Source: Patescibacteria group bacterium (GTDB taxonomy: Bacteria > Patescibacteriota > Patescibacteriia > Patescibacteriales > UBA12465). Taken from it: DNA of 64,000 nucleotides. The stretch spans positions 691 through 64,690 of the forward strand of contig JBAZTY010000001.1 of the NCBI GenBank assembly GCA_041661685.1, in the 5' to 3' direction. The notes under the pieces were generated by a model. The model did no database searches and was not told the DNA's origin. It was given only the letters and a program-made list of their open reading frames with translations. The position numbers and the translations under genes were made by a program. This document shows positions 1 to 64,000 of the stretch, one piece after another (position 1 is the stretch's first letter; every line of letters begins with the position of its first letter).

Positions 1-528
1 TGTTTTAGCAAAAACCGCAAAAGGCAGGCTGTTTAATTCTTCACCAACTTTGACTCTTATCGTAGAAGTTGGCAGTTCTTGCAAAATATTTAATTTATCG
101 TCTATTTCTTCTTTATTTTTTAACTGTTCCTTTACTCTTCCCATACCCTCATAAACCATAACTAGTTGAGTAATAGCTAATGGGAGCATTTGTGCCATAT
201 TGGCGTGTTCCTGATTTTTTAGTTGTTCCAGACCGACGGCTATCGCCTTTTTATGCATGGGAACCTCAGAAATATCCTTAAATTCCATTATTTTGTGGAC
301 ATTGGGAACTTCTTTAAAACAATTATTTTTAGCTATATATTCGTCCAATAGAGATATTTGCGCTTGGGCATATTCGAACTGAGGTTTTAATAGATTGGCT
401 GTATATGGCTCGGATTTTATAAAATCAACGTATTCAAAAAGAATATCAAAGCCTTTGACGGTACCTGAATTTTTCTGGTATTTATCCAGCAGAATCTCAA
501 TTTTTTGTTTGATTTCGTGGGATTTCAT
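1..528 (-). CDS. hypothetical protein, partial (N-terminal 176 aa; C-terminus lies beyond the window edge)
   Basis: The minus-strand frame is open from position 1 to the ATG at 526-528 (MKSHEIKQKIEILLDKYQKNSG...). I checked triplet by triplet and found no stop. It is absent from the supplied track because no stop lies in the window. No family recognised. Confidence 0.45.
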   Translation of the reverse strand, partial: MKSHEIKQKIEILLDKYQKNSGTVKGFDILFEYVDFIKSEPYTANLLKPQFEYAQAQISLLDEYIAKNNCFKEVPNVHKIMEFKDISEVPMHKKAIAVGLEQLKNQEHANMAQMLPLAITQLVMVYEGMGRVKEQLKNKEEIDDKLNILQELPTSTIRVKVGEELNSLPFAVFAKT

Positions 529-627
529 AATTATAGTTTGGCACAAATTAGAGTTAAGGGCAATTAGTTAATTTTATTGATTTTTTGGGTATTTTGTGGT
601 ATTTTTAAAATATAAAAAATAAATGTT

Positions 628-828
628 ATGAAAGTTAATAAAATACAATTTTGGCTTATTGTATGTATTTTTGTCCCAGTATATGTTATAGGATTACTTG
701 TTTTAATTTGGGATTATTTTTTAACCCATATTTCTGGGGATATAGCAAAAACAATTCTCGGAGTTTTATTATCAATACTTGTTATATATTCCCTTGAAAG
801 AGGGGGAAATAAAATAGTAAAATTTTAG
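628..828 (+). CDS. small membrane protein (2 predicted TM helices), orphan
   Basis: 66-aa ORF with two hydrophobic stretches (FWLIVCIFVPVYVIGLLVLIW and ILGVLLSILVIYS). First gene of the AT-rich same-strand cluster. Confidence 0.45.
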   Translation: MKVNKIQFWLIVCIFVPVYVIGLLVLIWDYFLTHISGDIAKTILGVLLSILVIYSLERGGNKIVKF

Positions 829-849
829 TCTATATTAAGCAAACTATTT

Positions 850-1479
850 ATGAATAAAATCAAAACATATTTTAAATATGTATTAACTTTTGGAGCCTTT
901 ATTATATCTGGCTCTTTCCTTATTTTTTGGGCTTATATTACTTTTTTTAACGGCCCAGGAGCAATTGTTCACGACGGGAGAGAAGAAATTGCACAAATGA
1001 AACTGGAAGCCTCAAAAGAATCTGATAAAAAAGTGGTTGATTATTATTCTACGATAGATAATGGATTATTTTCATTAACTTTTCCATCCCAACCAGTTTG
1101 TACGGAAAAAACTAACTTAATCGAAGAGATAAAGTTGATTTCTAATACATGTATTTTAAAAGAGGAGAATGATTCCCGCCAATATCTGATTAACTGGGGT
1201 TCTTATCCAGATAGCATAAAAACACATAGTCCAAAAGATATTTTAGAGCAGACTTTGAATGAAAAAATGAAAATTACTAATTTAGAAATTTTGAGCCAAA
1301 AATTTATTGAACAACAAAAATATTTAACTTTGGAATATAGTACTAAAGCGGTGGATGGTATAAAGGCTGATGGAAAAATTATTTTTGCCGGAGCTAGTAT
1401 ATATGATCTAGTTTTTATACGCTATGTGGACGATAAGAACACATCTGATGCATTTTTTCAGTCGTTTAATTTAAAATAA
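850..1479 (+). CDS. hypothetical membrane-anchored protein
   Basis: 209-aa ORF with an N-terminal TM helix (VLTFGAFIISGSFLIFWAYITFF) followed by a soluble domain. It starts 21 nt after the previous stop. No family recognised. Confidence 0.55.
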   Translation: MNKIKTYFKYVLTFGAFIISGSFLIFWAYITFFNGPGAIVHDGREEIAQMKLEASKESDKKVVDYYSTIDNGLFSLTFPSQPVCTEKTNLIEEIKLISNTCILKEENDSRQYLINWGSYPDSIKTHSPKDILEQTLNEKMKITNLEILSQKFIEQQKYLTLEYSTKAVDGIKADGKIIFAGASIYDLVFIRYVDDKNTSDAFFQSFNLK

Positions 1480-1487
1480 AAAAGAAT

Positions 1488-1739
1488 ATGAAAAAATTTC
1501 TAAAATATGAAGAATGGATAAAAAATAGTGAAAAAGCAAAAGAAATTAATAGTTTAATGGTAAGCATGTTTGTAAGCATGTCAAATGGGCTACCAAAAGA
1601 TGATAATTTAAAGAATTTAGATAAAATGATAAAGAATCTTTTTAAATTAAGAGTTAATTGGGCAAAAATGTTCTATAAAGTCTTTCCAAAAGAAGAAAGA
1701 GCGGATATATTTATAGGACCAAAAGAAGATAGAGAATAA
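1488..1739 (+). CDS. hypothetical small soluble protein
   Basis: 83-aa ORF starting 8 nt after the previous stop. Lys/Glu-rich and probably helical. No family recognised. Confidence 0.45.
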   Translation: MKKFLKYEEWIKNSEKAKEINSLMVSMFVSMSNGLPKDDNLKNLDKMIKNLFKLRVNWAKMFYKVFPKEERADIFIGPKEDRE

Positions 1740-1762
1740 AAAGGTATAAAAAATTTAAAAAT

Positions 1763-1990
1763 ATGGGTATCTTATTTACAATTTTAGGTGTTATTTCTAT
1801 TTTTAGATTATGGGAAAATCATATAGGTTTTGCTATATTTATGATATTAGTTACTTTATATCAGGCATCATCTCTTAATGAAATAAAAAAAGAAATGAGA
1901 GGACAAACCAACAAAGACAGGTGGCAGGGTGGTATTAATTTAGCTAGTTCTATAATCATTTTGGGTTTTTTAATTTATTCATTTTTTTAA
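1763..1990 (+). CDS. small membrane protein (2 predicted TM helices), orphan
   Basis: 75-aa ORF with hydrophobic N- and C-terminal helices (ILFTILGVISIF and SIIILGFLIYSFF) flanking a charged loop. Confidence 0.45.
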   Translation: MGILFTILGVISIFRLWENHIGFAIFMILVTLYQASSLNEIKKEMRGQTNKDRWQGGINLASSIIILGFLIYSFF

Positions 1991-2010
1991 AAATATAACA
2001 ATAAAAAAAT

Positions 2011-2601
2011 ATGGGATTTTTTTCATCTTCAATTGAGGAAAAGTTAGAAAAATTATATATAAGTATGTTTCAAAATATGGGAATGAGTATAAGTGATGCT
2101 CGTGCAACCGTAAGTCAAATGCTAGAAGATGCAAAAGAAAATGTTAGAAAAAATGGAGAAAGTCAAACATCCAAAGAGGCGATAGAATACTTTTTAACGG
2201 ATGAAAAATTTAGTAAAAAATTAGAAATATTAAGAGCGGATGGAGTGAAAGATGATGATATTAGATGGTGGCTAAAAATGCAACCATTGGAAAGACAAAT
2301 GATGTTAAAGATGGATGAATTAAACAAGACTGTCTTAATGATGAACTTAGTAGAAGAGGGAAAAGAAATGGATGAAGCAGAACGGCAAGTAAGAAAGTAT
2401 CATCCTGTTTTTGGCGACTCGTTAGATGAAAAAAATTCAAAAGGCCAAGATAGGCCTATCCCAGAAATGTTAAAAGATAGAATAAATATTTATATAGAGA
2501 ATAGAGTAAAATCAGACTTAGATCAATATAAAAAGGATATCGAAGAATCTTCAAGTTTTAATGCTCTAATCAGAAAAGAAGTTGTAGCTAAAAAATTGTA
2601 A
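2011..2601 (+). CDS. hypothetical protein
   Basis: 196-aa ORF, charged and helical, in the same strand cluster. No family recognised. Confidence 0.55.
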   Translation: MGFFSSSIEEKLEKLYISMFQNMGMSISDARATVSQMLEDAKENVRKNGESQTSKEAIEYFLTDEKFSKKLEILRADGVKDDDIRWWLKMQPLERQMMLKMDELNKTVLMMNLVEEGKEMDEAERQVRKYHPVFGDSLDEKNSKGQDRPIPEMLKDRINIYIENRVKSDLDQYKKDIEESSSFNALIRKEVVAKKL

Positions 2602-2630
2602 ATCATAAAAATATAAAAATATTTTAAGAT

Positions 2631-2828
2631 ATGAAAGACAGTAGTCGCGTTATTGCTACAAGAGAGTTATTATTACAACAAGGAGACAAGCCAGAGGAGG
2701 TTGAGGCGATACTTAATGTGATTAGAGCCCAAGAAAACACTGAAAAGAATGACTCTTTAAGGTCTTGGCTTGCTATTGTAATAAGTGGTTTAGCGATGGT
2801 TGTAAGCTTTGTGGCAATTTTTAAATAA
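2631..2828 (+). CDS. small tail-anchored membrane protein, orphan
   Basis: 65-aa ORF with a C-terminal hydrophobic helix (WLAIVISGLAMVVSFVAIF). An antisense ORF at 2624-2848 overlaps it; the plus strand is preferred because of operon context. Confidence 0.4.
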   Translation: MKDSSRVIATRELLLQQGDKPEEVEAILNVIRAQENTEKNDSLRSWLAIVISGLAMVVSFVAIFK

Positions 2829-2946
2829 TCGTTCCAAGTGCGTCCCACCCTCTCCGCTTAGTAAATGTTATTTTCTCATATTAATGGTTGATTTTTTGTT
2901 TTTTTTGTGATATTATCGACATATTATTACAAAATAGATTAATGAT

Positions 2947-3810
2947 ATGATAAAATTTGAAAATATTGAAAAGGATCGCGGTCGAGAAAATTTTAGAATA
3001 GAGCGCGTTCTTGACAAGGGGGTAGGACTAATGAATGAAGATGCTATCCTGGACAGTCCTGAAATTTTTGGCGCTTTTGACGGCGCGACCGGATTGGACA
3101 AATATATCGACCCGCAGGGGCGGACCGGCGGCTATTTGGCTTCCCAAACAGCTAAAGAGATTTTTTCTAGAAATGACGCTTCGCTGGTCGATTTAGCTAT
3201 ATCCGCCAACCGAAAAATAAGGGAAGAAATGATTGATAAGAAAATTGACGTTGATAAGAGGGCTAATCTCTGGTGCACGACTTTTGCCGTGGCCCGTCTG
3301 AAGGAAAAACAGCTAGAATGGGCGCAAATCAGCGATGCCTCCATTTTACTTATCTATAGAGACGGTTCTTTCAAAATACTGGGCGGAGATTATAGTTTTG
3401 ATCGACCATCTTTGGTGAAATGGAAAGAATTGTCGGACCAAGGGGAAACGGAAATTGGCAAAAAAATCCAAGATCAGCTTATTAAAGTGAGGGCAGGCGC
3501 GAATCAGAATTATGGAGTTTTAAACGGAGAAGAGAATATGATAAATTTTCTCAATAGCGGTTTAGAGCCGCTGGATAATGTAAAAGACATTTTGATATTT
3601 TCCGATGGTCTGCTGATACCCAAGACTGATCCCGAGGCTGCAGAAGATTTTTCCGCTATCGTTAAGTTATATTTAGAAGGCGGTTTGAATCGGGTCAAGG
3701 ATTATGTCCGAGATTTGGAAAGCAGCGACCCGGAGTGCAGGAAGTTTCCGCGCTTTAAAGAACATGACGATATGGCGGCGGTCGCGATATCTTTTAGTCC
3801 CTCGAAATAA
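2947..3810 (+). CDS. PP2C/PPM-family protein phosphatase-like protein
   Basis: Motifs resemble the PP2C fold: MNEDA, GAFDGATG (compare DGxGG), FSDGLL, and C-terminal EHDDMAAVAISF (compare DDxT.v). Composition returns to the window norm at this gene. Confidence 0.7.
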   Translation: MIKFENIEKDRGRENFRIERVLDKGVGLMNEDAILDSPEIFGAFDGATGLDKYIDPQGRTGGYLASQTAKEIFSRNDASLVDLAISANRKIREEMIDKKIDVDKRANLWCTTFAVARLKEKQLEWAQISDASILLIYRDGSFKILGGDYSFDRPSLVKWKELSDQGETEIGKKIQDQLIKVRAGANQNYGVLNGEENMINFLNSGLEPLDNVKDILIFSDGLLIPKTDPEAAEDFSAIVKLYLEGGLNRVKDYVRDLESSDPECRKFPRFKEHDDMAAVAISFSPSK

Positions 3811-3811
3811 A

Positions 3812-3835
3812 AAAGCCAATCCGGAGATTGGCTTT
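3812..3835. terminator. bidirectional rho-independent terminator between convergent genes
   Basis: Hairpin AAAGCCAATC-cgga-GATTGGCTTT. An A-run lies upstream and TTT downstream. It sits between the stops at 3810 (+) and 3843 (-). Confidence 0.6.
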
Positions 3836-3842
3836 AAGGGGG

Positions 3843-5357
3843 TTAGGCTACTAATTCTAGCCTCGTTTCCCAGATTTTTTTGATCTCGCGATTCCGTAGG
3901 TCAATAGAAGTAGTTTTGACGGAAGGAGATGACGAATGTCGGCAGAAGTCTTGGATGAAATATTTTTTGTATTCTTCAATAATTAACTTCTGGAGGCGCG
4001 GCTGGTCCTTGCACTGAATAGAGAAGTTAATCCACTCTTCATGGTCTTTGATTTTTGGAGCTAACAGCGCTAATAGCCTCTTGAAGGCAGGCGCGTCGCT
4101 TTTTATTATTAAGTTTCTGATTGAATCCAAACGAGCCTGGCGCTCTTTAATCGCGACTTGCAATCCTAGAGGGTCTTGGCGCTTATTCTTAAGCGGCCAA
4201 ACCGTGAGAGGGTCGAGATGCTGGGCAGGGAATTCTTTAGCCGTGAGTCTTAATCCAATCGGATTATGGCAATCAGACAGGAGATTCACCATGTCGATCA
4301 TGATATTCTCGGCGACCGTCGGGTAATAATGGATGCTTTTAATATATAGCAGGGCTGAGATTTTCATCGATTCTTGGCTGTTGTCAAGGGATATCGCTAA
4401 TCTCTGCTTATTAAGGATGACTTTTCTGATTTCCGGAGCGTTGAGTGTCGTTTCATCATATAATCTTTCCCAATCTCGGAAAGAAAGTTTCGCTCTTTCT
4501 AACTTAGCGGCGGCCAGAATAATGAATTTCTTGTCTCTGCAATTATTGCAGGTTTTTACAAGTATTTCAGGCGATATCTCGGCGTCTCTAAGCTTGTTCC
4601 AGCCGAGATTTTTTAGCCGGCTATTATGAAGTTCTACCTGGTATATTTTAAACCAGAAAGAAAAAGGACTTTTTTGTTTTTCTAGGATCGCGATGATCCT
4701 CGGTCTCATTAGGGATTTAGAGTTTAAGCGGCGGTACATCGATAATAATTCCTCGCTCGAGAACGAGTCCTTGATCTGCAGCAGGCACCTATACAAATAG
4801 GCGCGCCTATGGTTGCTGATACTCGTCAGTCTGGTCATAGCCAGCAGTTTTTCTTTATCATTCTTGGCTAGGCGTAAAGCCAGCTTATATAACTTAGCGT
4901 CGAACTCTTGGTTCAAGACAGTTATTATTTCCGGCCAAGCTTTAGCGACAATCTTCATTGTTTCGAGCACTGGTCTCTTTTCTTTTTCTTCCAAATATTC
5001 GAGCATCATTTGTTTCTCTTCAAAAGTCTTGGCGAATGTTATCATTACCCCGACCGCTAGAGGCCTGATTGCCTTATTGAAGCGGTAAGCTTTGAAGAAA
5101 TTAAGCCAGCCGATAAAGTCGCTAGCAATCTGGCTGAATACTGGTTTTAATTCATCATAGCGCTCTTTGGGCAAGCGGCAATATAATTGGCTTAATTCAG
5201 CCAGGGTTATATATTGTCTGGTTCCAAGAACGGCCATAATATTCTGTGAAAAAGTCGGTATGCCTAAGAGAACGATGAAGCTTTCTATCTTAGAAGCTAG
5301 GAATTTAGCGATTTTCCGATCATGGCCGGAAGTCTGCAGCATGCTTAAATTTTCCAT
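3843..5357 (-). CDS. hypothetical 504-aa all-helical protein with internal W/Y-containing repeats
   Basis: Long ORF with repeating units of roughly 45-50 aa (SPFSFWFKIYQVE...SPEILVK and KLSFRDWERLYDET...APEIRKV). No family recognised. All long plus-strand ORFs across it are antisense. Confidence 0.6.
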   Translation of the reverse strand: MENLSMLQTSGHDRKIAKFLASKIESFIVLLGIPTFSQNIMAVLGTRQYITLAELSQLYCRLPKERYDELKPVFSQIASDFIGWLNFFKAYRFNKAIRPLAVGVMITFAKTFEEKQMMLEYLEEKEKRPVLETMKIVAKAWPEIITVLNQEFDAKLYKLALRLAKNDKEKLLAMTRLTSISNHRRAYLYRCLLQIKDSFSSEELLSMYRRLNSKSLMRPRIIAILEKQKSPFSFWFKIYQVELHNSRLKNLGWNKLRDAEISPEILVKTCNNCRDKKFIILAAAKLERAKLSFRDWERLYDETTLNAPEIRKVILNKQRLAISLDNSQESMKISALLYIKSIHYYPTVAENIMIDMVNLLSDCHNPIGLRLTAKEFPAQHLDPLTVWPLKNKRQDPLGLQVAIKERQARLDSIRNLIIKSDAPAFKRLLALLAPKIKDHEEWINFSIQCKDQPRLQKLIIEEYKKYFIQDFCRHSSSPSVKTTSIDLRNREIKKIWETRLELVA

Positions 5358-5437
5358 TGTTATGTAGTTTTTATCGTTTATATTCGGTTTTTAAAGGACT
5401 TATTTGGTTTGCCAAATAAGGTATATTTGGTCAGAAT

Positions 5438-5467
5438 AACTTAGCATTTTTATTGATATTTTGTCAA
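5438..5467 (-). promoter_or_regulatory. sigma70-like promoter for the 504-aa gene
   Basis: Read on the minus strand: TTGACA-N18-TAAGTT, with TG at the extended -10 position (aTGcTAAGTT). A perfect 9-bp-stem palindrome (5399-5420, CTTATTTGG-tttg-CCAAATAAG) lies just downstream in the leader. Confidence 0.45.
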
Positions 5468-5480
5468 TAGAACAAAAAAA

Positions 5481-5500
5481 TACCCGGACAAATCCGGGTA
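5481..5500 (-). terminator. rho-independent terminator of the hemerythrin gene
   Basis: Hairpin TACCCGGA-caaa-TCCGGGTA. On the minus strand it is followed by a run of seven T (5474-5480). It lies 17 nt past the stop at 5517. Confidence 0.65.
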
Positions 5501-5516
5501 TTTTCTGTATTCGAGT

Positions 5517-5930
5517 TTATTTTAAACCGTTAGCGTTGAAATAGGCGGTATATTCCTTATCGGCGTTATTAATATGCCAGATCCACCAGTTATTTAAGAA
5601 GCTATTGATGGCAAACAGCGTCTTCTCGTTATTGTCGGCATCATACTCATTCTTCAAATCTTGGATTTTTTGACGATAGATATTGTGCATAGCGATATGC
5701 GCTTCCTCTTTCTCGTAATTATAGAGCGTGAAATAATGTTCTTCCGTGCTGAAATGATAATCCGCATAATCCAGCAGTTGTTTGAAGATCGGTTCGACGT
5801 CGACATTCTTGAATTTTTTTTCAGAGTAGAGAGTGAAGAGCTCATTGATGATGGCGATCAGCTTTTGGTGCTGCTCATCCAGCTCTTTGACGCCGACTGA
5901 GTATTCCTCGATCCAATTGATTATGGCCAT
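5517..5930 (-). CDS. bacteriohemerythrin (hemerythrin-like metal-binding protein)
   Basis: N-terminal W..EYSVGV..LDEQHQKL signature. Ligand-type residues are spaced as in hemerythrins: HFSTEEHYF, AHIAMH and WWIWHINNADKEY. Confidence 0.85.
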   Translation of the reverse strand: MAIINWIEEYSVGVKELDEQHQKLIAIINELFTLYSEKKFKNVDVEPIFKQLLDYADYHFSTEEHYFTLYNYEKEEAHIAMHNIYRQKIQDLKNEYDADNNEKTLFAINSFLNNWWIWHINNADKEYTAYFNANGLK

Positions 5931-6069
5931 ATTTTTGTATTTTAATCCTATGTTTCTTATAAATATTATAGCATGATTTGAGTAATGGTCATAATTGTCA
6001 GGTCGTAGCTGCCGGCGGTAATTTAGCTGAAAGAAAAGGCTATTAGCTGCGTAATAAATAAAAACAGTC

Positions 6070-6098
6070 TTGACAGTTAGTATTTTTAGGATAATAAT
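6070..6098 (+). promoter_or_regulatory. near-consensus sigma70-like promoter
   Basis: TTGACA (6070-6075), a 17-nt spacer, then AATAAT (6093-6098). Confidence 0.5.
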
Positions 6099-6116
6099 CT
6101 ACTTGTAAAATTAGAA

Positions 6117-6293
6117 ATTGCGGATGGATATTCGCCGACCTCGGCTCTAAATGATCACCGCTGCAATTGCGGAAAGTTGCTCTTCAAGGGGGATTTTAAA
6201 GGCCATATCGAGATCAAGTGCCTGCGTTGCGGGCAGATAAGGGATCTGTATGGGCCGGAAGAACGCGATTGTCGCATTAATAACCAAAGTTAA
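6117..6293 (+). CDS. phage Mu Com-like zinc-ribbon small protein; start codon unresolved (possible pseudogene)
   Basis: The frame open over 6090-6293 encodes ...NDHRCNCGKLLFKGDFKGHIEIKCLRCGQIRDLYGPEERDCRINNQS*. This resembles Mu Com (RCKNCNKLLFKADSFDHIEIRCPRCKR). The frame has no in-frame ATG, GTG or TTG; ATT at 6117 is the only plausible rare start. The ORF is below the size cutoff of the supplied track. Confidence 0.4.
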   Translation: MADGYSPTSALNDHRCNCGKLLFKGDFKGHIEIKCLRCGQIRDLYGPEERDCRINNQS

Positions 6294-6382
6294 AATCATG
6301 GCGCTATCATGCCTGAGTTTTGCATGGTATGATTAAATTAGATTTCGTGATGTAAAAAATGAATACAGAAGCTCCTTCTAGA

Positions 6383-6412
6383 AGCTCAGACAAGTGTTGT
6401 TTGGGCTTTTTT
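6383..6412 (+). terminator. rho-independent terminator after the Com-like ORF
   Basis: AGCTCAGAC-(7-nt loop)-GTTTGGGCT forms a 9-bp stem that includes two G-U pairs. It is followed by TTTTT. Confidence 0.5.
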
Positions 6413-6480
6413 GGTAATTTAGGCAGTTTAGAATAAATATAAAATTTACATATATTTTAAAAACATTAATCTAAAAGCTT

Positions 6481-14112: not shown

Positions 14113-15039
14113 ATGCCCAAAGTTTCCGTAATCATCCCGGCCTATAATCGTGCGGACATTCTGCCTCGGACGATTAAGAGCGTCCTAAATCAGACTTTTA
14201 AGGATTTCGAATTAATCGTTATCGATGACGGCTCGGCTGACAATACCGGCGAAGTCGTCCGGAAGATGGCTATGACAGATTCCCGGATAAAATATATCTA
14301 TCAGGTTAATTCCGGCGGCGCGGCCAATCCGAAGAATCAGGCTTTCCTTATCAGCTCCGGAGAATTCATCGCCTATCTCGATCATGACGATGAGTGGCTG
14401 CCGGCTAAGCTGGAAAAACAGCTGAAATTTTTTGCCGATCATCCCAATGATAATCTCGGCCTAGTCAGCTGTAATGTCATGATCGTCAATAACAGCAATA
14501 AAAATTCCGGCGGCATCCATAAGATGCATAAGTTCAATTCTATCCGCGACTTGCTCTTGGAGGGAGGGAATTACGCTTTCAGCAATAGTTCGATCATGGT
14601 GTCTAGAGCCGTCGTCGAGCAAGTTGGTCCGAGGGACGAGTCTCTGAAATTATTCGAGGATCAGGATATCTTCGTCCGGATAGCGGCTGCGGGCTATCGC
14701 TTTGATTTCGTTGACGAAGTCCTGATCAATTATTATATTGATGATGAGAACCTATCGAAGGATTTCACGAAAGCCGCGCCTGATTATGAACGTTTCGTAG
14801 CTAAGCACCTGAAGCTGCTGAGCGAGTATCCGGACATCCTGGCTATCCATTATCGGCATTTGGGAACTATGAATTTCCTGGCCGGCAGATCGAAGGAAGC
14901 GCGCCAGTATTTTCTTAAATCCCTCAAGGTCGATTTCACTTGGCGCAACCTGTTTACGGCCGCCTGTTCGCTCTTGGGCAAGAATATTTATTTATCTATA
15001 CTTAACGCCAAGAAGCGCCGTGCGCTTTCGGCTTACTAA
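14113..15039 (+). CDS. glycosyltransferase family 2
   Basis: VSVIIPAYNRADILPRTIKSVLNQTFKDFELIVIDDGSADNT, plus a DHDDEW (DxD) motif. Confidence 0.85.
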   Translation: MPKVSVIIPAYNRADILPRTIKSVLNQTFKDFELIVIDDGSADNTGEVVRKMAMTDSRIKYIYQVNSGGAANPKNQAFLISSGEFIAYLDHDDEWLPAKLEKQLKFFADHPNDNLGLVSCNVMIVNNSNKNSGGIHKMHKFNSIRDLLLEGGNYAFSNSSIMVSRAVVEQVGPRDESLKLFEDQDIFVRIAAAGYRFDFVDEVLINYYIDDENLSKDFTKAAPDYERFVAKHLKLLSEYPDILAIHYRHLGTMNFLAGRSKEARQYFLKSLKVDFTWRNLFTAACSLLGKNIYLSILNAKKRRALSAY

Positions 15040-15040
15040 T

Positions 15041-15787
15041 ATGGAAGGGAATAATTTAGCTAGCCAAGAGCATTGGGATGAATCTTATAAGGATCTGACT
15101 TTCTTCAAGCCGTCATTTTCTGACCCGATCCGTCGAATCATCAAGGCTTATGCGCCCGCTCTCGGCGCGAATCGATCCGTTTTTGAAGTCGGCTGTTTTC
15201 CGGGCCGCTATCTGAGCGTCTTCGGAGACAGGGGGTGCGTCTTGAACGGCGTTGACCTGACTCCGCGCGTCCTGACTGATATGCCGCGCTGGCTAGCCGC
15301 TAACGGCTATAAGATCGGAGATTTTTATTGCGATAATTTTTTCAAGCTTGAGGCCGGAAAGACTTATGATATCGTCTGTTCTTTCGGGTTCATTGAACAT
15401 TTTGTAAATTATGATGAGGTTTTGCGCCGACATCTATCCTTCATCTCTCCGGGCGGAATGCTGATTCTGACCACTCCGAATTTTCGCGGTTCTTTCCAGA
15501 AGATGCTCCATAGCCATCTGGATAGCGGCAACCTGGAGAGGCATTATCTGCCATCAATGGATCCGGTAGCTTGGAAGAAAATTTTAGTCGATTCCGGCTA
15601 TGAAGTATTATTTTCCGGCTTCAAAGGCGGTTTTGATTTTTGGGCGGAAAGCGAATCTAAGAGCACTCTTAAAAAAGCTTTGATCAGGCTACTGAATCTA
15701 TCGGGAAAGATTCTTAGATTCTTGCCGTTTAACAGCGTTAGTTTTTCTCCTTATGCCGTTATCATAGCTAAGAATAAAAATTTATGA
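15041..15787 (+). CDS. class I SAM-dependent methyltransferase
   Basis: Motif I VFEVGCFPGRY and FGFIEHF. ATG 15041 (2 nt after the upstream stop) is preferred over the track's GTG 15020. Confidence 0.7.
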   Translation: MEGNNLASQEHWDESYKDLTFFKPSFSDPIRRIIKAYAPALGANRSVFEVGCFPGRYLSVFGDRGCVLNGVDLTPRVLTDMPRWLAANGYKIGDFYCDNFFKLEAGKTYDIVCSFGFIEHFVNYDEVLRRHLSFISPGGMLILTTPNFRGSFQKMLHSHLDSGNLERHYLPSMDPVAWKKILVDSGYEVLFSGFKGGFDFWAESESKSTLKKALIRLLNLSGKILRFLPFNSVSFSPYAVIIAKNKNL

Positions 15788-16410
15788 CCAACTATCTCAA
15801 GAAGATCTATAAGAAGATTTTTCCCGATTGGACTATTTATTTGCAGCGGGCAGCTAAGGGTTGCGACAGCCTGCTCGATTTAGCTTGCGGCTATAATTCA
15901 TTAGCGCAATTTTTAGACGTTAAGCACAAGGTCGGGGTGGAGATGTTCGAAGATTATCTGCGGCAGAGCCGCGAGAAGGGGATACATGACGAATATTTTC
16001 AAGACAATATCCTGACGATCGAATTCCCGCCGCGCTCTTACGACTTGGTCTTGGCTTCTGAGATCATCGAACATCTTGATAAGGCCGATGGCTTTACTCT
16101 CCTTGATAATGCTGAAAGATGGGCTAAGAAAAAGGTCGTCATCGCCACCCCGAACGGCTATATCAAACAGGATTCTTACGATGATAATCCGCTCCAGATT
16201 CATAAGTCCGGCTGGAGCATTGAAGAATTCAAGCAACGCGGCTATCGCGTCAACGGCATCGGCGGACTTAAATTCATTAGGGGCGAAAGGGGTGAATATA
16301 AATATAAGCCTTATGCCTTGTGGCGCCTGATCAATGATATCGGACAGAAGATCGTCTATCATTTTCCGCGCTTAGCTTTTCAATTAATAGCCGTCAAAGA
16401 CATCAAATAA
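15784..16410 (+). CDS. class I SAM-dependent methyltransferase
   Basis: LLDLACGYNS (motif I) and LVLASEIIEHL. ATGA overlap with the upstream gene. Confidence 0.7.
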   Translation: MTNYLKKIYKKIFPDWTIYLQRAAKGCDSLLDLACGYNSLAQFLDVKHKVGVEMFEDYLRQSREKGIHDEYFQDNILTIEFPPRSYDLVLASEIIEHLDKADGFTLLDNAERWAKKKVVIATPNGYIKQDSYDDNPLQIHKSGWSIEEFKQRGYRVNGIGGLKFIRGERGEYKYKPYALWRLINDIGQKIVYHFPRLAFQLIAVKDIK

Positions 16411-16411
16411 G

Positions 16412-17314
16412 ATGAATAATCAATCCAGCTATAATTTCACCGTCTGTACTCCGACTTTGAATCGCGCCAATCTCTTGGGGCGAGTTTATGATTCCCTGAA
16501 GCGACAGGACTATAAAGATTTCGAATGGCTGATTGTCGACGACGGCTCGACTGACAATACCGGAGTCTTGGCTGAATCTTGGATCAAGGAAGCGATATTG
16601 CCGATCAGATATATCAAGCAGGAAAATAAAGGCAAGCACGCAGCTTTGAATGTGGGGCTCGATAACGCGCGCGGCCGCTTATTCTTAGTGATTGATTCCG
16701 ATGATTATTTCGTTGATAATGCTTTGAGCATCTTTTGGAAATATTGGCAGTCGCTAGCCGATCAGGCTTCATTTTCCGGAGTGCTGGCTAATTGCATGGA
16801 TCCCGCCCATAATATTATCGGCAGCGAGTTTCCTGAAGATGTTTATGATTCTGATTTCATCGAGGTTTTCTATCGCCGGAAAGTAAGGGGCGATAAGTGC
16901 GGCTTCTTCGTGACCGATATCCTGCGAGCTTATAAGTTCCCGGTATTTCCTGGAGAGAATTTCTTGTCAGAAGCTCTAGTTTGGAATCGCCTCGCTTTGA
17001 AATATAAGACCCGTTTCATCAACGACCGCTTGCTAGTCGCCGACTATCAGCCGGGCGGATTATCTGATCGTTCGGTCGTTCTGAGGATGAAGAATCCATT
17101 GGGCGCAATCGTTTACTATCAAGAATTTTTAGATTTGCCGCTAGCTATATCTTGGAAGCTGAGGAACCTCGTCAATTATATCAGGTTCTCCCTGCACGGC
17201 CGGATAAATATCTGGAAGCAGGCCAGAGCGTTGAAGCCGGCGTATCTGAAATTTTTTTTCCCGTTTTTTCTGCCGCTAGGCTTGTTTTTCTTTTATTCAG
17301 ATCGTCGCAAATAA
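16412..17314 (+). CDS. glycosyltransferase family 2
   Basis: FTVCTPTLNRANLLGRVYDSLKRQDYKDFEWLIVDDGSTDNT, plus IDSDD (DxD). Confidence 0.85.
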   Translation: MNNQSSYNFTVCTPTLNRANLLGRVYDSLKRQDYKDFEWLIVDDGSTDNTGVLAESWIKEAILPIRYIKQENKGKHAALNVGLDNARGRLFLVIDSDDYFVDNALSIFWKYWQSLADQASFSGVLANCMDPAHNIIGSEFPEDVYDSDFIEVFYRRKVRGDKCGFFVTDILRAYKFPVFPGENFLSEALVWNRLALKYKTRFINDRLLVADYQPGGLSDRSVVLRMKNPLGAIVYYQEFLDLPLAISWKLRNLVNYIRFSLHGRINIWKQARALKPAYLKFFFPFFLPLGLFFFYSDRRK

Positions 17315-17321
17315 CTATCAT

Positions 17322-18512
17322 ATGAGATATCTTCTTATCAACTCGCTAAAGTTCGGTGGAGCAGAGAAAGTGGCGCAGATACTATCTGACGCCGGAGTTT
17401 TTGATAAGATCATCACGCTGGAAGATGAGCAGGACTTTCCGCTCGGCGTTCCGATTATGAAGCTTAGCGGGCATACTCAGGCGACAAGCAGCGCGCTCAA
17501 GACTATTTTCATTCCTGTCTATGCTTGGCGCTTGCGTCGGATTTTGAGAGGCGGAGACGTGGTAGTCAGCTTCATCGAACGGGCGAACTTCGTCAATATC
17601 TGCGCGAAGATCATATCCGGCCATAAGGCGGTTATCGCTTTGCATACCAATATCTCCTCATCGTTCAAGACTCTTAAGAAGTACCCTTATTATCTGCTTA
17701 TCAAGATGCTTTATCCTCGAGCCGACGCTGTCATTTCCGTATCTAAAGGAATTAATGACGACTTCAAGAGGATTATCAGCTTTAAGCGCTATAATTCCGT
17801 CATCTATAATCCAATTGATCTGATTTCGGTTAATAGTCTGAAGTCTGAGGTCTTGGGTTTTTCCGATGAATTAATGCAAAACAGTCTCATTACCGTTGGC
17901 CGTCTATTTTATCAGAAGGCTCAATGGACGTTGCTGAAAACCTTCAGTGGCTTGCTAGGGAAGATCCCTGGCGCGAAACTATTTATTATCGGAGACGGCG
18001 ATCTGCGCGGCCAGCTCTTAGCTTATGCCGCCGGATTAGGCCTGAAAGTATTTTCCGTCTTTTCTAATCCGATAGCAGAAATAGATTCTTCTTATGATGT
18101 CTATTTCCTAGGTTTTCAGAAGAACCCATATAAATTCATGGCTAGAGCGACTGTCTTTGTTCTTAGTTCTGTTTCCGAAGGCATGCCCATGGTCGTGCTT
18201 GAGGCTATGGCTTGCGGCTTGCCAGTCGTTTCTAGCGATTGTAATTACGGGCCGAGAGAGATACTCTTAAGCGGCGGGAAGAAATTCGGTTTGCTCGTGC
18301 CGGTCTTGGATTATAAGATATCCGAAGATATTGATACGGCCGATAAGGGGCATGGAGAGTGGCTCGAAGCTTTTTCTGGCCTCTTGAATGACGAAGAAAA
18401 GAGAAGGGAGTATCAGGAATTATCCTTAGCTCGAGCCGAAGACTTCTCGATAAGCCAGATAAAGGCTATCTGGCGGGAGCTTTTTGAAAAAATAGAGGAT
18501 AAGAAAGAATAA
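17322..18512 (+). CDS. glycosyltransferase family 4
   Basis: C-terminal GT4 motif SSVSEGMPMVVLEAMACGLPVVSSDCNYGPREIL. Confidence 0.85.
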   Translation: MRYLLINSLKFGGAEKVAQILSDAGVFDKIITLEDEQDFPLGVPIMKLSGHTQATSSALKTIFIPVYAWRLRRILRGGDVVVSFIERANFVNICAKIISGHKAVIALHTNISSSFKTLKKYPYYLLIKMLYPRADAVISVSKGINDDFKRIISFKRYNSVIYNPIDLISVNSLKSEVLGFSDELMQNSLITVGRLFYQKAQWTLLKTFSGLLGKIPGAKLFIIGDGDLRGQLLAYAAGLGLKVFSVFSNPIAEIDSSYDVYFLGFQKNPYKFMARATVFVLSSVSEGMPMVVLEAMACGLPVVSSDCNYGPREILLSGGKKFGLLVPVLDYKISEDIDTADKGHGEWLEAFSGLLNDEEKRREYQELSLARAEDFSISQIKAIWRELFEKIEDKKE

Positions 18513-18515
18513 ATT

Positions 18516-18962
18516 ATGACGCTGCGATTTTTAAACATCAAGAATGAGAAGATATCACAGGTCGTCTATTACGTCTTCTTTGCCGGAGCCGCGACCGTCT
18601 GCGATTTCGGCATATTATACCTTCTGACCGATAAGGCCCATTTCCATTATTTCATATCTGCGGCCATCTCTTATACCGTCGGTATGGCCGTCAATTATAC
18701 TTTGAATAAATTCTTCAATTTTAAAGACAAGGATAAGAAGATCGCCCTGCAGTTCGGAGTCTTCGCCGGCGTCGCGCTCGTCGGGCTAGCTCTCAATCAG
18801 GCAATTATCAGCGCTTTAGTAGAATTATTCGGACTCTGGTATATGTTCGCCAAGGCTGTCAGCCTCTTGCTGGTGATGTTTTGGAGTTTCTGGGCGCATA
18901 AGAATATTACTTTCAACCTGAAGAGATTTCGCAAGAATAAAGATATTTTGGATAATAAATAA
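18516..18962 (+). CDS. GtrA-family membrane protein
   Basis: 148 aa with 4 TM helices. GtrA-like pattern (VVYYVFFAGAATVCDFGILYLL ... NYTLNKFFNFK ... WSFWAHKNITF). Confidence 0.8.
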   Translation: MTLRFLNIKNEKISQVVYYVFFAGAATVCDFGILYLLTDKAHFHYFISAAISYTVGMAVNYTLNKFFNFKDKDKKIALQFGVFAGVALVGLALNQAIISALVELFGLWYMFAKAVSLLLVMFWSFWAHKNITFNLKRFRKNKDILDNK

Positions 18963-18982
18963 GACAGGAATAATCAATAAAT

Positions 18983-20488
18983 ATGGAAAACGAAGCAATG
19001 AAATCTAAGACGGTCCTGATCATTGGCGCCGGGCCGGCCGGTCTAGCGGCTGCCTATCAATTGCTTAAAGCCTCGGACATCAAGCCGATCATCATCGAAC
19101 AGGAAAGCCAGGTCGGCGGCATCTCTAAGACTATAGAGCATAATGGTTATCGCATTGATATCGGTCCGCATCGTTTTTTCTCTAAAGTCGATCGCGTCAA
19201 TGATTTTTGGCAAGAGATTCTCGGGCCTAAGGATGGGGAGTCTGGCGAAGGCGATTTTCTTTCGGTTAATCGGCTGACTCGGATATTCTTTCTTAAGAAG
19301 TTCTTCAATTACCCGATAAAGCTGAATTATCAGACTCTTTCTAATCTCGGTCCTTGGCGGGTGATTAAGATCGGCCTCAGCTATATCCGCATCCGCCTCT
19401 TTCCGATCCGTTCAGAAAAATCTCTGGCTGATTTTTATATCAATCGTTTTGGGAAAGAATTATATGAGACTTTCTTCATGGATTATACGGAGAAAGTCTG
19501 GGGGGTGCCTTGCGAGAAGATCCCGCCGTCTTGGGGCGGGCAGAGAGTCAAGGGCTTGTCTATCACCGAGGTTATCAAGCACGCCATTTTCGATATCTTC
19601 AAGAAGAAAGGAAAGAAAGTTGAGACGAGCCTGATAGAGAAATTCCATTATCCGCGTTATGGCGCCGGGCAGATGTATCAAGAGACCGCGAATCTGATCG
19701 AGAAGAGGGGCGGAATCATCAAGCTTAATCAGCGGGTGGCGAGCTTTGATATCAACGCGGACGGGAAATTGGGTTCAGCGACGATCCAGGATCTGAAATC
19801 CGGCACTTCCTACGAGATCATGGCTGATCATATAATATCCACGATGCCGGTGAAAGAATTAATCGCCTCATTGCGCGGTCCGGTTCCGGCCGCAGTCAAG
19901 GAAGTCGCCGCCGGCCTGGTCTATCGCGATTATATAATGGTCGGCTTATTATTCAAGAAGATGGTCTTCAATAAGGATTATCAGATCCTGCCGGATAATT
20001 GGATATATATCCAAGAGAGGGACGCGACTATCGGTCGCTTAGATATCTTCAATAATTTCAGTCCGGACATGCTCAAGGACAAGGATAATGTCTGGCTGGG
20101 CGGGGAATATTTCTGTTTCGAGGGGGATGAGTTCTGGAATAGGAGCGATGAGGCGATCAAAGACTTCGCGGCCAGGGAACTCGAGAGGATGAAGATGGTC
20201 GACAGAGCCGATCTCATAGATTATGTTGTTCTGAGGGTCAAGAAGACTTACCCGGCTTATTTCGGCTCTTATGACCGTTTCGGAGAGATAAGAAGCTATC
20301 TCGATAAGTTAGAGAATCTTTATCTCGTCGGCCGTAATGGCATGCATAAGTATAATAATATGGATCATTCCATCTTGTCCGGTTTCGTGGCCGCTGATAA
20401 TATCATAGCCGGCGTAAGAACCAAGGATAATCTTTGGGATATTAATACTGAAGAAGAATATCATGAGACTAAGAAAGAGAATAAATAA
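18983..20488 (+). CDS. FAD-dependent oxidoreductase (amine-oxidase / UDP-galactopyranose-mutase-like fold)
   Basis: N-terminal dinucleotide motif [17 protein letters not shown] and QVGGISKT...[12 protein letters not shown]. Confidence 0.75.
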
Positions 20489-22031
20489 ATCCTTTTGGGA
20501 ATATCTGGCATATTTTTTGGCAGCCACTTTTGCCGCTTATTTCTTCTATTTGTCTAAAGGCATTCATGGCTGGGAACATCTTTTGTCTACTTGGCAGGTT
20601 TTTTCAGGGCTTACACCGTTTATAGATTTTTTTGAGCATCATGGCCCGCTGCAATATTATCTATTCGCGCCGCTTTTTTATCTCGGCGGTTATAATTTTT
20701 TTCCTTTTTGGATGATAATCATAAATTCCTTGATTTGTGTTCTATTCATTAGGTATTTTTTTTGGAATTTTTCTTTTGGGATCAGGGGTAGGCTGATATT
20801 AGCGGCGGTTCTTATCTGGCTTTGGACGGTCATGTTTGGCGGCGTTTTCCTGCCCGAGCCATACGTCGCCTGTTTAGTGATTCTGATTTATCTGTTTTTT
20901 TCAAAGATCAGAGCGGAAGCTCAATCGCGGACTAATAATATCTATCTAGCCATTTTTGGAATCCTGTTCGGAGCGCTGTTTTTGATAAAATTCAACGCTT
21001 TCGTCCTGTTATCTTTCGGCCTCTGCCTTTATTGCCTGTTTAATTTCAAGAAGGAGCGGTCTCTGATAAATCTGAAAAACATCTCTCTCTTTGCCGCGGG
21101 GATGATCGCGCCGTTATTGCCGTTCCTATTCATATATCATGATAAGCTCAGGCAGGTCGCTTATCTGATGTTCACTTATAATTTCGGAGTAGTCTCTCGC
21201 TTAGCTCGCGCTTGGCCGCCGCAACCATTCAGTCTCTTCTTCCTGATTTTATCTGTCGATATTATCGTTTTGAGCGCGATATTCTTCAATAAAGAGAACA
21301 GGGAAAAATATTATAAACTGACTTTTCCAATCCTGTCTTCGCTGTGCTTACTACTGATGTCTTATCCTTTATATGGCAATTTCCATCTTCTTCCGGCCAT
21401 GGTCGGTTTTCTAACGGGAATCTTGCTGTTCTTTAAAGAAAAGATCTATCGGCGGTTTGCCGTTCAGGTTTCCGACTATAAGAAATACGTCGCCAGCGCG
21501 TTAGTTCTCCTAGTCATCTCCTATGTGTTCTTAACTTTCGCTAATTTTGTCTTTTCATTGGGTAAAGAGACTTATCGCATCTTCTGGGTCAGGCCCGAAG
21601 AATTCTATCATTCTGACTTTGCTCCGGGCGCTGCAGCCTATATAGAAGAGCAGGAAAGATGCGAATATGTCTATGTCTATCCGGCTGATCAATATAATCT
21701 GCCGATGTATATCGAACTGCCCGATGTTAAGCGAATCCGATTCGCCTATCCTAATTGGAACTGGACCTTTACTGAGGATATGCAGGAAATGATCGTCGCT
21801 GAGCTGGAGGATAAGCGAGTCGATTGCCTCTTAGTCGCGGATAAGCCCATGGAGACTACTCTGCACAGCCAGATCATCGAAGATTACGTCAGAGATAATT
21901 ATTCCAAGGTCGGGGAAGTGACTTGGCGGATTTACAGTTTCAAGAATTTGTTGCCATTCAAATTCATCACCGACTATAAGAAGAATGGCCAAGATTTCAC
22001 TTATAGCCTATTCAAGATCAACTCGCGTTAG
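20463..22031 (+). CDS. polytopic membrane protein, putative GT-C-type glycosyltransferase or polymerase
   Basis: 522 aa with about 10 or more TM helices and a C-terminal soluble domain. Acidic first loop ([14 protein letters not shown]). Sits next to GtrA. The assignment is by architecture only. Confidence 0.45.
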
Positions 22032-22140
22032 ATTTCAAATAAACTTTATAATTATTTTAAGTCCGCTCGGGATATAGGCTAAGCTCCGTAAAATTATAAA
22101 AAAGCCGATGAATAGGTGATGAAACGATGATTTTTAGTCT

Positions 22141-22169
22141 TTGACAGCCTCGATTTTGAGGATTAAAAT
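22141..22169 (+). promoter_or_regulatory. near-consensus sigma70-like promoter for the Bro-N gene
   Basis: TTGACA (22141-22146), a 17-nt spacer, then TAAAAT (22164-22169). Confidence 0.55.
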
Positions 22170-22202
22170 TAAGTGAATATACTTAATTTTAATTTGAAAT
22201 AT

Positions 22203-23041
22203 ATGCCTTTAATAAATCCTAAGAAAACTATCGCTCTATTCGAAAATGATCCTGTTCGTCGCGTTTGGAACAAGGAAGAAGAAAAATGGTACTTTTCTTT
22301 AATCGATGTCATCGCTATTTTAACTAGCCAGGCCGATTTTAAAAAAGCCCAAAGCTACTGGACTACATTGAAGAGCCGTCTAAAAAAGGAAGGAAATGAG
22401 TCTGTCACAAAATGTGACAAACTTAAAATGCAATCATCTGACGGTAAATATTATTTAACTGACGCTGCCGATGTCGAAACTCTATTGCGTTTGATTCAGT
22501 CAATTCCTTCTCCGAAAGCTGAGCCGTTTAAGCTCTGGCTGGCTAAAGTAGGCTATGAAAGAATGCGGGAAAGTATTGATCCGGAATTGGCTATAAGCCG
22601 CGCGCGAAGAAATTGGCAATTGCGCGGCCATAGCCAGAAATGGATAGAACGGCGCATGCTTAGCGTCGAGACAAGAAATAAGCTGACGGATTATTGGTCA
22701 GAGCATGAAGTTAATAAAGCTGTAGAATATGCTAAGCTGACTAATATCATTCATGAAGAATGGAGTGGCTTATCGGTTAGAGAACATAAAGACCTGAAAG
22801 GCCTGGAGGCAGAAAATTTGCGCGATCATATGTCGGAAGCGGAATTAATCTTTACTTCTTGGCTGAATTATCCACTCGCGAAATTGCTGAAGCCGGTAAG
22901 GCTGTAGGATATGAGAAAAACGAGGCGGCGGCTCATAGGGGTGGCAAGATTTCTGGTAACGCGCGGAAAGAATTGGAAAGCCAAATCAGACGGAATGTTG
23001 TTACTGGTGGTAATAATTTAAGAATGAAGAAAATAAAATAA
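22203..23041 (+). pseudogene. Bro-N domain protein (antirepressor/DinD-like), disrupted by a frameshift
   Basis: Bro-N-like N-terminus (ALFENDPVRRVWNKEEEKWYFSLIDVIAILT). The reading frame changes near 22858-22861: ...AELIFTSWLNYPL... continues in the +1 frame as LAELSTREIAEAGKAVGYEKNEAAAHRGGKISGNARKELE, which is track ORF 22859-23041. Confidence 0.6.
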
Positions 23042-23046
23042 GTCGG

Positions 23047-23136
23047 TGACAAATTGTTACGGACTGAGGAAGATTTTGAGTTGTCCCCAAATCGGGGACA
23101 ACTGTCGACAATTTGTCGATAGTTGAGTCCGTTACA
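23047..23136. repeat. array of palindromes sharing TTGTC/GACAA half-sites
   Basis: GTGACAAATTGTTAC (23047-23061). GTTGTCCCC-aaatc-GGGGACAAC (23080-23102, 9-bp stem). TCGACAA-t-TTGTCGA (23105-23119). An outer imperfect inverted repeat, ACGGACT (23059-23065) / AGTCCGT (23127-23133), encloses the last two. Confidence 0.55.
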
Positions 23137-23141
23137 AAAAT

Positions 23142-23169
23142 AAACCCGAGGAATTTCTCCCTCGGGTTT
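23142..23169 (-). terminator. rho-independent terminator of the sugar transferase gene
   Basis: AAACCCGAGG-(8-nt loop)-CCTCGGGTTT. On the minus strand it is followed by ATTTTTGT. Confidence 0.65.
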
Positions 23170-23193
23170 ATGGGTATCTCAACGAATAAATTC

Positions 23194-24519
23194 TTATCTC
23201 CCTCCTCTACTGAGCATGGTCGCTACTGTCCGCAGGGCGATGGACAAGTCTAGATAGAGAGAGCGATGTTTGAGATAGAATAAGTCGTATTGGAGTTTCT
23301 CCAAGCTATCTTCGACCGAAGGGGAATGGTAGCGGCCGGAAATCTGGTCCCAGCCGGTGAGCCCCGGCTTGATCAGGAGGCGGGTCTTGAAGAAGGGAAT
23401 CTGCTTCTCGAGATCGGCGGTTATTTCCGGGCGTTCCGGGCGCGGGCCGATAAAGCTCATCTCGCCGCGCAGGATATTCCAAATTTGAGGAATTTCATCT
23501 AATCGCGTTTTGCGCAAGAAGTTGCCGAAGCCGGTGATACGCTTGTCGCCTTCTATGGTCATGGTCCTGGTGTTGTCCTCTTCTTTCATGGTCCGGAATT
23601 TTATCATCCAGAAAGGCTTCTCGTTGCGGCCCAGGCGGACTTGGCGGAAAAAGACTGGTCCGCGGCTCTCAAGCTTGATGATAATAGCGATGAGGGGCCA
23701 AAGGGGAAGAGTGATTAAGAGGACGATGATCGCCAGGATCGTGTCTATCAGCTGCTTGATGAAATTATAATAATTCTTGCCGCCTTCTTTCAGATTTTCC
23801 AGGAACCAGCCCGGTCCGATCTCTTCGACCGGAACTTTGCCGGTCAGGAGCTCATAAAAATCCGGGTAATCGAAGAAAGTGATATTAAGAGACAGGCAAT
23901 TGAAGAGGACTTGGCGCAAGCTGCCGCTCAGTCCGAAATCTTCGCAGATGACGACGGTATGGATATCTTTCTCCTTGATGCTCTCGGCTAGGCTGGCGAT
24001 CTCTTCTTGGTTCTTGAAAATAAGGGCGGCTTGATAGCCGGCGCCGGGGTTGTTCTGCAGGCCGGCCACGATCTTCTCCGTCTTCTGGTTGAAGCCGATA
24101 ATCGCCAGGCTTTCTTTGGGGATGAAAGAATGGATCAGCCCCTGGTAAAGGCCGCGCCAGGCAAAGAAGAGCAGGCTGAAGAGACCTAGGAAGATCAGGA
24201 GATTGGTCTTAGGAGCGATGCTGGTATTGGAATTGAGATAGAAATAGAGGATGGATAAGCCGCCGCTCAAGACGATAGCGCTGACGAGCTTCTGGAAAAA
24301 GACGCGGCCGTTCGCTTTCAGGTTGAGATTATAGAAATCATTAATATAAAGGACAATTAGCCAAATAATGAAGACAACGAAAAAATAGCGGGAGTGCTCC
24401 AGCCAGGTGCTGGTCCAGAGTGGTTGCGGATAGCGGATGGCGATTGTCAAGAATAGCGCCAGATTAAGGCTGGCCAGGTCGCCGCAGAACAGAATGAATT
24501 TTCTAAAACGGTTTAGCAT
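23194..24519 (-). CDS. polyprenyl-phosphate sugar-phosphate transferase (bacterial sugar transferase, WbaP/WcaJ-like priming enzyme)
   Basis: C-terminal catalytic domain motifs: KLESRGPVFFRQVRLGRNEKPFWMIKFRTM, DEIPQIWNILRGEMSFIGPRPERPE, KPGLTGWDQISG. Confidence 0.9.
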   Translation of the reverse strand: MLNRFRKFILFCGDLASLNLALFLTIAIRYPQPLWTSTWLEHSRYFFVVFIIWLIVLYINDFYNLNLKANGRVFFQKLVSAIVLSGGLSILYFYLNSNTSIAPKTNLLIFLGLFSLLFFAWRGLYQGLIHSFIPKESLAIIGFNQKTEKIVAGLQNNPGAGYQAALIFKNQEEIASLAESIKEKDIHTVVICEDFGLSGSLRQVLFNCLSLNITFFDYPDFYELLTGKVPVEEIGPGWFLENLKEGGKNYYNFIKQLIDTILAIIVLLITLPLWPLIAIIIKLESRGPVFFRQVRLGRNEKPFWMIKFRTMKEEDNTRTMTIEGDKRITGFGNFLRKTRLDEIPQIWNILRGEMSFIGPRPERPEITADLEKQIPFFKTRLLIKPGLTGWDQISGRYHSPSVEDSLEKLQYDLFYLKHRSLYLDLSIALRTVATMLSRGGR

Positions 24520-24690
24520 ATTTTTAGCGGATTATGTTTTAAATATATCAGTTTAATCCCTAAAAATCAATAAAAAAATCGGTTTATTTTCTAGTTAGAT
24601 ATGCTATAATAAAGTCAGTTATCCGCGGCGATTTTTCTCGTCCATCGGGATAACGGCAAGATTTAATTTATTTTGCTAATATTAAATAAA

Positions 24691-26793
24691 ATGTTAAAGA
24701 TAAAAAAATCCTGGCTGATTTTAGGGGTCTGTTTTTTTGTTTCCGCTTTATTTTTAGCCCCGTCAGTTTCAGAAGCGGCGGTCTGCGATCAGAATACGAA
24801 CATTACTTTCGTGGCGCGCGATCCGGGCGGCTCGTATATCATGAATGCCCGCGTCGATGTCTATAAGCAGGAGCGAGACGCGAATGGCGTGACTAGACCG
24901 ACGACGAAGTTTACCGGCGGCAATACCGATTCCGTCTTGGGGCGCGTGAATCTTAGTTGGCGCAATTCTAACGTCTCTTCCGATAATTATGTTATCCGCG
25001 TCCAGACTATTTCCAAGGATAACGCTAGTTTTTGGTTTTACGGAATAAATTTGGATTGTGGTGAGACTGCTTCCGTCGAAAGGACTTTGAGCGGCGCTTT
25101 ATTTACGCTCTATGATTCTGATAATAATCTTCTGACTAATACCGCTTTCAATGTTTATTCGCAGACGACTGATACCGATGGCGCGCCGCTGAAGAACGAA
25201 TTATTAGCCGGTCTCAATTCCGGTTCGACCGGCCGCGTCAAAACGTATCTCCCGCAGGGCAGCGTCCGCAGCCTCGACGGGACGCTGAAAGACCTTTACG
25301 CCATGGAGATAACCTATAATGGAGTCAAATCTTATTTCTATAATATTCAGATCTACGACGGCCAGCTGACGAACGTCAATTATTATTTAAGTGTCATCAA
25401 GGTCCGCTTGAAAGACGCCAGTGATAATAATGCGACCGGCGCGAAAGTCGAGGTCTATAACCAGAGTACGGATGCGAGCGATAATTATGTCAAAGGATCC
25501 AAGATCGGAGAATTCACTATCGGCGATAACGGCTACGGCTCAATGGAAATCGCTCCCGGCCTGTATATGCTGGCCGTCAAGAACGCGGACGGAACTTATA
25601 AATATTTTTGGGATAACCGGGTGGCTGATGGCGCTACCAGCCAATTCTTTTTGACTTTAGATAAAGCGTATTCTTCCTCTTCGTCTGATTCGACCTCCGC
25701 CAGCGGCGTCTGCAATAGCAGCTCTAATTTGAACCTAACTTTGCGCAATGCCGCCGGCGATATCGCCCCCGGATTAAAATTCGAGGTTTATACGCAGGCA
25801 GCTGACGCCAATGGCTTGCCCGCGGCGGGGACGAAAGTCTCGAGCGGCACGATCGATTCCGGCGGGCGCGCTACTGTTTCTTTCAAGCCGGATACTACTA
25901 AGACTTATGCTCTTAAGATCTGGGATAAGAAAGCCGACCTCGGCGAGTTCTGGTTCTTCGACGCTCTTAAATTCACTTGCGCTACGGATAAGACGATAGC
26001 GAAGACTATCCCGGTCCTGAAGATAATCCTGCGCGACGGAAAAGGAAATTTGAAGCGCAATCACGATTTTTCTTTGTCGGCCCAGCAATATGACGCCGAT
26101 AATAATCCGATCATTCCTAACAACGGCTTGATCGCCAATATGAAGACCGATGCCGGCGGGCAGGCCTATATCTATGTCGCCCCCTATAACCCGTATCGCC
26201 GCAATCAGACCGGGCGTTATGTCGTCAGCTCGAAGAATGCCAGCGGCACGACGATCGTCTTATATAATATTATCGTTTCCGCGGACAAGGATACGACCTT
26301 CGAAGCGCGGATAAAAGAGAACGCGCCTTCGACCAGTTCGACTTCTTCTTCATCAGCCGCCGCGAATTCGGCCGCGAACTCAACCTCCTCTTCTAATTCT
26401 GCCGCTGCGGCCGCCTCCTCTCTGGCTCAGAGCCTGAAGGGCCGGATCTTATTGCAGGTCCAGGATAAGGGGCAGGCCTGGTATGTCAATCCGATAGACA
26501 GCAAGAAATATTATCTCGGCCGTCCGACTGACGCTTTTAATCTGATGCGCCGTTTCGGTTTAGGGATATCAAATGAGAATTTTACGGCTCTGGCGAAAAA
26601 TCCGAGCGCTTGGAAGAACCTGGCCGGACGCATCCTGCTCAAGACTGAAGACAAGGGCATGGCTTATTACTTTGATCCGCTCAAGCTGAAACTGTATTAT
26701 CTCGGCCGCCCGGCGGACGCTTTCAATGTTATCAGAAGCCGCGGCTTGGGGATAAGCAATGCTAACCTGGATAAGATCGCGACCGGAAAATAA
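24691..26793 (+). CDS. secreted multi-domain repeat protein with a Ser/Ala linker and two C-terminal repeats of about 60 aa
   Basis: Signal peptide (SWLILGVCFFVSALFLAPSVSEA). Several beta-sandwich-like repeats (V.VY.Q..D.NG...). SSTSSSSAAANSAANSTSSSNSAAAAASS linker. Repeats are GRILLQVQDKGQAWYVNP..KKYYLGRPTDAFNLMRRFGLGISN and GRILLKTEDKGMAYYFDP..KLYYLGRPADAFNVIRSRGLGISN. ATG 24691 is preferred over the track's TTG 24673. Confidence 0.7.
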   Translation: MLKIKKSWLILGVCFFVSALFLAPSVSEAAVCDQNTNITFVARDPGGSYIMNARVDVYKQERDANGVTRPTTKFTGGNTDSVLGRVNLSWRNSNVSSDNYVIRVQTISKDNASFWFYGINLDCGETASVERTLSGALFTLYDSDNNLLTNTAFNVYSQTTDTDGAPLKNELLAGLNSGSTGRVKTYLPQGSVRSLDGTLKDLYAMEITYNGVKSYFYNIQIYDGQLTNVNYYLSVIKVRLKDASDNNATGAKVEVYNQSTDASDNYVKGSKIGEFTIGDNGYGSMEIAPGLYMLAVKNADGTYKYFWDNRVADGATSQFFLTLDKAYSSSSSDSTSASGVCNSSSNLNLTLRNAAGDIAPGLKFEVYTQAADANGLPAAGTKVSSGTIDSGGRATVSFKPDTTKTYALKIWDKKADLGEFWFFDALKFTCATDKTIAKTIPVLKIILRDGKGNLKRNHDFSLSAQQYDADNNPIIPNNGLIANMKTDAGGQAYIYVAPYNPYRRNQTGRYVVSSKNASGTTIVLYNIIVSADKDTTFEARIKENAPSTSSTSSSSAAANSAANSTSSSNSAAAAASSLAQSLKGRILLQVQDKGQAWYVNPIDSKKYYLGRPTDAFNLMRRFGLGISNENFTALAKNPSAWKNLAGRILLKTEDKGMAYYFDPLKLKLYYLGRPADAFNVIRSRGLGISNANLDKIATGK

Positions 26794-26799
26794 TTATGC

Positions 26800-27804
26800 A
26801 TGATACGACCTATGGCCGAAATTGATTATAAATGGCCGACTATCGGCAATGAGAAAGTGATAGAATTCTTAGAGCGCGGCCTGAAAAATGACCGGATCGC
26901 CCAGACTTATGTTTTCACCGGCGCCGATGACTTAGGAAAATCAACGATTGCCTTGGCTTTTGCCGATAATCTGCAAGGCCATCCGCAAGGCTTCAATAGC
27001 GACCTGCATATTCTCGAGCCGGAAGCCGAGAAGAAGAGCATTTCGATCGAGGCCGTCCGAGAGTTCATCAAGACGCTTAATTTGAGTTCTTTCCTTAATT
27101 CCTATAAGATTGGAATCATCAAGCAGGCCGATCTTATGAGCCCGGAAGCGAAGAGCGCGCTGCTTAAGACCTTGGAAGAACCGAAAGAGAAGGTGATTAT
27201 TATTTTACTGGCTGTGGATGAGCATAACTTGCCGGAAACGATCCTGTCGCGCGCCCAAGTCCTGTATTTCTATCCGGTGCCGGCCGCGACTATCTATGAT
27301 TACCTCTTGAATAATCAGGGCGCCAATCGGAATCTGGCTAAAGACTTATCGTCTTTGGCCTTAGGCCGGCCCCTGGTCGCCTTGAAGTTATTCGAGAATC
27401 CGGGCGCCTACGAAGCCTATCTTGAAAAAGCGGCCAGCTGGCTCGAATTGATGCGCCTCGGCGCGAGCGATCGCTTGAGCGTCCTTGATAAGATTTTCAT
27501 TGATAAGACCTGGAGCAAGTCGGCCGTCGAATCGGCCAATGCCGTGATCCTCATGGCCGAGGGTTTGGCCCGCGACCTGCTGCTCTTGAGCCTGGATAAG
27601 GATGAACATCTCCAGCACTCGGCTCTTAAATCAGAGTTAGAGAAGACTTTGGAATCTTTGGGAGTTAATAGGGTTGACGGTGGCGGCAATTTTAATGCGG
27701 CTGATCTATTGAATCAATTTCGCATATTAGCGCAGGCGAAAGAATATCTGGCCGGAAACGTCAACCCGCGCCTAGTGCTGGAACAGATTATTTTAAATTT
27801 TTAA
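26800..27804 (+). CDS. holB: DNA polymerase III delta-prime subunit
   Basis: AQTYVFTGADDLGKSTIALAFA (P-loop-like), ALLKTLEEPKEKVIIILLA and LPETILSRAQVLYF. Confidence 0.8.
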   Translation: MIRPMAEIDYKWPTIGNEKVIEFLERGLKNDRIAQTYVFTGADDLGKSTIALAFADNLQGHPQGFNSDLHILEPEAEKKSISIEAVREFIKTLNLSSFLNSYKIGIIKQADLMSPEAKSALLKTLEEPKEKVIIILLAVDEHNLPETILSRAQVLYFYPVPAATIYDYLLNNQGANRNLAKDLSSLALGRPLVALKLFENPGAYEAYLEKAASWLELMRLGASDRLSVLDKIFIDKTWSKSAVESANAVILMAEGLARDLLLLSLDKDEHLQHSALKSELEKTLESLGVNRVDGGGNFNAADLLNQFRILAQAKEYLAGNVNPRLVLEQIILNF

Positions 27805-27808
27805 AAAT

Positions 27809-28921
27809 ATGAATCGGAAAAACTTGAAAATGATTATCGCGCTCACGGCTATTATGATTACGGCCTCGGCCTGTTCAATTTCGACCTCCTCGACGGGAGG
27901 GAACTCCGCTAACGACAGCAGCCTATTCTTGTCGACTGACGCCGGCAATACTTGGCGCGCGGTGGCGAGCGTGCCGACTAACGATGGGCGCCTCCAGTCT
28001 ATCAGCGACGTTAACGTCAATGTCATGTCTATGGATCCTCAGGATTCTCTGGCGGTCTATCTGGGAACTTTTGAGCGCGGCTTGTATTATACCTATAACG
28101 TTACTAAGGGCTGGATCGCGGTTTCCGGCTTGCCGGCGACGACTATCAGCGACGTCAAAGTCGATCCGAAGAATAAATGCGTGATCTATGCGGCTTTAGC
28201 CAATCGCGTCTATCGCTCGGCTGATTGCGCCCGGACCTGGGCGCAGATTTATTTCGACAATAATACCGGCGTGACCGTGAACGCCGTCGCCATCGATCAT
28301 TATAATACCGCCAATATTTATATCGGCACGAGCCGCGGCGAGATAATCAAGAGCATCGATTCCGGCGCGGCTTGGCGGACTATCCAGCGGACGGATGAAG
28401 GCATCGCCCGCTTATTGGTCTCGCCCCTCGACAGCCGCTTGGTTTTCGTCGCTACGGCGAAGAATAAGATCTATAGCTTTACTTCCAATACCGATACTAA
28501 CGCCGCTTATTCTTCCGATATCGAGCAGAATTTCATCGTCGATAATTGGACGGATCTGAACGCGGTGCTGAGCGATTTCGATCTGGGGAGCAGCTTCAAG
28601 GATGTCATCGTGAGCGCGAAAGACGGCTCGATCTTCCTGGCGACCGAGAAGCTCATTCTGCGCTCTCCGGATAACGGCATCACTTGGGAGAATATCAAAC
28701 TGCTCCAGCCCGATAAGTCCGCGGCTATCAACGCTATCGCCATTGATCCGCAGAATTCCAGCAATATCTATTATGTGACCAATACGACTTTCTTCAAGTC
28801 GACTGACGGCGGCACGACCTGGACCACCAAGAATCTGCCGACCGCCCGCGCCGGCCGTACTCTGCTTATCGATTTTAATAATCCGAATAATATTTATTTA
28901 GGAACGGTTAAATTAAAATAA
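27809..28921 (+). CDS. BNR/Asp-box repeat beta-propeller lipoprotein (Ycf48/sialidase-like fold)
   Basis: Lipobox ITASAC. Four Asp-box motifs: STDAGNTW, SIDSGAAW, SPDNGITW, STDGGTTW. Confidence 0.7.
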   Translation: MNRKNLKMIIALTAIMITASACSISTSSTGGNSANDSSLFLSTDAGNTWRAVASVPTNDGRLQSISDVNVNVMSMDPQDSLAVYLGTFERGLYYTYNVTKGWIAVSGLPATTISDVKVDPKNKCVIYAALANRVYRSADCARTWAQIYFDNNTGVTVNAVAIDHYNTANIYIGTSRGEIIKSIDSGAAWRTIQRTDEGIARLLVSPLDSRLVFVATAKNKIYSFTSNTDTNAAYSSDIEQNFIVDNWTDLNAVLSDFDLGSSFKDVIVSAKDGSIFLATEKLILRSPDNGITWENIKLLQPDKSAAINAIAIDPQNSSNIYYVTNTTFFKSTDGGTTWTTKNLPTARAGRTLLIDFNNPNNIYLGTVKLK

Positions 28922-28943
28922 TAATATTTAATAATAAAAATAT

Positions 28944-29498
28944 ATGAACCAGTATCTGCAAGCGAAACAAAATGAATTCACTAACGCCCTGGATTTCTTC
29001 AAGAAAGAGATCGGCGCCCTGCGCACCGGCCGCGCTAATCCGGCCGTGCTCGATAATGTCGAAGTCGAAGCTTATGGCGTCATGAATCCGCTCAACGCCG
29101 TCGGCAATATCGCTGTGGCCGATTCCCGCAGCATCATCATCGCGGCCTGGGATAAGACTGTCGTCAAGAATATCGAGAAAGCGCTGGTTGAAGCTGATTT
29201 GGGCTTAGGCGTAGTAAATGAGGGGGACAAGATTAGGCTGACCGTTCCGCCGCTCACCGAAGAAAACCGCAAGGAACTCGCGAAGAAGCTGAACGAAAAG
29301 ATGGAGAAGGTCCGCATCATCCTGCGCGGCGCTCGGGACAACGTCAAGAATCTGATCGAGAAGGCCTATGAGGCTAAGGAGATTTCTGAGGATGATAAAT
29401 TCCGCTTCATGAAGGAGCTGGACGAATTTTCCGCGAAGAAGAACGAGGAACTGAAAGATATCCGCGACCGCAAGGAGCAGGATATCATGGAGATCTAA
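28944..29498 (+). CDS. frr: ribosome recycling factor
   Basis: 184 aa with a typical RRF sequence (LRTGRANPAVLDNVEVEAYG ... IRLTVPPLTEENRKELAKK). Confidence 0.9.
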   Translation: MNQYLQAKQNEFTNALDFFKKEIGALRTGRANPAVLDNVEVEAYGVMNPLNAVGNIAVADSRSIIIAAWDKTVVKNIEKALVEADLGLGVVNEGDKIRLTVPPLTEENRKELAKKLNEKMEKVRIILRGARDNVKNLIEKAYEAKEISEDDKFRFMKELDEFSAKKNEELKDIRDRKEQDIMEI

Positions 29499-29507
29499 TC
29501 ATAATCT

Positions 29508-30668
29508 ATGTTATTAACAATAATCATCTTCCTGCTGGTCTTATCGGTGCTGGTGCTTGTCCATGAATTCGGGCATTTCTTGACCGCGCGCTTTTTCGGC
29601 GTCAAAGCGGAAGAATTCGGCCTAGGCTTTCCGCCGCGGGCTATCGGCTGGTATCGCAATCGTTTTGGCAAATGGCGGACGATCGCCGGTAATCGCAGCG
29701 TCGAGAGCCTGGAAGCGAGCGACAACGAAGCCCTGCACCCGGCGAAGCATGCCACTATTTATTCGCTCAATTGGCTGCCGCTCGGCGGATTCGTCAAGAT
29801 AAAAGGCGAGAATGGCGGCGATAAGGACGAAGGCGACAGCTTCAGTTCTAAGAATATTACTCGGCGCATCGCTATCTTATCAGCCGGCGTGATTATGAAT
29901 ATTGTTCTCGCCTGGATTCTATTTTCTGTCGGTTATATGATCGGCTTGCCGCAATCTTCGGATACGCTTGGTAAGAAAGCGCGCGTCACCGACGCGCAAG
30001 TGCTGGTCCAGGAAGTCCTGCCGGAATCGGCCGCGGCTAGCGCCGGGCTTAAAGCCGGCGACGCTATCTTGCGTATCAATGATATGGGCATCGAGACCGA
30101 AAAGGTCTTGCAGGACGCGGTCGCGGCTAGCGCCGGCCGAGAAGCGGAGTTATTAATTAAAAGAGAAGGGGTTGAGCAGACCGTGAAAGTGACACCGCCG
30201 GTTAAAGAGGGCGGGCGCGCGACTATCGGTATCGCGATTTATTCTTCCGGGCTGGTCCGTTATCCTTTCTTTGTAGCTTTCTGGGAGGGCGCGAAGACGA
30301 CGGGCTGGATTTTAGAGCAAATAGTCGTCGCTTTCGGCAACCTGTTCACGCAGATATTCCATGGCGATAATGTCGGCGATCAATTCGCCGGACCGGTCGG
30401 GATAGCTAAGATCACCGGGCAAGCGGCGCATCTTGGCTTCACTTACTTGCTTCAGTTCATGGCGCTCTTATCTTTGAATCTCGCGGTTATTAACATCGTC
30501 CCATTTCCGGCTCTAGACGGCGGGCGCATCCTGTTCCTGGCGATTGAGAAGATGAAGGGAAAGCCGGTGCGCAAAGAAGTGGAAGCGCTTATTCATAATA
30601 TCGGCTTCTTACTGCTCATCGCTGTTATTATTTTCGTCACTTATAAGGATATTATTAAGCTGTTTTAA
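29508..30668 (+). CDS. rseP: RIP (site-2) zinc metalloprotease, M50 family
   Basis: HEFGHF (HExxH) in the first TM helix, a PDZ-like segment (AASAGLKAGDAILRIND), and C-terminal NLAVINIVPFPALDGG. Confidence 0.9.
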   Translation: MLLTIIIFLLVLSVLVLVHEFGHFLTARFFGVKAEEFGLGFPPRAIGWYRNRFGKWRTIAGNRSVESLEASDNEALHPAKHATIYSLNWLPLGGFVKIKGENGGDKDEGDSFSSKNITRRIAILSAGVIMNIVLAWILFSVGYMIGLPQSSDTLGKKARVTDAQVLVQEVLPESAAASAGLKAGDAILRINDMGIETEKVLQDAVAASAGREAELLIKREGVEQTVKVTPPVKEGGRATIGIAIYSSGLVRYPFFVAFWEGAKTTGWILEQIVVAFGNLFTQIFHGDNVGDQFAGPVGIAKITGQAAHLGFTYLLQFMALLSLNLAVINIVPFPALDGGRILFLAIEKMKGKPVRKEVEALIHNIGFLLLIAVIIFVTYKDIIKLF

Positions 30669-30672
30669 AAAT

Positions 30673-31029
30673 ATGCAAATCAAATTAAAATCCACTAAAT
30701 TAGAGATGACTCCGGCTATCAAGAATTATATCCAAGAGAAGATGGATATGATTGAAAAATATTTGGGCGGTATCCAGATCTTGAATTGCGACGTGGAAAT
30801 AGAGAAATCCGTCGGCGGCCAGCATAAAGGCGAAATTTTCCGCGCGGAGGTTAATCTACAATTGCCGCGCGAGATCTTGCGCGTCGAGAAGACCGAGGAG
30901 GATATGTATAAGGCGATTGATAAAGTTAAGGATCATCTGGAATTAGTCATCAAGAAATATAAGGAGAAGCTCTACGATCGCAAGAAGGCCGAAAAGCTCG
31001 GCGCTGAAGAATTGTCGGAAGAGGAATAA
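30673..31029 (+). CDS. hpf: ribosome hibernation promoting factor (short HPF/RaiA)
   Basis: MTPAIKNYIQEKM..EKYL N-terminus typical of the sigma-54 modulation / S30EA family. Confidence 0.8.
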   Translation: MQIKLKSTKLEMTPAIKNYIQEKMDMIEKYLGGIQILNCDVEIEKSVGGQHKGEIFRAEVNLQLPREILRVEKTEEDMYKAIDKVKDHLELVIKKYKEKLYDRKKAEKLGAEELSEEE

Positions 31030-31061
31030 GTTTATTTTGGATTAAGATTTCAGAAAATGAA

Positions 31062-31089
31062 AAAGGCCTTGCTGGCGGCAGGGCCTTTT
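31062..31089 (+). terminator. rho-independent terminator after hpf
   Basis: AAAGGCCTTGC-tggcg-GCAGGGCCTTT (one G-U pair), followed by T. Confidence 0.55.
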
Positions 31090-31225
31090 AGAACCGGATT
31101 TGTCATTTTTTTGACAAGAAGTCAATATTTATTTAATGAGAAATACGTATTATACTAATGTTAGAGCTAAAGAACTATTTTGCTTGATTTATTTTTTGTA
31201 ATCTTGGCTAAATTATTTTAATGAT

Positions 31226-33958
31226 ATGAATATTTTTAAGCTATTCGGAGACGCTAATGAAAAGATGGTTAAGGCCATGAAACCGACGATTGATAAGATC
31301 GCTAGTTTTGAGCCGGAATTGCAGTCCATGGATGCTGACAAGTTGAAAGCGCAAACCGCTAAATTCAAAGAACGGTTAGCCAAGGGTGAGACTTTGGACG
31401 ACCTTTTACCGGAAGCGTTCGCGACTATTAGAGAGGCGGCGCGCCGCATCCTGAACCAGCGCCATTTCGATGTCCAGCTCATCGGCGGCATCGTGCTGCA
31501 TCGCGGCCAAATTGCGGAAATGAAGACTGGCGAAGGCAAGACCTTGGTTGCGACTTTACCATTATATCTTAATGCCTTGGCCGGCAAAGGCGTTCATCTT
31601 ATTACCGTCAATGATTATTTGTCTCGTTTAGGCGCCGGCTGGATGGCTCCGGTATTCTATAGCTTAGGGCTCACGACTGGCGTCATCGTCCATGATATTG
31701 CTTACGTCTATGATCCGGAATATGTTGATGAGAGCCAATATGACGAGCGTTTGCAGCATTTTAAAAAGATTCCGCGTCGCGAGGCTTATGCTTGCGATAT
31801 TACTTACGGCACCAATAACGAATTCGGCTTTGATTATCTGCGCGATAACATGGTCTATAATCTGGACCAAGCTGTCCAGCGCCCCCTTCATTACGCTATC
31901 GTCGATGAGATCGATTCTATTTTGATCGATGAGGCGCGGACGCCGCTTATTATCAGCGCTTCGGCCGAAGAGTCGACTGATAAGTATTTCAAATTCGCTC
32001 AGATAGTGGAACGCTTGGAAGAGAATGATGATTATAATGTTGATGAGAAAATGCGCGCCGCGACCCTGACTGAAGGCGGCATCAACAAGGTCGAGAAGAT
32101 TCTCGGACTTGGCAATATCTATGTTGAGGGCGGAGTCAAAGAAGTCCATCATCTTGAGCAGGCCCTGAAAGCGCGTGTCTTATTCAAGCGCGATAAGGAT
32201 TATGTCGTCAAAGACGGAGAAATAATCATCGTCGATGAATTTACCGGCCGCTTGATGCCCGGACGCCGCTATAGCGAGGGCTTGCATCAGGCCATCGAAG
32301 CGAAAGAAGGCGTGAAGGTTCAGAAAGAATCCCAGACCATGGCGACGATCACTTTCCAGAACTTGTTCCGTTTATATACGAAATTATCCGGCATGACCGG
32401 AACGGCCGCGACTGAAGCGGAAGAGTTCCATAAGATTTATAATTTAGAAACTATCATCATCCCGACGAATCGTCCGAATGTCCGCAAAGACCTAAATGAT
32501 CTGATCTACCGCACGGAGATGGATAAATATCAGGCTGTCATCCGCGACACCAAAGAGAGAAGCCAAAAAGGCCAGCCGGTGCTTATCGGTACGATTTCAA
32601 TTGAGAAGAACGAAGTTTTAGCAGAATTAATGGAACGCGAAGGCTTGCGTCCGCAGATGTTGAACGCTAAGAATCATCAAAAGGAAGCGGAAATTATCGC
32701 CCAGGCCGGGCGCAAAGGCGCTATCACGCTCGCGACGAATATGGCTGGCCGCGGCGTTGATATAATCTTAGGCGGCAATCCGCCGCTAGAAGCCGAACAA
32801 GCCGAGGTCCGCGCTCTGGGAGGCTTGCACGTCGTCGGCACCGAGCGCCATGAATCCCGCCGTATTGATAACCAGCTGCGTGGCCGCGCCGGACGCCAAG
32901 GCGACCCTGGTTCATCCCAGTTTTATGTTTCGACTGACGACGACCTGATGCGTATTTTTGGAGGCGACCGGATGAAGAATCTGATGAAGACTTTGCACGT
33001 CCCGGCCGACATGCCGATTGAGAACAAGATGATTTCCCGCTCAATCGAGAGCGCGCAGAAGAAAGTCGAAGGGAATAATTTCGATATCAGAAAGCACTTA
33101 GTCGAATATGACGATGTTATCAATAAGCATCGCTTAGGCATCTATCGCCGCCGCCGCGAAATTCTAGAGATTACTGAAGGCGTAAGAGCGGCTCAAGCTG
33201 AGGAAGCTAGCGTGGTCGAGTCTGCGCGCGCTTTAGGCGATATAATCTTAGAAATGGTTGATGCCGAAATCACTAAAGTCGTTAATTTTCATACGGCCGC
33301 CGATAACGCCTCTGAATGGAATGTTAAAGAGATTGCCGAGACTATGCGCACGATCTGGACCGGCGCGGATATGCTGGCCCCGATGGAAGAGATCGTGAAG
33401 AGCGGCCGTTCTAAGGATGATCTGAAAAATGAGATCCTAAATTTATTGATCACGGAAGCGAAGAAGAAATATCAGGCTTTGGATGCGATCTTCAGGGCCG
33501 CCAATCTCGAATTCAAGGAAGTCGAGAAGGGCGTGCTTATCCGTTCTATCGACCAGATGTGGGTAGAACATTTGGAAACTGTTGATTATCTGCGCCGCGG
33601 CATCGGCCTGCGCGGTTATGGCCAGCGCGATCCGCTCGTAGAATACAAAAAAGAAGCTTATCACTTATATCAGGAATTGAACGACCTTATCAGCCGCCAG
33701 GTCGTCTATTCTATCTTTAAGACCGCCGACGCCTTGACGATGGCGGCAGCGACGGAATTGAAATTATTCGCCGAAGCCCCGGAAAAGAAATTAGATTTCA
33801 CCGGCGCGGTCAAGGAGATGCATAAGGAAGCGAGCGGGCGCAACACCGTTGATCTGGTTCATGAGAAAGCGAAAGACGAAAGCGGCGAGAAAGTCGGCCG
33901 CAATGATCCGTGCCCGTGCGGCAGCGGAAAAAAGTTTAAGCAGTGTTGCGGGAAATAA
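31226..33958 (+). CDS. secA: preprotein translocase ATPase SecA
   Basis: 910 aa. MKTGEGKTLVATLP (Walker A), DEIDSILIDEARTPLIIS (DEAD-like), and a C-terminal zinc motif CPCGSGKKFKQCCG. Confidence 0.95.
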   Translation: MNIFKLFGDANEKMVKAMKPTIDKIASFEPELQSMDADKLKAQTAKFKERLAKGETLDDLLPEAFATIREAARRILNQRHFDVQLIGGIVLHRGQIAEMKTGEGKTLVATLPLYLNALAGKGVHLITVNDYLSRLGAGWMAPVFYSLGLTTGVIVHDIAYVYDPEYVDESQYDERLQHFKKIPRREAYACDITYGTNNEFGFDYLRDNMVYNLDQAVQRPLHYAIVDEIDSILIDEARTPLIISASAEESTDKYFKFAQIVERLEENDDYNVDEKMRAATLTEGGINKVEKILGLGNIYVEGGVKEVHHLEQALKARVLFKRDKDYVVKDGEIIIVDEFTGRLMPGRRYSEGLHQAIEAKEGVKVQKESQTMATITFQNLFRLYTKLSGMTGTAATEAEEFHKIYNLETIIIPTNRPNVRKDLNDLIYRTEMDKYQAVIRDTKERSQKGQPVLIGTISIEKNEVLAELMEREGLRPQMLNAKNHQKEAEIIAQAGRKGAITLATNMAGRGVDIILGGNPPLEAEQAEVRALGGLHVVGTERHESRRIDNQLRGRAGRQGDPGSSQFYVSTDDDLMRIFGGDRMKNLMKTLHVPADMPIENKMISRSIESAQKKVEGNNFDIRKHLVEYDDVINKHRLGIYRRRREILEITEGVRAAQAEEASVVESARALGDIILEMVDAEITKVVNFHTAADNASEWNVKEIAETMRTIWTGADMLAPMEEIVKSGRSKDDLKNEILNLLITEAKKKYQALDAIFRAANLEFKEVEKGVLIRSIDQMWVEHLETVDYLRRGIGLRGYGQRDPLVEYKKEAYHLYQELNDLISRQVVYSIFKTADALTMAAATELKLFAEAPEKKLDFTGAVKEMHKEASGRNTVDLVHEKAKDESGEKVGRNDPCPCGSGKKFKQCCGK

Positions 33959-33959
33959 T

Positions 33960-34568
33960 ATGGATTTAAAAGAAACCTATAATAAAATCGCGTCCGACTG
34001 GCACCAGGATCATATGGCTGATGACTGGTGGATCGAAGGGACTAATAGATTTATTTCCTTGCTGAAGCCGGGAGATTTAGTCCTGGATGTTGGTTGCGCT
34101 GGAGGGCTAAAATCGAAATACTTTATCCAAAACAAATTACGAGTTGTTGGGATCGATATTTCGGAAAAAATGATTGAAATTGCGAAAAAAGAAGCTCCAA
34201 CTGGCATTTTTTTCTCCTTGCCATTGGAAGATATTAGAAAATTGGATTATTCTTTTGAAGCGATATTCATGCAGGCGGTATTGCTTCATGTCCCTAAAAA
34301 AGAGGTATTTGCCAGGCTGCGTGAGGTGGTAGCTAAGTTAAAGCCAGGCGGCTATCTATATGTCGCCGTTAAAGAGTCGCATGTTAAGGGCGTAGAGGAA
34401 GAGATAAAGACCGAAAATGATTATGGCTATGAATATAAGAGATTTTTTAGTTATTTCACTCAATCTGAAATTGAAAAATATATTACAGACCTAGGGCTAG
34501 AAATTATTTTTTCCGATGTATCCGTCTCAGGGAGAACGAACTGGATTCAAGCAGTCGGCAGGAAATGA
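33960..34568 (+). CDS. class I SAM-dependent methyltransferase
   Basis: VLDVGCAGGLKS (motif I). ATG 33960 (just after the secA stop) is preferred over the track start 33849, which lies inside secA. Confidence 0.7.
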   Translation: MDLKETYNKIASDWHQDHMADDWWIEGTNRFISLLKPGDLVLDVGCAGGLKSKYFIQNKLRVVGIDISEKMIEIAKKEAPTGIFFSLPLEDIRKLDYSFEAIFMQAVLLHVPKKEVFARLREVVAKLKPGGYLYVAVKESHVKGVEEEIKTENDYGYEYKRFFSYFTQSEIEKYITDLGLEIIFSDVSVSGRTNWIQAVGRK

Positions 34569-34605
34569 TATTCAGCTAAGTATAATTGATACCACCAGAA
34601 ATAAT

Positions 34606-35052
34606 ATGTTGAAACAAGAAAGGTTTAAATTGATTGCTTCTGTCTACGCCTTATTGATTAAAGATGATAGAATCTTGTTATTGCGTAGATTTCAGACAGG
34701 CTACGAAGACGGCAATTATGGATTAGTGGCCGGCCATGTCGATGGCAGAGAGACGATGAAAGAAGCGATGATGAGAGAAGCGCGCGAGGAGGCAGGTATT
34801 GATATAAATGATAATGATTTAGAATTGGCGCTAACCATGCATCGCTGGTGCGGAGATCATGAAAGGATAGATTTATTTTTTAAAGTGAAAGAATGGATTG
34901 GTATTCCAAAAAATATGGAACCGGAGAAATGTGATGAGTTATCATGGTTTCCGTTAGACAAATTGCCAAACAATACTATCCATTATATCAGAACCGCTAT
35001 AGATTGTTATCTGAAAGATAAAAGTTATTGTGAGTTTGGTTGGGAGAAATAA
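34606..35052 (+). CDS. NUDIX hydrolase
   Basis: Nudix box GLVAGHVDGRETMKEAMMREAREEAGI (Gx5Ex7REUxEExGU). ATG 34606 is preferred over track start 34516. Confidence 0.8.
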   Translation: MLKQERFKLIASVYALLIKDDRILLLRRFQTGYEDGNYGLVAGHVDGRETMKEAMMREAREEAGIDINDNDLELALTMHRWCGDHERIDLFFKVKEWIGIPKNMEPEKCDELSWFPLDKLPNNTIHYIRTAIDCYLKDKSYCEFGWEK

Positions 35053-35062
35053 TTAAGCCTAT

Positions 35063-35443
35063 ATGAATTTAGAAACTTTTAGATGGCCAGCGCCGATTGA
35101 TTCCTCCGACTCCGAAAATTCCGAGGAATTATTGGAGCGGGAAAGAGCCGACCAGATCATGGAAGAGCGGGAGACGGCGGAAATGGAGAAAACTGCCGAG
35201 CTGGTTGCGGAGCAGGAGAAGAGAGAGGAAGAAAAAAATAGCCATCGTCAGCCTAAGAGCGATAAAAAAGTTTATCCCAAAGCCCAGGTTCAAGCATATA
35301 GAACCAAGGAGACCGGAACTAAGACGGACAGCAAGCCGGTTGAAAATCCTGCAAAATTTAATCAGTGTAAGGAAGAGGACGGAGAGAATGATCGTCCCTA
35401 TAGCGATATTTATCCTTATAGCCGCAATCTTAATCGACGTTAA
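35063..35443 (+). CDS. hypothetical acidic low-complexity protein (frame uncertain)
   Basis: 126-aa Glu-rich ORF with a host-like 'tatATG' start. An overlapping, very basic ORF in another frame (35097-35450) is equally open. No homology recognised. Confidence 0.3.
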   Translation: MNLETFRWPAPIDSSDSENSEELLERERADQIMEERETAEMEKTAELVAEQEKREEEKNSHRQPKSDKKVYPKAQVQAYRTKETGTKTDSKPVENPAKFNQCKEEDGENDRPYSDIYPYSRNLNRR

Positions 35444-35455
35444 TCATTAAATCAT

Positions 35456-38449
35456 ATGTCTGACGAACAAAAAACGCCAAATACGAATTCTTTTCCCGCG
35501 ATGGAAGAAGCTGTCCTAGATTTTTGGGAGAAGGCGGATATTTTCAATAAGACTTTGGAAAAAGACGCGCCCCGGGGCGACTATGTCTTCTATGATGGGC
35601 CGCCATTTGCGACCGGCACGCCGCATTATGGCCATATCGTGGCGTCTATCATGAAAGATATCGTCCCGCGCTATCAGACCATGCGCGGCTATCATGTTGA
35701 TCGGAAATGGGGCTGGGATTGCCATGGCTTGCCGGTCGAGAATATCGTCGAGAAGCAGCTAGGCACCAAGACCAAGAAAGAAATCGAAGAGCTCGGCGTC
35801 GGAAAATTCAATGATCTCTGCCGCGCTAGCGTCATGACTTATGTCGATGAATGGAAGAAAGTCATCCGCCGCTTGGGACGCTGGGCTGATATGGAAAATT
35901 CCTATAAGACCATGGATTTGAATTTCATGGATTCTATTTGGTGGGCCTTCAAACAATTATGGGATAAAGATCTGATTTATAAGGATTACCGCTCCATGCA
36001 TATCTGCCCGCGCTGCGAGACGACTTTGTCGCAATCTGAAGTGAGCGAAGGTTATCGCGATATCAAAGATTTATCAGTGATCGCGAAGTTTGAATTGCTA
36101 GACGAGCCAGGAACTTTCGTTCTCGCTTGGACGACGACGCCTTGGACTTTGATCGGCAATGTGGCTTTAGCAGTGGGGAAGAATATTGAATATGTAAAAG
36201 TTTATAGGGAGATAAATGGAAAAGGAGAAAATTATATTTTAGCAAAAGAAATATTTGATAATAAAGAAGGTGCAGTTGGCCAGGAATTTTCCAGAGTAAG
36301 ATCAATAGCTGCGGATGAGATACCGCCCATAGTTAATTTAATCTCTTCTCTTAAAGGTTCCGATCTCGTCGGCAAATCATATAAGCCTCTTTTCAATTAT
36401 TATTCTTCCGACAAATCTCTGGAGAACCACGATAACGGCTGGAAGATTTATGCCGGTGATTTCGTGACTACGACTGACGGCACCGGCGTCGTCCATATCG
36501 CTCCCGCTTTTGGTGAAGACGATATGAATCTCGGTAAGGTTAATAACTTGCCATTTGTCCAGCATGTCGGCATGGATGGCGTCTTTAAGCCGGAAGTTAA
36601 AGACTTTCCCGAACTGCACGTCAAGCCGTTAGATGATCATACTTCTACTGATGTAGAAATTATAAAATATCTGGCGAAGAACGGATTATTATTCTCTAAA
36701 GCGAAATACGAACACAGCTATCCGCATTGCTGGCGCTGCGATACGCCGCTAATCAATTACGCGACTTCTTCTTGGTTTGTCGGCGTCACGAAGATAAAAG
36801 AGCAATTACTGGAAAGTGCGAAGCATATCAATTGGTCGCCGGAATATCTGAAAGAAGGGCGTTTCGGTAATTGGCTCGAAGGCGCGCGCGATTGGTCTAT
36901 CTCGCGCCAGCGTTTCTGGGCGAGCGCTATTCCGATCTGGGAATGTGCTTGCGGCGAGCGCCACGTCATCGGCAGTGTCGCGGAATTGGAAAAACTGACC
37001 GGCAAGACGATCGTCGATATCCATAAAGATAAGATTGATCCGCTGACTTTTGAATGTCCGAAATGCGGCGGCGGGATGAAGCGCGTTCCTGACGTTCTGG
37101 ATTGCTGGTTCGAATCCGGCTCCATGCCGTTCGCGCAGCTGCATTATCCGATGGAAAATAAAGAGAGATTCGATAATAATTTTCCGGCGCAATTCATCGC
37201 CGAAGGCATTGATCAGACTAGGGCTTGGTTCTATTATCTTCATGTCATCGCCGGCGGAATCTTCGGCTGCCATTCTTTCCAGAACGTCATCGCTAACGGC
37301 ATCGTCCTGGCCGAAGACGGCAAGAAGATGGCTAAGCGCTTGAAGAATTATCCGGATCCGATGGTCGTAATGGAAAAATACGGTTCCGACGCCTTGCGCG
37401 CTTATCTCGCGGCGGCGCCGGTCATGGCCGCCGAGAATCTTAATTTTTCTGAAGCCGGCGTCCAGGAATCGCTGCGCAAGAACTTAATGGTCTTATGGAA
37501 CATTTATAAATTTTATGAGATGTTCGCCGTGGACGGAAATGATAAGCTTAAAGTCGGCGCCAGCCGGAATGTCTTAGACCAATGGATATTAGAAAAATTT
37601 AATTTGTTGGTTAAGGAGGTGACTGAATCTTTAGAAGCCTATAGCTTGCCGAAGGCGATGCGGCCGATTACCGAATTTATTGATGAGATGTCGACCTGGT
37701 ATCTGCGCCGCAGCCGCGACCGTTTTAAATCCGAGGATGAAGCTGATAAGCAGGCGGCGCTAGCTGCGACTAAATATGTGTTGGTTGAACTCTCTAAGCT
37801 GATGGCGCCGTTCATGCCGTTCATAGCGGAGAATCTCTGGCAGAAGGCGAGCGGTAATGATTTTAAGGATGAAAGCCGTTCGGTCCATCTCGAGGCTTGG
37901 CCGGAAGAGATTGAATTGACGCATAAAAAGACTGAAGAAGATTCAGTCTTAGAGAAGATGGCTTTGGCTCGCCGCCTGGTCGAACTGGGCTTGGCGAAGC
38001 GCGATGAAGCCGGAATAAAAATCCGCCAGATGCTTTCTAAAATGACTGTGAAAGGCGTCGGCATCTTAGCTCCGGAATATTTGAGCCTGATTACCGACGA
38101 GCTTAATATCCAAGAGATAGATTTTTCCGTCGTCGCCACCGAGAAGATAGAAGTGGAATTGGATACGAATATCACTCCGGAACTTAAGAAGGAGGGAATC
38201 AAGCGCGAGCTCATCCGCTTCGTGAACATGCTCCGTAAAGATGCGGGCTTGAATCTTCAAGATAAGGCGGCTATTTATATCGCCGGAGCGGAAGCGACGA
38301 TAGCCGAGGATATCAAGAAAATGAGCGCCGATATCCAGCGCGACACTCTCTCATCTTCTTTGGAAATAGTTTCGGAAATAAAAGCTGAATTCCGCAAGGA
38401 GATTAAAGTTGACGGCGTGAAGCTGGAGCTGGGGATCAAGAAAGTTTAA
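35456..38449 (+). CDS. ileS: isoleucyl-tRNA synthetase (type 2-like)
   Basis: 997 aa. PPFATGTPHYGHIVAS (HIGH), KMAKRLKN (KMSKS) and a CP1 editing region. Confidence 0.95.
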   Translation: MSDEQKTPNTNSFPAMEEAVLDFWEKADIFNKTLEKDAPRGDYVFYDGPPFATGTPHYGHIVASIMKDIVPRYQTMRGYHVDRKWGWDCHGLPVENIVEKQLGTKTKKEIEELGVGKFNDLCRASVMTYVDEWKKVIRRLGRWADMENSYKTMDLNFMDSIWWAFKQLWDKDLIYKDYRSMHICPRCETTLSQSEVSEGYRDIKDLSVIAKFELLDEPGTFVLAWTTTPWTLIGNVALAVGKNIEYVKVYREINGKGENYILAKEIFDNKEGAVGQEFSRVRSIAADEIPPIVNLISSLKGSDLVGKSYKPLFNYYSSDKSLENHDNGWKIYAGDFVTTTDGTGVVHIAPAFGEDDMNLGKVNNLPFVQHVGMDGVFKPEVKDFPELHVKPLDDHTSTDVEIIKYLAKNGLLFSKAKYEHSYPHCWRCDTPLINYATSSWFVGVTKIKEQLLESAKHINWSPEYLKEGRFGNWLEGARDWSISRQRFWASAIPIWECACGERHVIGSVAELEKLTGKTIVDIHKDKIDPLTFECPKCGGGMKRVPDVLDCWFESGSMPFAQLHYPMENKERFDNNFPAQFIAEGIDQTRAWFYYLHVIAGGIFGCHSFQNVIANGIVLAEDGKKMAKRLKNYPDPMVVMEKYGSDALRAYLAAAPVMAAENLNFSEAGVQESLRKNLMVLWNIYKFYEMFAVDGNDKLKVGASRNVLDQWILEKFNLLVKEVTESLEAYSLPKAMRPITEFIDEMSTWYLRRSRDRFKSEDEADKQAALAATKYVLVELSKLMAPFMPFIAENLWQKASGNDFKDESRSVHLEAWPEEIELTHKKTEEDSVLEKMALARRLVELGLAKRDEAGIKIRQMLSKMTVKGVGILAPEYLSLITDELNIQEIDFSVVATEKIEVELDTNITPELKKEGIKRELIRFVNMLRKDAGLNLQDKAAIYIAGAEATIAEDIKKMSADIQRDTLSSSLEIVSEIKAEFRKEIKVDGVKLELGIKKV

Positions 38450-38479
38450 TAAAAAAGGGCTGATTAATCTCAAGATCAT

Positions 38480-39430
38480 ATGACCACTAAAGAAATATTC
38501 AATCTGGCGATTTCCCTCGGCCAGAAAGCGGACTTACGCGGAGAAGAACGGGTTGCAAAATATCTAGCGCGCCAAAGGAAGAGATACGAAGAGCTGCCGG
38601 ATAAAGCCAAGGCCGAATTTGATCCAGAGAAGTTCTCTAACCCTTATTCAGATTCCCGCCTCTTGGTTGATAATGGCAAGAAAGAAATCAAGAAGATATT
38701 GGCCGGCATAGATATGGGCGGTTCAGAATTATTATTAGCTAAACAGCTGGGTGATATTGATTTAGTTATTGCGCATCATCCCGAGGGCGTCGCTTTAGCC
38801 GATTTATCAGACGTCATGCATCTGCAGGCCGAAGTTCTGGCGGATTATGGCGTGCCGATAAATATCGCCGAGTCAGTCATCAAGCCGCGGATTTCCGAAG
38901 TGAGCCGCGAAATCTCGCCACTTAATCATGACCGCTCTGTCGATATGGCTCGTTTGCTTGGAATGGACTTCATGTGCGTCCATACTCCGGCTGATAATCT
39001 GGGCGCTAATTTTTTGGTTAAATTATTTAAAGAGAAAGAACGGGAATTGGAAAATGTTGGAGATATCTTAGAACTATTAAAAACTATTCCCGAATATCAG
39101 GCGGCGGCTCTTAAGAAAACCGGGCCGGTGCTTTTTTCCGGCGCGCCAGAACATAGCTGTGGCAAGATCGTCGTTACGGAATTTACCGGCGGCACTTCTG
39201 GATCCAAAGATATCTATGAGAAGATGGCGCAATACGGCATCGGCACGATCATCGGCATGCACATGACCGAAGAACATCGCAAGGAGGCTGAAAAATATCA
39301 TATGAATGTGATTATCGCCGGCCACATGGCCTCGGATTCTTTAGGCATGAATTTATTTCTGGATGAGCTCGAGAAGCAGGGAATCGAAGTCATTCCGACT
39401 TCCGGCTTGATAAGGATAAAACGTTTTTAA
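38480..39430 (+). CDS. NIF3 (DUF34)-like dinuclear-metal-centre family protein (tentative)
   Basis: The LVIAHHPEG, CVHTPADN and IIAGHMASDSLG spacing resembles NIF3 metal-ligand motifs. Assignment is by motif only. Confidence 0.45.
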   Translation: MTTKEIFNLAISLGQKADLRGEERVAKYLARQRKRYEELPDKAKAEFDPEKFSNPYSDSRLLVDNGKKEIKKILAGIDMGGSELLLAKQLGDIDLVIAHHPEGVALADLSDVMHLQAEVLADYGVPINIAESVIKPRISEVSREISPLNHDRSVDMARLLGMDFMCVHTPADNLGANFLVKLFKEKERELENVGDILELLKTIPEYQAAALKKTGPVLFSGAPEHSCGKIVVTEFTGGTSGSKDIYEKMAQYGIGTIIGMHMTEEHRKEAEKYHMNVIIAGHMASDSLGMNLFLDELEKQGIEVIPTSGLIRIKRF

Positions 39431-39461
39431 AAAAGGAAAGAAAAAATTTCAGGCAAATAAA

Positions 39462-39489
39462 AAACCGAAAGATTGAACTTCCGGTTTTT
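39462..39489. terminator. bidirectional rho-independent terminator
   Basis: AAAACCGAAAG-attgaa-CTTCCGGTTTT (one mismatch). An A-run lies upstream and a T-run downstream. It sits between convergent genes. Confidence 0.6.
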
Positions 39490-39515
39490 GTTTCTCAGTC
39501 TTCGTCGCCAAGCTC

Positions 39516-40166
39516 TTAGGTTCTAGACTCATAGTCTTCATGAGTTGGCAGCCGCGAATTCTCAAATCTGATTATCGCTTCCCTTGTTAAGACTCTCTCA
39601 TTTTTATTCGTTGTTTCGGCAATAAAATCTTCTAGTATCCGCATAACGCGAGCGCGGAATGATTCTTGCCTTTGATCGACGTCTCGCGTGAGATGTTTTT
39701 TAGTGATAATCAGGCCGATAAAATGTCTTTCGTCGTTGAAGATGTCGTCGTCTAATCCGGCTGTTTTATGTGCGACATTTTTCATGATGCAGTCAGCATA
39801 AATTTTCGCTAAGTCTTCCGTTGAGAAAGTTCTGTCCATGCTTTCCGTTATCAATTCCAGGACAATCTCTCTTTTTTTTTCATTCGAGAGATAGACTCTG
39901 ATATCGAGGAGACATTTATTCAAAGAGGGAGCATCTTTAATCAGCGCTTTAACATAATTATCAAATTCAAAACTTTCTTCCCATAACTTGCGCAAGGGAA
40001 GAGCGTGGAAAAGCGCCAGAATGCAATAGAAGCTGTCATTTTCTGCTAGTCTTCTTTTTATATCGTTGACTATGAGCTTAAGGCTTATAGTCCGATAAAG
40101 ACACCATAGAAGAGAACAGGCTATAAGCGCGGCGCCGGCAAAATAGTAAGCCATTAGAGTTTTCAT
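39516..40166 (-). CDS. hypothetical membrane-anchored protein
   Basis: 216-aa ORF with an N-terminal TM helix (LMAYYFAGAALIACSLLWCL). No family recognised. Confidence 0.5.
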   Translation of the reverse strand: MKTLMAYYFAGAALIACSLLWCLYRTISLKLIVNDIKRRLAENDSFYCILALFHALPLRKLWEESFEFDNYVKALIKDAPSLNKCLLDIRVYLSNEKKREIVLELITESMDRTFSTEDLAKIYADCIMKNVAHKTAGLDDDIFNDERHFIGLIITKKHLTRDVDQRQESFRARVMRILEDFIAETTNKNERVLTREAIIRFENSRLPTHEDYESRT

Positions 40167-40271
40167 GGTAGTTATCTTTAAAGTTAGACACTGGAAGCAA
40201 CTTATTTTTAAAAGAGCTATTATTAACTTTATATATTACAATAATATTAAATTTCAGTCAATGATAATAAA

Positions 40272-40296
40272 AAAAGCTTCTTGGGGGAAGCTTTTT
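40272..40296 (-). terminator. rho-independent terminator
   Basis: AAAAGCTTC-ttggggg-GAAGCTTTT. On the minus strand it is followed by a T-run. Confidence 0.6.
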
Positions 40297-40328
40297 CTTT
40301 TAACTGTTCAGTTTTAATCACCAATCAC

Positions 40329-40874
40329 TTAATCACTGCCTCCGAAAAGCATTTTCAGAGGTATGCGATAGGGTCGGAATTTGCATAACTCTTTCCAGCG
40401 ATTAAATTTAATTATCGTGCCGGAAAAAGTCCAGCGATCAGTCCGGGCCACCGCGCCTCTGATCGCCAGAGAAGTCGTGACCGCAAGACTGATGATAGTG
40501 ATGAAAAGCCAAAGATTCTGTTTGTGTATGGTTTCTTTTTTTTCAGCTATCTCTTGATTCAGAGCCTCAATTTTCTTCGTATCGTAATAATGATTTAAAG
40601 AAAATATTTGGTCTCCGTCAGCTTTGATTTCCGGCCAAGCGCCTTCGGGAATATTCAGGTTGCTAAGCGCGGAATTATCGAATTTTTTTATGCCTCGGGT
40701 AAAGGTTAGCCTGTAATCATTTTTATAATGATTAAGCACATACTCTGAATAGTAGTCGCCTTGTTTTATGACAATTACTTCTTCGGTAGTCTTGGCGCTG
40801 GCATAGCTAGTAATAGCTATAAGCAACAGCATCGATAAGATCATCTTTTTCATTGAAATTTTTTTATTAGACAA
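40329..40874 (-). CDS. hypothetical secreted or membrane protein
   Basis: 181-aa ORF with a signal peptide (MILSMLLLIAITSYASA) and a C-proximal TM helix (LWLFITIISLAVTTSLAI). No family recognised. Confidence 0.5.
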   Translation of the reverse strand: MSNKKISMKKMILSMLLLIAITSYASAKTTEEVIVIKQGDYYSEYVLNHYKNDYRLTFTRGIKKFDNSALSNLNIPEGAWPEIKADGDQIFSLNHYYDTKKIEALNQEIAEKKETIHKQNLWLFITIISLAVTTSLAIRGAVARTDRWTFSGTIIKFNRWKELCKFRPYRIPLKMLFGGSD

Positions 40875-41003
40875 TGTTAGACAATATTTTGAAAAGTACT
40901 ATTATTCGGTAAAAAAGATTGTATCATTTAATTTTAATTTAGTCAATATTCCAAAAAATAATAATTTGGATTATACTTATAATATAAAAATTGGCTAATA
41001 TAT

Positions 41004-42296
41004 ATGAAAAAAATAGAACTATTGGCTCCGGCTGGCAATATTATCAAGATGAAAACTGCCTACGCCTATGGCGCTGATGCGGTTTATTTAGGTATTCCGG
41101 ATTTTTCTCTGCGCGTTAGAATCAATGATTTCGGCTTGAAGGAAGTGGGGGCGGCTATCAGGTATGCGCATGATCTGGGAAAAAAAGTCTATGTGACCAT
41201 CAATATCTTCGCGCATAACGAGCATCTGAAAAAATTACCGGCGTATCTCCGGAAATTAAAAGCTATGCAAGCGGATGCGCTCATAATCTCTGATCCGGGG
41301 ATAATCGCCCTCGTGAAGAAGGCCTGGCCGAAAGCGGAAATTCATCTGTCGACGCAAGCGAATTGCACTAATTCGGAAGCCGTGAAGTTCTGGGCGTGGC
41401 AGGGAGTGAAACGGATAATCTTGGGCCGGGAAGTGACTTTGAAAGAAATCAGTGAGATCCATCGCGCCGTTCCCAAAGTCGAATTAGAATATTTCGTCCA
41501 TGGCGCAATGTGCATGGCTTATTCCGGCCGCTGCTTCTTATCTAAACTATTCGTCGATCGAAGCGGCAATCTCGGCGATTGCGCCCAGCCTTGCCGCTGG
41601 AAATATGATGTTAATCGCTATGGTTTAAAGGCAGAAGGCCATTCTGAAGAATTAGAATTAGTAGAAGAGAAGCACGGCGCTTATCTCTTGAATTCTAAAG
41701 ACATGTGTTTGATAAAGTATTTGAAGGAACTGGCGGACGCGGGCATAACGAGCTTCAAGATCGAGGGTCGGGCTAAGAGCGTCTATTATCAAGCGACCGT
41801 CGTGGGCAGCTATCGCCGCGCTCTGACCGCGTTAGAGAAAAAAACTCCAGCCGCTAGATTAAAGAAAGAATTGGACTATCTTTTTTCTGAATTAAATACC
41901 AAGTTGATTCATCGCGGCTATACGGCTGGCTTCTTATTGGGCGGGAAGGCAGACCAGAATATTTCTGATTCACATCAGAAGAGCGCTTGGGAATTCTGCG
42001 GCCAGACTTTGGGCGAGATATCTGTTCAAACCCGCCGCCAGCTAGAAAAATTGAAGCTGGATAATCCGATCGTCTTCCAGGTTCATAACACTATTCATGC
42101 CGGCAGCGAAATAGAGATAATCAGGCCTGGATATGATATAATCAAGATACATCCAAGCGTTATCTGGAACGCTAAAACCGGAGAAGAGATAGAAGAAGCG
42201 CATGGCGGCGGAGGCGGCCAGATTGCGATTATCGGCCTGCCGGAAAACGCCGGACCGGTTCCTCCTTTATCAGTCATAAGAAGATTAGTAAAATAA
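41004..42296 (+). CDS. peptidase U32 family protein
   Basis: IELLAPAGNIIKMKTAYAYGADAVYLG N-terminus and the FVHGAMCMAYSGRCFLS Cys-rich motif typical of U32. Confidence 0.85.
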   Translation: MKKIELLAPAGNIIKMKTAYAYGADAVYLGIPDFSLRVRINDFGLKEVGAAIRYAHDLGKKVYVTINIFAHNEHLKKLPAYLRKLKAMQADALIISDPGIIALVKKAWPKAEIHLSTQANCTNSEAVKFWAWQGVKRIILGREVTLKEISEIHRAVPKVELEYFVHGAMCMAYSGRCFLSKLFVDRSGNLGDCAQPCRWKYDVNRYGLKAEGHSEELELVEEKHGAYLLNSKDMCLIKYLKELADAGITSFKIEGRAKSVYYQATVVGSYRRALTALEKKTPAARLKKELDYLFSELNTKLIHRGYTAGFLLGGKADQNISDSHQKSAWEFCGQTLGEISVQTRRQLEKLKLDNPIVFQVHNTIHAGSEIEIIRPGYDIIKIHPSVIWNAKTGEEIEEAHGGGGGQIAIIGLPENAGPVPPLSVIRRLVK

Positions 42297-42330
42297 TAAG
42301 CCGGTAAAATAATAAAATTGTCTTAAAGAT

Positions 42331-42912
42331 ATGATTTCATTCTTGCGCGGCCGGATCATCAATAAAGGCCTTAATTACGCGATCCTAGAAACGCATGATA
42401 TCGGCTATCAGGTCTTCATGGGAGAGACTTTGCTTAACGACTTGAAAATTGATAAAGAAGTAGAATTATATACTCATCATCAGATCAAGGAAGACGCCAG
42501 CGACCTATACGGCTTCAAGTCCTTGGAAGATTTAGAATTATTCGAACTCTTGCTGACTGTTTCCGGCGTCGGGCCGAAGTCGGCGCTCGGAGTGCTCAGT
42601 ATCGCCACGGCTGGCGACATAAAAGAAGCGATCATCCGCGGTGATGCTAATCTCCTGACCAAGGTTTCCGGTATCGGCAAAAAAACGGCCGAACGTCTAG
42701 TTTTAGAATTAAAGACTAAGATAATGCGTATCGGCGGCGGCTCGACTGCCCTGAATTCCGCCATGTCTTCCGGCAGCGACGAGATAGATGCGCTTATGAC
42801 TCTCGGTTATTCTTTATCGGAAGCGCGTGCGGCTTTGAATCTCGTAGATGCGAACTTAGTCGATAGCGGCGAAAGAGTGAAGGCGGCTTTAAAGAAAATG
42901 AGACAGAAATAA
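42331..42912 (+). CDS. ruvA: Holliday junction DNA helicase subunit RuvA
   Basis: MISFLRGRI..., the helix-hairpin-helix segments LLTVSGVGPKSALGVLS and VSGIGKKTAERLVLELK, and a C-terminal domain III. Confidence 0.9.
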   Translation: MISFLRGRIINKGLNYAILETHDIGYQVFMGETLLNDLKIDKEVELYTHHQIKEDASDLYGFKSLEDLELFELLLTVSGVGPKSALGVLSIATAGDIKEAIIRGDANLLTKVSGIGKKTAERLVLELKTKIMRIGGGSTALNSAMSSGSDEIDALMTLGYSLSEARAALNLVDANLVDSGERVKAALKKMRQK

Positions 42913-42937
42913 TTTAGACGCGTGAATCTATAACCGC

Positions 42938-44137
42938 ATGACGCTAGAAGACATAAATTTTTTTAAGTCCGAAAACGGACGCGAGCTATGGCAGCGATAT
43001 GAATCTTATCAAGAAGAAGATTTGTATCGTTTGTTGTTTAAGAGCGCCGGCGGGCCGGAATATAAGTTTTTGCCTGGGATAGTGACGCTGATAAAATTAA
43101 GGCGCCAAGCCGCGAAAAAGTTTGTGCGCGCCGCGGAGATGCTCTTTACGCCGCTTAATCTGGAACAGTCGACGAGCGAAGCTATTTCTGAACATATTGC
43201 TCGCCGCTTCAAGCCGGAATGGAAAATTGTCGATTTGACCTGCGGTCTCGGCGGCAACCTGATTCCACTGGCGCAGCACTGCCAGTCAGCGGTTGCAGTC
43301 GATAAGTTGGATATTAATATCGCCTGCGCGCAAGCCAATGCCGCCGCTTACGGAGTCGCCAGCAAGATAGAATTTATTATTGGCGATGCCTATGAAAATA
43401 TTAGTTCCGATGCCGACGCCTTTTTCCTTGATCCGGCGCGAGACAGGGAAGGCCAGACGAAAACGCGCTCCTTGGTTAATTCCGAGCCGGCTCTATTAAG
43501 AATACTGCCGGAAATATTCAAGATTACCCATAATGTCGGCGTGAAGATTTCCCCGGCCTTCGATTACAAGGAATTGGAAGCCTTGTCGGAGAAACCGGAG
43601 ATAGAGATTATTGCCGAGGATAATAATTGTAAAGTGGCGATGCTTTGGTTCGGTGAGCTGAGGACTGAAGCCGCGCGTCGAGCAACTATCTTAGTCAAGA
43701 ACGGCGTCTATGAGTTTATTGATTCCAAATCTCGTCCGCTTGTTCCGATAGTTCCAGAACCAGGGAACTTTCTTTATGAACCGAACAAAGCGATTATCAA
43801 AGCTCATCTGATTGAAGATCTGGCCGCTTCTTATGGTCTATCGAAAATCAATCGCCATCTGTCTTTTCTGACTGGCGATGTCCTGGTTGGAGCTGATAAG
43901 CCGGGAATTTTCCGCGTTTTCAAGATCAAGGCTTGTCGCCCCTTCGCACTTAAGGAATTAAAGTCATATTTGAAGGCCGAGGGCATTGAGCGCGTAAATA
44001 TCATGACGAAAAGATTTCCGCTTTTGCCTGAAGAGCTGTATAAGAAATTGAAAGTGAAGGAAGGCGGCGATCTCTTCTTGATCGTGACGGTTTTAAGCGA
44101 CGAAGAACGCTATTATCTGCTGGCTGAACGCGTTTAA
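42938..44137 (+). CDS. class I SAM-dependent methyltransferase with a C-terminal THUMP-like extension (tentative)
   Basis: IVDLTCGLGGNLIPLA (motif I) and AFFLDPAR. The function of the C-terminal half is not resolved by eye. Confidence 0.55.
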   Translation: MTLEDINFFKSENGRELWQRYESYQEEDLYRLLFKSAGGPEYKFLPGIVTLIKLRRQAAKKFVRAAEMLFTPLNLEQSTSEAISEHIARRFKPEWKIVDLTCGLGGNLIPLAQHCQSAVAVDKLDINIACAQANAAAYGVASKIEFIIGDAYENISSDADAFFLDPARDREGQTKTRSLVNSEPALLRILPEIFKITHNVGVKISPAFDYKELEALSEKPEIEIIAEDNNCKVAMLWFGELRTEAARRATILVKNGVYEFIDSKSRPLVPIVPEPGNFLYEPNKAIIKAHLIEDLAASYGLSKINRHLSFLTGDVLVGADKPGIFRVFKIKACRPFALKELKSYLKAEGIERVNIMTKRFPLLPEELYKKLKVKEGGDLFLIVTVLSDEERYYLLAERV

Positions 44138-44205
44138 ATCGCCTTTACAAGAGCCGGTTTTTTGGTTAATATATAAATGATTAAACACTCTTATTTTTCA
44201 TATTT

Positions 44206-45432
44206 ATGCGCCAATCGCAACTTTTTACTAAGACTGTCAAAGAACTGCCTAAAGATGAAGCTAGCTATAATGCGCAAGCGCTTATTCGCGCCGGTTTTGT
44301 CGATAAAGTCGCGGCCGGAGTTTATTCTTATCTGCCTCTAGGCAAGCGCGTTTTGGATAAGATTTGCCGCGTTATCCGCGAAGAGATGGATGCTATCGGC
44401 GGTCAGGAAATATTGATGACCTCTTTAGTTCCGAAAGAAAATTTAGAAGCTTCTAATCGTTGGGCTAATTTCGATGTCTTGTTCCGTTTGACTGGCGGCG
44501 ATAATAAGGAATACGCTCTAGGCGCGACGCACGAAGAGATTGTCTCCCCGCTCGTTAAGAAATTTATTTGTTCTTATAAAGATCTGCCTTTCGGCGTCTA
44601 TCAGATTCAGACGAAGTTCCGTAATGAAAAAAGAGCTAAGGCCGGATTATTGCGCGGCCGCGAATTCTTGATGAAAGATCTTTATTCTTTTCATACCGAT
44701 CAAACTGATCTCGACGCTTATTATGAGAAAGCTATCGAAGCGTATAAGAAGGTCTATCAGCGTCTCGGTTTGGGCGATATTACCTATGTGACCTATGCTT
44801 CCGGTGGAACTTTTTCAAAATATTCCCACGAGTTCCAGACTTTAGCCGAAGCTGGCGAAGACTTGATTTATATCTGCGATAAATGCCATATCGCTATCAA
44901 TAAGGAAATAATTGCCGAACAGGATTCTTGCCCGATTTGCGGCAATAAGAAATTAACAGAAAAGAAAGCGATCGAAGTCGGCAATATCTTCAAGCTCGGT
45001 ACGAAATTTTCGGCGCCTTTCAATATTTCTTACAAGGATAGCGCCGGCAAGGAGAATACTCCGGTAATGGGCTGCTACGGCATGGGGCCTAGTCGAGTCA
45101 TGGGAACAATCGTGGAAACCTATCACGACGATAAGGGAATAGTTTGGCCGGAAAATATCGCGCCGTTCCAGATTCATCTGATATCCTTAAATGAGAATGA
45201 CGCGGCGGCGCGTATTTATGAAGACCTGACTAAGGCCGGCTTTGAAGTCTTGTATGATGATCGCGAAGCATCAGCCGGAGAAAAATTCGCCGATGCCGAT
45301 CTGATTGGCTGCCCATATCGTGTCGTCGTTAGCAAGAAAACTTTGGGTGAAGACAGCGTCGAGTTGAAACGCCGCTCCGAAGATAAAGGCGCCTTAATCA
45401 AGATCAAGGAGCTGGCCTCTAAATTAAAATAG
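44206..45432 (+). CDS. proS: prolyl-tRNA synthetase, bacterial type, lacking the INS editing domain
   Basis: Collinear with E. coli ProRS class II motifs (YQIQTKFRNEKRAKAGLLRGREFLMKD; IEVGNIFKLGTKFS; GCYGMGPSRV). Only 408 aa. A CxxC-X17-CxxC segment (44875-44940) sits where INS would be. Confidence 0.85.
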   Translation: MRQSQLFTKTVKELPKDEASYNAQALIRAGFVDKVAAGVYSYLPLGKRVLDKICRVIREEMDAIGGQEILMTSLVPKENLEASNRWANFDVLFRLTGGDNKEYALGATHEEIVSPLVKKFICSYKDLPFGVYQIQTKFRNEKRAKAGLLRGREFLMKDLYSFHTDQTDLDAYYEKAIEAYKKVYQRLGLGDITYVTYASGGTFSKYSHEFQTLAEAGEDLIYICDKCHIAINKEIIAEQDSCPICGNKKLTEKKAIEVGNIFKLGTKFSAPFNISYKDSAGKENTPVMGCYGMGPSRVMGTIVETYHDDKGIVWPENIAPFQIHLISLNENDAAARIYEDLTKAGFEVLYDDREASAGEKFADADLIGCPYRVVVSKKTLGEDSVELKRRSEDKGALIKIKELASKLK

Positions 45433-45450
45433 CCATCAGCTAAATAACTT

Positions 45451-46491
45451 ATGTTCAATAATCTTCTCGGAAAATTCAGCCATGACTTAGGGATAGACTT
45501 GGGAACCAAGAATACCCTGGTTTATGTCGTTGATAAAGGGTTGGTAATCAATGAACCTAGCGTCGTCGCTATCAATAAACGCACGAATGAAATTCTGGAA
45601 GTCGGCGAGGCAGCCAAGAAGATGGTCGGTAAGACGCCGGGCCATATCGAGGCGATCAAGCCGCTCGTCGAAGGAATTATCTCTGATTTTGAAGTGACGG
45701 AAAAGATGCTCAAGTATTTCATCAATAAGGTTCATACCGAGAATTTTACTTTAATCTCCCGGCCGCGCGTTGTCATCGGCATTCCGCTCGATCTGACTGA
45801 AGTAGAGAAGAAAGCGGTCGAGGATGCCGCTAAGTCTGCCGGCGCTCGTAAAGTTTATTTGATTGAAGAAGCGATGGCGGCCGCTATCGGCGCTCGTTTG
45901 CCCGTAACTGAAGCGACGGCGACTATGGTCGTCGATATCGGCGGCGGCACTACTGAAATCGCCGTCATTTCTCTCGGCGGCGTCGTTACTTGGAAATCTC
46001 TAAAAGCGGCCGGCAATGAATTTGATAACAACATTATTGAATATATCCGCGAAGAGTTTAATATTCTCATCGGGGAACAATTAGCGGAAGCGATCAAGAT
46101 CTCTGTCGGTTCGGCTGTGCCTTTAGAAACGCCGACCGAAATCGAAGTGCGCGGCCGTGATCTTGTCACTGGTTTGCCAAAAGCTTTAATGGTTAGCGAT
46201 AAACAGATTAGGGAAGCGATCAGCCGGACGGTCATCAAGATTATCGACAACATCAAGATGATTCTAGAAACGACTCCGCCGGAATTAGTCTCCGATATTT
46301 ATGAGCGCGGCCTATATCTATCTGGCGGCGGCGCTTTATTGCGCGGTTTGGATAAGGCGATTTCTTTAGCCACCAAGATTCCCGTGAAGATTTCTGACGA
46401 CCCTTTGACTTGCGTCGTGCGCGGCACTGGCATTCTTTTAACTGATAAGGAATTATTAGAAAAAGTCGTCTTACCTTCGAATACTGACTAA
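45451..46491 (+). CDS. mreB: rod-shape determining actin homolog MreB
   Basis: DLGIDLGTKNT, VVDIGGGTTEIAVISLGG and LSGGGALLRGLDK. Confidence 0.9.
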   Translation: MFNNLLGKFSHDLGIDLGTKNTLVYVVDKGLVINEPSVVAINKRTNEILEVGEAAKKMVGKTPGHIEAIKPLVEGIISDFEVTEKMLKYFINKVHTENFTLISRPRVVIGIPLDLTEVEKKAVEDAAKSAGARKVYLIEEAMAAAIGARLPVTEATATMVVDIGGGTTEIAVISLGGVVTWKSLKAAGNEFDNNIIEYIREEFNILIGEQLAEAIKISVGSAVPLETPTEIEVRGRDLVTGLPKALMVSDKQIREAISRTVIKIIDNIKMILETTPPELVSDIYERGLYLSGGGALLRGLDKAISLATKIPVKISDDPLTCVVRGTGILLTDKELLEKVVLPSNTD

Positions 46492-47306
46492 TGCTGACTG
46501 ATATGATCAGGATCAAGAAGAACAATCCGATCGTCCCTGGCCTGATAATAGCCGTCGCGCTGTTTTTTTTGCATATATCAGGATTCTTGCGTCCGTTGGA
46601 AAATTCTTTGTCTTACTTGATAAAGCCGATTGCCGGCCGGTTCTATACGGCCGGTACGGATATCAAGATGGCTTATGACGCTAATAATAATCCGGAAGAT
46701 CCGAACGCGAGAGCCGAGCGCTTAGCCAAGGAAGTAGCCGTGTTGACGGTCGCTAATTCTCGCCGTTTGGAAATAGAGGAAGAGAATCGTAAATTACGAG
46801 AAGCTTTGAAATTCGTTAGTAATAATAGTTCTCGCGTCGTGGTCGCGAGCGTCATCGCTAAAGAAGCGGCCGCTGAAGATAGCCTAGGGCTAGTCATTAA
46901 TCGCGGCGCCAAGGACGGTTTAGTCCCTGGCTTAGCGGTAGTGAGCGAAGAAGGACTCATAGTCGGCAAAGTTTTAGAAACTAAAGATACGACTGCTAAG
47001 ATATGCCTGACGACGAATCCAAGCTGCCAATTAGCGGCGGCGATTCAGAATTCCGATAAGACTCAGGGAATCACCGACGGCGATCTCGGCCTGACGATTA
47101 AGATGAATTATATTCCCCAGTTAGAGAAGATAGCGCCAGGCGATATCGTCATAACTTCAGGCTTAGGCGAGCATATCGCCCGCGGCCTGGTCATCGGCCG
47201 GATCACGCAGGTATTCAACGAGAGCAACGAAGTCTGGCAGGAAGCGATTATCGAACCTTTGGCCGAACTTGATAATCTGACGATAGTTTCTATCCTTATC
47301 CCTTAA
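46491..47306 (+). CDS. mreC: rod-shape determining protein MreC
   Basis: TAATG overlap with mreB. N-terminal TM helix, a coiled coil (LEIEEENRKLREAL), then VINRGAKDGLVPGLAVVSEEGLIVGKV and GDIVITSGLG. Confidence 0.8.
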   Translation: MLTDMIRIKKNNPIVPGLIIAVALFFLHISGFLRPLENSLSYLIKPIAGRFYTAGTDIKMAYDANNNPEDPNARAERLAKEVAVLTVANSRRLEIEEENRKLREALKFVSNNSSRVVVASVIAKEAAAEDSLGLVINRGAKDGLVPGLAVVSEEGLIVGKVLETKDTTAKICLTTNPSCQLAAAIQNSDKTQGITDGDLGLTIKMNYIPQLEKIAPGDIVITSGLGEHIARGLVIGRITQVFNESNEVWQEAIIEPLAELDNLTIVSILIP

Positions 47307-47318
47307 TATTTCGGGAGT

Positions 47319-47852
47319 ATGCTGAAAAAAATCTGGCAGATAGCATTTTTAATTTTACTGCTTTCAGGCGTCGCCATCGTCCAATTTTCTTTTATCTTCT
47401 CGTTACCGTCAGTTTTTAGCCAGATAAATTTGGCCGTAATTACTTTGATCTTCACGCTCTTCTTTTTCGGCTTCCGGTCTTCGCTTTATGCCGCACTCGT
47501 CCTCGGTTTCTGGCTTGATCTATTTTCCTTTTATTTTTTCGGCCTCTATCTTCTGCTTTTCTTGCTGACGGTCATGCTCGCTAATTGGATACTAGAAACC
47601 AGGCTGACTAACCGTTCTTTATATTCTTTTCTGTTGTTAATCCTGATAGCGACGGCCGCTTATGATTTCGCGGCTGCCTTCCTGGTTTATCTGGTTGGCG
47701 CCTCTATCGGATCTTTCTTCTTGTGGAACGGCGCTTTCTGGTCGAATCTCCTTTATCAGATACTTTGGAGCGAATCAGCCGGCTTATTGATGTTCAGCCT
47801 AGCCGGCGCTTTGACGCGCCGCTTCAAGCCGTTCTTCTTAGAGAGAAAATAA
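47319..47852 (+). CDS. mreD: putative MreD
   Basis: 177-aa polytopic membrane protein directly after mreC. The call rests on position and topology only. Confidence 0.5.
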   Translation: MLKKIWQIAFLILLLSGVAIVQFSFIFSLPSVFSQINLAVITLIFTLFFFGFRSSLYAALVLGFWLDLFSFYFFGLYLLLFLLTVMLANWILETRLTNRSLYSFLLLILIATAAYDFAAAFLVYLVGASIGSFFLWNGAFWSNLLYQILWSESAGLLMFSLAGALTRRFKPFFLERK

Positions 47853-47894
47853 TTTTTATCTTAGGAATAATTAATAATATAGCTGTTCATATAT

Positions 47895-48875
47895 ATGTAT
47901 GATTTTATAACTATTGGAGGGACAACGCGCGACATCTCTTTTTTCACCGATCAAGGAGTGCTGATGAAAGACGAAACCGATATCTTGCGCCAAAAATTAT
48001 TGGCGTTCGAGTCGGGCGCGAAGATAAAAGTCGATAAATTCTATTATTCTTACGGCGGAGGCGCGGCTAATGCCGCGGCTTGTCTCGCTAATTTCGGCTT
48101 CAGAACCGCCTGCCTCGCTCCGGTCGGGAGCGACAGGAACGGCCGCTTGATTGTCGAAAACCTGAGGGCACGCCGCGTTGATACTCGCATGATTGAAAGA
48201 ATCAAGAACGAGGAGAGCGGATCATCTTTTATCCTAATCGCTCCGAATGGAGAGCGCATCATCTTTGCTCAGCGCGGCGCTAACAAGAACTTGGCGATAG
48301 ATGAGAAAGATATTTCTTATCTGAAGAACACCAAGGGCATCTATATCGCGTCTCTAGCCGGAGATTGGCCAGGAAATTTGAGAAAGATCTTCTCGGTCGT
48401 CAGCAGCCAGGGACCGAATGTCTTTTGGAATCCGGGCATGACCCAACTTTTAGGCGGAGCGGATAAGATCAGGATGTATCTGAAGAAAACGACCGTTTTG
48501 GCTTGCAATAAAGACGAAGCGCTGGCTTTAGTCATGAACACCGAAGGCTATAAAAATGCCGATCATAAAGTCTTGAATGATACAGAGAGCCTGATCAAGA
48601 TTATCCATAGTTTTGGCGCGAAGATTGTGGTGATAACCTTGGGTAGCGACGGCGTAGTGGTTTTTGACGGACAAAAGGTAATTCAGCATGATATCATCAA
48701 AGAAGAGAAGCGTGTTGATACGACCGGCGTCGGCGATATTTTTAATTCATCGTTTGCCGCTGCCTGGACCCTGTTTAAAGGTGATATCGATAAAGCTCTG
48801 CATCTGAGTTTACAGAATGCCGCCGCTAAGGTCGCTCATATCGGCGCTCAGAACAGCTTGATTAAGATTAATTAA
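47895..48875 (+). CDS. PfkB-family carbohydrate kinase
   Basis: GGGAANAA near the N-terminus and the C-terminal DTTGVGDIFNSSFAAA (PfkB signature 2). Confidence 0.8.
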   Translation: MYDFITIGGTTRDISFFTDQGVLMKDETDILRQKLLAFESGAKIKVDKFYYSYGGGAANAAACLANFGFRTACLAPVGSDRNGRLIVENLRARRVDTRMIERIKNEESGSSFILIAPNGERIIFAQRGANKNLAIDEKDISYLKNTKGIYIASLAGDWPGNLRKIFSVVSSQGPNVFWNPGMTQLLGGADKIRMYLKKTTVLACNKDEALALVMNTEGYKNADHKVLNDTESLIKIIHSFGAKIVVITLGSDGVVVFDGQKVIQHDIIKEEKRVDTTGVGDIFNSSFAAAWTLFKGDIDKALHLSLQNAAAKVAHIGAQNSLIKIN

Positions 48876-48905
48876 TTAATTAAGTCTAGAATAAGGCTAA
48901 TATAT

Positions 48906-49358
48906 ATGATTAAAGGTGTCATTATCAAGAAGATAGAAAAGTACGAAGATAACCGCGGCTGGTTGGCGGAAATTTTCCGCCGCGATGAACTCGCTTTTGA
49001 TATGTCTATGGCTTATGTCAGCCTGACAAGACCGGGCATAATTCGCGGCCCGCACGAGCACGTGAACCAGAGCGACTGTTTCGTCTTTCTCGGTCCGGGT
49101 GCTTTCCGTTTGTATCTCTGGGATCGCCGCGATACCTCAGTAACTAAAGGAGAAGCTTTAGAAATAGAGGTCGGAGAAAATAATCCGACTCTCGTCATTG
49201 TGCCTCCTGGCGTCGTTCATGGTTATAAATGTGTGTCCGATATTCCGGCTCTGAGCCTTAATCTGCCTGATAAATTATATAAAGGCGAAGGAAAGAAAGA
49301 AGAGATTGATGAGATTAGATGGGAAACTAAGGAGGATAGCCCTTACAGAATAAAATAA
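48906..49358 (+). CDS. dTDP-4-dehydrorhamnose 3,5-epimerase-like cupin (short)
   Basis: DNRGWLAEIFR and RGPHEH ... GVVHGY resemble RmlC-family motifs. At 150 aa it is shorter than a typical RmlC. Confidence 0.65.
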   Translation: MIKGVIIKKIEKYEDNRGWLAEIFRRDELAFDMSMAYVSLTRPGIIRGPHEHVNQSDCFVFLGPGAFRLYLWDRRDTSVTKGEALEIEVGENNPTLVIVPPGVVHGYKCVSDIPALSLNLPDKLYKGEGKKEEIDEIRWETKEDSPYRIK

Positions 49359-49366
49359 CTATAAAT

Positions 49367-50329
49367 ATGAAATTATTAGTCACCGGCGGCGCTGGCTTTA
49401 TCGGTTCTAACTTCATCCATTATTGGTTAAAGAATAATCCAGAAGACAGTCTCGTCAATTTGGATGCTCTGACTTATGCCGGCAATCTGGATAGCCTCAA
49501 GGATATTGAAACCAATCCTAATTATAAATTCGTCAAAGGCGATATCTGTGATGCGGCGCTGGTTAATGATCTGGTCAAGGGGATAGATGTTATCGTTCAT
49601 TTTGCGGCGGAAAGCCATGTTGATCGTTCGATCAAGAATAGCGCCGATTTTATCCATACTAATGTGGAGGGGACGCGCGTGCTATTAGAGGCCGCGAAAA
49701 ATAATGGCAATATCCGTTTCCATCATATTTCGACTGATGAAGTCTTCGGCGCCTTGGAATTCGGCGCGCCGAAATTCAATGAAAAGACTCCTTATGATCC
49801 GCGCTCCCCTTACAGTGCCTCTAAGGCCGGATCGGATCACCTGGTTCGTGCTTATTATCATACTTATAAGCTGCCGATTACTATTTCAAATTGCTCCAAT
49901 AATTATGGCCCGTATCAATATCCGGAAAAGCTCATCCCGCTTTTTATCACTAATCTAATGGAAGGGAAGAAAGTTCCGGTTTACGGTGCTGGGGCGAACG
50001 TGCGCGATTGGATCCATGTCGATGATCATAATCGCGGCGTTGAGATGATAATTAAGCAGGGGCGCAGCGGCGAAACTTATTGCTTGGGAGGAGATAACGA
50101 GAAGACTAACCTGGAAATAACTAAGCTTATTCTCAAATTGATGGATAAAGATGAGGAGATGGTGGAATATGTGCCTGACCGTCTCGGTCACGACCTTAGA
50201 TACGCCATAGATTTTTCTAAAGCGAAGAAAGAATTAGGCTGGGAGCCGCTCCAATCATTCGAGGAAGGCTTGCGCGCGACCGTGGAGTGGTATAAGGTGA
50301 ATGTTGCTTGGTGGCAGAGACTAAAATAA
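49367..50329 (+). CDS. rfbB: dTDP-glucose 4,6-dehydratase
   Basis: LLVTGGAGFIGSNF, HISTDEVFG, YSASKAGSDHL (YxxxK), NCSNNYGPYQYPEKLIP. Confidence 0.9.
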   Translation: MKLLVTGGAGFIGSNFIHYWLKNNPEDSLVNLDALTYAGNLDSLKDIETNPNYKFVKGDICDAALVNDLVKGIDVIVHFAAESHVDRSIKNSADFIHTNVEGTRVLLEAAKNNGNIRFHHISTDEVFGALEFGAPKFNEKTPYDPRSPYSASKAGSDHLVRAYYHTYKLPITISNCSNNYGPYQYPEKLIPLFITNLMEGKKVPVYGAGANVRDWIHVDDHNRGVEMIIKQGRSGETYCLGGDNEKTNLEITKLILKLMDKDEEMVEYVPDRLGHDLRYAIDFSKAKKELGWEPLQSFEEGLRATVEWYKVNVAWWQRLK

Positions 50330-50371
50330 TCATTTACGGATAGCGGATTAACGTCTATCCCTGATAAAAAT

Positions 50372-50788
50372 ATGGAAAACAAAAAAATATTCATCATCGA
50401 AGATGACGCCAATATCCTGTATGGGCTAGAATCGCAATTTTCTGCTGATGAATTCGAAGTGGGAACGGCAACCGGCGATGAAGAAATTGAGGAATTGATG
50501 GAGGAACTTCGGGATTTTGAACCGGATTTTATTATTCTTGATCTGATATTGCCCAAGATCGACGGTTTCGAGATCGTCAAGAGATTAAAGTCTGATGATG
50601 AGCTTAATGATAAGCAGATTTTTATTTTCACCGATCTGAGCGACGAGGATAGCCGCCAGCGCAGTTTGCAGCTGGGCGCTGATTATGTTTTTTTTAAGGA
50701 AGAGTTTGATACTTTTGAATTTGTCGAGAAAGTCAAGCGTATTGTCGCTGTCCAGGAAAAGACTGTCGATCGCGATTACGAAGAATAG
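50372..50788 (+). CDS. single-domain response regulator (receiver only)
   Basis: IIEDD acidic pocket, phospho-acceptor context FIILDLILPKIDG, conserved T (FIFTDLS) and K (YVFFKEE). No output domain. Confidence 0.8.
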   Translation: MENKKIFIIEDDANILYGLESQFSADEFEVGTATGDEEIEELMEELRDFEPDFIILDLILPKIDGFEIVKRLKSDDELNDKQIFIFTDLSDEDSRQRSLQLGADYVFFKEEFDTFEFVEKVKRIVAVQEKTVDRDYEE

Positions 50789-50814
50789 GCGTCTATCCGC
50801 CAGTTTCCGCTAGT

Positions 50815-50843
50815 TTGACTAATACCCCCAAAAATACTAAGAT
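50815..50843 (+). promoter_or_regulatory. sigma70-like promoter for the second mreB
   Basis: TTGACT (50815-50820), a 17-nt spacer, then TAAGAT (50838-50843). Confidence 0.5.
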
Positions 50844-50866
50844 AGATTAGTGTTATATTTTTGCGT

Positions 50867-51874
50867 ATGTTTATCAAAAGAATCGGGATTGATCTCGGTA
50901 CAACCTATACTTTGATTCATCTGCCTAAGCGCGGTATCGTTATTAACGAGCCGAGCGTGGTGGCGGTTTCTATTCATGATAAGAAAATCTTGGCGGTCGG
51001 AAACGAAGCTAAGGATATGATCGGCCGTACTCCGGATACGATCATGGCCGTGCGCCCTTTGAAGGATGGGGTCATTGCCGATTATCGGGCGACCGAAGCC
51101 ATGATCCGTTATTTCATTAATAAAACTTTAGGAGGCATCCGCTTATTCCGTCCGGAAGTCATGGTGGCTGTGCCGGCGGGCATTTCGTCTACCGAACGCC
51201 GCGCGGTCATCGAAGCGACTATCGCCGCTGGCGCTAAAGCCGCTTATATCATCAAGGAGCCAGTAGCGGCGGCTATCGGCGCTGATATTCCTATCGGCTC
51301 GGCTACCGGACATATGGTCATAGATATCGGCGGCGGAACGGCGGAAATGGCCGTCATCTCTTTAGGGGGCATTGTCGCATCTACTTCTGTGCGCGTCGGC
51401 GGCAATAAGTTCGATGCCGCGATTTTAGAATATATCCGCAAGAAATATAACCTGGCTATCGGCGAAAGGACGGCCGAAGAAATCAAGATCAATATCGGCT
51501 CTGCTTTATATATGGAAGATAAATTATATTTGGAAATACGCGGCCGCGATATCGTGACCGGCTTGCCGCGTAGCCTGACTGTTTCAAGCGACGACGTGAC
51601 TGAAGCTATTCAGAATGAATTGGAAGCGATTATCGCCGCGGCTAAGAAGGTGCTGCAGAAGACGCCGCCGGAGTTATCGGCGGATATCATGGATAAGGGC
51701 ATAGTCCTGACTGGCGGCAGCTCCTTGCTCCGCAATATCGATCAATTGATCGCTCGCACGACTGGCGTCTCCGCTTATGTCGCCGATGATGCCATGCTTT
51801 GCGTCGCCAAGGGCACCGGTATCGCGCTTGATAATTTGGATTCTTATAAACGCAGCATTCTAGCAACTAAATAA
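50867..51874 (+). CDS. mreB: second MreB paralog
   Basis: IGIDLGTTYT, VIDIGGGTAEMAVISLGG and LTGGSSLLRNID. ATG 50867 is preferred over the track's TTG 50861. Confidence 0.85.
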   Translation: MFIKRIGIDLGTTYTLIHLPKRGIVINEPSVVAVSIHDKKILAVGNEAKDMIGRTPDTIMAVRPLKDGVIADYRATEAMIRYFINKTLGGIRLFRPEVMVAVPAGISSTERRAVIEATIAAGAKAAYIIKEPVAAAIGADIPIGSATGHMVIDIGGGTAEMAVISLGGIVASTSVRVGGNKFDAAILEYIRKKYNLAIGERTAEEIKINIGSALYMEDKLYLEIRGRDIVTGLPRSLTVSSDDVTEAIQNELEAIIAAAKKVLQKTPPELSADIMDKGIVLTGGSSLLRNIDQLIARTTGVSAYVADDAMLCVAKGTGIALDNLDSYKRSILATK

Positions 51875-51912
51875 TTAGCGGGTCAGGGATGATCGGCTAA
51901 TTTTTATTTATT

Positions 51913-53127
51913 ATGATAATCGGGATTGACGCCTCGCGCGCTAACTTGCTCCATAAGACTGGTACCGAATGGTACTCTTTTTACTTGATTAAGAATCTGG
52001 CGGAGATAGATAAGGTTAATACTTATTGGCTTTATCTTAATCAGCCGGCGCAGCCGGAATTAGCGGAGACGGTCAAGAATAATTCTAATTTTTCCTTCAA
52101 GCTCTTAAAGTGGCCATTCTTTTCTTTCTGGACTCTCGGCCGCCTGACTTTGGAGATGCTTTATCATCGTCCGGATGTTTTATTCATTCCGGCTCATACT
52201 TTGCCGCTATTTGGTCCGCGCCGCACCGTCAACACTATTCATGATATCGCTTTTGTCCGTGAGCAGAATCTTTATCGGGCGGTCAAGGCGAAGACCAGTA
52301 TAGTCGGAACGCGCCAGCTGATTAATTTTTTCGTCAGACTTCTGACCCTGGGGCGTTATCGCTCCGATTCCGTCGATTATCTTTATTGGTCGACCGCTTT
52401 CGCCCTGCATCATGCCCAGAAGATCATCGCCGTCTCCGAATTCACTAAGCAGGATATCTTAAATCTCTATCCCAAGACTCCGGCTAGCAAGGTGGCCGTC
52501 GTCCATAACGGCTATAATGATAAGCTTTATCGCCGTTTGCCGGAAAACCCGGAGAAAACTGCGGCTGTTCTAGATAAATACGGTTTAGAAGCCCCCTATT
52601 TCTTGTATATCGGCCGTTTGGAAAAGAAAAAAAATATTCCGGCTTTAGTCGAGGCGTTCGCCTACTTGCGAGAGAATCATTCGGATATGAAAGCCAAGCT
52701 AGTTCTTATCGGCGATGCCGGTTTCGGATTTGATGAGATAAAGTATACTATTGAGGAGTTCAATCTCAATAACCAGGTAACCATGCCCGGCTGGGTAGCC
52801 GAAGAGGACATGCCTTATGTCATGAACGCTGCCGCCGCCTTTATTTTTCCATCTAAGCATGAAGGTTTCGGCATCCCGGTTTTGCAATCCCTGGCTTGCG
52901 GTATCCCGACCGCCGTTTCCGATATTCCTGTTCTCAGAGAAGTCGCTGGCGACGCTGCTTTATATTTCGATCAGAACGATAAGCGGGCGATAGCGGAGGC
53001 GATGGGGCGGATATTATCCGATAATGAGCTGAGAGAAAGCTTGATTTTGAAAGGGCTGGAACAGGCTAAGAAATTCAGCTGGCGCCGCTGTGCCGAAGAA
53101 ACTTTAGAGGTTATTACGAGCCTGTAA
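51913..53127 (+). CDS. glycosyltransferase family 4
   Basis: FIFPSKHEGFGIPVLQSLACGIPTAVSDIPVLREV (GT4 E-x7-E region). Confidence 0.85.
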   Translation: MIIGIDASRANLLHKTGTEWYSFYLIKNLAEIDKVNTYWLYLNQPAQPELAETVKNNSNFSFKLLKWPFFSFWTLGRLTLEMLYHRPDVLFIPAHTLPLFGPRRTVNTIHDIAFVREQNLYRAVKAKTSIVGTRQLINFFVRLLTLGRYRSDSVDYLYWSTAFALHHAQKIIAVSEFTKQDILNLYPKTPASKVAVVHNGYNDKLYRRLPENPEKTAAVLDKYGLEAPYFLYIGRLEKKKNIPALVEAFAYLRENHSDMKAKLVLIGDAGFGFDEIKYTIEEFNLNNQVTMPGWVAEEDMPYVMNAAAAFIFPSKHEGFGIPVLQSLACGIPTAVSDIPVLREVAGDAALYFDQNDKRAIAEAMGRILSDNELRESLILKGLEQAKKFSWRRCAEETLEVITSL

Positions 53128-53162
53128 ATAATAATTAAGATATGTTAGTATTAAGGTGTTAT

Positions 53163-55193
53163 ATGAAGAAATTGATAACATCTTTTTTTATTCTGTCCCT
53201 TTTTTTGGCAGAACCTGTTTTGGCTAATATTACGCCGAACGATTTTTATTATGGTAATCAATGGTACCTATCGAAGATTAAGGCGGACAGCGCCTGGGAT
53301 AAGATTACTGGCAGCCCGGATATGGTGATTGCGGTCATTGATTCCGGCATTCAGGTCAATCATCCTGACCTGAAAGATAATATTTGGAAGAATGCTCGAG
53401 AGATTTTTGGCAATAATATTGATGATGACGGTAATGGTTTTATTGATGATGTGAGCGGCTGGGATTTCGTCAATAATGCTCCGGATCCATCACCGAAATT
53501 CACGGTGGGCTGGACCGAGGCCGGAGTTTCTCACGGTACGATGGTCGCCGGCATCATCGCCGCGCGCGGCAACAACAGCGAAGGCGTCGCCGGCATTACC
53601 TGGCAGGCGCAAATCATGGCTCTTAAAGTTTTGAATGATAAGGGTGAAGGCAAATTGAGCAATGTTATCCGGGCAATCGATTATGCGATTGCTAACGGCG
53701 CCGATATAATAAATCTTAGTTTTGTTTCTTTTACTTATAGCGATGGCATGCAGGAGGCGATACGCCGGGCGCACAAGGCTGGCATTATGATTGTGGCTGC
53801 CGCCGGCAACGAACAGGCGGATGGCGTCGGTTATGATATTGAGAAGACCCCTATCTATCCAGCTTGTTATGACGGCGAACTCATCGGCGAGAATATGGTG
53901 ATCGGCGTGGCCGCGACTGATGCGCTGGATCAGAAAGCGAAATTTTCTAGCTATGGTTCGCGCTGCGTTGATCTGGTCGCTCCCGGCATCAGCTTTTTTA
54001 GCGCCGTAACTGCCGGCAGCGTAGTTGATTTTTCCAATAAACTCTATGACGGCTACTGGTCGGGGACTTCCATGGCGGCGCCGCAAGTGACCGCAACCCT
54101 AGCCTTGATTGCCCAAGCTAATTCAGAATTGAGTCGTCGCGAGATAGTTAATATCCTCTTCGCTTCCACTGATAATATCAGTCGGCTGAATCCTGATTAT
54201 GCAGGCCAGTTAGGTAACGGACGCTTGAATGTCAATCGAGCCGTCGAGATGGCCAAAGAGAAATTATATAGCCGTGTCGGCCGTATAGTCGTCTTGCCGC
54301 AGAGCTCTGCCAAGAGCAAACAGCCTAAGCTTACGGCTGCTACTGGAGACCTGGCTGATAAGTTGCCTCTGGATATCAAGGGCGGAGAAAGCGTAGCGAT
54401 AGGAGACGTCAACGGCGATGGCTTGGAGGAGATAGTCATCGGCGCGGGAACGAGCGGTGAGCCGAAAATCATGATTTATAGCGAAAGCGGCCGGTTGATT
54501 AAGCAGATTCTGGCATATGATAAATATTTTCGCGGCGGCGTGAGCGTCGCCTTAGTAGATATTAACGGCGATGAACAGATGGAAATCGCCGCCGCCCAAG
54601 CAGCGCGAGGCACGGGCCAAGTGAAGATTTTTAATTATAGCGGGCAGCTAAAGAAGCAATTCTTAGTCGATAGCCGGTATTGGCGCGGCGGGCTTAATCT
54701 AGCGGCTGGCGATATCGATGGCAATGGCGATCAAGAGATAGTAGCCGCTTACGGCGCTGGCTCCGAGCCGATGATCAAGATGTTCCACACTGACGGGAAG
54801 ATTCTGGGCGCTTTCCTGGCTTATGAAAAGAAATTTCGCGGCGGAGTGAAAGTGGCCGTCGCGAATTTAAATGGTCGTAAGAACCACAATCAGGCGGATA
54901 TTATTGTTTCTCCCGGAAAAGGCCGAGACCCGCAAATTAAGATATTTGATAATCACGGCATCATGACTCGCCAGTTTTTAGCTTATAGCCGTAATTGGCA
55001 GGGCGGGGTGAATCTGTCCGCCGGCGATTTGAATAACGACGGTTTGCCGGAGATAGCAACCGCTGCCCAGGCGGGGGCCGCGCCGCATGTCCGTGTTTTC
55101 AGCGCTCGCGGTGAATTAATGGAATCATTTTACGCCTGGGAAGAAAACTGGAATGGCGGCGTTAATATTGGTATAATAAAGATCAGTAACTAA
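53163..55193 (+). CDS. secreted subtilisin-like (S8) serine protease fused to FG-GAP/VCBS-type repeats
   Basis: Signal peptide. Catalytic-triad contexts VIAVIDSGI (D), SHGTMVAGIIAA (H) and GTSMAAPQVTA (S). The C-terminal half has at least four repeats of the type GDVNGDGLEEIVIGAG, VDINGDEQMEIAAA, GDIDGNGDQEIVAA, GDLNNDGLPEIATAA. Confidence 0.85.
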   Translation: MKKLITSFFILSLFLAEPVLANITPNDFYYGNQWYLSKIKADSAWDKITGSPDMVIAVIDSGIQVNHPDLKDNIWKNAREIFGNNIDDDGNGFIDDVSGWDFVNNAPDPSPKFTVGWTEAGVSHGTMVAGIIAARGNNSEGVAGITWQAQIMALKVLNDKGEGKLSNVIRAIDYAIANGADIINLSFVSFTYSDGMQEAIRRAHKAGIMIVAAAGNEQADGVGYDIEKTPIYPACYDGELIGENMVIGVAATDALDQKAKFSSYGSRCVDLVAPGISFFSAVTAGSVVDFSNKLYDGYWSGTSMAAPQVTATLALIAQANSELSRREIVNILFASTDNISRLNPDYAGQLGNGRLNVNRAVEMAKEKLYSRVGRIVVLPQSSAKSKQPKLTAATGDLADKLPLDIKGGESVAIGDVNGDGLEEIVIGAGTSGEPKIMIYSESGRLIKQILAYDKYFRGGVSVALVDINGDEQMEIAAAQAARGTGQVKIFNYSGQLKKQFLVDSRYWRGGLNLAAGDIDGNGDQEIVAAYGAGSEPMIKMFHTDGKILGAFLAYEKKFRGGVKVAVANLNGRKNHNQADIIVSPGKGRDPQIKIFDNHGIMTRQFLAYSRNWQGGVNLSAGDLNNDGLPEIATAAQAGAAPHVRVFSARGELMESFYAWEENWNGGVNIGIIKISN

Positions 55194-55200
55194 TAACTAT

Positions 55201-56223
55201 ATGTCTAAACAAGTCATCTTTGATAAGAAGAACATCCTTGTCGCTGGCGGCGCCGGTTTTATCGGCTCCCATCTTTGCGACGAGCTGCTTAAGACCGATA
55301 AAGTCATCTGCGTGGATAACTTTATTACCGGCAACGAACGCAATATTGATCATCTGCTCGCCAATCCCGATTTTATTTTCATCAATTATGACCTGTCCAA
55401 GCCTCTAGATCTGGAAGCGATTCCGGAATTGAAAAAATTTAAGATAGAATTCCAGGGCCTGCAAGAGATTTATAATCTGGCTTGTCCGATGTCGCCGCGC
55501 CGTTTTCTGGAAAATCGCTTAGCCGCTATCATGGCTAATTCATATGTCGTCAAGAATCTTCTAGATATGGCCGTAAAGTACAACTCTAAGCTGCTGCAAT
55601 TTTCATCTTCGGTCGTCTATGGCCCGCGCCGAGCAGATAATCCAGAATTAAAAGTGAAGGAAACTGATTTGGGCGCAGTCGATCAATTATCAGAACGCAG
55701 TTCTTATGACGAAGGCAAGCGTTTTGCCGAAACCATAGTTAGCAATTATCGGTCTCTCTATAATGTCGATGCGCGTATCATGCGCCTTTTTCGCGTCTAC
55801 GGACCGCGCATGGAAGCTAACGACGATCAGATGATTCCTGATTTCATCAAGAATGCCCTAGATAATAATGATGTAATTATCAATGGCGACGAAAAATTTT
55901 CTTCGTCTTTCTGCTATATCGACGACATTATTGATGCGGTTGGAAAATTCATGAATTCTGAACTTTCCGGTCCGATTAATGTCGGCTCTGATGTGGACAC
56001 TAATCTGACTGATATGGTCAAGATGATCATTTCGCTGACGGATTCAAGCTCTAAAATCACCTATGCCGAGAATAAACTGTTCCTGAGCGAATTAGTCCTG
56101 CCCGATATCCATCAGGCGCGCAACGAGCTCGGCTGGATGCCGGTCGTGACGCTCGAGAACGGATTAAAGAAGACAATTTTTGATATTGAGGCCAATAAGA
56201 GATTACAGGGATTCGGATCCTAA
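55201..56223 (+). CDS. NAD-dependent epimerase/dehydratase, UDP-glucuronate decarboxylase-like
   Basis: ILVAGGAGFIGSHLCDEL and SSYDEGKRFAE (YxxxK in a UXS-like context). Confidence 0.8.
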   Translation: MSKQVIFDKKNILVAGGAGFIGSHLCDELLKTDKVICVDNFITGNERNIDHLLANPDFIFINYDLSKPLDLEAIPELKKFKIEFQGLQEIYNLACPMSPRRFLENRLAAIMANSYVVKNLLDMAVKYNSKLLQFSSSVVYGPRRADNPELKVKETDLGAVDQLSERSSYDEGKRFAETIVSNYRSLYNVDARIMRLFRVYGPRMEANDDQMIPDFIKNALDNNDVIINGDEKFSSSFCYIDDIIDAVGKFMNSELSGPINVGSDVDTNLTDMVKMIISLTDSSSKITYAENKLFLSELVLPDIHQARNELGWMPVVTLENGLKKTIFDIEANKRLQGFGS

Positions 56224-57284
56224 TTAGCCATCAGGAGTATTTTTCCGATCAGATCGTTTTCATTCCCCGGCGCAAATAAGAGATCATCCTTTTCTATCAG
56301 TTCCGGAATGCCGCCGAGACGGGAAGCGATAACCGGCAGGCCAGCGGCATGGGCGCCATAAATAGTCGTCGGCGAATTCTCATAGCATAAAGAGGGAACG
56401 ATCAAACAATCGCTCTCTTTTTTTATTTTTTCCGTCTCTTCATAAGAAAGCGGCCCTAGGATTTTAATACGCGCATCAGCTTTTGCCTCGGTTCGCGCTT
56501 TTTCTAGACTGCTGCCGCCGCCACGGATGGCAATCGTCAAAGTCAATTCCGGCCCATTTATCTTTTTAAAAGCGTTTATTAATAAGAATATTCCTTTTTG
56601 TTCTTCAATCTGGCCGATGAATAGGAAATTTTTAGCGGGGCCATTTTTAGTTTGGGACGCGGTTTCCATTCCTGGCCAGATGAAAGGGCGGACTTCTTGT
56701 TTAGAATCTTTAAAAAAACCACGCTGTTTATGCATTTCTAAAAGCCAATCGGAAGGGGAAATGATTTTATCCGGAGAAGAGAAAAGCAGGCGCGTCAAAG
56801 CCTGATATACTTTGGCGCCAAAATTATTTATCTTTTCTTCTTGTCCGAAGATCATTAGTCCCGAGGGATGAAGGAGCTGGATGTCGTGCAGGAAATGCTC
56901 GTGGCGGACAAGCAGTTTTTTTAAAACGACCGGAGTCATAAAACCTAGGCCCATCAGGTTATGAGTGACGACTAGGTCGGGCTTTTCCGATTCCAGGATG
57001 GTTTTTATCTGGCGCGCCTTGCCGAAAGAAAAAATATCGCCGATATGCCAGCTAGCGCGATAGCAACGAGAATGCTTATTCAAGTTATAGAATTCGGAGT
57101 CGATGTAATATATCTTTTCTGCGGTGGTTTTTGCTTCGTCATTACCGGCGATTTTCGGGCGCGTCGCGATCAAGAAAACCTGGTGTCCGGATTTTCGAAA
57201 ATCATCAGCCATGAGCTTAACGGCTGTTTCTGCGCCGCCGCGGCTGTATTCCCCGTATAGATTATGCATCAAGCCTATCTTCAT
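56220..57284 (-). CDS. glycosyltransferase family 4
   Basis: MKIGLMHNLYGEYSRGGAE N-terminus. C-terminal LIVPSLCYENSPTTIYGAHAAGLPVIASRLGGIPELI. Its stop overlaps the convergent gene's stop. Confidence 0.85.
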   Translation of the reverse strand: MKIGLMHNLYGEYSRGGAETAVKLMADDFRKSGHQVFLIATRPKIAGNDEAKTTAEKIYYIDSEFYNLNKHSRCYRASWHIGDIFSFGKARQIKTILESEKPDLVVTHNLMGLGFMTPVVLKKLLVRHEHFLHDIQLLHPSGLMIFGQEEKINNFGAKVYQALTRLLFSSPDKIISPSDWLLEMHKQRGFFKDSKQEVRPFIWPGMETASQTKNGPAKNFLFIGQIEEQKGIFLLINAFKKINGPELTLTIAIRGGGSSLEKARTEAKADARIKILGPLSYEETEKIKKESDCLIVPSLCYENSPTTIYGAHAAGLPVIASRLGGIPELIEKDDLLFAPGNENDLIGKILLMAN

Positions 57285-57285
57285 A

Positions 57286-58413
57286 TCATTTGAATAATTC
57301 CCTAAACTTAGTTTTCATCAGATTATCGCCATATTTTTTTTCCGCCAGAGCCCTGGCTTTTTCTGCCATTTCTCCAGGCCTAAGCTTGTCACTCATGAAT
57401 AGCCTTAGCTTCTGTTCTAGATCAAAAACGCTTCCGGGTTCAATCAGCAATCCTTCTTCGCCGTCGTTAAAAACCTGGCGGACGCCGGGCAAATTAGAAG
57501 CCATAACTGGAGCGCCACAGGCTAGAGCCTCTATCAGGACGATGCCGAAGGCTTCATTGCCGTTAATCGAGGGCAGTATCAAAAGATCAGCTTTCTGATA
57601 AGCGCGGACAAGCTCGGTTTCGCTTAATTTTCCGACGAAGCGGACTTTTTTATTAAGATTCAGTCGCAGCGCCAGCGCTTCATATTCTGGGCGTTTGTCG
57701 CCTTCGCCGGCGATAGTTAGTTCAAAATTAAGGCCGCCTAGGCCGGCAGCAGCGCGTAATAATACGTCTACCCCTTTAAAATAATGGGCCGTGTCGAGCG
57801 CGCCGACGAATAATAAATCGAAGCGATCCTTCTTGATGAATTTAGCGCTGACAAAATTTACTATTTCCTTAGCTTTAGCTAGGAGGATATTATTAGCTGG
57901 CGTCTTCATTCCACTCGGTCGGAATTTATCTAGATCGACGGAAAAGGGTATCTCGCGGAATTTTTCCGGGTGAGCCCCGTAGCCATCTTTTATCTGGCTA
58001 TGTTTTACATAATCCAGGCTGGCTGTGACAATCAACTCCGCCTGTTTTAGCAGGGAGGCGCGGATGAAGCGGCTAGGCAGGCTTAGTATCTTAGCTAGCG
58101 GATTCAAACCGACGACGTCCATATGATAATGGATTATCAATTTTGGTTTCTTATGAAATATTTTGAAAAGCCAGACGATTTCTGCTGTGCCGAAATACGG
58201 ATAATGAAGATAGATATAGTCGAATGATTTCAAGCGCCAGAGCAGGGAGCCCAAAACAGAACCGTGGCCATATTTCAGCCACGGTTTTGTATTATAAGGC
58301 GTGAAGTCGATGACTTCATGTTCGGTTCTTAGTATCTGGCTGATTCGATCGGCGCTGTTGCCCATACCGCCGGCATAAGGCGGGAAAGCGCAGACGATAG
58401 AAGCGATTTTCAT
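57286..58413 (-). CDS. glycosyltransferase family 4
   Basis: LILPSINGNEAFGIVLIEALACGAPVMASNLPGVRQV. Confidence 0.85.
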   Translation of the reverse strand: MKIASIVCAFPPYAGGMGNSADRISQILRTEHEVIDFTPYNTKPWLKYGHGSVLGSLLWRLKSFDYIYLHYPYFGTAEIVWLFKIFHKKPKLIIHYHMDVVGLNPLAKILSLPSRFIRASLLKQAELIVTASLDYVKHSQIKDGYGAHPEKFREIPFSVDLDKFRPSGMKTPANNILLAKAKEIVNFVSAKFIKKDRFDLLFVGALDTAHYFKGVDVLLRAAAGLGGLNFELTIAGEGDKRPEYEALALRLNLNKKVRFVGKLSETELVRAYQKADLLILPSINGNEAFGIVLIEALACGAPVMASNLPGVRQVFNDGEEGLLIEPGSVFDLEQKLRLFMSDKLRPGEMAEKARALAEKKYGDNLMKTKFRELFK

Positions 58414-58415
58414 GT

Positions 58416-58736
58416 TTATTTCTTTAAGGTTATCTGGCGGACGATTTCGGTGAGACTCCTGTCCATCTTAGCTAGATCAAGTCTGAGCCGGAAGACCAGA
58501 TAGAATAAGGCCAAGACCGCAATATAGATCAAGAAGTTGATGCCGCTGCCGGAAAAGCCGAGCCAGGCAACGAGACGGTCGATCTGTTTGATAAAGATGA
58601 TGGCCGCCGCGGCGATTAGCCAAAAGACGAGCCATAAGGTGAATTCATTATTGCTAATTTGATTTTTCTTTTTTTGCGTGACTAGGCGGAAAATAAAGAA
58701 GATGATGATAACGATAGCGATTATCTGCTGCAGCAT
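58416..58736 (-). CDS. small membrane protein, DUF2304-like
   Basis: 106 aa with 3 TM helices, immediately downstream of a DPM1-like GT2. That context is typical for DUF2304. Family call is tentative. Confidence 0.5.
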   Translation of the reverse strand: MLQQIIAIVIIIFFIFRLVTQKKKNQISNNEFTLWLVFWLIAAAAIIFIKQIDRLVAWLGFSGSGINFLIYIAVLALFYLVFRLRLDLAKMDRSLTEIVRQITLKK

Positions 58737-58756
58737 AAATTTGTCTTTAAGCTTAT

Positions 58757-59419
58757 TTATTTTATTATTTTATGGATCAATAGGTCTTTAGCGACCCGGA
58801 AACCGCCGGATAGCTTTTGGCCGAAATGATGATAGATGACGGTGATCGGAACTTCGGCGACTCTTAATTTTTCTTGGAAGGCCTTTATCTGGATCTCACT
58901 GTTATGGGCCATCTCTCGATTATTTATCCTAATCTTTTCGGCGGCCAAGCGGCTCATCGCCCGGAAGCCGTTCTGCGGGTCGCTCAGTTTTATGCCCAGT
59001 ATTACGCGAGTGAAGATTTGTGCGAGCGGCATAATCAGGTATTTCTTGACCGGCGGCAGATTCGCTTTCTTGCCTAAGAAGCGGGAACCGAAGACGATAT
59101 CGGCGCTTCCTTCTCTTATCGGCGCGGTCATATCTTTTATTTCCGTGGCCAAGAATTGATCGTCGGCATCGAAATGGACGATGATATCGGCGCCATGGTC
59201 GAGAGCATAATCGTTTCCGGTCTGAAGCGCTGCGCCCTGGCCGCGATTGATCGGATGGCGGAAGACGGTTGCGCCGGCTATCTCGGCGGCCGCAGCAGTA
59301 TCGTCGCCAGAGCCGTCGTCTATGACAACGATCTCATCGACAAAAGGCCGGGCGCCGGCAATGACTTTAGCGATATTTTTTCCTTCGTTCCAAGCAGGGA
59401 TGACGCAGATTATCTTCAT
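58757..59419 (-). CDS. glycosyltransferase family 2 (polyprenyl-phosphate sugar synthase-like)
   Basis: ICVIPAWNEGKNIAKVI, VVIDDGSGDDT, HFDADDQ (DxD). Short 220-aa DPM1-like architecture. Confidence 0.85.
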   Translation of the reverse strand: MKIICVIPAWNEGKNIAKVIAGARPFVDEIVVIDDGSGDDTAAAAEIAGATVFRHPINRGQGAALQTGNDYALDHGADIIVHFDADDQFLATEIKDMTAPIREGSADIVFGSRFLGKKANLPPVKKYLIMPLAQIFTRVILGIKLSDPQNGFRAMSRLAAEKIRINNREMAHNSEIQIKAFQEKLRVAEVPITVIYHHFGQKLSGGFRVAKDLLIHKIIK

Positions 59420-60426
59420 ATTAATCCTTCTTTCGTTTTTTTTGTTCTGTCATGAGCGAGCGGACAGAAGCCATCTTTGAGCGCTGTCTTTTCTAGCTCT
59501 TCGCAATAACTCTCTGGTTTCTGCTCGTGCTTTTCGATAAGCAGTTTTTTCAGAGTCGGCGTAATTTGTAAGACTTCGAATAAGCCGATTTCTTTCCGTT
59601 GATCGCGGCTGGCTTTTCCGGACTTTCTTTTCATGGCGGCCAGGCGTTGATTTACGATCATCTTAAGGTTATCCAGCTTTAATTTCAAGGGCAGCTTCGC
59701 GGCCACGATATTATGAAGCGTTTCGAAAGAATCGGCAGCAGTCATGGTCCCGAAGACTAGTCGGCCGCTGTTAGCCGCTCGGATAGCGTATTCTAGCGAG
59801 TCAGGCTCATCCAGATCGTCAGTAAAGATTATTTCTGAATCTAGTTTGAGCAGTTTTTCCCAGTTAGTCTTGGTCGGAAGCAGGGAAGCGACTCCCGGAA
59901 TTTCATAGGCAGTTTGTTTTTGCAGGGAGTAGATGCTCTTGTTAGAATCGCCTAGTTCGAGAAGCAAGGAATTAAGCGTGGCACTCTTGCCTTCGCCTTC
60001 CGGAGAACTAATGATTACTAAGCCCGATTTCAGTTTCAGGGATTTCCTGATCTCTTGGAGCCCCGGCTTCTGCAGTCCGATCCTATTCAGGCGCCAGAGA
60101 GTGAACGGTCGGTCGATGAGATTGATGATGATTTTTTCTCCATTTGCTTCCGGCAGGATAGTCAGATAGAAATTAATGCAGCCGGATTTATGATGGAGCT
60201 TGCAGTATTTTTTAACAGTCAATTCCCCTGGAGCGATGGCCAGTATCTTTCTTAGGCTGGAGAATAATTCCGGGTCTAACTTCTTAGGCAAGATTAGGCT
60301 CTGCTTATCCCGTCCGGAAAAGTAGCAGTCTAGGACAAGCTGGTCGGCTCGTCTGGCGATGACCAGATTATCCGCCCCTTCGCCGGCGGCATAATTGAAT
60401 ATCTTGGTGATAATTTTTTGGCTCAT
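59416..60426 (-). CDS. degenerate GspE/PilB-family secretion ATPase-like protein
   Basis: Collinear with type II/IV secretion ATPases. Walker A-like SSPEGEGKSATL is retained. The Asp box, Walker B and His box positions are diverged: EIIFTDDLDEP, and SGRLVFGTMTAA where TGHLV.STLHTN is expected. ATGA overlap with the downstream GT2. Confidence 0.6.
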   Translation of the reverse strand: MSQKIITKIFNYAAGEGADNLVIARRADQLVLDCYFSGRDKQSLILPKKLDPELFSSLRKILAIAPGELTVKKYCKLHHKSGCINFYLTILPEANGEKIIINLIDRPFTLWRLNRIGLQKPGLQEIRKSLKLKSGLVIISSPEGEGKSATLNSLLLELGDSNKSIYSLQKQTAYEIPGVASLLPTKTNWEKLLKLDSEIIFTDDLDEPDSLEYAIRAANSGRLVFGTMTAADSFETLHNIVAAKLPLKLKLDNLKMIVNQRLAAMKRKSGKASRDQRKEIGLFEVLQITPTLKKLLIEKHEQKPESYCEELEKTALKDGFCPLAHDRTKKTKEGLI

Positions 60427-60507
60427 AATATCTTAATTATAACATAGTTTTGTATTATTTTAAAATGTGATAAACTGAAAATAAATAGATTATTCTCTTA
60501 TCTTTTT

Positions 60508-60921
60508 ATGGTTTATTCTAATCTTTACGCCCGTTTTTACTCTTTTTGTCAAGAAATCAGAACCGCTGGCGCGGCGCTTTGGCGTTTTGCCCCCAGTCGT
60601 TTCTACCTGGGGCTGGCCGCTTTGTTTCAGGTTGTCCTCTGGCTACAGGCTGTTTTTATTTATAAGCATTTAAGCGGAGAGCTGTTAGTCCTCCATTATA
60701 ATATTGATTTTGGCATTGATCTCGTCGGCGCGCCTTGGCATATTTTCTTCTATCCGCTCTATGCCTTAGGTATCTTGGCTTTGAATTGGATTATGGTTGC
60801 CGCTCTGCATCGCCGCCAATATTTTCGGCTATTCGCCAATATCTTGCTGGCGGCCGCTGAATTGTTTTCGCTGTTCATCAGCTTGGCGTTGATGTTCATT
60901 TATTTGATTAATTTTAGATAA
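60508..60921 (+). CDS. hypothetical polytopic membrane protein
   Basis: 137 aa with 3-4 TM helices, immediately upstream of mraY. No family recognised. Confidence 0.5.
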   Translation: MVYSNLYARFYSFCQEIRTAGAALWRFAPSRFYLGLAALFQVVLWLQAVFIYKHLSGELLVLHYNIDFGIDLVGAPWHIFFYPLYALGILALNWIMVAALHRRQYFRLFANILLAAAELFSLFISLALMFIYLINFR

Positions 60922-60928
60922 TTTCCTT

Positions 60929-61978
60929 ATGATGGAATTCTACGTCGTTAAGATCTTGTTTTTTTCCGCCCTCGCTTTCATTTTTACGATTATTGTCGCG
61001 CCCATCCTGACCCATTATCTCTATAAATATAAATTAGGGAAGAAGATCCGGAACAGCGGAGAAACGCCGATTTTCAGCGAGCTTCATGCGCACAAGGAGG
61101 GAACGCCGACTATGGGAGGTGTCCTTATTTGGGGAACTGTCCTGATTTTTATTCTTGGCTTTTCCGTTTTAAGCAGCCTATTCCCGGGGAATATTTTTAA
61201 ACATCTTAATTTTTTATCCCGCTCAGAAACATTATTGCCTTTAGGCGCCCTAATCATTTCCGCTCTTATCGGCCTGTTCGATGATTGGTTGGATGTGCGC
61301 GGCCAGGGTGTTCTTGGCGGTGGCGGCTTGAAATTGCGCCATCGCTTGCTCATATACACGCTAATTGCTATCGCGGGCGCGCTCTGGTTCTATTTCAAAC
61401 TGGATTGGACGGTTTTTCATGTGCCTTTTTTGGGAAATTTTGAGATTGGCGCCTGGTATATCCCGATATTCATCTTTATTATCGTCGCCACTTCTTTTTC
61501 TGTTAATGAAACTGACGGCCTTGATGGTTTGGCTGGCGGAACCTTAATGATTGCTTTCGCCACTTATGGCATCATCGCTTTCATGTTGGGCCGTTATGAA
61601 CTGGCGACTTTCTGCGGCGTCATCATCGGCGCTTTACTGGCTTTCCTATGGTTCAATATTCCGCCCGCCCGTTTTTATATGGGCGATACCGGCTCCATGA
61701 GCTTGGGCGTGACTCTCGGTATTATCGCAATGCTCACTAATAATTCGCTGCTCTTAATTTTTGTCGGATTGATTTTTTTATTAGAATCTTTATCAGTCAT
61801 TATCCAAGTCTTGTCTAAGAGGCTGCGCGGCCGCAAAGTTTTCCTATCGGCGCCTATTCATCATCATTATCAGGCTAAAGGCTGGCCGGAAGCGAAGGTC
61901 GTCATGCGTTTCTGGGTGATAGCGATTATCGGCGCAGCTATCGGCTTGACCATCTTTTTGCTGGATCAGAAATTCTAA
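60929..61978 (+). CDS. mraY: phospho-N-acetylmuramoyl-pentapeptide transferase
   Basis: KEGTPTMGGVLIW, NETDGLDGLAGG, FYMGDTGSMSLG and PIHHHY motifs. Confidence 0.9.
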   Translation: MMEFYVVKILFFSALAFIFTIIVAPILTHYLYKYKLGKKIRNSGETPIFSELHAHKEGTPTMGGVLIWGTVLIFILGFSVLSSLFPGNIFKHLNFLSRSETLLPLGALIISALIGLFDDWLDVRGQGVLGGGGLKLRHRLLIYTLIAIAGALWFYFKLDWTVFHVPFLGNFEIGAWYIPIFIFIIVATSFSVNETDGLDGLAGGTLMIAFATYGIIAFMLGRYELATFCGVIIGALLAFLWFNIPPARFYMGDTGSMSLGVTLGIIAMLTNNSLLLIFVGLIFLLESLSVIIQVLSKRLRGRKVFLSAPIHHHYQAKGWPEAKVVMRFWVIAIIGAAIGLTIFLLDQKF

Positions 61979-61980
61979 CT

Positions 61981-63120
61981 ATGTTCGGCATACACACGAA
62001 AAAAACATCGCCTCGTCCGGGTGAGCATGAACCCGATAAGAGCCTAATAACGGCTCTGTTCATTTTGCTCGTCGTCGGGTTAGTCATGCTTTTTAGCGCG
62101 TCTTCAGTTGTCTCCTACGCCCGTTACGGCAATACTTATCATTATCTTCTCCGCCAGGCTTTCAGTTTCGGTATCGCTTTGGTGGTCTTTTTTGCCGCCG
62201 CCCGTATTAATTATCATTGGTGGAAGAAGTTTGCCGGTTTCTTTTTGCTGTTTTCTATTATTCTACTCTTATTAGTCTTCATTCCCGGACTGCGTTCCGA
62301 ATATGGAACTGCCCGCAGCTGGATTAATATTTTCGGCCAGTCTTTCCAGCCGTCGGAATTGGTGAAGGTTTCCTTCTTGATTTATTTGGCGACTTGGCTG
62401 GAAGCGAAGAAGGGAGATTTGAACAGTTTGACGAGCGGCGTTCTGCCATTCTTAGTGATACTCGGAGTGATCAGCATCTTGATGATTATGCAGCCGGATT
62501 TAGGAACCTTGTTTATTATCGCTTTTACGGCCGTAATCGTCTTTTTTTCCGGCGGCGGCAAAGTAATTCATATAATTATCGCGTTTCTTTTAGCCGCCTT
62601 GGCCCTATTCTTATTTCTCAGTTTGAACTCGAATTATCAAAGCGATCGCTTCAAGTGCTTGCAGGATCCAAGCTTTAGCGCTCAAGATAAGTGTTATCAG
62701 ATAAATCAATCCTTGATAGCGGTCGGCTCCGGCGGCTTCTTCGGCCGCGGCCTCGGGCAGAGTCGCCAGAAGTTCATGTATCTGCCGGAAGTCTGGGGTG
62801 ATTCGATTTTTCCGATCATCGCCGAAGAGACCGGATTTTTCTTCTCGACGCTTCTGATATTATTATATCTATTCCTTTTTTATCGCGGCCTGCTAGTTGC
62901 TCGTGGCGCTCCGGATATTTATGGTTCTTCTTTGGCAATCGGAATCGTCGCTTGGCTGGCAGTCCAAACTTTTTTAAATATCGGCGGCATGATTAATCTC
63001 ATTCCGATGACCGGCGTGCCGCTGCCCTTTATTTCAGCCGGCGGCTCGGCAGCGCTTTCGTCTCTATTAGGTATGGGCATATTGGTCAATATCAGTAAAC
63101 ACGCGAAGATCCGCGGTTAG
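61981..63120 (+). CDS. ftsW: SEDS-family peptidoglycan polymerase FtsW
   Basis: FQPSELVK, MQPDLGT and GVPLPFISAGGSA motifs. Position between mraY and murG. Confidence 0.8.
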   Translation: MFGIHTKKTSPRPGEHEPDKSLITALFILLVVGLVMLFSASSVVSYARYGNTYHYLLRQAFSFGIALVVFFAAARINYHWWKKFAGFFLLFSIILLLLVFIPGLRSEYGTARSWINIFGQSFQPSELVKVSFLIYLATWLEAKKGDLNSLTSGVLPFLVILGVISILMIMQPDLGTLFIIAFTAVIVFFSGGGKVIHIIIAFLLAALALFLFLSLNSNYQSDRFKCLQDPSFSAQDKCYQINQSLIAVGSGGFFGRGLGQSRQKFMYLPEVWGDSIFPIIAEETGFFFSTLLILLYLFLFYRGLLVARGAPDIYGSSLAIGIVAWLAVQTFLNIGGMINLIPMTGVPLPFISAGGSAALSSLLGMGILVNISKHAKIRG

Positions 63121-63143
63121 ATTGAAAAAAATAATAAGAAGAT

Positions 63144-64000
63144 ATGGAAAATAATCAGACGACTAAAACGATAGTTTTCAGCGGCGGTGGCACAGGCGGG
63201 TCAGTGGCGCCGCTTTTAGCCGTAGCCGAAGAAATGCATCGAGGCGGCGGAGCTTCCGATTTGCGTTTCGTCTTCGTCGGTACGAAAGACGGCCTGGAAA
63301 GGGAAATGGTCGCCGCTTTCAATAAAGAAGTCGGTGCGATGGAATTTGTTCCGCTTATTAGCGGCAAATGGCGCCGTTATTTCTCTATTCATAATTTTTT
63401 AGATATCTTCAAGGTCATCGCCGCCTGGTTTCAGTCTTTTATCATATTGAAAAAGATAAATCCTGATATTGTGATCAGCGCCGGCGCTTTCGTCAGCGTG
63501 CCGCTAGTTTGGGCGGCGGCCGCCCAGAAAATCCCGATACTTGTCCATCAGCAGGATCTGCGCCCCGGATTAGCTAATAGACTGATGGCCCCTTGGGCGC
63601 GAGCTATTACCGTCGTCTTTGAAAAATCGTTGATCGATTACGGACCGAGAACTATTTTGGCTGGAAACCCGATACGCCAGCCAGTCAGCGCTCAGGATGA
63701 AAGCTTGGCTAAAGAGTTGCAAGCCGAATACTCGCTAGATAATTCTATTCCTTTAATATTGATTATCGGTGGCGGAACTGGCGCGACCGGAATAAATCGG
63801 CTGATATTCAAAGCCGCTCCCGAATTAGTTCACGATTGTCAGATTATTCATTTGACTGGGCGCGGCAAGCTGCCCGAAGATGCCAGCCTTCTGAGTATCA
63901 AGAATTATCATGTTTTGGAATTCCTGGATAATCGCGTCGTGTCCGCTCTGATGTCTATGTCGAATCTCGTTGTTTCTCGCGCCGGTCTTGGCGCTTTGAC
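63144..64000 (+). CDS. murG: UDP-GlcNAc:lipid I N-acetylglucosaminyltransferase MurG, partial (runs off the window)
   Basis: ATG at 63144. IVFSGGGTGGSVAPLLAVAEE, ILVHQQDLRPGLANR, LIIGGGTGATGIN and VVSRAGLGAL. Not in the track because no stop lies in the window. Confidence 0.85.
   Translation, partial: MENNQTTKTIVFSGGGTGGSVAPLLAVAEEMHRGGGASDLRFVFVGTKDGLEREMVAAFNKEVGAMEFVPLISGKWRRYFSIHNFLDIFKVIAAWFQSFIILKKINPDIVISAGAFVSVPLVWAAAAQKIPILVHQQDLRPGLANRLMAPWARAITVVFEKSLIDYGPRTILAGNPIRQPVSAQDESLAKELQAEYSLDNSIPLILIIGGGTGATGINRLIFKAAPELVHDCQIIHLTGRGKLPEDASLLSIKNYHVLEFLDNRVVSALMSMSNLVVSRAGLGAL

Follow-up and report, generated by a model that had tools for sequence, protein, structure and literature searches.

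The AT-rich block of six genes near the left end of the window, the 64,000-nt stretch of Patescibacteria DNA (contig JBAZTY010000001.1) that was analysed as a whole, was confirmed, but it forms the exchangeable cargo end of a tRNA-targeting element. It is very probable that a mobile element of about 6.2 kb, of a kind that inserts at tRNA-Ser genes, has integrated here and that positions 1-2857 are its rightmost 2.9 kb. The island thus belongs to a type of mobile element that is already known and does not represent a new self-contained six-gene system. In the orientation of the window, the left end of the element would consist of a tRNA-Ser 3' fragment followed by the genes for a large serine recombinase (LSR), a Rep protein and a 307-aa protein, all on the minus strand. 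The right end would consist of a divergent promoter region, the cargo genes ORF1-6 on the plus strand and an end motif in which a tRNA-Ser 3' fragment occurs again.

The first-pass annotation had described six tightly packed ORFs on one strand within a compositionally foreign block, and both descriptions were borne out. The successive gaps between the six plus-strand ORFs are 21, 8, 23, 20 and 29 nt. The GC content of 529-2900 is 0.283, compared to 0.46 +/- 0.026 (minimum 0.392) in windows of 2372 nt elsewhere, and the tetranucleotide L1 distance of the block is 0.64 versus 0.21 +/- 0.03 elsewhere. The GC3 of the six ORFs ranges from 0.14 to 0.32, whereas twelve long genes show 0.51-0.60. The earlier counts of 7 G+C in the 60 nt at 601-660 and 40 in the 60 nt at 10021-10080 are exact. 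ORFs with a length of 60 aa or more take up 95.4% of one strand between 628 and 2828, whereas in 500 first-order Markov simulations the mean coverage was 9.6% and the maximum 41%. The order GC1>GC2>GC3 was found in five of the six ORFs; ORF6 shows it, whereas the antisense ORF that overlaps ORF6 at 2624-2848 does not.

Hydrophobic segments were assigned by Kyte-Doolittle, and the TM calls are crude: two segments were found in ORF1, one at the N-terminus of ORF2, none in ORF3, three in ORF4, none in ORF5 and one at the C-terminus of ORF6. Only two segments had previously been ascribed to ORF4. The right edge of the composition shift lies at about 2900, where it coincides with a conserved end motif (2831-2857), but the AT-rich region is much larger than the block that had been delimited. 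It extends at least 10.4 kb past the left end of the window, as seen in locus L062, and the left boundary lies outside the window, as had been stated. Consensus matches to promoter-like sites are located at 509-537 (+) and 557-530 (-). No tRNA or Rfam match was found within the window. The features are listed in Table 1.

Table 1. Features of the left 2.9 kb of the window; positions refer to the window
Feature	Position	Strand	Basis or remark
'up' gene, WC719_00005, P0168; first 176 codons (N-terminal part) in the window	1..528	-	Full length 307 aa
Divergent intergenic region, AT-rich; border between conserved backbone and variable cargo	529..627	.	Promoter-like hexamers on both strands
ORF1, 66 aa, two hydrophobic helices; first gene of ORF1-3	628..828	+	ORF call; segments 11-27 and 39-55
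ORF2, 209 aa, N-terminal membrane anchor and alpha+beta domain	850..1479	+	Homologs, dN/dS
ORF3, 83 aa, soluble, lysine/glutamate-rich; last gene of ORF1-3	1488..1739	+	Homologs, dN/dS
ORF4, 75 aa, small membrane protein, three hydrophobic segments; first gene of ORF4-6	1763..1990	+	ORF call
ORF5, 196 aa, large uncharacterised all-alpha family	2011..2601	+	Profile search, AF2 model
ORF6, 65 aa, tail-anchored peptide; last cargo gene	2631..2828	+	ORF call; C-terminal TM helix, residues 47-63
Candidate element-distal attachment-site motif, 27 nt, GTTCCAAGTGCGTCCCACCCTCTCCGC; right element boundary	2831..2857	+	Cross-locus comparison

The gene at the left end of the window, here called 'up', was recovered in complete form as P0168 and is located at 10001-10924 in L062. 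This locus, part of a 369,724-bp contig from an independent assembly, matches window 1-10528 with 100% identity and supplies the left flank. There, 'up' is followed by the gene for a rolling-circle (HUH) Rep (11238-12185; PF23343, phrog_3419) and then by the LSR gene (12373-13911), which encodes 512 aa with the domains Resolvase, Recombinase and Zn_ribbon_recom (phrog_95, E=4.6e-81). The LSR is the terminal gene in L062 and likewise in L030, L065, L068 and L069. The 'up' family has 91 members of about 307-317 aa, and the dN/dS to the L063 homolog is 0.09. The family is absent from IMG/VR.

The three-gene backbone of 'up', Rep and LSR recurs in at least seven other Patescibacteria loci (L030, L063/64, L065/66, L067, L068 and L069), whose LSR end directly adjoins a gene for tRNA-Ser or tRNA-Gln; in six of these sibling loci the tRNA was seen to be intact. 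The nucleotide identity of L062 to L063 and L067 is 83-84% and concerns the backbone alone. The similarity ends at L062 9962 (window 567) for L063 and at L062 9917 (window 612) for L067. On the divergent side the cargo differs in every element and comprises an ABC transporter, small TM proteins with an ORF5 homolog, or genuine defence genes, namely an AAA_15/21 ATPase in L065 and SIR2 with HerA-like DUF87, GmrSD/HNH and an RM methylase in L067. Since defence genes occur in sibling cargo, an exclusion or defence role stays plausible.

The cargo genes ORF1-3 have their own relatives. Homologs of ORF2 are P0013 and P0014 (82% and 55% identity; dN/dS 0.15 and 0.26). In L001 and L010, the ORF2 homolog is followed by a gene with 74% identity to ORF3 (dN/dS 0.15). 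ORF1 is 94% identical to its counterpart in L001 over the C-terminal 17 aa, a very short stretch, with a dN/dS of 0.08, and its cluster has a second member, P0002. With dN/dS values of 0.08-0.26 to close homologs, ORF1, ORF2 and ORF3 are under purifying selection. In L001, the 27-nt end motif directly follows the ORF3 homolog and ORF4-6 are missing; L010 is built in the same way. In L002, ORF2 is found with four unrelated genes and without ORF1 or ORF3-6. The ORF2 homologs of L002 and L003 are divergent to an 'up'-gene homolog. When the ORF2 alignment was run against genome contigs and metagenome contigs, no match was obtained, and a degenerate DNA pattern for LFSLTFPSQP detected one more close ORF2 relative only, that of L010. 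Exact look-ups of the ORF1 and ORF2 proteins of the window returned no contigs; the locus was reached only via P0168. ORF2 was left out of the fold search because its AF2 model was unreliable (pLDDT 47.9).

ORF1, 3, 4, 5 and 6 were concatenated and used as one homology query. No homolog of ORF4 was among the matches listed, and since these were all relatives of ORF5, missing homologs of ORF4 and ORF6 are weak evidence. ORF4 is supported as a coding sequence by the ORF tiling and by purine-rich first codon positions only. ORF6 is weakly similar (E=0.015) to a tail-anchored protein encoded directly downstream of the ORF5 homolog in L016. For ORF5 itself, a profile search detected at least 788 cluster-level relatives at E<=1e-3, with 554 at E<=1e-10. 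The family is marked by an N-terminal MGxFS, by EGVxDEDIRWWWN, HPxYGDP and DRPLPxELKxRIN, and by SSFNALxRxE near the C-terminus, and it has no match in Pfam or NCBIfam. The AF2 model is all-alpha and confident (pLDDT 95.9, pTM 0.87), and Foldseek found no structural match to it in PDB or BFVD. A resemblance of ORF5 to PspA/ESCRT-III was suggested by the N-terminal MGxFS only and was rejected; no Pfam match was obtained, and a compact helical bundle is the predicted fold.

An 11-sequence alignment used as query located ORF5 homologs at 49 genome loci in many phyla. A same-strand TM protein adjoined the ORF5 homologs in 26 of 50 cases versus 67 of 314 controls (p=1.5e-5), with neighbour gene calls that are crude in the compared loci. 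A tRNA was present within 1.5 kb upstream at 11 of 24 loci, and the genes of the family sit in local AT-rich dips. Both tRNA genes and TM proteins are enriched in the neighbourhood of ORF5 homologs, and the family is met repeatedly in AT-rich islands that adjoin a tRNA, with small membrane proteins at its side. In L030, ORF5 occurs with other partners and with 'up' adjacent. The earlier view of these genes as orphans is not supported: ORF5 belongs to a large family, ORF1-3 have close homologs and the divergent gene is one of 91.

Since ORF1-3 and ORF4-6 separate in relatives, the six ORFs are not one unit. The first-pass annotation had read them as a candidate for a co-transcribed and self-contained accessory system of the immunity, toxin, holin-like or phage-exclusion type. 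The tight same-strand spacing of 8-29 nt, the alternating membrane and soluble proteins and the defence cargo of sibling elements fit such a system, but the six genes do not co-occur as a block in L001, L010, L002 or L030. ORF1-6 gave no match to any model of Pfam, PHROGs, PADLOC and NCBIfam, including those for toxins, holins and immunity, and a search of ORF1-6 together with the 'up' fragment against PADLOC-DB v2 gave nothing at E<=0.1. We regard this explanation as improbable.

It is decidedly improbable that the element is a cryptic ssDNA prophage related to inoviruses or plectroviruses, with the small membrane proteins as coat or assembly proteins. The pI ATPase of the FtsK-HerA type is absent: a Walker A motif is missing from all nine proteins of the element, and no ATPase match was obtained for them in Pfam or PHROGs. 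In siblings that share the backbone, the 'structural' position is taken by an ABC transporter or by defence genes. ORF5, like 'up', is absent from IMG/VR, and ORF5 is also absent from INPHARED. These findings outweigh the membership of the Rep in PF23343 (ORF2/G2P of plectroviruses and inoviruses) and phrog_3419, the size of 6-7 kb, the short TM proteins, the integration at a tRNA and the reported extension of inoviruses to hosts of the Candidate Phyla Radiation (CPR; PMC6813254).

The end motif marks where the element stops on the right. Over the final 15 nt (2843-2857) it reproduces the tRNA-Ser 3' end, and a second tRNA-Ser 3'-end fragment lies at the other element end (L062 13857-13872). 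The motif can be aligned to the 3' ends of tRNA-Ser as well as to the fragments at the other junctions, and all junctions share tRNA-Ser 3'-end sequence. It occurs once in the window. It is the common cargo end of the tRNA-Ser-type elements: with 0-4 mismatches, it also closes unrelated cargo in L063, L065/66, L067, L001/L010, L002 and L030, where sequence similarity of the flanks is lost directly behind it; in L063 it matches the local tRNA imperfectly. The candidate attachment sites were found by cross-locus motif comparison. A generic direct-repeat search missed them, as the tRNA segment that they have in common is imperfect and no longer than about 15 nt. A repeated post-gene motif was observed in L013 only.

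At the LSR end of L062 there is a degenerate tRNA fragment of 15-16 nt and no intact tRNA in the locus, which may mean that a second island has displaced the element or that the element has become immobile. L065 and L066 share 12.6 kb at 99.8% identity, and the match stops 17 nt within the 3' end of the tRNA-Ser, an indirect hint that such elements might excise to a circle and re-integrate; neither an excised circle nor an attP junction was seen. An empty site was found in the related genome L070. The flanking genes for hemerythrin and a 505-aa protein are kept there with 78-92% aa identity, and they are followed at once by the 53 nt found next to the LSR end in L062, with L062 6724-13853 (7.1 kb) missing. 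L070 also lacks the PP2C gene, and the indel is therefore 0.9 kb larger than the element delimited by the motif. The suggestion that the block is accessory was right: it lies on a mobile element, and L070 lacks the insertion.

The empty site also bears on whether the element might end at window 567-612, with the backbone inserted into an older unrelated island or host DNA that includes the six ORFs. The backbone similarity between elements stops at these positions and the GC content of the cargo (0.24-0.31) is below that of the backbone (0.33-0.38). Nevertheless, neither cargo nor backbone is present in L070, seven elements whose cargo and flanks are unrelated all have the 27-nt tRNA-like motif at the end of their variable region, and distant loci show linkage of 'up' with ORF2 and with ORF5, all of which makes such an origin very improbable. 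An assembly or binning artefact with a chimeric contig end from a low-GC organism is hardly credible: the island does carry the first locus tags of the contig in the NCBI MAG (WC719_00005-00035) and the closest ORF2 relatives are on contigs of uniformly low GC, but the identical sequence is present with both flanks at 175-196 kb of the independent, MEGAHIT-style 370 kb contig and the junctions carry the expected att-type sequences. An integron gene-cassette array, which would have an attC-type site behind each cassette and an intI tyrosine integrase, was rejected, since the gaps of 8-29 nt have no repeated site, the motif occurs once in the window and the recombinase is an LSR.

For the integrated tRNA-Ser element, we propose that the LSR would integrate and excise it at the T-arm/acceptor region of the tRNA-Ser, and that the Rep would replicate the excised circle or nick it for transfer. 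The cargo would be transcribed as an operon from the divergent intergenic region to the element end, and its six ORFs would represent two separately exchangeable cassettes, ORF1-3 and ORF4-6. In the second cassette, a cytoplasmic all-alpha ORF5 would be held at the membrane by its small partners ORF4 and ORF6. That the cargo acts at the cell envelope, in an accessory or exclusion function, is a tentative proposal that we hold possible rather than probable. ORF5 with a small tail-anchored or TM partner may serve, for example, in phage or competitor exclusion, and the module may have been spread by tRNA-targeting elements among Patescibacteria, Planctomycetota, Methylomirabilota, Atribacterota and some archaea. 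The combined proposal, that Patescibacteria have undescribed, phylum-wide, tycheposon-like cargo shuttles and that ORF5 with its TM partner is a new membrane-associated module, is unlikely to be correct. If the family reading is true, the Rep of the LSR-Rep-'up' elements could be the 'very different relaxase' that, according to a T4SS survey (PMC12102498), may be missing.

Little is known of how genes are exchanged among Patescibacteria, which have very small genomes and are hardly accessible to genetics. The element family provides a concrete picture of how accessory genes for defence, transporters and small envelope proteins move in this phylum. Together with the end motif, it allows cargo to be recognised and small 'orphan' membrane proteins to be sorted into mobile and core. 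The LSR and its att pairs are candidates for genetic tools in Patescibacteria. The ORF5 family, absent from Pfam and NCBIfam and with a confident model that has no structural match, is a clean target for structural and functional work.

Among known systems, the tycheposons of Prochlorococcus (Hackl et al., bioRxiv 10.1101/2020.12.28.424599) resemble the element in having a site-specific integrase at one end, a small replication module and an interchangeable cargo module, which in tycheposons includes nutrient-uptake operons and defence-type genes. They also integrate at tRNA genes, so that a complete tRNA flanks one end and a tRNA fragment the other, and accumulate in tandem into larger islands. 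However, the hallmark genes of tycheposons include a lineage-specific tyrosine recombinase, and 910 of 937 elements in that data set have a tyrosine recombinase, whereas a large serine recombinase is found here, and their replication genes are primases, helicases or polymerases instead of an HUH rolling-circle Rep. The present element has an extra conserved gene of 307 aa, and its hosts are Patescibacteria. The architecture is analogous, and the gene families, compared by Pfam type, are different.

[quoted passage not shown] The IMEs of Firmicutes, as described in PMC5704250 and PMC5357655, encode their own integration and excision and borrow the mating pore of another element; the present element is likewise integrated, but no oriT, coupling protein or MOB-class relaxase was identified in it. 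Its rolling-circle Rep could act as a relaxase. Since the T4SS clusters of Patescibacteria are mostly without relaxases (PMC12102498), a mobilisation of the element is speculative.

Prophages of Inoviridae and Plectroviridae (Roux et al. 2019, PMC6813254) share the G2P/ORF2-type Rep of PF23343, the size of 6-7 kb, short single-TM proteins and the integration beside tRNAs or integrases. [quoted passage not shown] Compared to the inovirus-type single-TM proteins of 30-90 aa, ORF6 has one TM, ORF1 has two segments and ORF4 three, and the siblings have no such genes.

In tRNA-linked genomic islands (Islander concept, PMC4383910), as here, the target tRNA is regenerated and the displaced 3' fragment is found at the far end, the composition is foreign and the island is absent from relatives. 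These islands usually have tyrosine integrases and longer identity blocks, whereas the present element has an LSR and a shared tRNA segment of about 15-17 nt. With its terminal recombinase, its tRNA-Ser 3'-end fragments at both ends, its empty site and its deviant composition, the element shows these features of a tRNA-linked island.

The AT-rich island at 529-2900 of the window is best described as the cargo arm of an integrated mobile element, a variant of a type already known. It carries six ORFs on the plus strand, with gaps of 21, 8, 23, 20 and 29 nt in order from ORF1 to ORF6, and their coordinates were recovered exactly as the first-pass annotation had placed them. Its base counts were also right (7 G+C of 60 at 601-660 and 40 of 60 at 10021-10080), and the shift in composition that it had described was strong by GC, GC3 and tetranucleotide profile. 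The GC content of 529-2900 was 0.283 versus 0.46 +/- 0.026 in equal-sized windows elsewhere (minimum 0.392), the GC3 of the six ORFs was 0.14-0.32 versus 0.51-0.60 in twelve long genes of the window, and the tetranucleotide distance was 0.64 versus 0.21 +/- 0.03 elsewhere. ORFs of at least 60 aa covered 95.4% of one strand of 628-2828, far above the mean of 9.6% and the maximum of 41% in 500 Markov simulations, so the tiling is not due to chance. The order GC1>GC2>GC3 was found in five of the six ORFs and was absent from the overlapping antisense ORF at 2624-2848. The proposed alternation of membrane and soluble products agreed with the hydrophobicity profiles except for ORF4, which has three hydrophobic segments and not two. 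Neither the six ORFs nor the divergent gene fragment at 1-528 had a significant match in Pfam, PHROGs, PADLOC or NCBIfam, and no tRNA or Rfam family was detected within the window.

Features of the element, of the DNA to its left and of its sibling loci (LSR, large serine recombinase; Rep, rolling-circle (HUH) replication initiator)
Feature	Position	Strand or direction	Content or match	Gene at LSR end
ORF1	628-828	+		
ORF2	850-1479	+		
ORF3	1488-1739	+		
ORF4	1763-1990	+		
ORF5	2011-2601	+		
ORF6	2631-2828	+		
Remainder of 307-aa gene	left of window (L062)			
Rep	left of window		PF23343 REP_ORF2-G2P; phrog_3419, E=5.7e-23	
LSR, 512 aa	left of window		Resolvase + Recombinase + Zn_ribbon_recom; phrog_95, E=4.6e-81	
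AT-rich block	L062 13933-20924, left of window	all genes pointing at LSR end	142-aa TM protein, 95-aa protein, HD_4, 118-aa protein, DUF2779, 295-aa PD-(D/E)XK-like and 448-aa HNH-like (both by sequence inspection, no tool match), D12 methylase	
L030 cargo			small TM proteins, ORF5 homolog	tRNA-Ser(CGA)
L063/L064 cargo			55-aa gene, five-gene branched-chain amino-acid ABC transporter	tRNA-Ser(CGA)
L065/L066 cargo			AAA_15/AAA_21 ATPase, DUF4202, short-chain dehydrogenase	tRNA-Ser
L067 cargo	2913-8867		Hypoth_Ymh, EcoRI-type methylase, GmrSD_N+HNH, SIR2_2, DUF87/HerA-like	tRNA-Ser(GGA)
L068 cargo			zinc-ribbon proteins, Y1 transposase	tRNA-Gln
L069 cargo			dehydrogenase, GDSL lipase, others	tRNA-Gln

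By exact look-up, the six ORFs correspond to the locus tags WC719_00010 to WC719_00035 of a Patescibacteria MAG and therefore lie at the very start of its contig. A profile of the divergent gene retrieved 90 relatives as well as the complete product of the gene, P0168 (307 aa). With P0168, the same locus was found in an independent assembly (L062), as an internal stretch of a 369,724-bp contig to which positions 1-10528 of the window are 100% identical in reverse orientation. A chimera at the contig end is excluded, since the independent assembly has the identical sequence inside its contig. GC values of 0.26-0.39 persist for at least 7 kb past the recombinase in L062, so the AT-rich region extends over at least 13 kb and the island is only its right-most 2.4 kb.

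The trio of the divergent gene, Rep and LSR was found again in several loci, where it is joined to other cargo and adjoins a tRNA gene. Between L062 and the siblings L063 and L067, 83-84% nucleotide identity extends across about 3.9 kb, which is the backbone only. The similarity ends at 567-612 of the window, in the intergenic region between the divergent gene and ORF1, and, at the opposite end, 43-50 nt short of the LSR stop codon. The compact defence cargo of L067 is bounded exactly by the divergent gene and a 27-nt end motif. We conclude that the backbone is conserved and that the six ORFs occupy the variable cargo slot of a recurrent element.

At 2831-2857, directly 3' of ORF6, lies the end motif, GTTCCAAGTGCGTCCCACCCTCTCCGC. 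In L063, L065/66 and L067 the same 27-mer, without a mismatch, stands after the last cargo gene; copies with two mismatches stand after ORF3 in L001/L010 and after the last of the small genes in L002, and one with four mismatches ends the L030 element at 9061-9087. Past the motif the flanks are unrelated among the loci. Of the five flanks compared, those of L001, L002, L063 and L065, but not that of the window, open with a hairpin and a T-run; in our reading, this is what would be expected of DNA that originally lay downstream of a tRNA gene. The final 15 nt of the motif match the 3' acceptor/T-stem strand of tRNA-Ser, and the L066 tRNA ends ...AATCCCTCCCTCTCCGCA. In an alignment of seven junctions, from three intact tRNAs and four fragments, every sequence had the reverse-complement core GCGG[AG]GAG..GGGA, and divergence began 16-17 nt from the tRNA 3' end. 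A second, degenerate tRNA-Ser fragment, TCCCGAACTCCCCGC in window orientation, was present at the LSR end of the window's genome. The element is therefore bracketed by two tRNA-Ser 3' fragments. It runs from L062 7672 to about 13868, a size of about 6.2 kb; the layout in L030 is the same, with 7.1 kb between tRNA-Ser and motif.

Two side observations concern these junctions. The contigs L065 and L066 are 99.8% identical across 12.6 kb of cargo and backbone, to about 12590, and split exactly 17 nt into the 3' end of the tRNA-Ser beside the LSR. Past the split, L066 has an intact tRNA-Ser(CGA) and L065 has other DNA with a tRNA-Ser(TGA) about 190 nt on, which may reflect a rearrangement by the recombinase or integration at an alternative site. 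In L013, from a Buchananbacteria MAG (6586-7758 and 7198-9975), a 30-nt motif GTTCCAACRTTGYMCCAYARCGC... follows each of three successive cassette genes, which include an ORF5 homolog, and three copies of a 35-nt hairpin-plus-TATAAT repeat are present. This arrangement resembles a cassette array, and its motif has GTTCCAA...CCCAC in common with the tRNA-Ser-type end motif.

An empty site exists in the related genome L070, which has 82-86% nucleotide identity in the flanks and keeps the hemerythrin gene (92% aa identity) and a 505-aa gene (78% aa identity). Directly after both genes stand 53 nt of the LSR end (L070 12223-12275, equal to L062 13854-13906), without the intervening 7.1 kb of PP2C, motif, six ORFs, divergent gene, Rep and LSR. 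PP2C is more likely a lineage-specific host gene than a part of the element, because it has host-like GC and lies outside the motif. The deviant composition, the element layout and this empty site bear out the proposal that the block is foreign, accessory DNA. Additional fragments of tRNA-Ser occur in L070, and its contig ends in a truncated tRNA-Ser, so the locus is a hotspot for integration at tRNA-Ser in which islands lie in tandem. In L062, the AT-rich block to the left of the LSR has a 53-nt end sequence in common with the L070 island. This block probably represents cargo of a second, tandem element, which would have inserted later and displaced the LSR element from the tRNA.

The window also holds other variable or AT-rich regions. 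An ice-binding-family repeat protein (600 aa) and an adjacent sortase at 6481-9031 are both absent from L070, which otherwise retains the genes for the VTT-domain protein and hemerythrin; this region is a further insertion that varies between strains. The 504-aa protein at 3843-5357 (minus strand) has 78% aa identity in L070 and matched no family in Pfam, PHROGs or NCBIfam; its gene is convergent with PP2C, and the two have a common terminator hairpin at 3812-3835. A second AT-rich patch at 11000-12270 (GC 0.29-0.38) contains overlapping frames for an HTH_3 protein (11221-11682) and a Fic/DOC protein (11673-12269), which look like a toxin-antitoxin pair and are probably another acquired module. 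At 39516-40874 (minus strand, GC about 0.35), two ORFs of 216 and 181 aa had no Pfam match.

The six genes had been read as a single system of orphans, but they are not all orphans and do not form one system. L001 and L010 have 83% nucleotide identity to 774-1727 of the window, in the order ORF1 C-terminus, ORF2 (82% aa), ORF3 (74% aa) and end motif, without ORF4-6. In L002 and L003, a homolog of the divergent gene and one of ORF2 (55% aa) point away from each other; after the latter come four unrelated small genes, of which three encode membrane proteins, and then the motif. In L030, an ORF5 homolog lies beside other small TM proteins. ORF1-3 and ORF4-6 are therefore probably separately exchangeable cassettes, with two independent links of cargo to backbone, through ORF2 and through ORF5, each with the divergent gene. 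The dN/dS values (Nei-Gojobori) were 0.15 and 0.26 for ORF2, 0.15 for ORF3 and 0.08 for ORF1 (17 aligned codons), and 0.09 and 0.05 for backbone genes. As judged from these ratios, purifying selection acts on ORF1-3.

ORF5 belongs to a large family. When a four-sequence profile was scored on 1.84 billion representative proteins, 788 matched at E<=1e-3, of which 554 also passed E<=1e-10 and 203 passed E<=1e-30. The majority are stand-alone proteins of about 200 aa. The conserved motifs of the family are MGxFS (N-terminal), EGVxDEDIRWWWN, HPxYGDP, DRPLPxELKxRIN and SSFNALxRxE, and no member matched in Pfam or NCBIfam. Occasional fusions (P0086, P0133, P0016, P0017) join the domain to GT2 glycosyltransferases or, in Planctomycetes, to a TM helix with SHD1 domains, which suggests that the domain is cytoplasmic and membrane-proximal. 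The 49 genomic loci come from many classes of the Candidate Phyla Radiation, a synonym of Patescibacteria, as well as from Planctomycetota, Methylomirabilis, Nitrospinota, Atribacterota, Omnitrophica, Chloroflexota and Methanoperedens, and no conserved neighbours were found around them. The homologs are located in local AT-rich dips; a tRNA gene lies at most 1.5 kb upstream in 11 of 24 loci scanned, and an LSR within 4-6 kb in five. By crude gene and TM calls, a same-strand TM protein flanks ORF5 homologs in 26 of 50 cases versus 67 of 314 controls (odds ratio 4.0, p=1.5e-5). In a Planctomycetota MAG, the protein encoded directly 3' of an ORF5 homolog is tail-anchored and weakly similar to ORF6 (E=0.015). 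No member of the ORF5 family was found in IMG/VR or among INPHARED phages. As a large protein family with no structural match in PDB or BFVD, it is a by-product of moderate interest.

In the mechanism that we propose, the LSR would integrate and excise the element at tRNA-Ser. Its att site is probably overlapped by the 3' end of the LSR gene itself, since ORF calls run into the tRNA in L013, L030, L034 and L043. The HUH Rep would replicate the excised circle or nick it for transfer. The 307-aa protein, whose conserved C-terminal domain has no family match, may be a regulator or an accessory DNA-binding factor, and transcription of the cargo would start in the divergent intergenic region and run to the end of the element. 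Because four of the six products are membrane-type, ORF5-family genes have membrane-protein neighbours and the cargo of sibling elements is defence-rich, we tentatively consider an envelope-associated accessory or exclusion function, a role that we regard as possible rather than probable.

The pI ATPase is the one defining test of inoviruses (PMC6813254), and an inovirus reading was rejected because no such ATPase was found among the proteins of the element by Pfam, PHROGs or a Walker A motif. The Rep may have a part in transfer, since Patescibacterial T4SS clusters are mostly without relaxases (PMC12102498). In the full-text literature searched, whose coverage is incomplete, no description of such elements in Patescibacteria was found, and this precisely delimited LSR/Rep family is a second by-product of moderate interest. 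The tycheposons of Prochlorococcus are built in a similar way: the integrase lies at one end, the replication module is small, the plug-in cargo includes nutrient transporters, a tRNA and a partial tRNA flank the element, and islands grow by tandem accretion. However, they use a tyrosine recombinase and a primase/helicase, whereas LSR and HUH Rep are found here, and since the gene families differ we do not file the element as a tycheposon. It also resembles the integrative mobilizable elements of Firmicutes.

Follow-up and report, generated by a model that had tools for sequence, protein, structure and literature searches.

The gene that opens a minus-strand glycosyltransferase operon of a Patescibacteria group bacterium very probably encodes a truncated, catalytically eroded descendant of PilB, i.e. 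a pseudo-ATPase. Its ATPase activity has probably been lost. The overall reading that we favour, with slightly less than even confidence, is that this eroded PilB descendant now has a non-catalytic role in the glycan operon, as adaptor or regulator. It has the look of a non-catalytic helper because nearly all its catalytic residues are lost, yet the gene is preserved at the head of an operon for cell-surface sugars. If true, this would be a natural case of an enzyme turned non-catalytic helper in an ultrasmall bacterium. The relevant features of the window, i.e. the whole 64-kb stretch of DNA analysed, are as follows.

56220-57284, minus strand: GT4 glycosyltransferase b, 354 aa, final gene of the operon
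57286-58413, minus strand: GT4 glycosyltransferase a, 375 aa
58416-58736, minus strand: small DUF2304 membrane protein with three TM segments (GacJ/Rv3632 type)
58757-59419, minus strand: GT2, polyprenyl-phosphate glycosyltransferase of DPM1/PpgS/GacI type, 220 aa
59416-59419, minus strand: ATGA stop/start overlap of the ATPase-like gene and GT2
59416-60426, minus strand: degenerate PilB/GspE-derived ATPase-like protein, 336 aa, soluble
59590-59637, minus strand: short basic linker MKRKSGKASRDQRKEI, residues ~264-279, in place of the zinc tetracysteine sub-domain
59734-59769, minus strand: His-box position SGRLVFGTMTAA (canonical TGHLVLSTLHTN), residues 220-231
59803-59841, minus strand: Walker B position DSEIIFTDDLDEP, residues 196-208 (IIMVGEIRD changed to IIFTDDLDE)
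59899-59928, minus strand: Asp-box position SLQKQTAYEI, residues 167-176 (VEDPIEY changed to LQKQTAY)
59977-60006, minus strand: P-loop remnant SPEGEGKSAT (canonical GPTGSGKTTT), residues 141-150
60436-60464, minus strand: promoter-like site, TTTAAA, 17 nt spacer, TG-n-TATAAT
60508-60921, plus strand: divergent 137-aa three-TM protein (TM137)

The ORF list and Pfam agree with an earlier note on this DNA, which had described five minus-strand ORFs in the order ATPase, GT2, DUF2304, GT4 and GT4, and the ATGA overlap it reported can be read directly from the sequence. GT2 matches Pfam Glycos_transf_2 (80.6 bits) and is preceded by a Shine-Dalgarno-like AAGGA 5 nt 5' of its ATG. Its description as DPM1-like is borne out by its closest solved structure, the Pyrococcus dolichol-P-mannose synthase 5mlz (E=2e-10), and by its best NCBIfam model, PpgS, at 162 bits and thus under the cutoff of 370. 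The DUF2304 protein matches its Pfam family with 64.4 bits and features three hydrophobic segments. GT4 a, which is conserved in synteny, matches Glycos_transf_1 (131 bits), and GT4 b matches both Glycos_transf_1 and Glyco_transf_4. The 3' end of GT4 b overlaps the 3' end of a convergent epimerase gene. TM137, identified from the ORF list, its hydrophobic segments and synteny, did not match any family in domain and family profile searches; it is the first gene of the dcw block TM137-MraY-FtsW(-MurG-MurC) and invariably the upstream neighbour of the slot. As the earlier note had it for pilin, PilC and PilM, none of these genes, nor PilT, was found among the scanned ORFs of the window (most ORFs of at least 100 aa).

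The promoter-like site matches at 10/12 positions and carries the TG extension. Across orthologues, an extended -10 promoter is conserved at a distance of 12-15 nt from the ATG: of 51 distinct upstream regions, 25 have TAnAAT beginning at -15 and 14 have it at -12. In the window, the -10 hexamer and the ATG of the ATPase-like gene are separated by 9 nt, for which reason a leaderless or near-leaderless mRNA is predicted, and no Shine-Dalgarno-like sequence lies between the two. The ATPase-like gene is thus probably the promoter-proximal cistron.

The 336-aa protein matches Pfam T2SSE (PF00437) with E=1.4e-15 and 57.3 bits, which is above the cutoff of 24.9 bits; this match had been set beforehand as a test. 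EpsE was the top match of a phmmer search against the PDB (1e-14). An AF2 model, as proposed earlier, reached a pLDDT of 83.8 and yielded PilF/EpsE/PilB as best Foldseek matches (E~6e-27), in line with a PilB/GspE-like two-domain fold consisting of N2 (~residues 1-105) and a RecA-like C-terminal domain (~residues 120-336). No TM segment was found in a hydrophobic-segment scan. The N1E domain that had been assigned to the protein proved to be N2E/N2D: the GspE model TIGR02533 aligns from profile position 112, and residue 4 pairs with PilB residue 179, leaving the N-terminal 178 aa, the true N1/MshEN region, missing. The PilB/GspE equivalog models score 65-79 bits, compared to cutoffs of 617-675, and identity to solved structures is 16-18%. 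The analysis supports a catalytically degenerate member of the T2SSE superfamily from which nearly all catalytic residues are gone, in agreement with the earlier view of a secretion-ATPase-derived, impaired protein.

The degenerate family comprises 150 or more clusters when grouped at 90% identity. The members that carry a name belong to Falkowbacteria or "Patescibacteria group", and two of them bear odd MAG labels. Wiring of the protein into a glycan pathway had been suggested, and the gene linkage extends well beyond one genome: the gene occupies the same slot ahead of GT2-DUF2304-GT4-GT4 in 73/73 informative degenerate-copy loci, and GT2 comes next wherever the sequence flanking a degenerate copy is long enough (25/25 protein-anchored loci). 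In nearly all loci, the stop of the gene either overlaps the GT2 start or is only a few nt away from it. The functional half of the suggestion fared less well. In a sister subclade, a canonical 578-aa PilB with every box intact sits in the slot between TM137/MraY and GT2 (L060, L064, L096, L101), so the adjacency is older than the degeneration, and inherited synteny may account for it. The same operon stands without any PilB-like gene in 16 related loci (7 TM137|GT2, 9 Epim>GT2), so the glycan pathway does not require a PilB-like gene; in the former seven, the same promoter drives GT2 directly. Since the region from MurC to MreB is wholly collinear in the clade, conserved adjacency alone is weak evidence. 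Degenerate boxes are combined with a retained CPxC...GCxxC cluster in forms of 355-390 aa (L022-L026), and a ~295-aa form (L018) lacks the C-terminal helices. Degenerate copies with and without the Zn cluster share the point at which the N-terminus is truncated as well as the His-to-Arg change, both being derived characters. The dcw block of L026 holds a pilin-like (N_methyl) gene. The canonical PilB in the same slot, the empty-slot subclade and the Zn-keeping degenerate forms, all three new here, are most simply explained by in-place descent of the truncated gene from PilB.

It is unlikely that the protein still belongs to the type IV pilus machine, as an inactive subunit, competitor or brake on the PilC/PilM platform or in PilB hexamers, its gene order being inherited. 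Such a role would fit the canonical PilB of the sister lineages, a glycan operon that manages without the gene in 16 loci, the retained two-domain core that makes PilB hexamers and the N_methyl gene of L026. A pilus machine is also probably present in the clade, because Falkowbacteria encode type IV pilins (PMC8179133). However, coupling to GT2 is tighter after degeneration, with a median stop-to-start gap of 4 nt (the 4-nt ATGA overlap occurs in 27/81 loci) compared to 17-117 nt in canonical PilB loci. Inter-subunit arginines are lost, and none of the scanned ORFs of the 64-kb stretch is a pilus gene. The missing N-terminal region, which binds GspL in GspE (complex 4pht), and the missing Zn module further argue against canonical docking to the pilus platform.

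The altered boxes were read from alignments to EpsE 1p9r and a canonical PilB; family statistics refer to 169 members, canonical values to 86 PilBs and the invariance count to 27 diverse members. Each of the previously described changes in the Walker B, Asp and His boxes was seen in these alignments, and the protein did not turn out to be an ordinary PilB with intact boxes. The Walker A lysine context, said to be kept, is indeed present in the window protein (Lys, Ser), but not across the family. In the window P-loop, the first Gly is changed to Ser, and Thr and Ser are each replaced by Glu. G146 is found in 169/169 members, whereas position 147 is K in 140, R in 26 and another residue in 3, the lysine being replaced by Arg, Ile, Leu or Ala in 29/169 members in all; Ser or Thr occupies position 148 in 141/169 and is missing in 28. 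The canonical E-D-P-x-E is missing from the Asp-box position, where E169, P171 and E173 are 100% conserved in the canonical PilBs and variable across the degenerate family. At Walker B, G-E-I-R-D has become D-D-L-D-E with loss of the Arg of EIRD, and the catalytic-Glu position is D in 68, E in 57 and another residue in 44 members. Both His-box histidines are gone, the first being replaced by a conserved Arg (Arg222); this position is R in 151, K in 8 and H in 5 of the 169 members, compared to His in 86/86 canonical PilBs. The zinc Cys cluster (CPxC...GCxxC), correctly noted earlier as missing, is replaced by the basic linker, where pLDDT falls below 50 at residues 271-275. In total, the family has relaxed or replaced 35 positions at which the canonical PilBs show conservation of at least 90%, among them seven conserved arginines that are lost (alignment positions 33, 35, 87, 102, 194, 206, 239). 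These alignments support a degeneracy that is family-wide and not a sequencing accident.

Activity as an NTPase with unorthodox motifs (hhhhD[DE] for hhhhGE and Arg for the His-box sensor), which could drive, for instance, the flipping or extraction of a lipid-linked sugar, appears very improbable. The window protein retains GKS and has IIFTDD, and the near-invariant Arg222 could touch the gamma-phosphate. The Asp or Glu that 125/169 members (~74%) retain at or close to the Walker B Glu position, together with a ~290-aa subgroup that carries GxxxxGKS and I-D-E, leaves room for residual nucleotide chemistry. Nevertheless, active P-loop enzymes do not tolerate the observed replacements of the Walker A Lys and Ser/Thr, and the loss of the Asp box and the seven arginines, the two Glu within the P-loop and the low equivalog scores all speak against activity.

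The ATPase-like gene is under purifying selection, with dN/dS values of 0.21 (L001 vs L002) and 0.10 (L001 vs the window). It is also the fastest-evolving gene at the locus, its product showing 27-47% identity where GT2 holds 56-78%; such a rate would not be expected if the protein were an obligate subunit in a conserved enzyme complex. A decaying, functionless relic, kept for the 3' ribosome-binding site and the 5' promoter of the GT2 operon, would match this rate, the stepwise shortening (578 to ~370 to 336 to ~295 aa), the clean absence in one subclade with the promoter joined straight to GT2 and the frameshifted copy in L015, but has little to recommend it given dN/dS far below 1, a confidently folded model, 18 invariant and 36 nearly invariant columns in the diverse members, and an ORF that is intact in ~75 independent loci across 27-100% identity, L015 being the single broken copy. 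The genomes of such bacteria are generally small and streamlined, so that dead genes would be expected to go.

Returning to the eroded PilB descendant as a helper of the glycan operon, the ancestral gene would have been a canonical PilB in the same slot, flanked by the TM137-MraY dcw block and GT2-DUF2304-GT4-GT4. Its N-terminal MshEN/N1 region, Zn module and catalytic boxes have been lost, while N2 and the RecA-like fold are retained. The resulting protein would not turn over ATP and would at most bind a nucleotide or another phosphate ligand, presumably via what is left of the P-loop (G-[KR]-[ST]) and the conserved Arg in place of the His-box His. Co-produced with a GacI/GacJ-like pair for polyprenyl-phosphate-sugar synthesis, it could serve as a non-catalytic adaptor or regulator, and may influence how much lipid-linked sugar is supplied, or where, when a cell wall polymer or pilin is glycosylated at the surface. 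Such a partnership with the glycan pathway as the present function is possible, albeit somewhat doubtful.

Among known systems, the PilB/GspE/PilF ATPases (PF00437; 1p9r, 5tsh, 5oiu) share the N2 and RecA-like C-terminal domains with the window protein, which is linked to them by sequence (57 bits), fold (E~6e-27) and a residual P-loop Gly and Lys; a genuine PilB is its positional counterpart in sister genomes. It differs from them in lacking N1/MshEN, the Zn tetracysteine, the Asp box, the catalytic Glu, the His-box histidines and the seven arginines, in adjoining no pilus or secretion gene and in scoring about one tenth of the equivalog cutoffs. ArlH (FlaH) of archaeal motility is a non-hydrolysing, nucleotide-binding P-loop partner of a secretion-type ATPase system, a kind of role that a degenerate PilB could fill; however, it is KaiC/RecA-like, outside the T2SSE family and encoded within the motility operon. 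In pilin glycosylation of the TfpW type, the sugar donor is lipid-linked. In Pseudomonas aeruginosa, pili are decorated by TfpW, a dedicated membrane-bound glycosyltransferase/oligosaccharyltransferase (bioRxiv 10.1101/2020.04.19.049825). Pilus decoration of this kind would explain why pilB and GT2 were neighbours ancestrally. Compared to that system, the window operon features neither a pilin nor a GT-C gene, and pilins as acceptor are a conjecture here. In GacI-GacJ of Streptococcus pyogenes and PpgS-Rv3632 of M. tuberculosis, GT2 and DUF2304 genes are adjacent as in the window, and the DUF2304 proteins GacJ and Rv3632 stimulate their GT2 partners (bioRxiv 10.1101/180810). The window GT2 is likewise DPM1/PpgS-like, although its PpgS score is under the model cutoff, and both systems differ from the window operon in having no PilB-like gene in front. 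A precedent for a glycan-linked, non-motor role of the fold comes from Myxococcus xanthus, in which an ATPase-deficient PilB still signals exopolysaccharide production without ATP hydrolysis or pilus building (PMC5544727). That protein is a point mutant of a full-length, otherwise functional PilB, which acts via the Dif chemosensory pathway and is encoded outside a glycan operon (PMC5544727), whereas the loss in the window family is natural, extensive and ancient.

Both sequence and fold place the 336-aa product of the first operon gene in the T2SSE superfamily. Residues 78-295 match T2SSE (PF00437) with 57.3 bits, above the gathering cutoff of 24.9, which confirms the family membership proposed in the earlier note. 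In a PDB sequence search with this protein, EpsE/GspE, PilB and PilF were recovered at E values of about 1e-14 to 1e-11. The AlphaFold (AF2) model (pLDDT 83.8) features an N2 plus RecA-like CTD fold, and the top Foldseek matches to it were PilF (5oiu), EpsE (1p9w) and PilB (5tsh), with E values around 6e-27, a probability of 1.00 and 16-18% identity. The N-terminal part had been labelled N1E, which did not hold: the domain present is N2E/N2D and the real MshEN/N1 region is missing. Residue 4 of the protein aligns to residue 179 of full-length PilB, and Pfam detects MshEN in the PilB of the related locus L096, while it is absent from the window protein.

Residue-level alignments with EpsE and with canonical PilB (catalytic boxes intact) bore out every altered box described in the earlier note. 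Walker A changes from GPTGSGKTTT to SPEGEGKSAT, the Asp box from VEDPIEY to LQKQTAY and Walker B from IIMVGEIRD to IIFTDDLDE. The His box TGHLVLSTLHTN is replaced by SGRLVFGTMTAA; where the consensus is TGHLVxSTxHT, the window protein reads SGRLVFGTMTA. A short basic linker takes the place of the Zn-binding CPxC...GCxxC module, and the tetracysteine is absent across the window family. As no catalytic box is intact on a proper alignment, the protein is not an ordinary PilB. The NCBIfam equivalog scores are 65.5 versus 675.65 for PilB (TIGR02538) and 79.4 versus 617 for GspE (NF007755). Of the features that define a functional PilB/GspE ATPase, none of those tested is present in the window protein.

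ORF calling returned the same five minus-strand genes that had been assigned to the operon. They are preceded by a promoter-like sequence and a divergent membrane protein gene:

60508-60921 (+): TM137, 137 aa, three TM segments, divergent from the operon, with MraY and FtsW next
60464-60436 (-): promoter-like TTTAAA-17-TGnTATAAT, directly before the ATG at 60426
59416-60426 (-): ATPase-like protein, T2SSE, 336 aa (Pfam, E=1.4e-15, 57.3 bits)
58757-59419 (-): GT2, Glycos_transf_2, 220 aa (Pfam)
58416-58736 (-): DUF2304 membrane protein, 106 aa (Pfam)
57286-58413 (-): GT4, 375 aa (Pfam)
56220-57284 (-): second GT4, 354 aa (Pfam)

The ATGA overlap between the stop of the ATPase-like gene and the start of GT2 was read in the window sequence as reported before, with an AAGGA motif 5 nt upstream at this junction. 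According to the ORF coordinates, the junctions further down the operon measure 20, 2 and 1 nt. The GT2 is DPM1-like, and its closest solved structure is the Pyrococcus dolichol-phosphate mannose synthase 5mlz. The best NCBIfam model is PpgS, the mycobacterial polyprenyl-phospho-GalNAc synthase; the score of 162.2 bits is below the equivalog cutoff of 370. A DPM1-like GT2 followed directly by a DUF2304 membrane protein is the arrangement of the GacI/GacJ and PpgS/Rv3632 pairs, and this pairing is kept across loci. The genes of the operon include no dedicated flippase or GT-C transferase. Weak 'GT4-conflict' Pfam matches had raised the reading of a defence system, which was rejected: PADLOC recognised 0/6 proteins and generic GT4 models score far higher.

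A second glycan cluster lies separate from the operon, with a Bac_transf phosphoglycosyl transferase gene nearby:

12811-22031 (+) and 23194-24519 (-): second glycan cluster (Wzx-type flippase, GT2, two methyltransferases, GT2, GT4, GtrA-like, flavin amine-oxidase-like, 522-aa ORF)
12811-14109: Wzx
18516-18962: GtrA-like
20463-22031: 522-aa ORF with at least eight TM segments, without family match

The gene neighbourhood was compared in protein-anchored loci, 17 from species-representative genomes (narrower alignment) and nine from exact-sequence look-ups. All 25 loci with enough flank have an identical gene order: MurC-MurG-FtsW-MraY-TM137 is divergent from ATPase-like-GT2-DUF2304-GT4-GT4, and downstream the operon is convergent with epimerase-S8 peptidase/FG-GAP-GT4-MreB. 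This order is kept even in L022-L026, loci whose ATPase-like proteins are 27-32% identical to the window protein. The linkage to GT2/DUF2304 is therefore conserved and not unique to this genome; as the whole region is collinear, adjacency by itself says little on function. The most divergent relatives, P0169 (299 aa) and P0193 (397 aa), lie on short contigs with uninformative neighbourhoods. TM137 has no match in Pfam, NCBIfam or PADLOC. In almost all loci that extend far enough it immediately precedes MraY, and with 30-78% identity between loci it evolves nearly as fast as the ATPase-like gene.

In line with the earlier note, none of the ORFs that were scanned across the 64-kb window encodes a pilin, PilC, PilM or PilT, and no gsp gene was detected among them; cell-envelope genes are otherwise abundant there. 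The called-gene tables of the orthologue-locus flanks examined contain no pilC, pilM, pilin or gsp genes either, with one pilin-like exception in L026. In this one degenerate-copy lineage, the dcw block has an insertion between MurG and MurC (2363-4186, minus strand), a gene whose 607-aa product shows a weak N_methyl match (type IV pilin N-methylation motif) and faint BNR-type matches.

Two MreB paralogues, MreC and a 177-aa polytopic membrane ORF, which has no family match and is possibly MreD, are located at 45451-47852 and 50861-51874 (+), and a response-regulator receiver gene at 50372-50788. Besides the epimerase and the third GT4, the conserved block includes the S8 subtilase fused to FG-GAP repeats (53142-55193 (+), 683 aa). 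Positions 1-6000 are low in GC (0.285-0.40 compared to about 0.46 elsewhere); three of the five ORFs there (209, 196 and 504 aa) have no family match, and the other two show a borderline PP2C-like and a hemerythrin match. An ice-binding-like/DUF7507 surface protein adjoining a sortase and a separate HTH plus Fic/DOC pair, which looks like a toxin-antitoxin module, are encoded at 6481-9031 and 11221-12269 (+). A BRO-N domain ORF is found at 22173-22907.

The chromosomal position between TM137 and GT2, here called the slot, was followed in a GT2-anchored metagenome scan covering the best 80 of 402 relatives. The slot was occupied by a degenerate copy in 48 loci and by a full-length canonical PilB (578-584 aa), or its C-terminus on short contigs, in nine. 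It was empty in seven loci, with TM137 and GT2 adjoining (intergenic distance 69-104 nt), and in nine further loci an epimerase precedes GT2, a different order without a PilB-like gene. TM137 is found upstream of MraY in each of the three slot states that adjoin the dcw block (degenerate copy, canonical PilB and empty). The canonical same-slot PilBs have intact boxes (GPTGSGKTTT, VEDPIEY, DIIMVGEIRDE, TGHLVLSTLHTN, LPQDGRF and CPNC...GCKKC) and match T2SSE with 446 bits plus MshEN in Pfam; the order in L096, TM137(-), PilB(+), GT2(+), is exactly the window arrangement. In a representative search, forms of 355-390 aa were found in the same slot which combine degenerate boxes and the common N-terminal truncation with a retained Zn tetracysteine. 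The states can be arranged as a series:

Forms of the slot gene, arranged by stage
Stage 1: 578 aa, canonical PilB
Stage 2: about 370 aa, boxes dead, Zn cluster kept
Stage 3: 336 aa, Zn cluster lost (window)
Stage 4: about 295 aa, C-terminal helices lost (L018)
Stage 5: no protein, slot empty, in one subclade

The simplest reading of this series is that an ancestral pilB was reduced step by step in place. A common truncation point and a common His-to-Arg exchange argue for one origin of both degenerate classes. In an NJ tree of MraY and GT2 (no bootstrap, midpoint-rooted), the canonical and empty-slot lineages are sisters; the degenerate lineages are monophyletic only if the tree is rooted on the canonical-plus-empty branch, an assumed root, so that the tree is compatible with, but no proof of, a single degeneration event. 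When degenerate proteins were compared with 86 canonical PilBs, the same-slot ones took ranks 1-7 for most Zn-containing queries, with margins of a few bits, but only rank 17 or lower for the window protein. The origin of the degenerate gene is thus not settled by sequence similarity alone. We rate the family as a probable clade-specific pseudo-ATPase derived from PilB.

The main rival to a role in glycan synthesis holds that the protein still acts on the pilus machine and that its neighbourhood is inherited. Two observations speak for this explanation: 16 loci have the operon without the ATPase-like gene, and type IV pilins are encoded by Falkowbacteria (PMC8179133). We regard it as rather unlikely. 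An ancestral pilB-GT2 neighbourhood might reflect glycosylation of pilins from lipid-linked sugars, by analogy with TfpW (bioRxiv 10.1101/2020.04.19.049825).

Operon architecture changed along with degeneration. At degenerate loci the gap between the stop and the GT2 start has a median of 4 nt, with an ATGA overlap in 27 of 81 loci; at canonical-PilB loci the gap is 17-117 nt, or small ORFs intervene. Of 51 distinct regions upstream of the degenerate gene, 39 share an extended -10 element (TGnTATAAT) at a distance of 12 or 15 nt from the ATG. A conserved CACATTTTAAAATAATAyAAAA block comes before this element, and no Shine-Dalgarno sequence separates it from the ATG. Canonical PilB genes feature TATAAT 35-55 nt upstream. 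From the spacing of 12-15 nt a leaderless or nearly leaderless mRNA is therefore predicted, and the ATPase-like gene is probably the promoter-proximal, leaderless first cistron. In empty-slot loci the same promoter abuts GT2 (TATAATtaagaagattATG in L055, compared to TATAATtaagatattATG in the window).

A search with the window protein yielded at least 150 clusters at 90% identity (272-361 aa), the named members of which are Patescibacteria or Candidatus Falkowbacteria. In public records, the MAGs of loci L002, L005, L006, L009 and L015 and the relative P0175 go under the names 'uncultured Gammaproteobacteria bacterium' or 'Planctomycetes bacterium' despite a Patescibacteria-type locus, which is probably a mislabelling.

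The catalytic impairment supposed in the earlier note is supported by the erosion of catalytic residues across 169 aligned members relative to 86 canonical PilBs. The P-loop Gly146 is invariant (169/169), and the first Gly of Walker A (GxxxxGK[ST]) is present in just 24 of 169 members. The Walker A Lys is replaced by Arg in 26 and by another residue in three, and the following Ser/Thr is absent in 28. At the position of the catalytic Glu, Asp occurs in 68 members, Glu in 57 and other residues in 44. Arg takes the place of the first His-box His in 151/169, and the second His is variable. Altogether, 35 positions conserved to at least 90% in the canonical PilBs are relaxed or replaced, including seven arginines, three Asp-box positions and the G-E-x-R of Walker B; Gly, Glu and Arg of the latter are each 100% conserved in canonical PilBs, as are E, P and E of the Asp box, which vary in the degenerate family. 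A Lys-to-Arg exchange or a missing Mg-binding Ser/Thr in about 15% of members is intolerable for an active P-loop ATPase family, from which we infer that hydrolysis is not the selected function. The degenerate protein would then not hydrolyse ATP, and a residual, unorthodox ATPase activity appears very unlikely.

The ATPase-like gene is the fastest-evolving in its locus, but it is not decaying freely. The dN/dS values are 0.21 (L001/L002, an unsaturated pair) and 0.10 (L001/window), compared to 0.04-0.21 for neighbour genes, and 18 columns are invariant in an alignment of 27 diverse members. A functionless relic is accordingly very unlikely. A kept fold, family-wide loss of catalytic residues and purifying selection characterise a pseudoenzyme, the inactivity as such being predicted from sequence. 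The sole broken copy seen, in L015 (10001-11063), has its ORF split over two frames, either by a frameshift or by a mistake in the assembly.

Partial degeneration seems to be a recurrent event among PilB paralogues. Partly degenerate PilB-like proteins are P0193 (397 aa, locus L028), P0176, P0180, P0191, P0197, P0210, P0217, P0224, P0226, P0232, P0239 and P0248. P0193 carries AASAGNGKT, VEERIVY and NGKLV; its score against the canonical same-slot PilB is nevertheless 379 bits, and its gene lies in a different context. P0153-P0171 (about 980-1050 aa) are tandem 'double' PilBs with two complete ATPase cores per polypeptide, both catalytically intact; named members are Candidatus Paceibacterota.

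The supposition that the arrangement is undescribed agrees with the searchable open-access literature, in which we found no account of the degenerate PilB family or its operon arrangement and no pseudo-ATPase linked to the type IV pilus; searches on the Patescibacteria dcw cluster and on Walker-motif degeneration in CPR PilB did not turn up the family either. Public annotation reads 'ATPase, T2SS/T4P/T4SS family' (as deposited for the window protein), 'PilB-like' or 'TadA'. If such proteins were counted as pilus motors, the capacity of these uncultured bacteria for making pili would be overstated. Patescibacteria rely on surface structures for host attachment. Most attractive is the unusually clean natural series at one locus (canonical motor, truncated Zn-containing dead, Zn-less, shorter and empty), usable for studying how a hexameric motor ATPase becomes a pseudoenzyme.

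The degenerate protein may act as a non-catalytic adaptor or regulator, and we tentatively favour that it works with the GT2/DUF2304 pair, which would make it a new type of accessory factor for lipid-linked sugar synthesis. A more doubtful extension is that a pilus-motor ATPase was exapted as a dedicated non-catalytic subunit or regulator of a GT2 plus DUF2304 polyprenyl-phosphate-sugar synthase complex, coupling surface glycosylation in Patescibacteria to a signal (a nucleotide or another phosphate) or to pilus status. Loss of catalysis and of the platform-binding modules would have come first; if true, lipid-linked glycan synthesis would gain a new class of partner, and a stepwise change from motor to adaptor would be documented. 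A role with GT2/DUF2304 is favoured because coupling tightened after degeneration and because the N-terminal region through which GspE contacts the platform protein GspL (complex 4pht) is lost. Precedents favour it as well: the DUF2304 proteins GacJ and Rv3632 stimulate their GT2 partners (bioRxiv 10.1101/180810), and an ATPase-deficient PilB of M. xanthus still signals exopolysaccharide production (PMC5544727).
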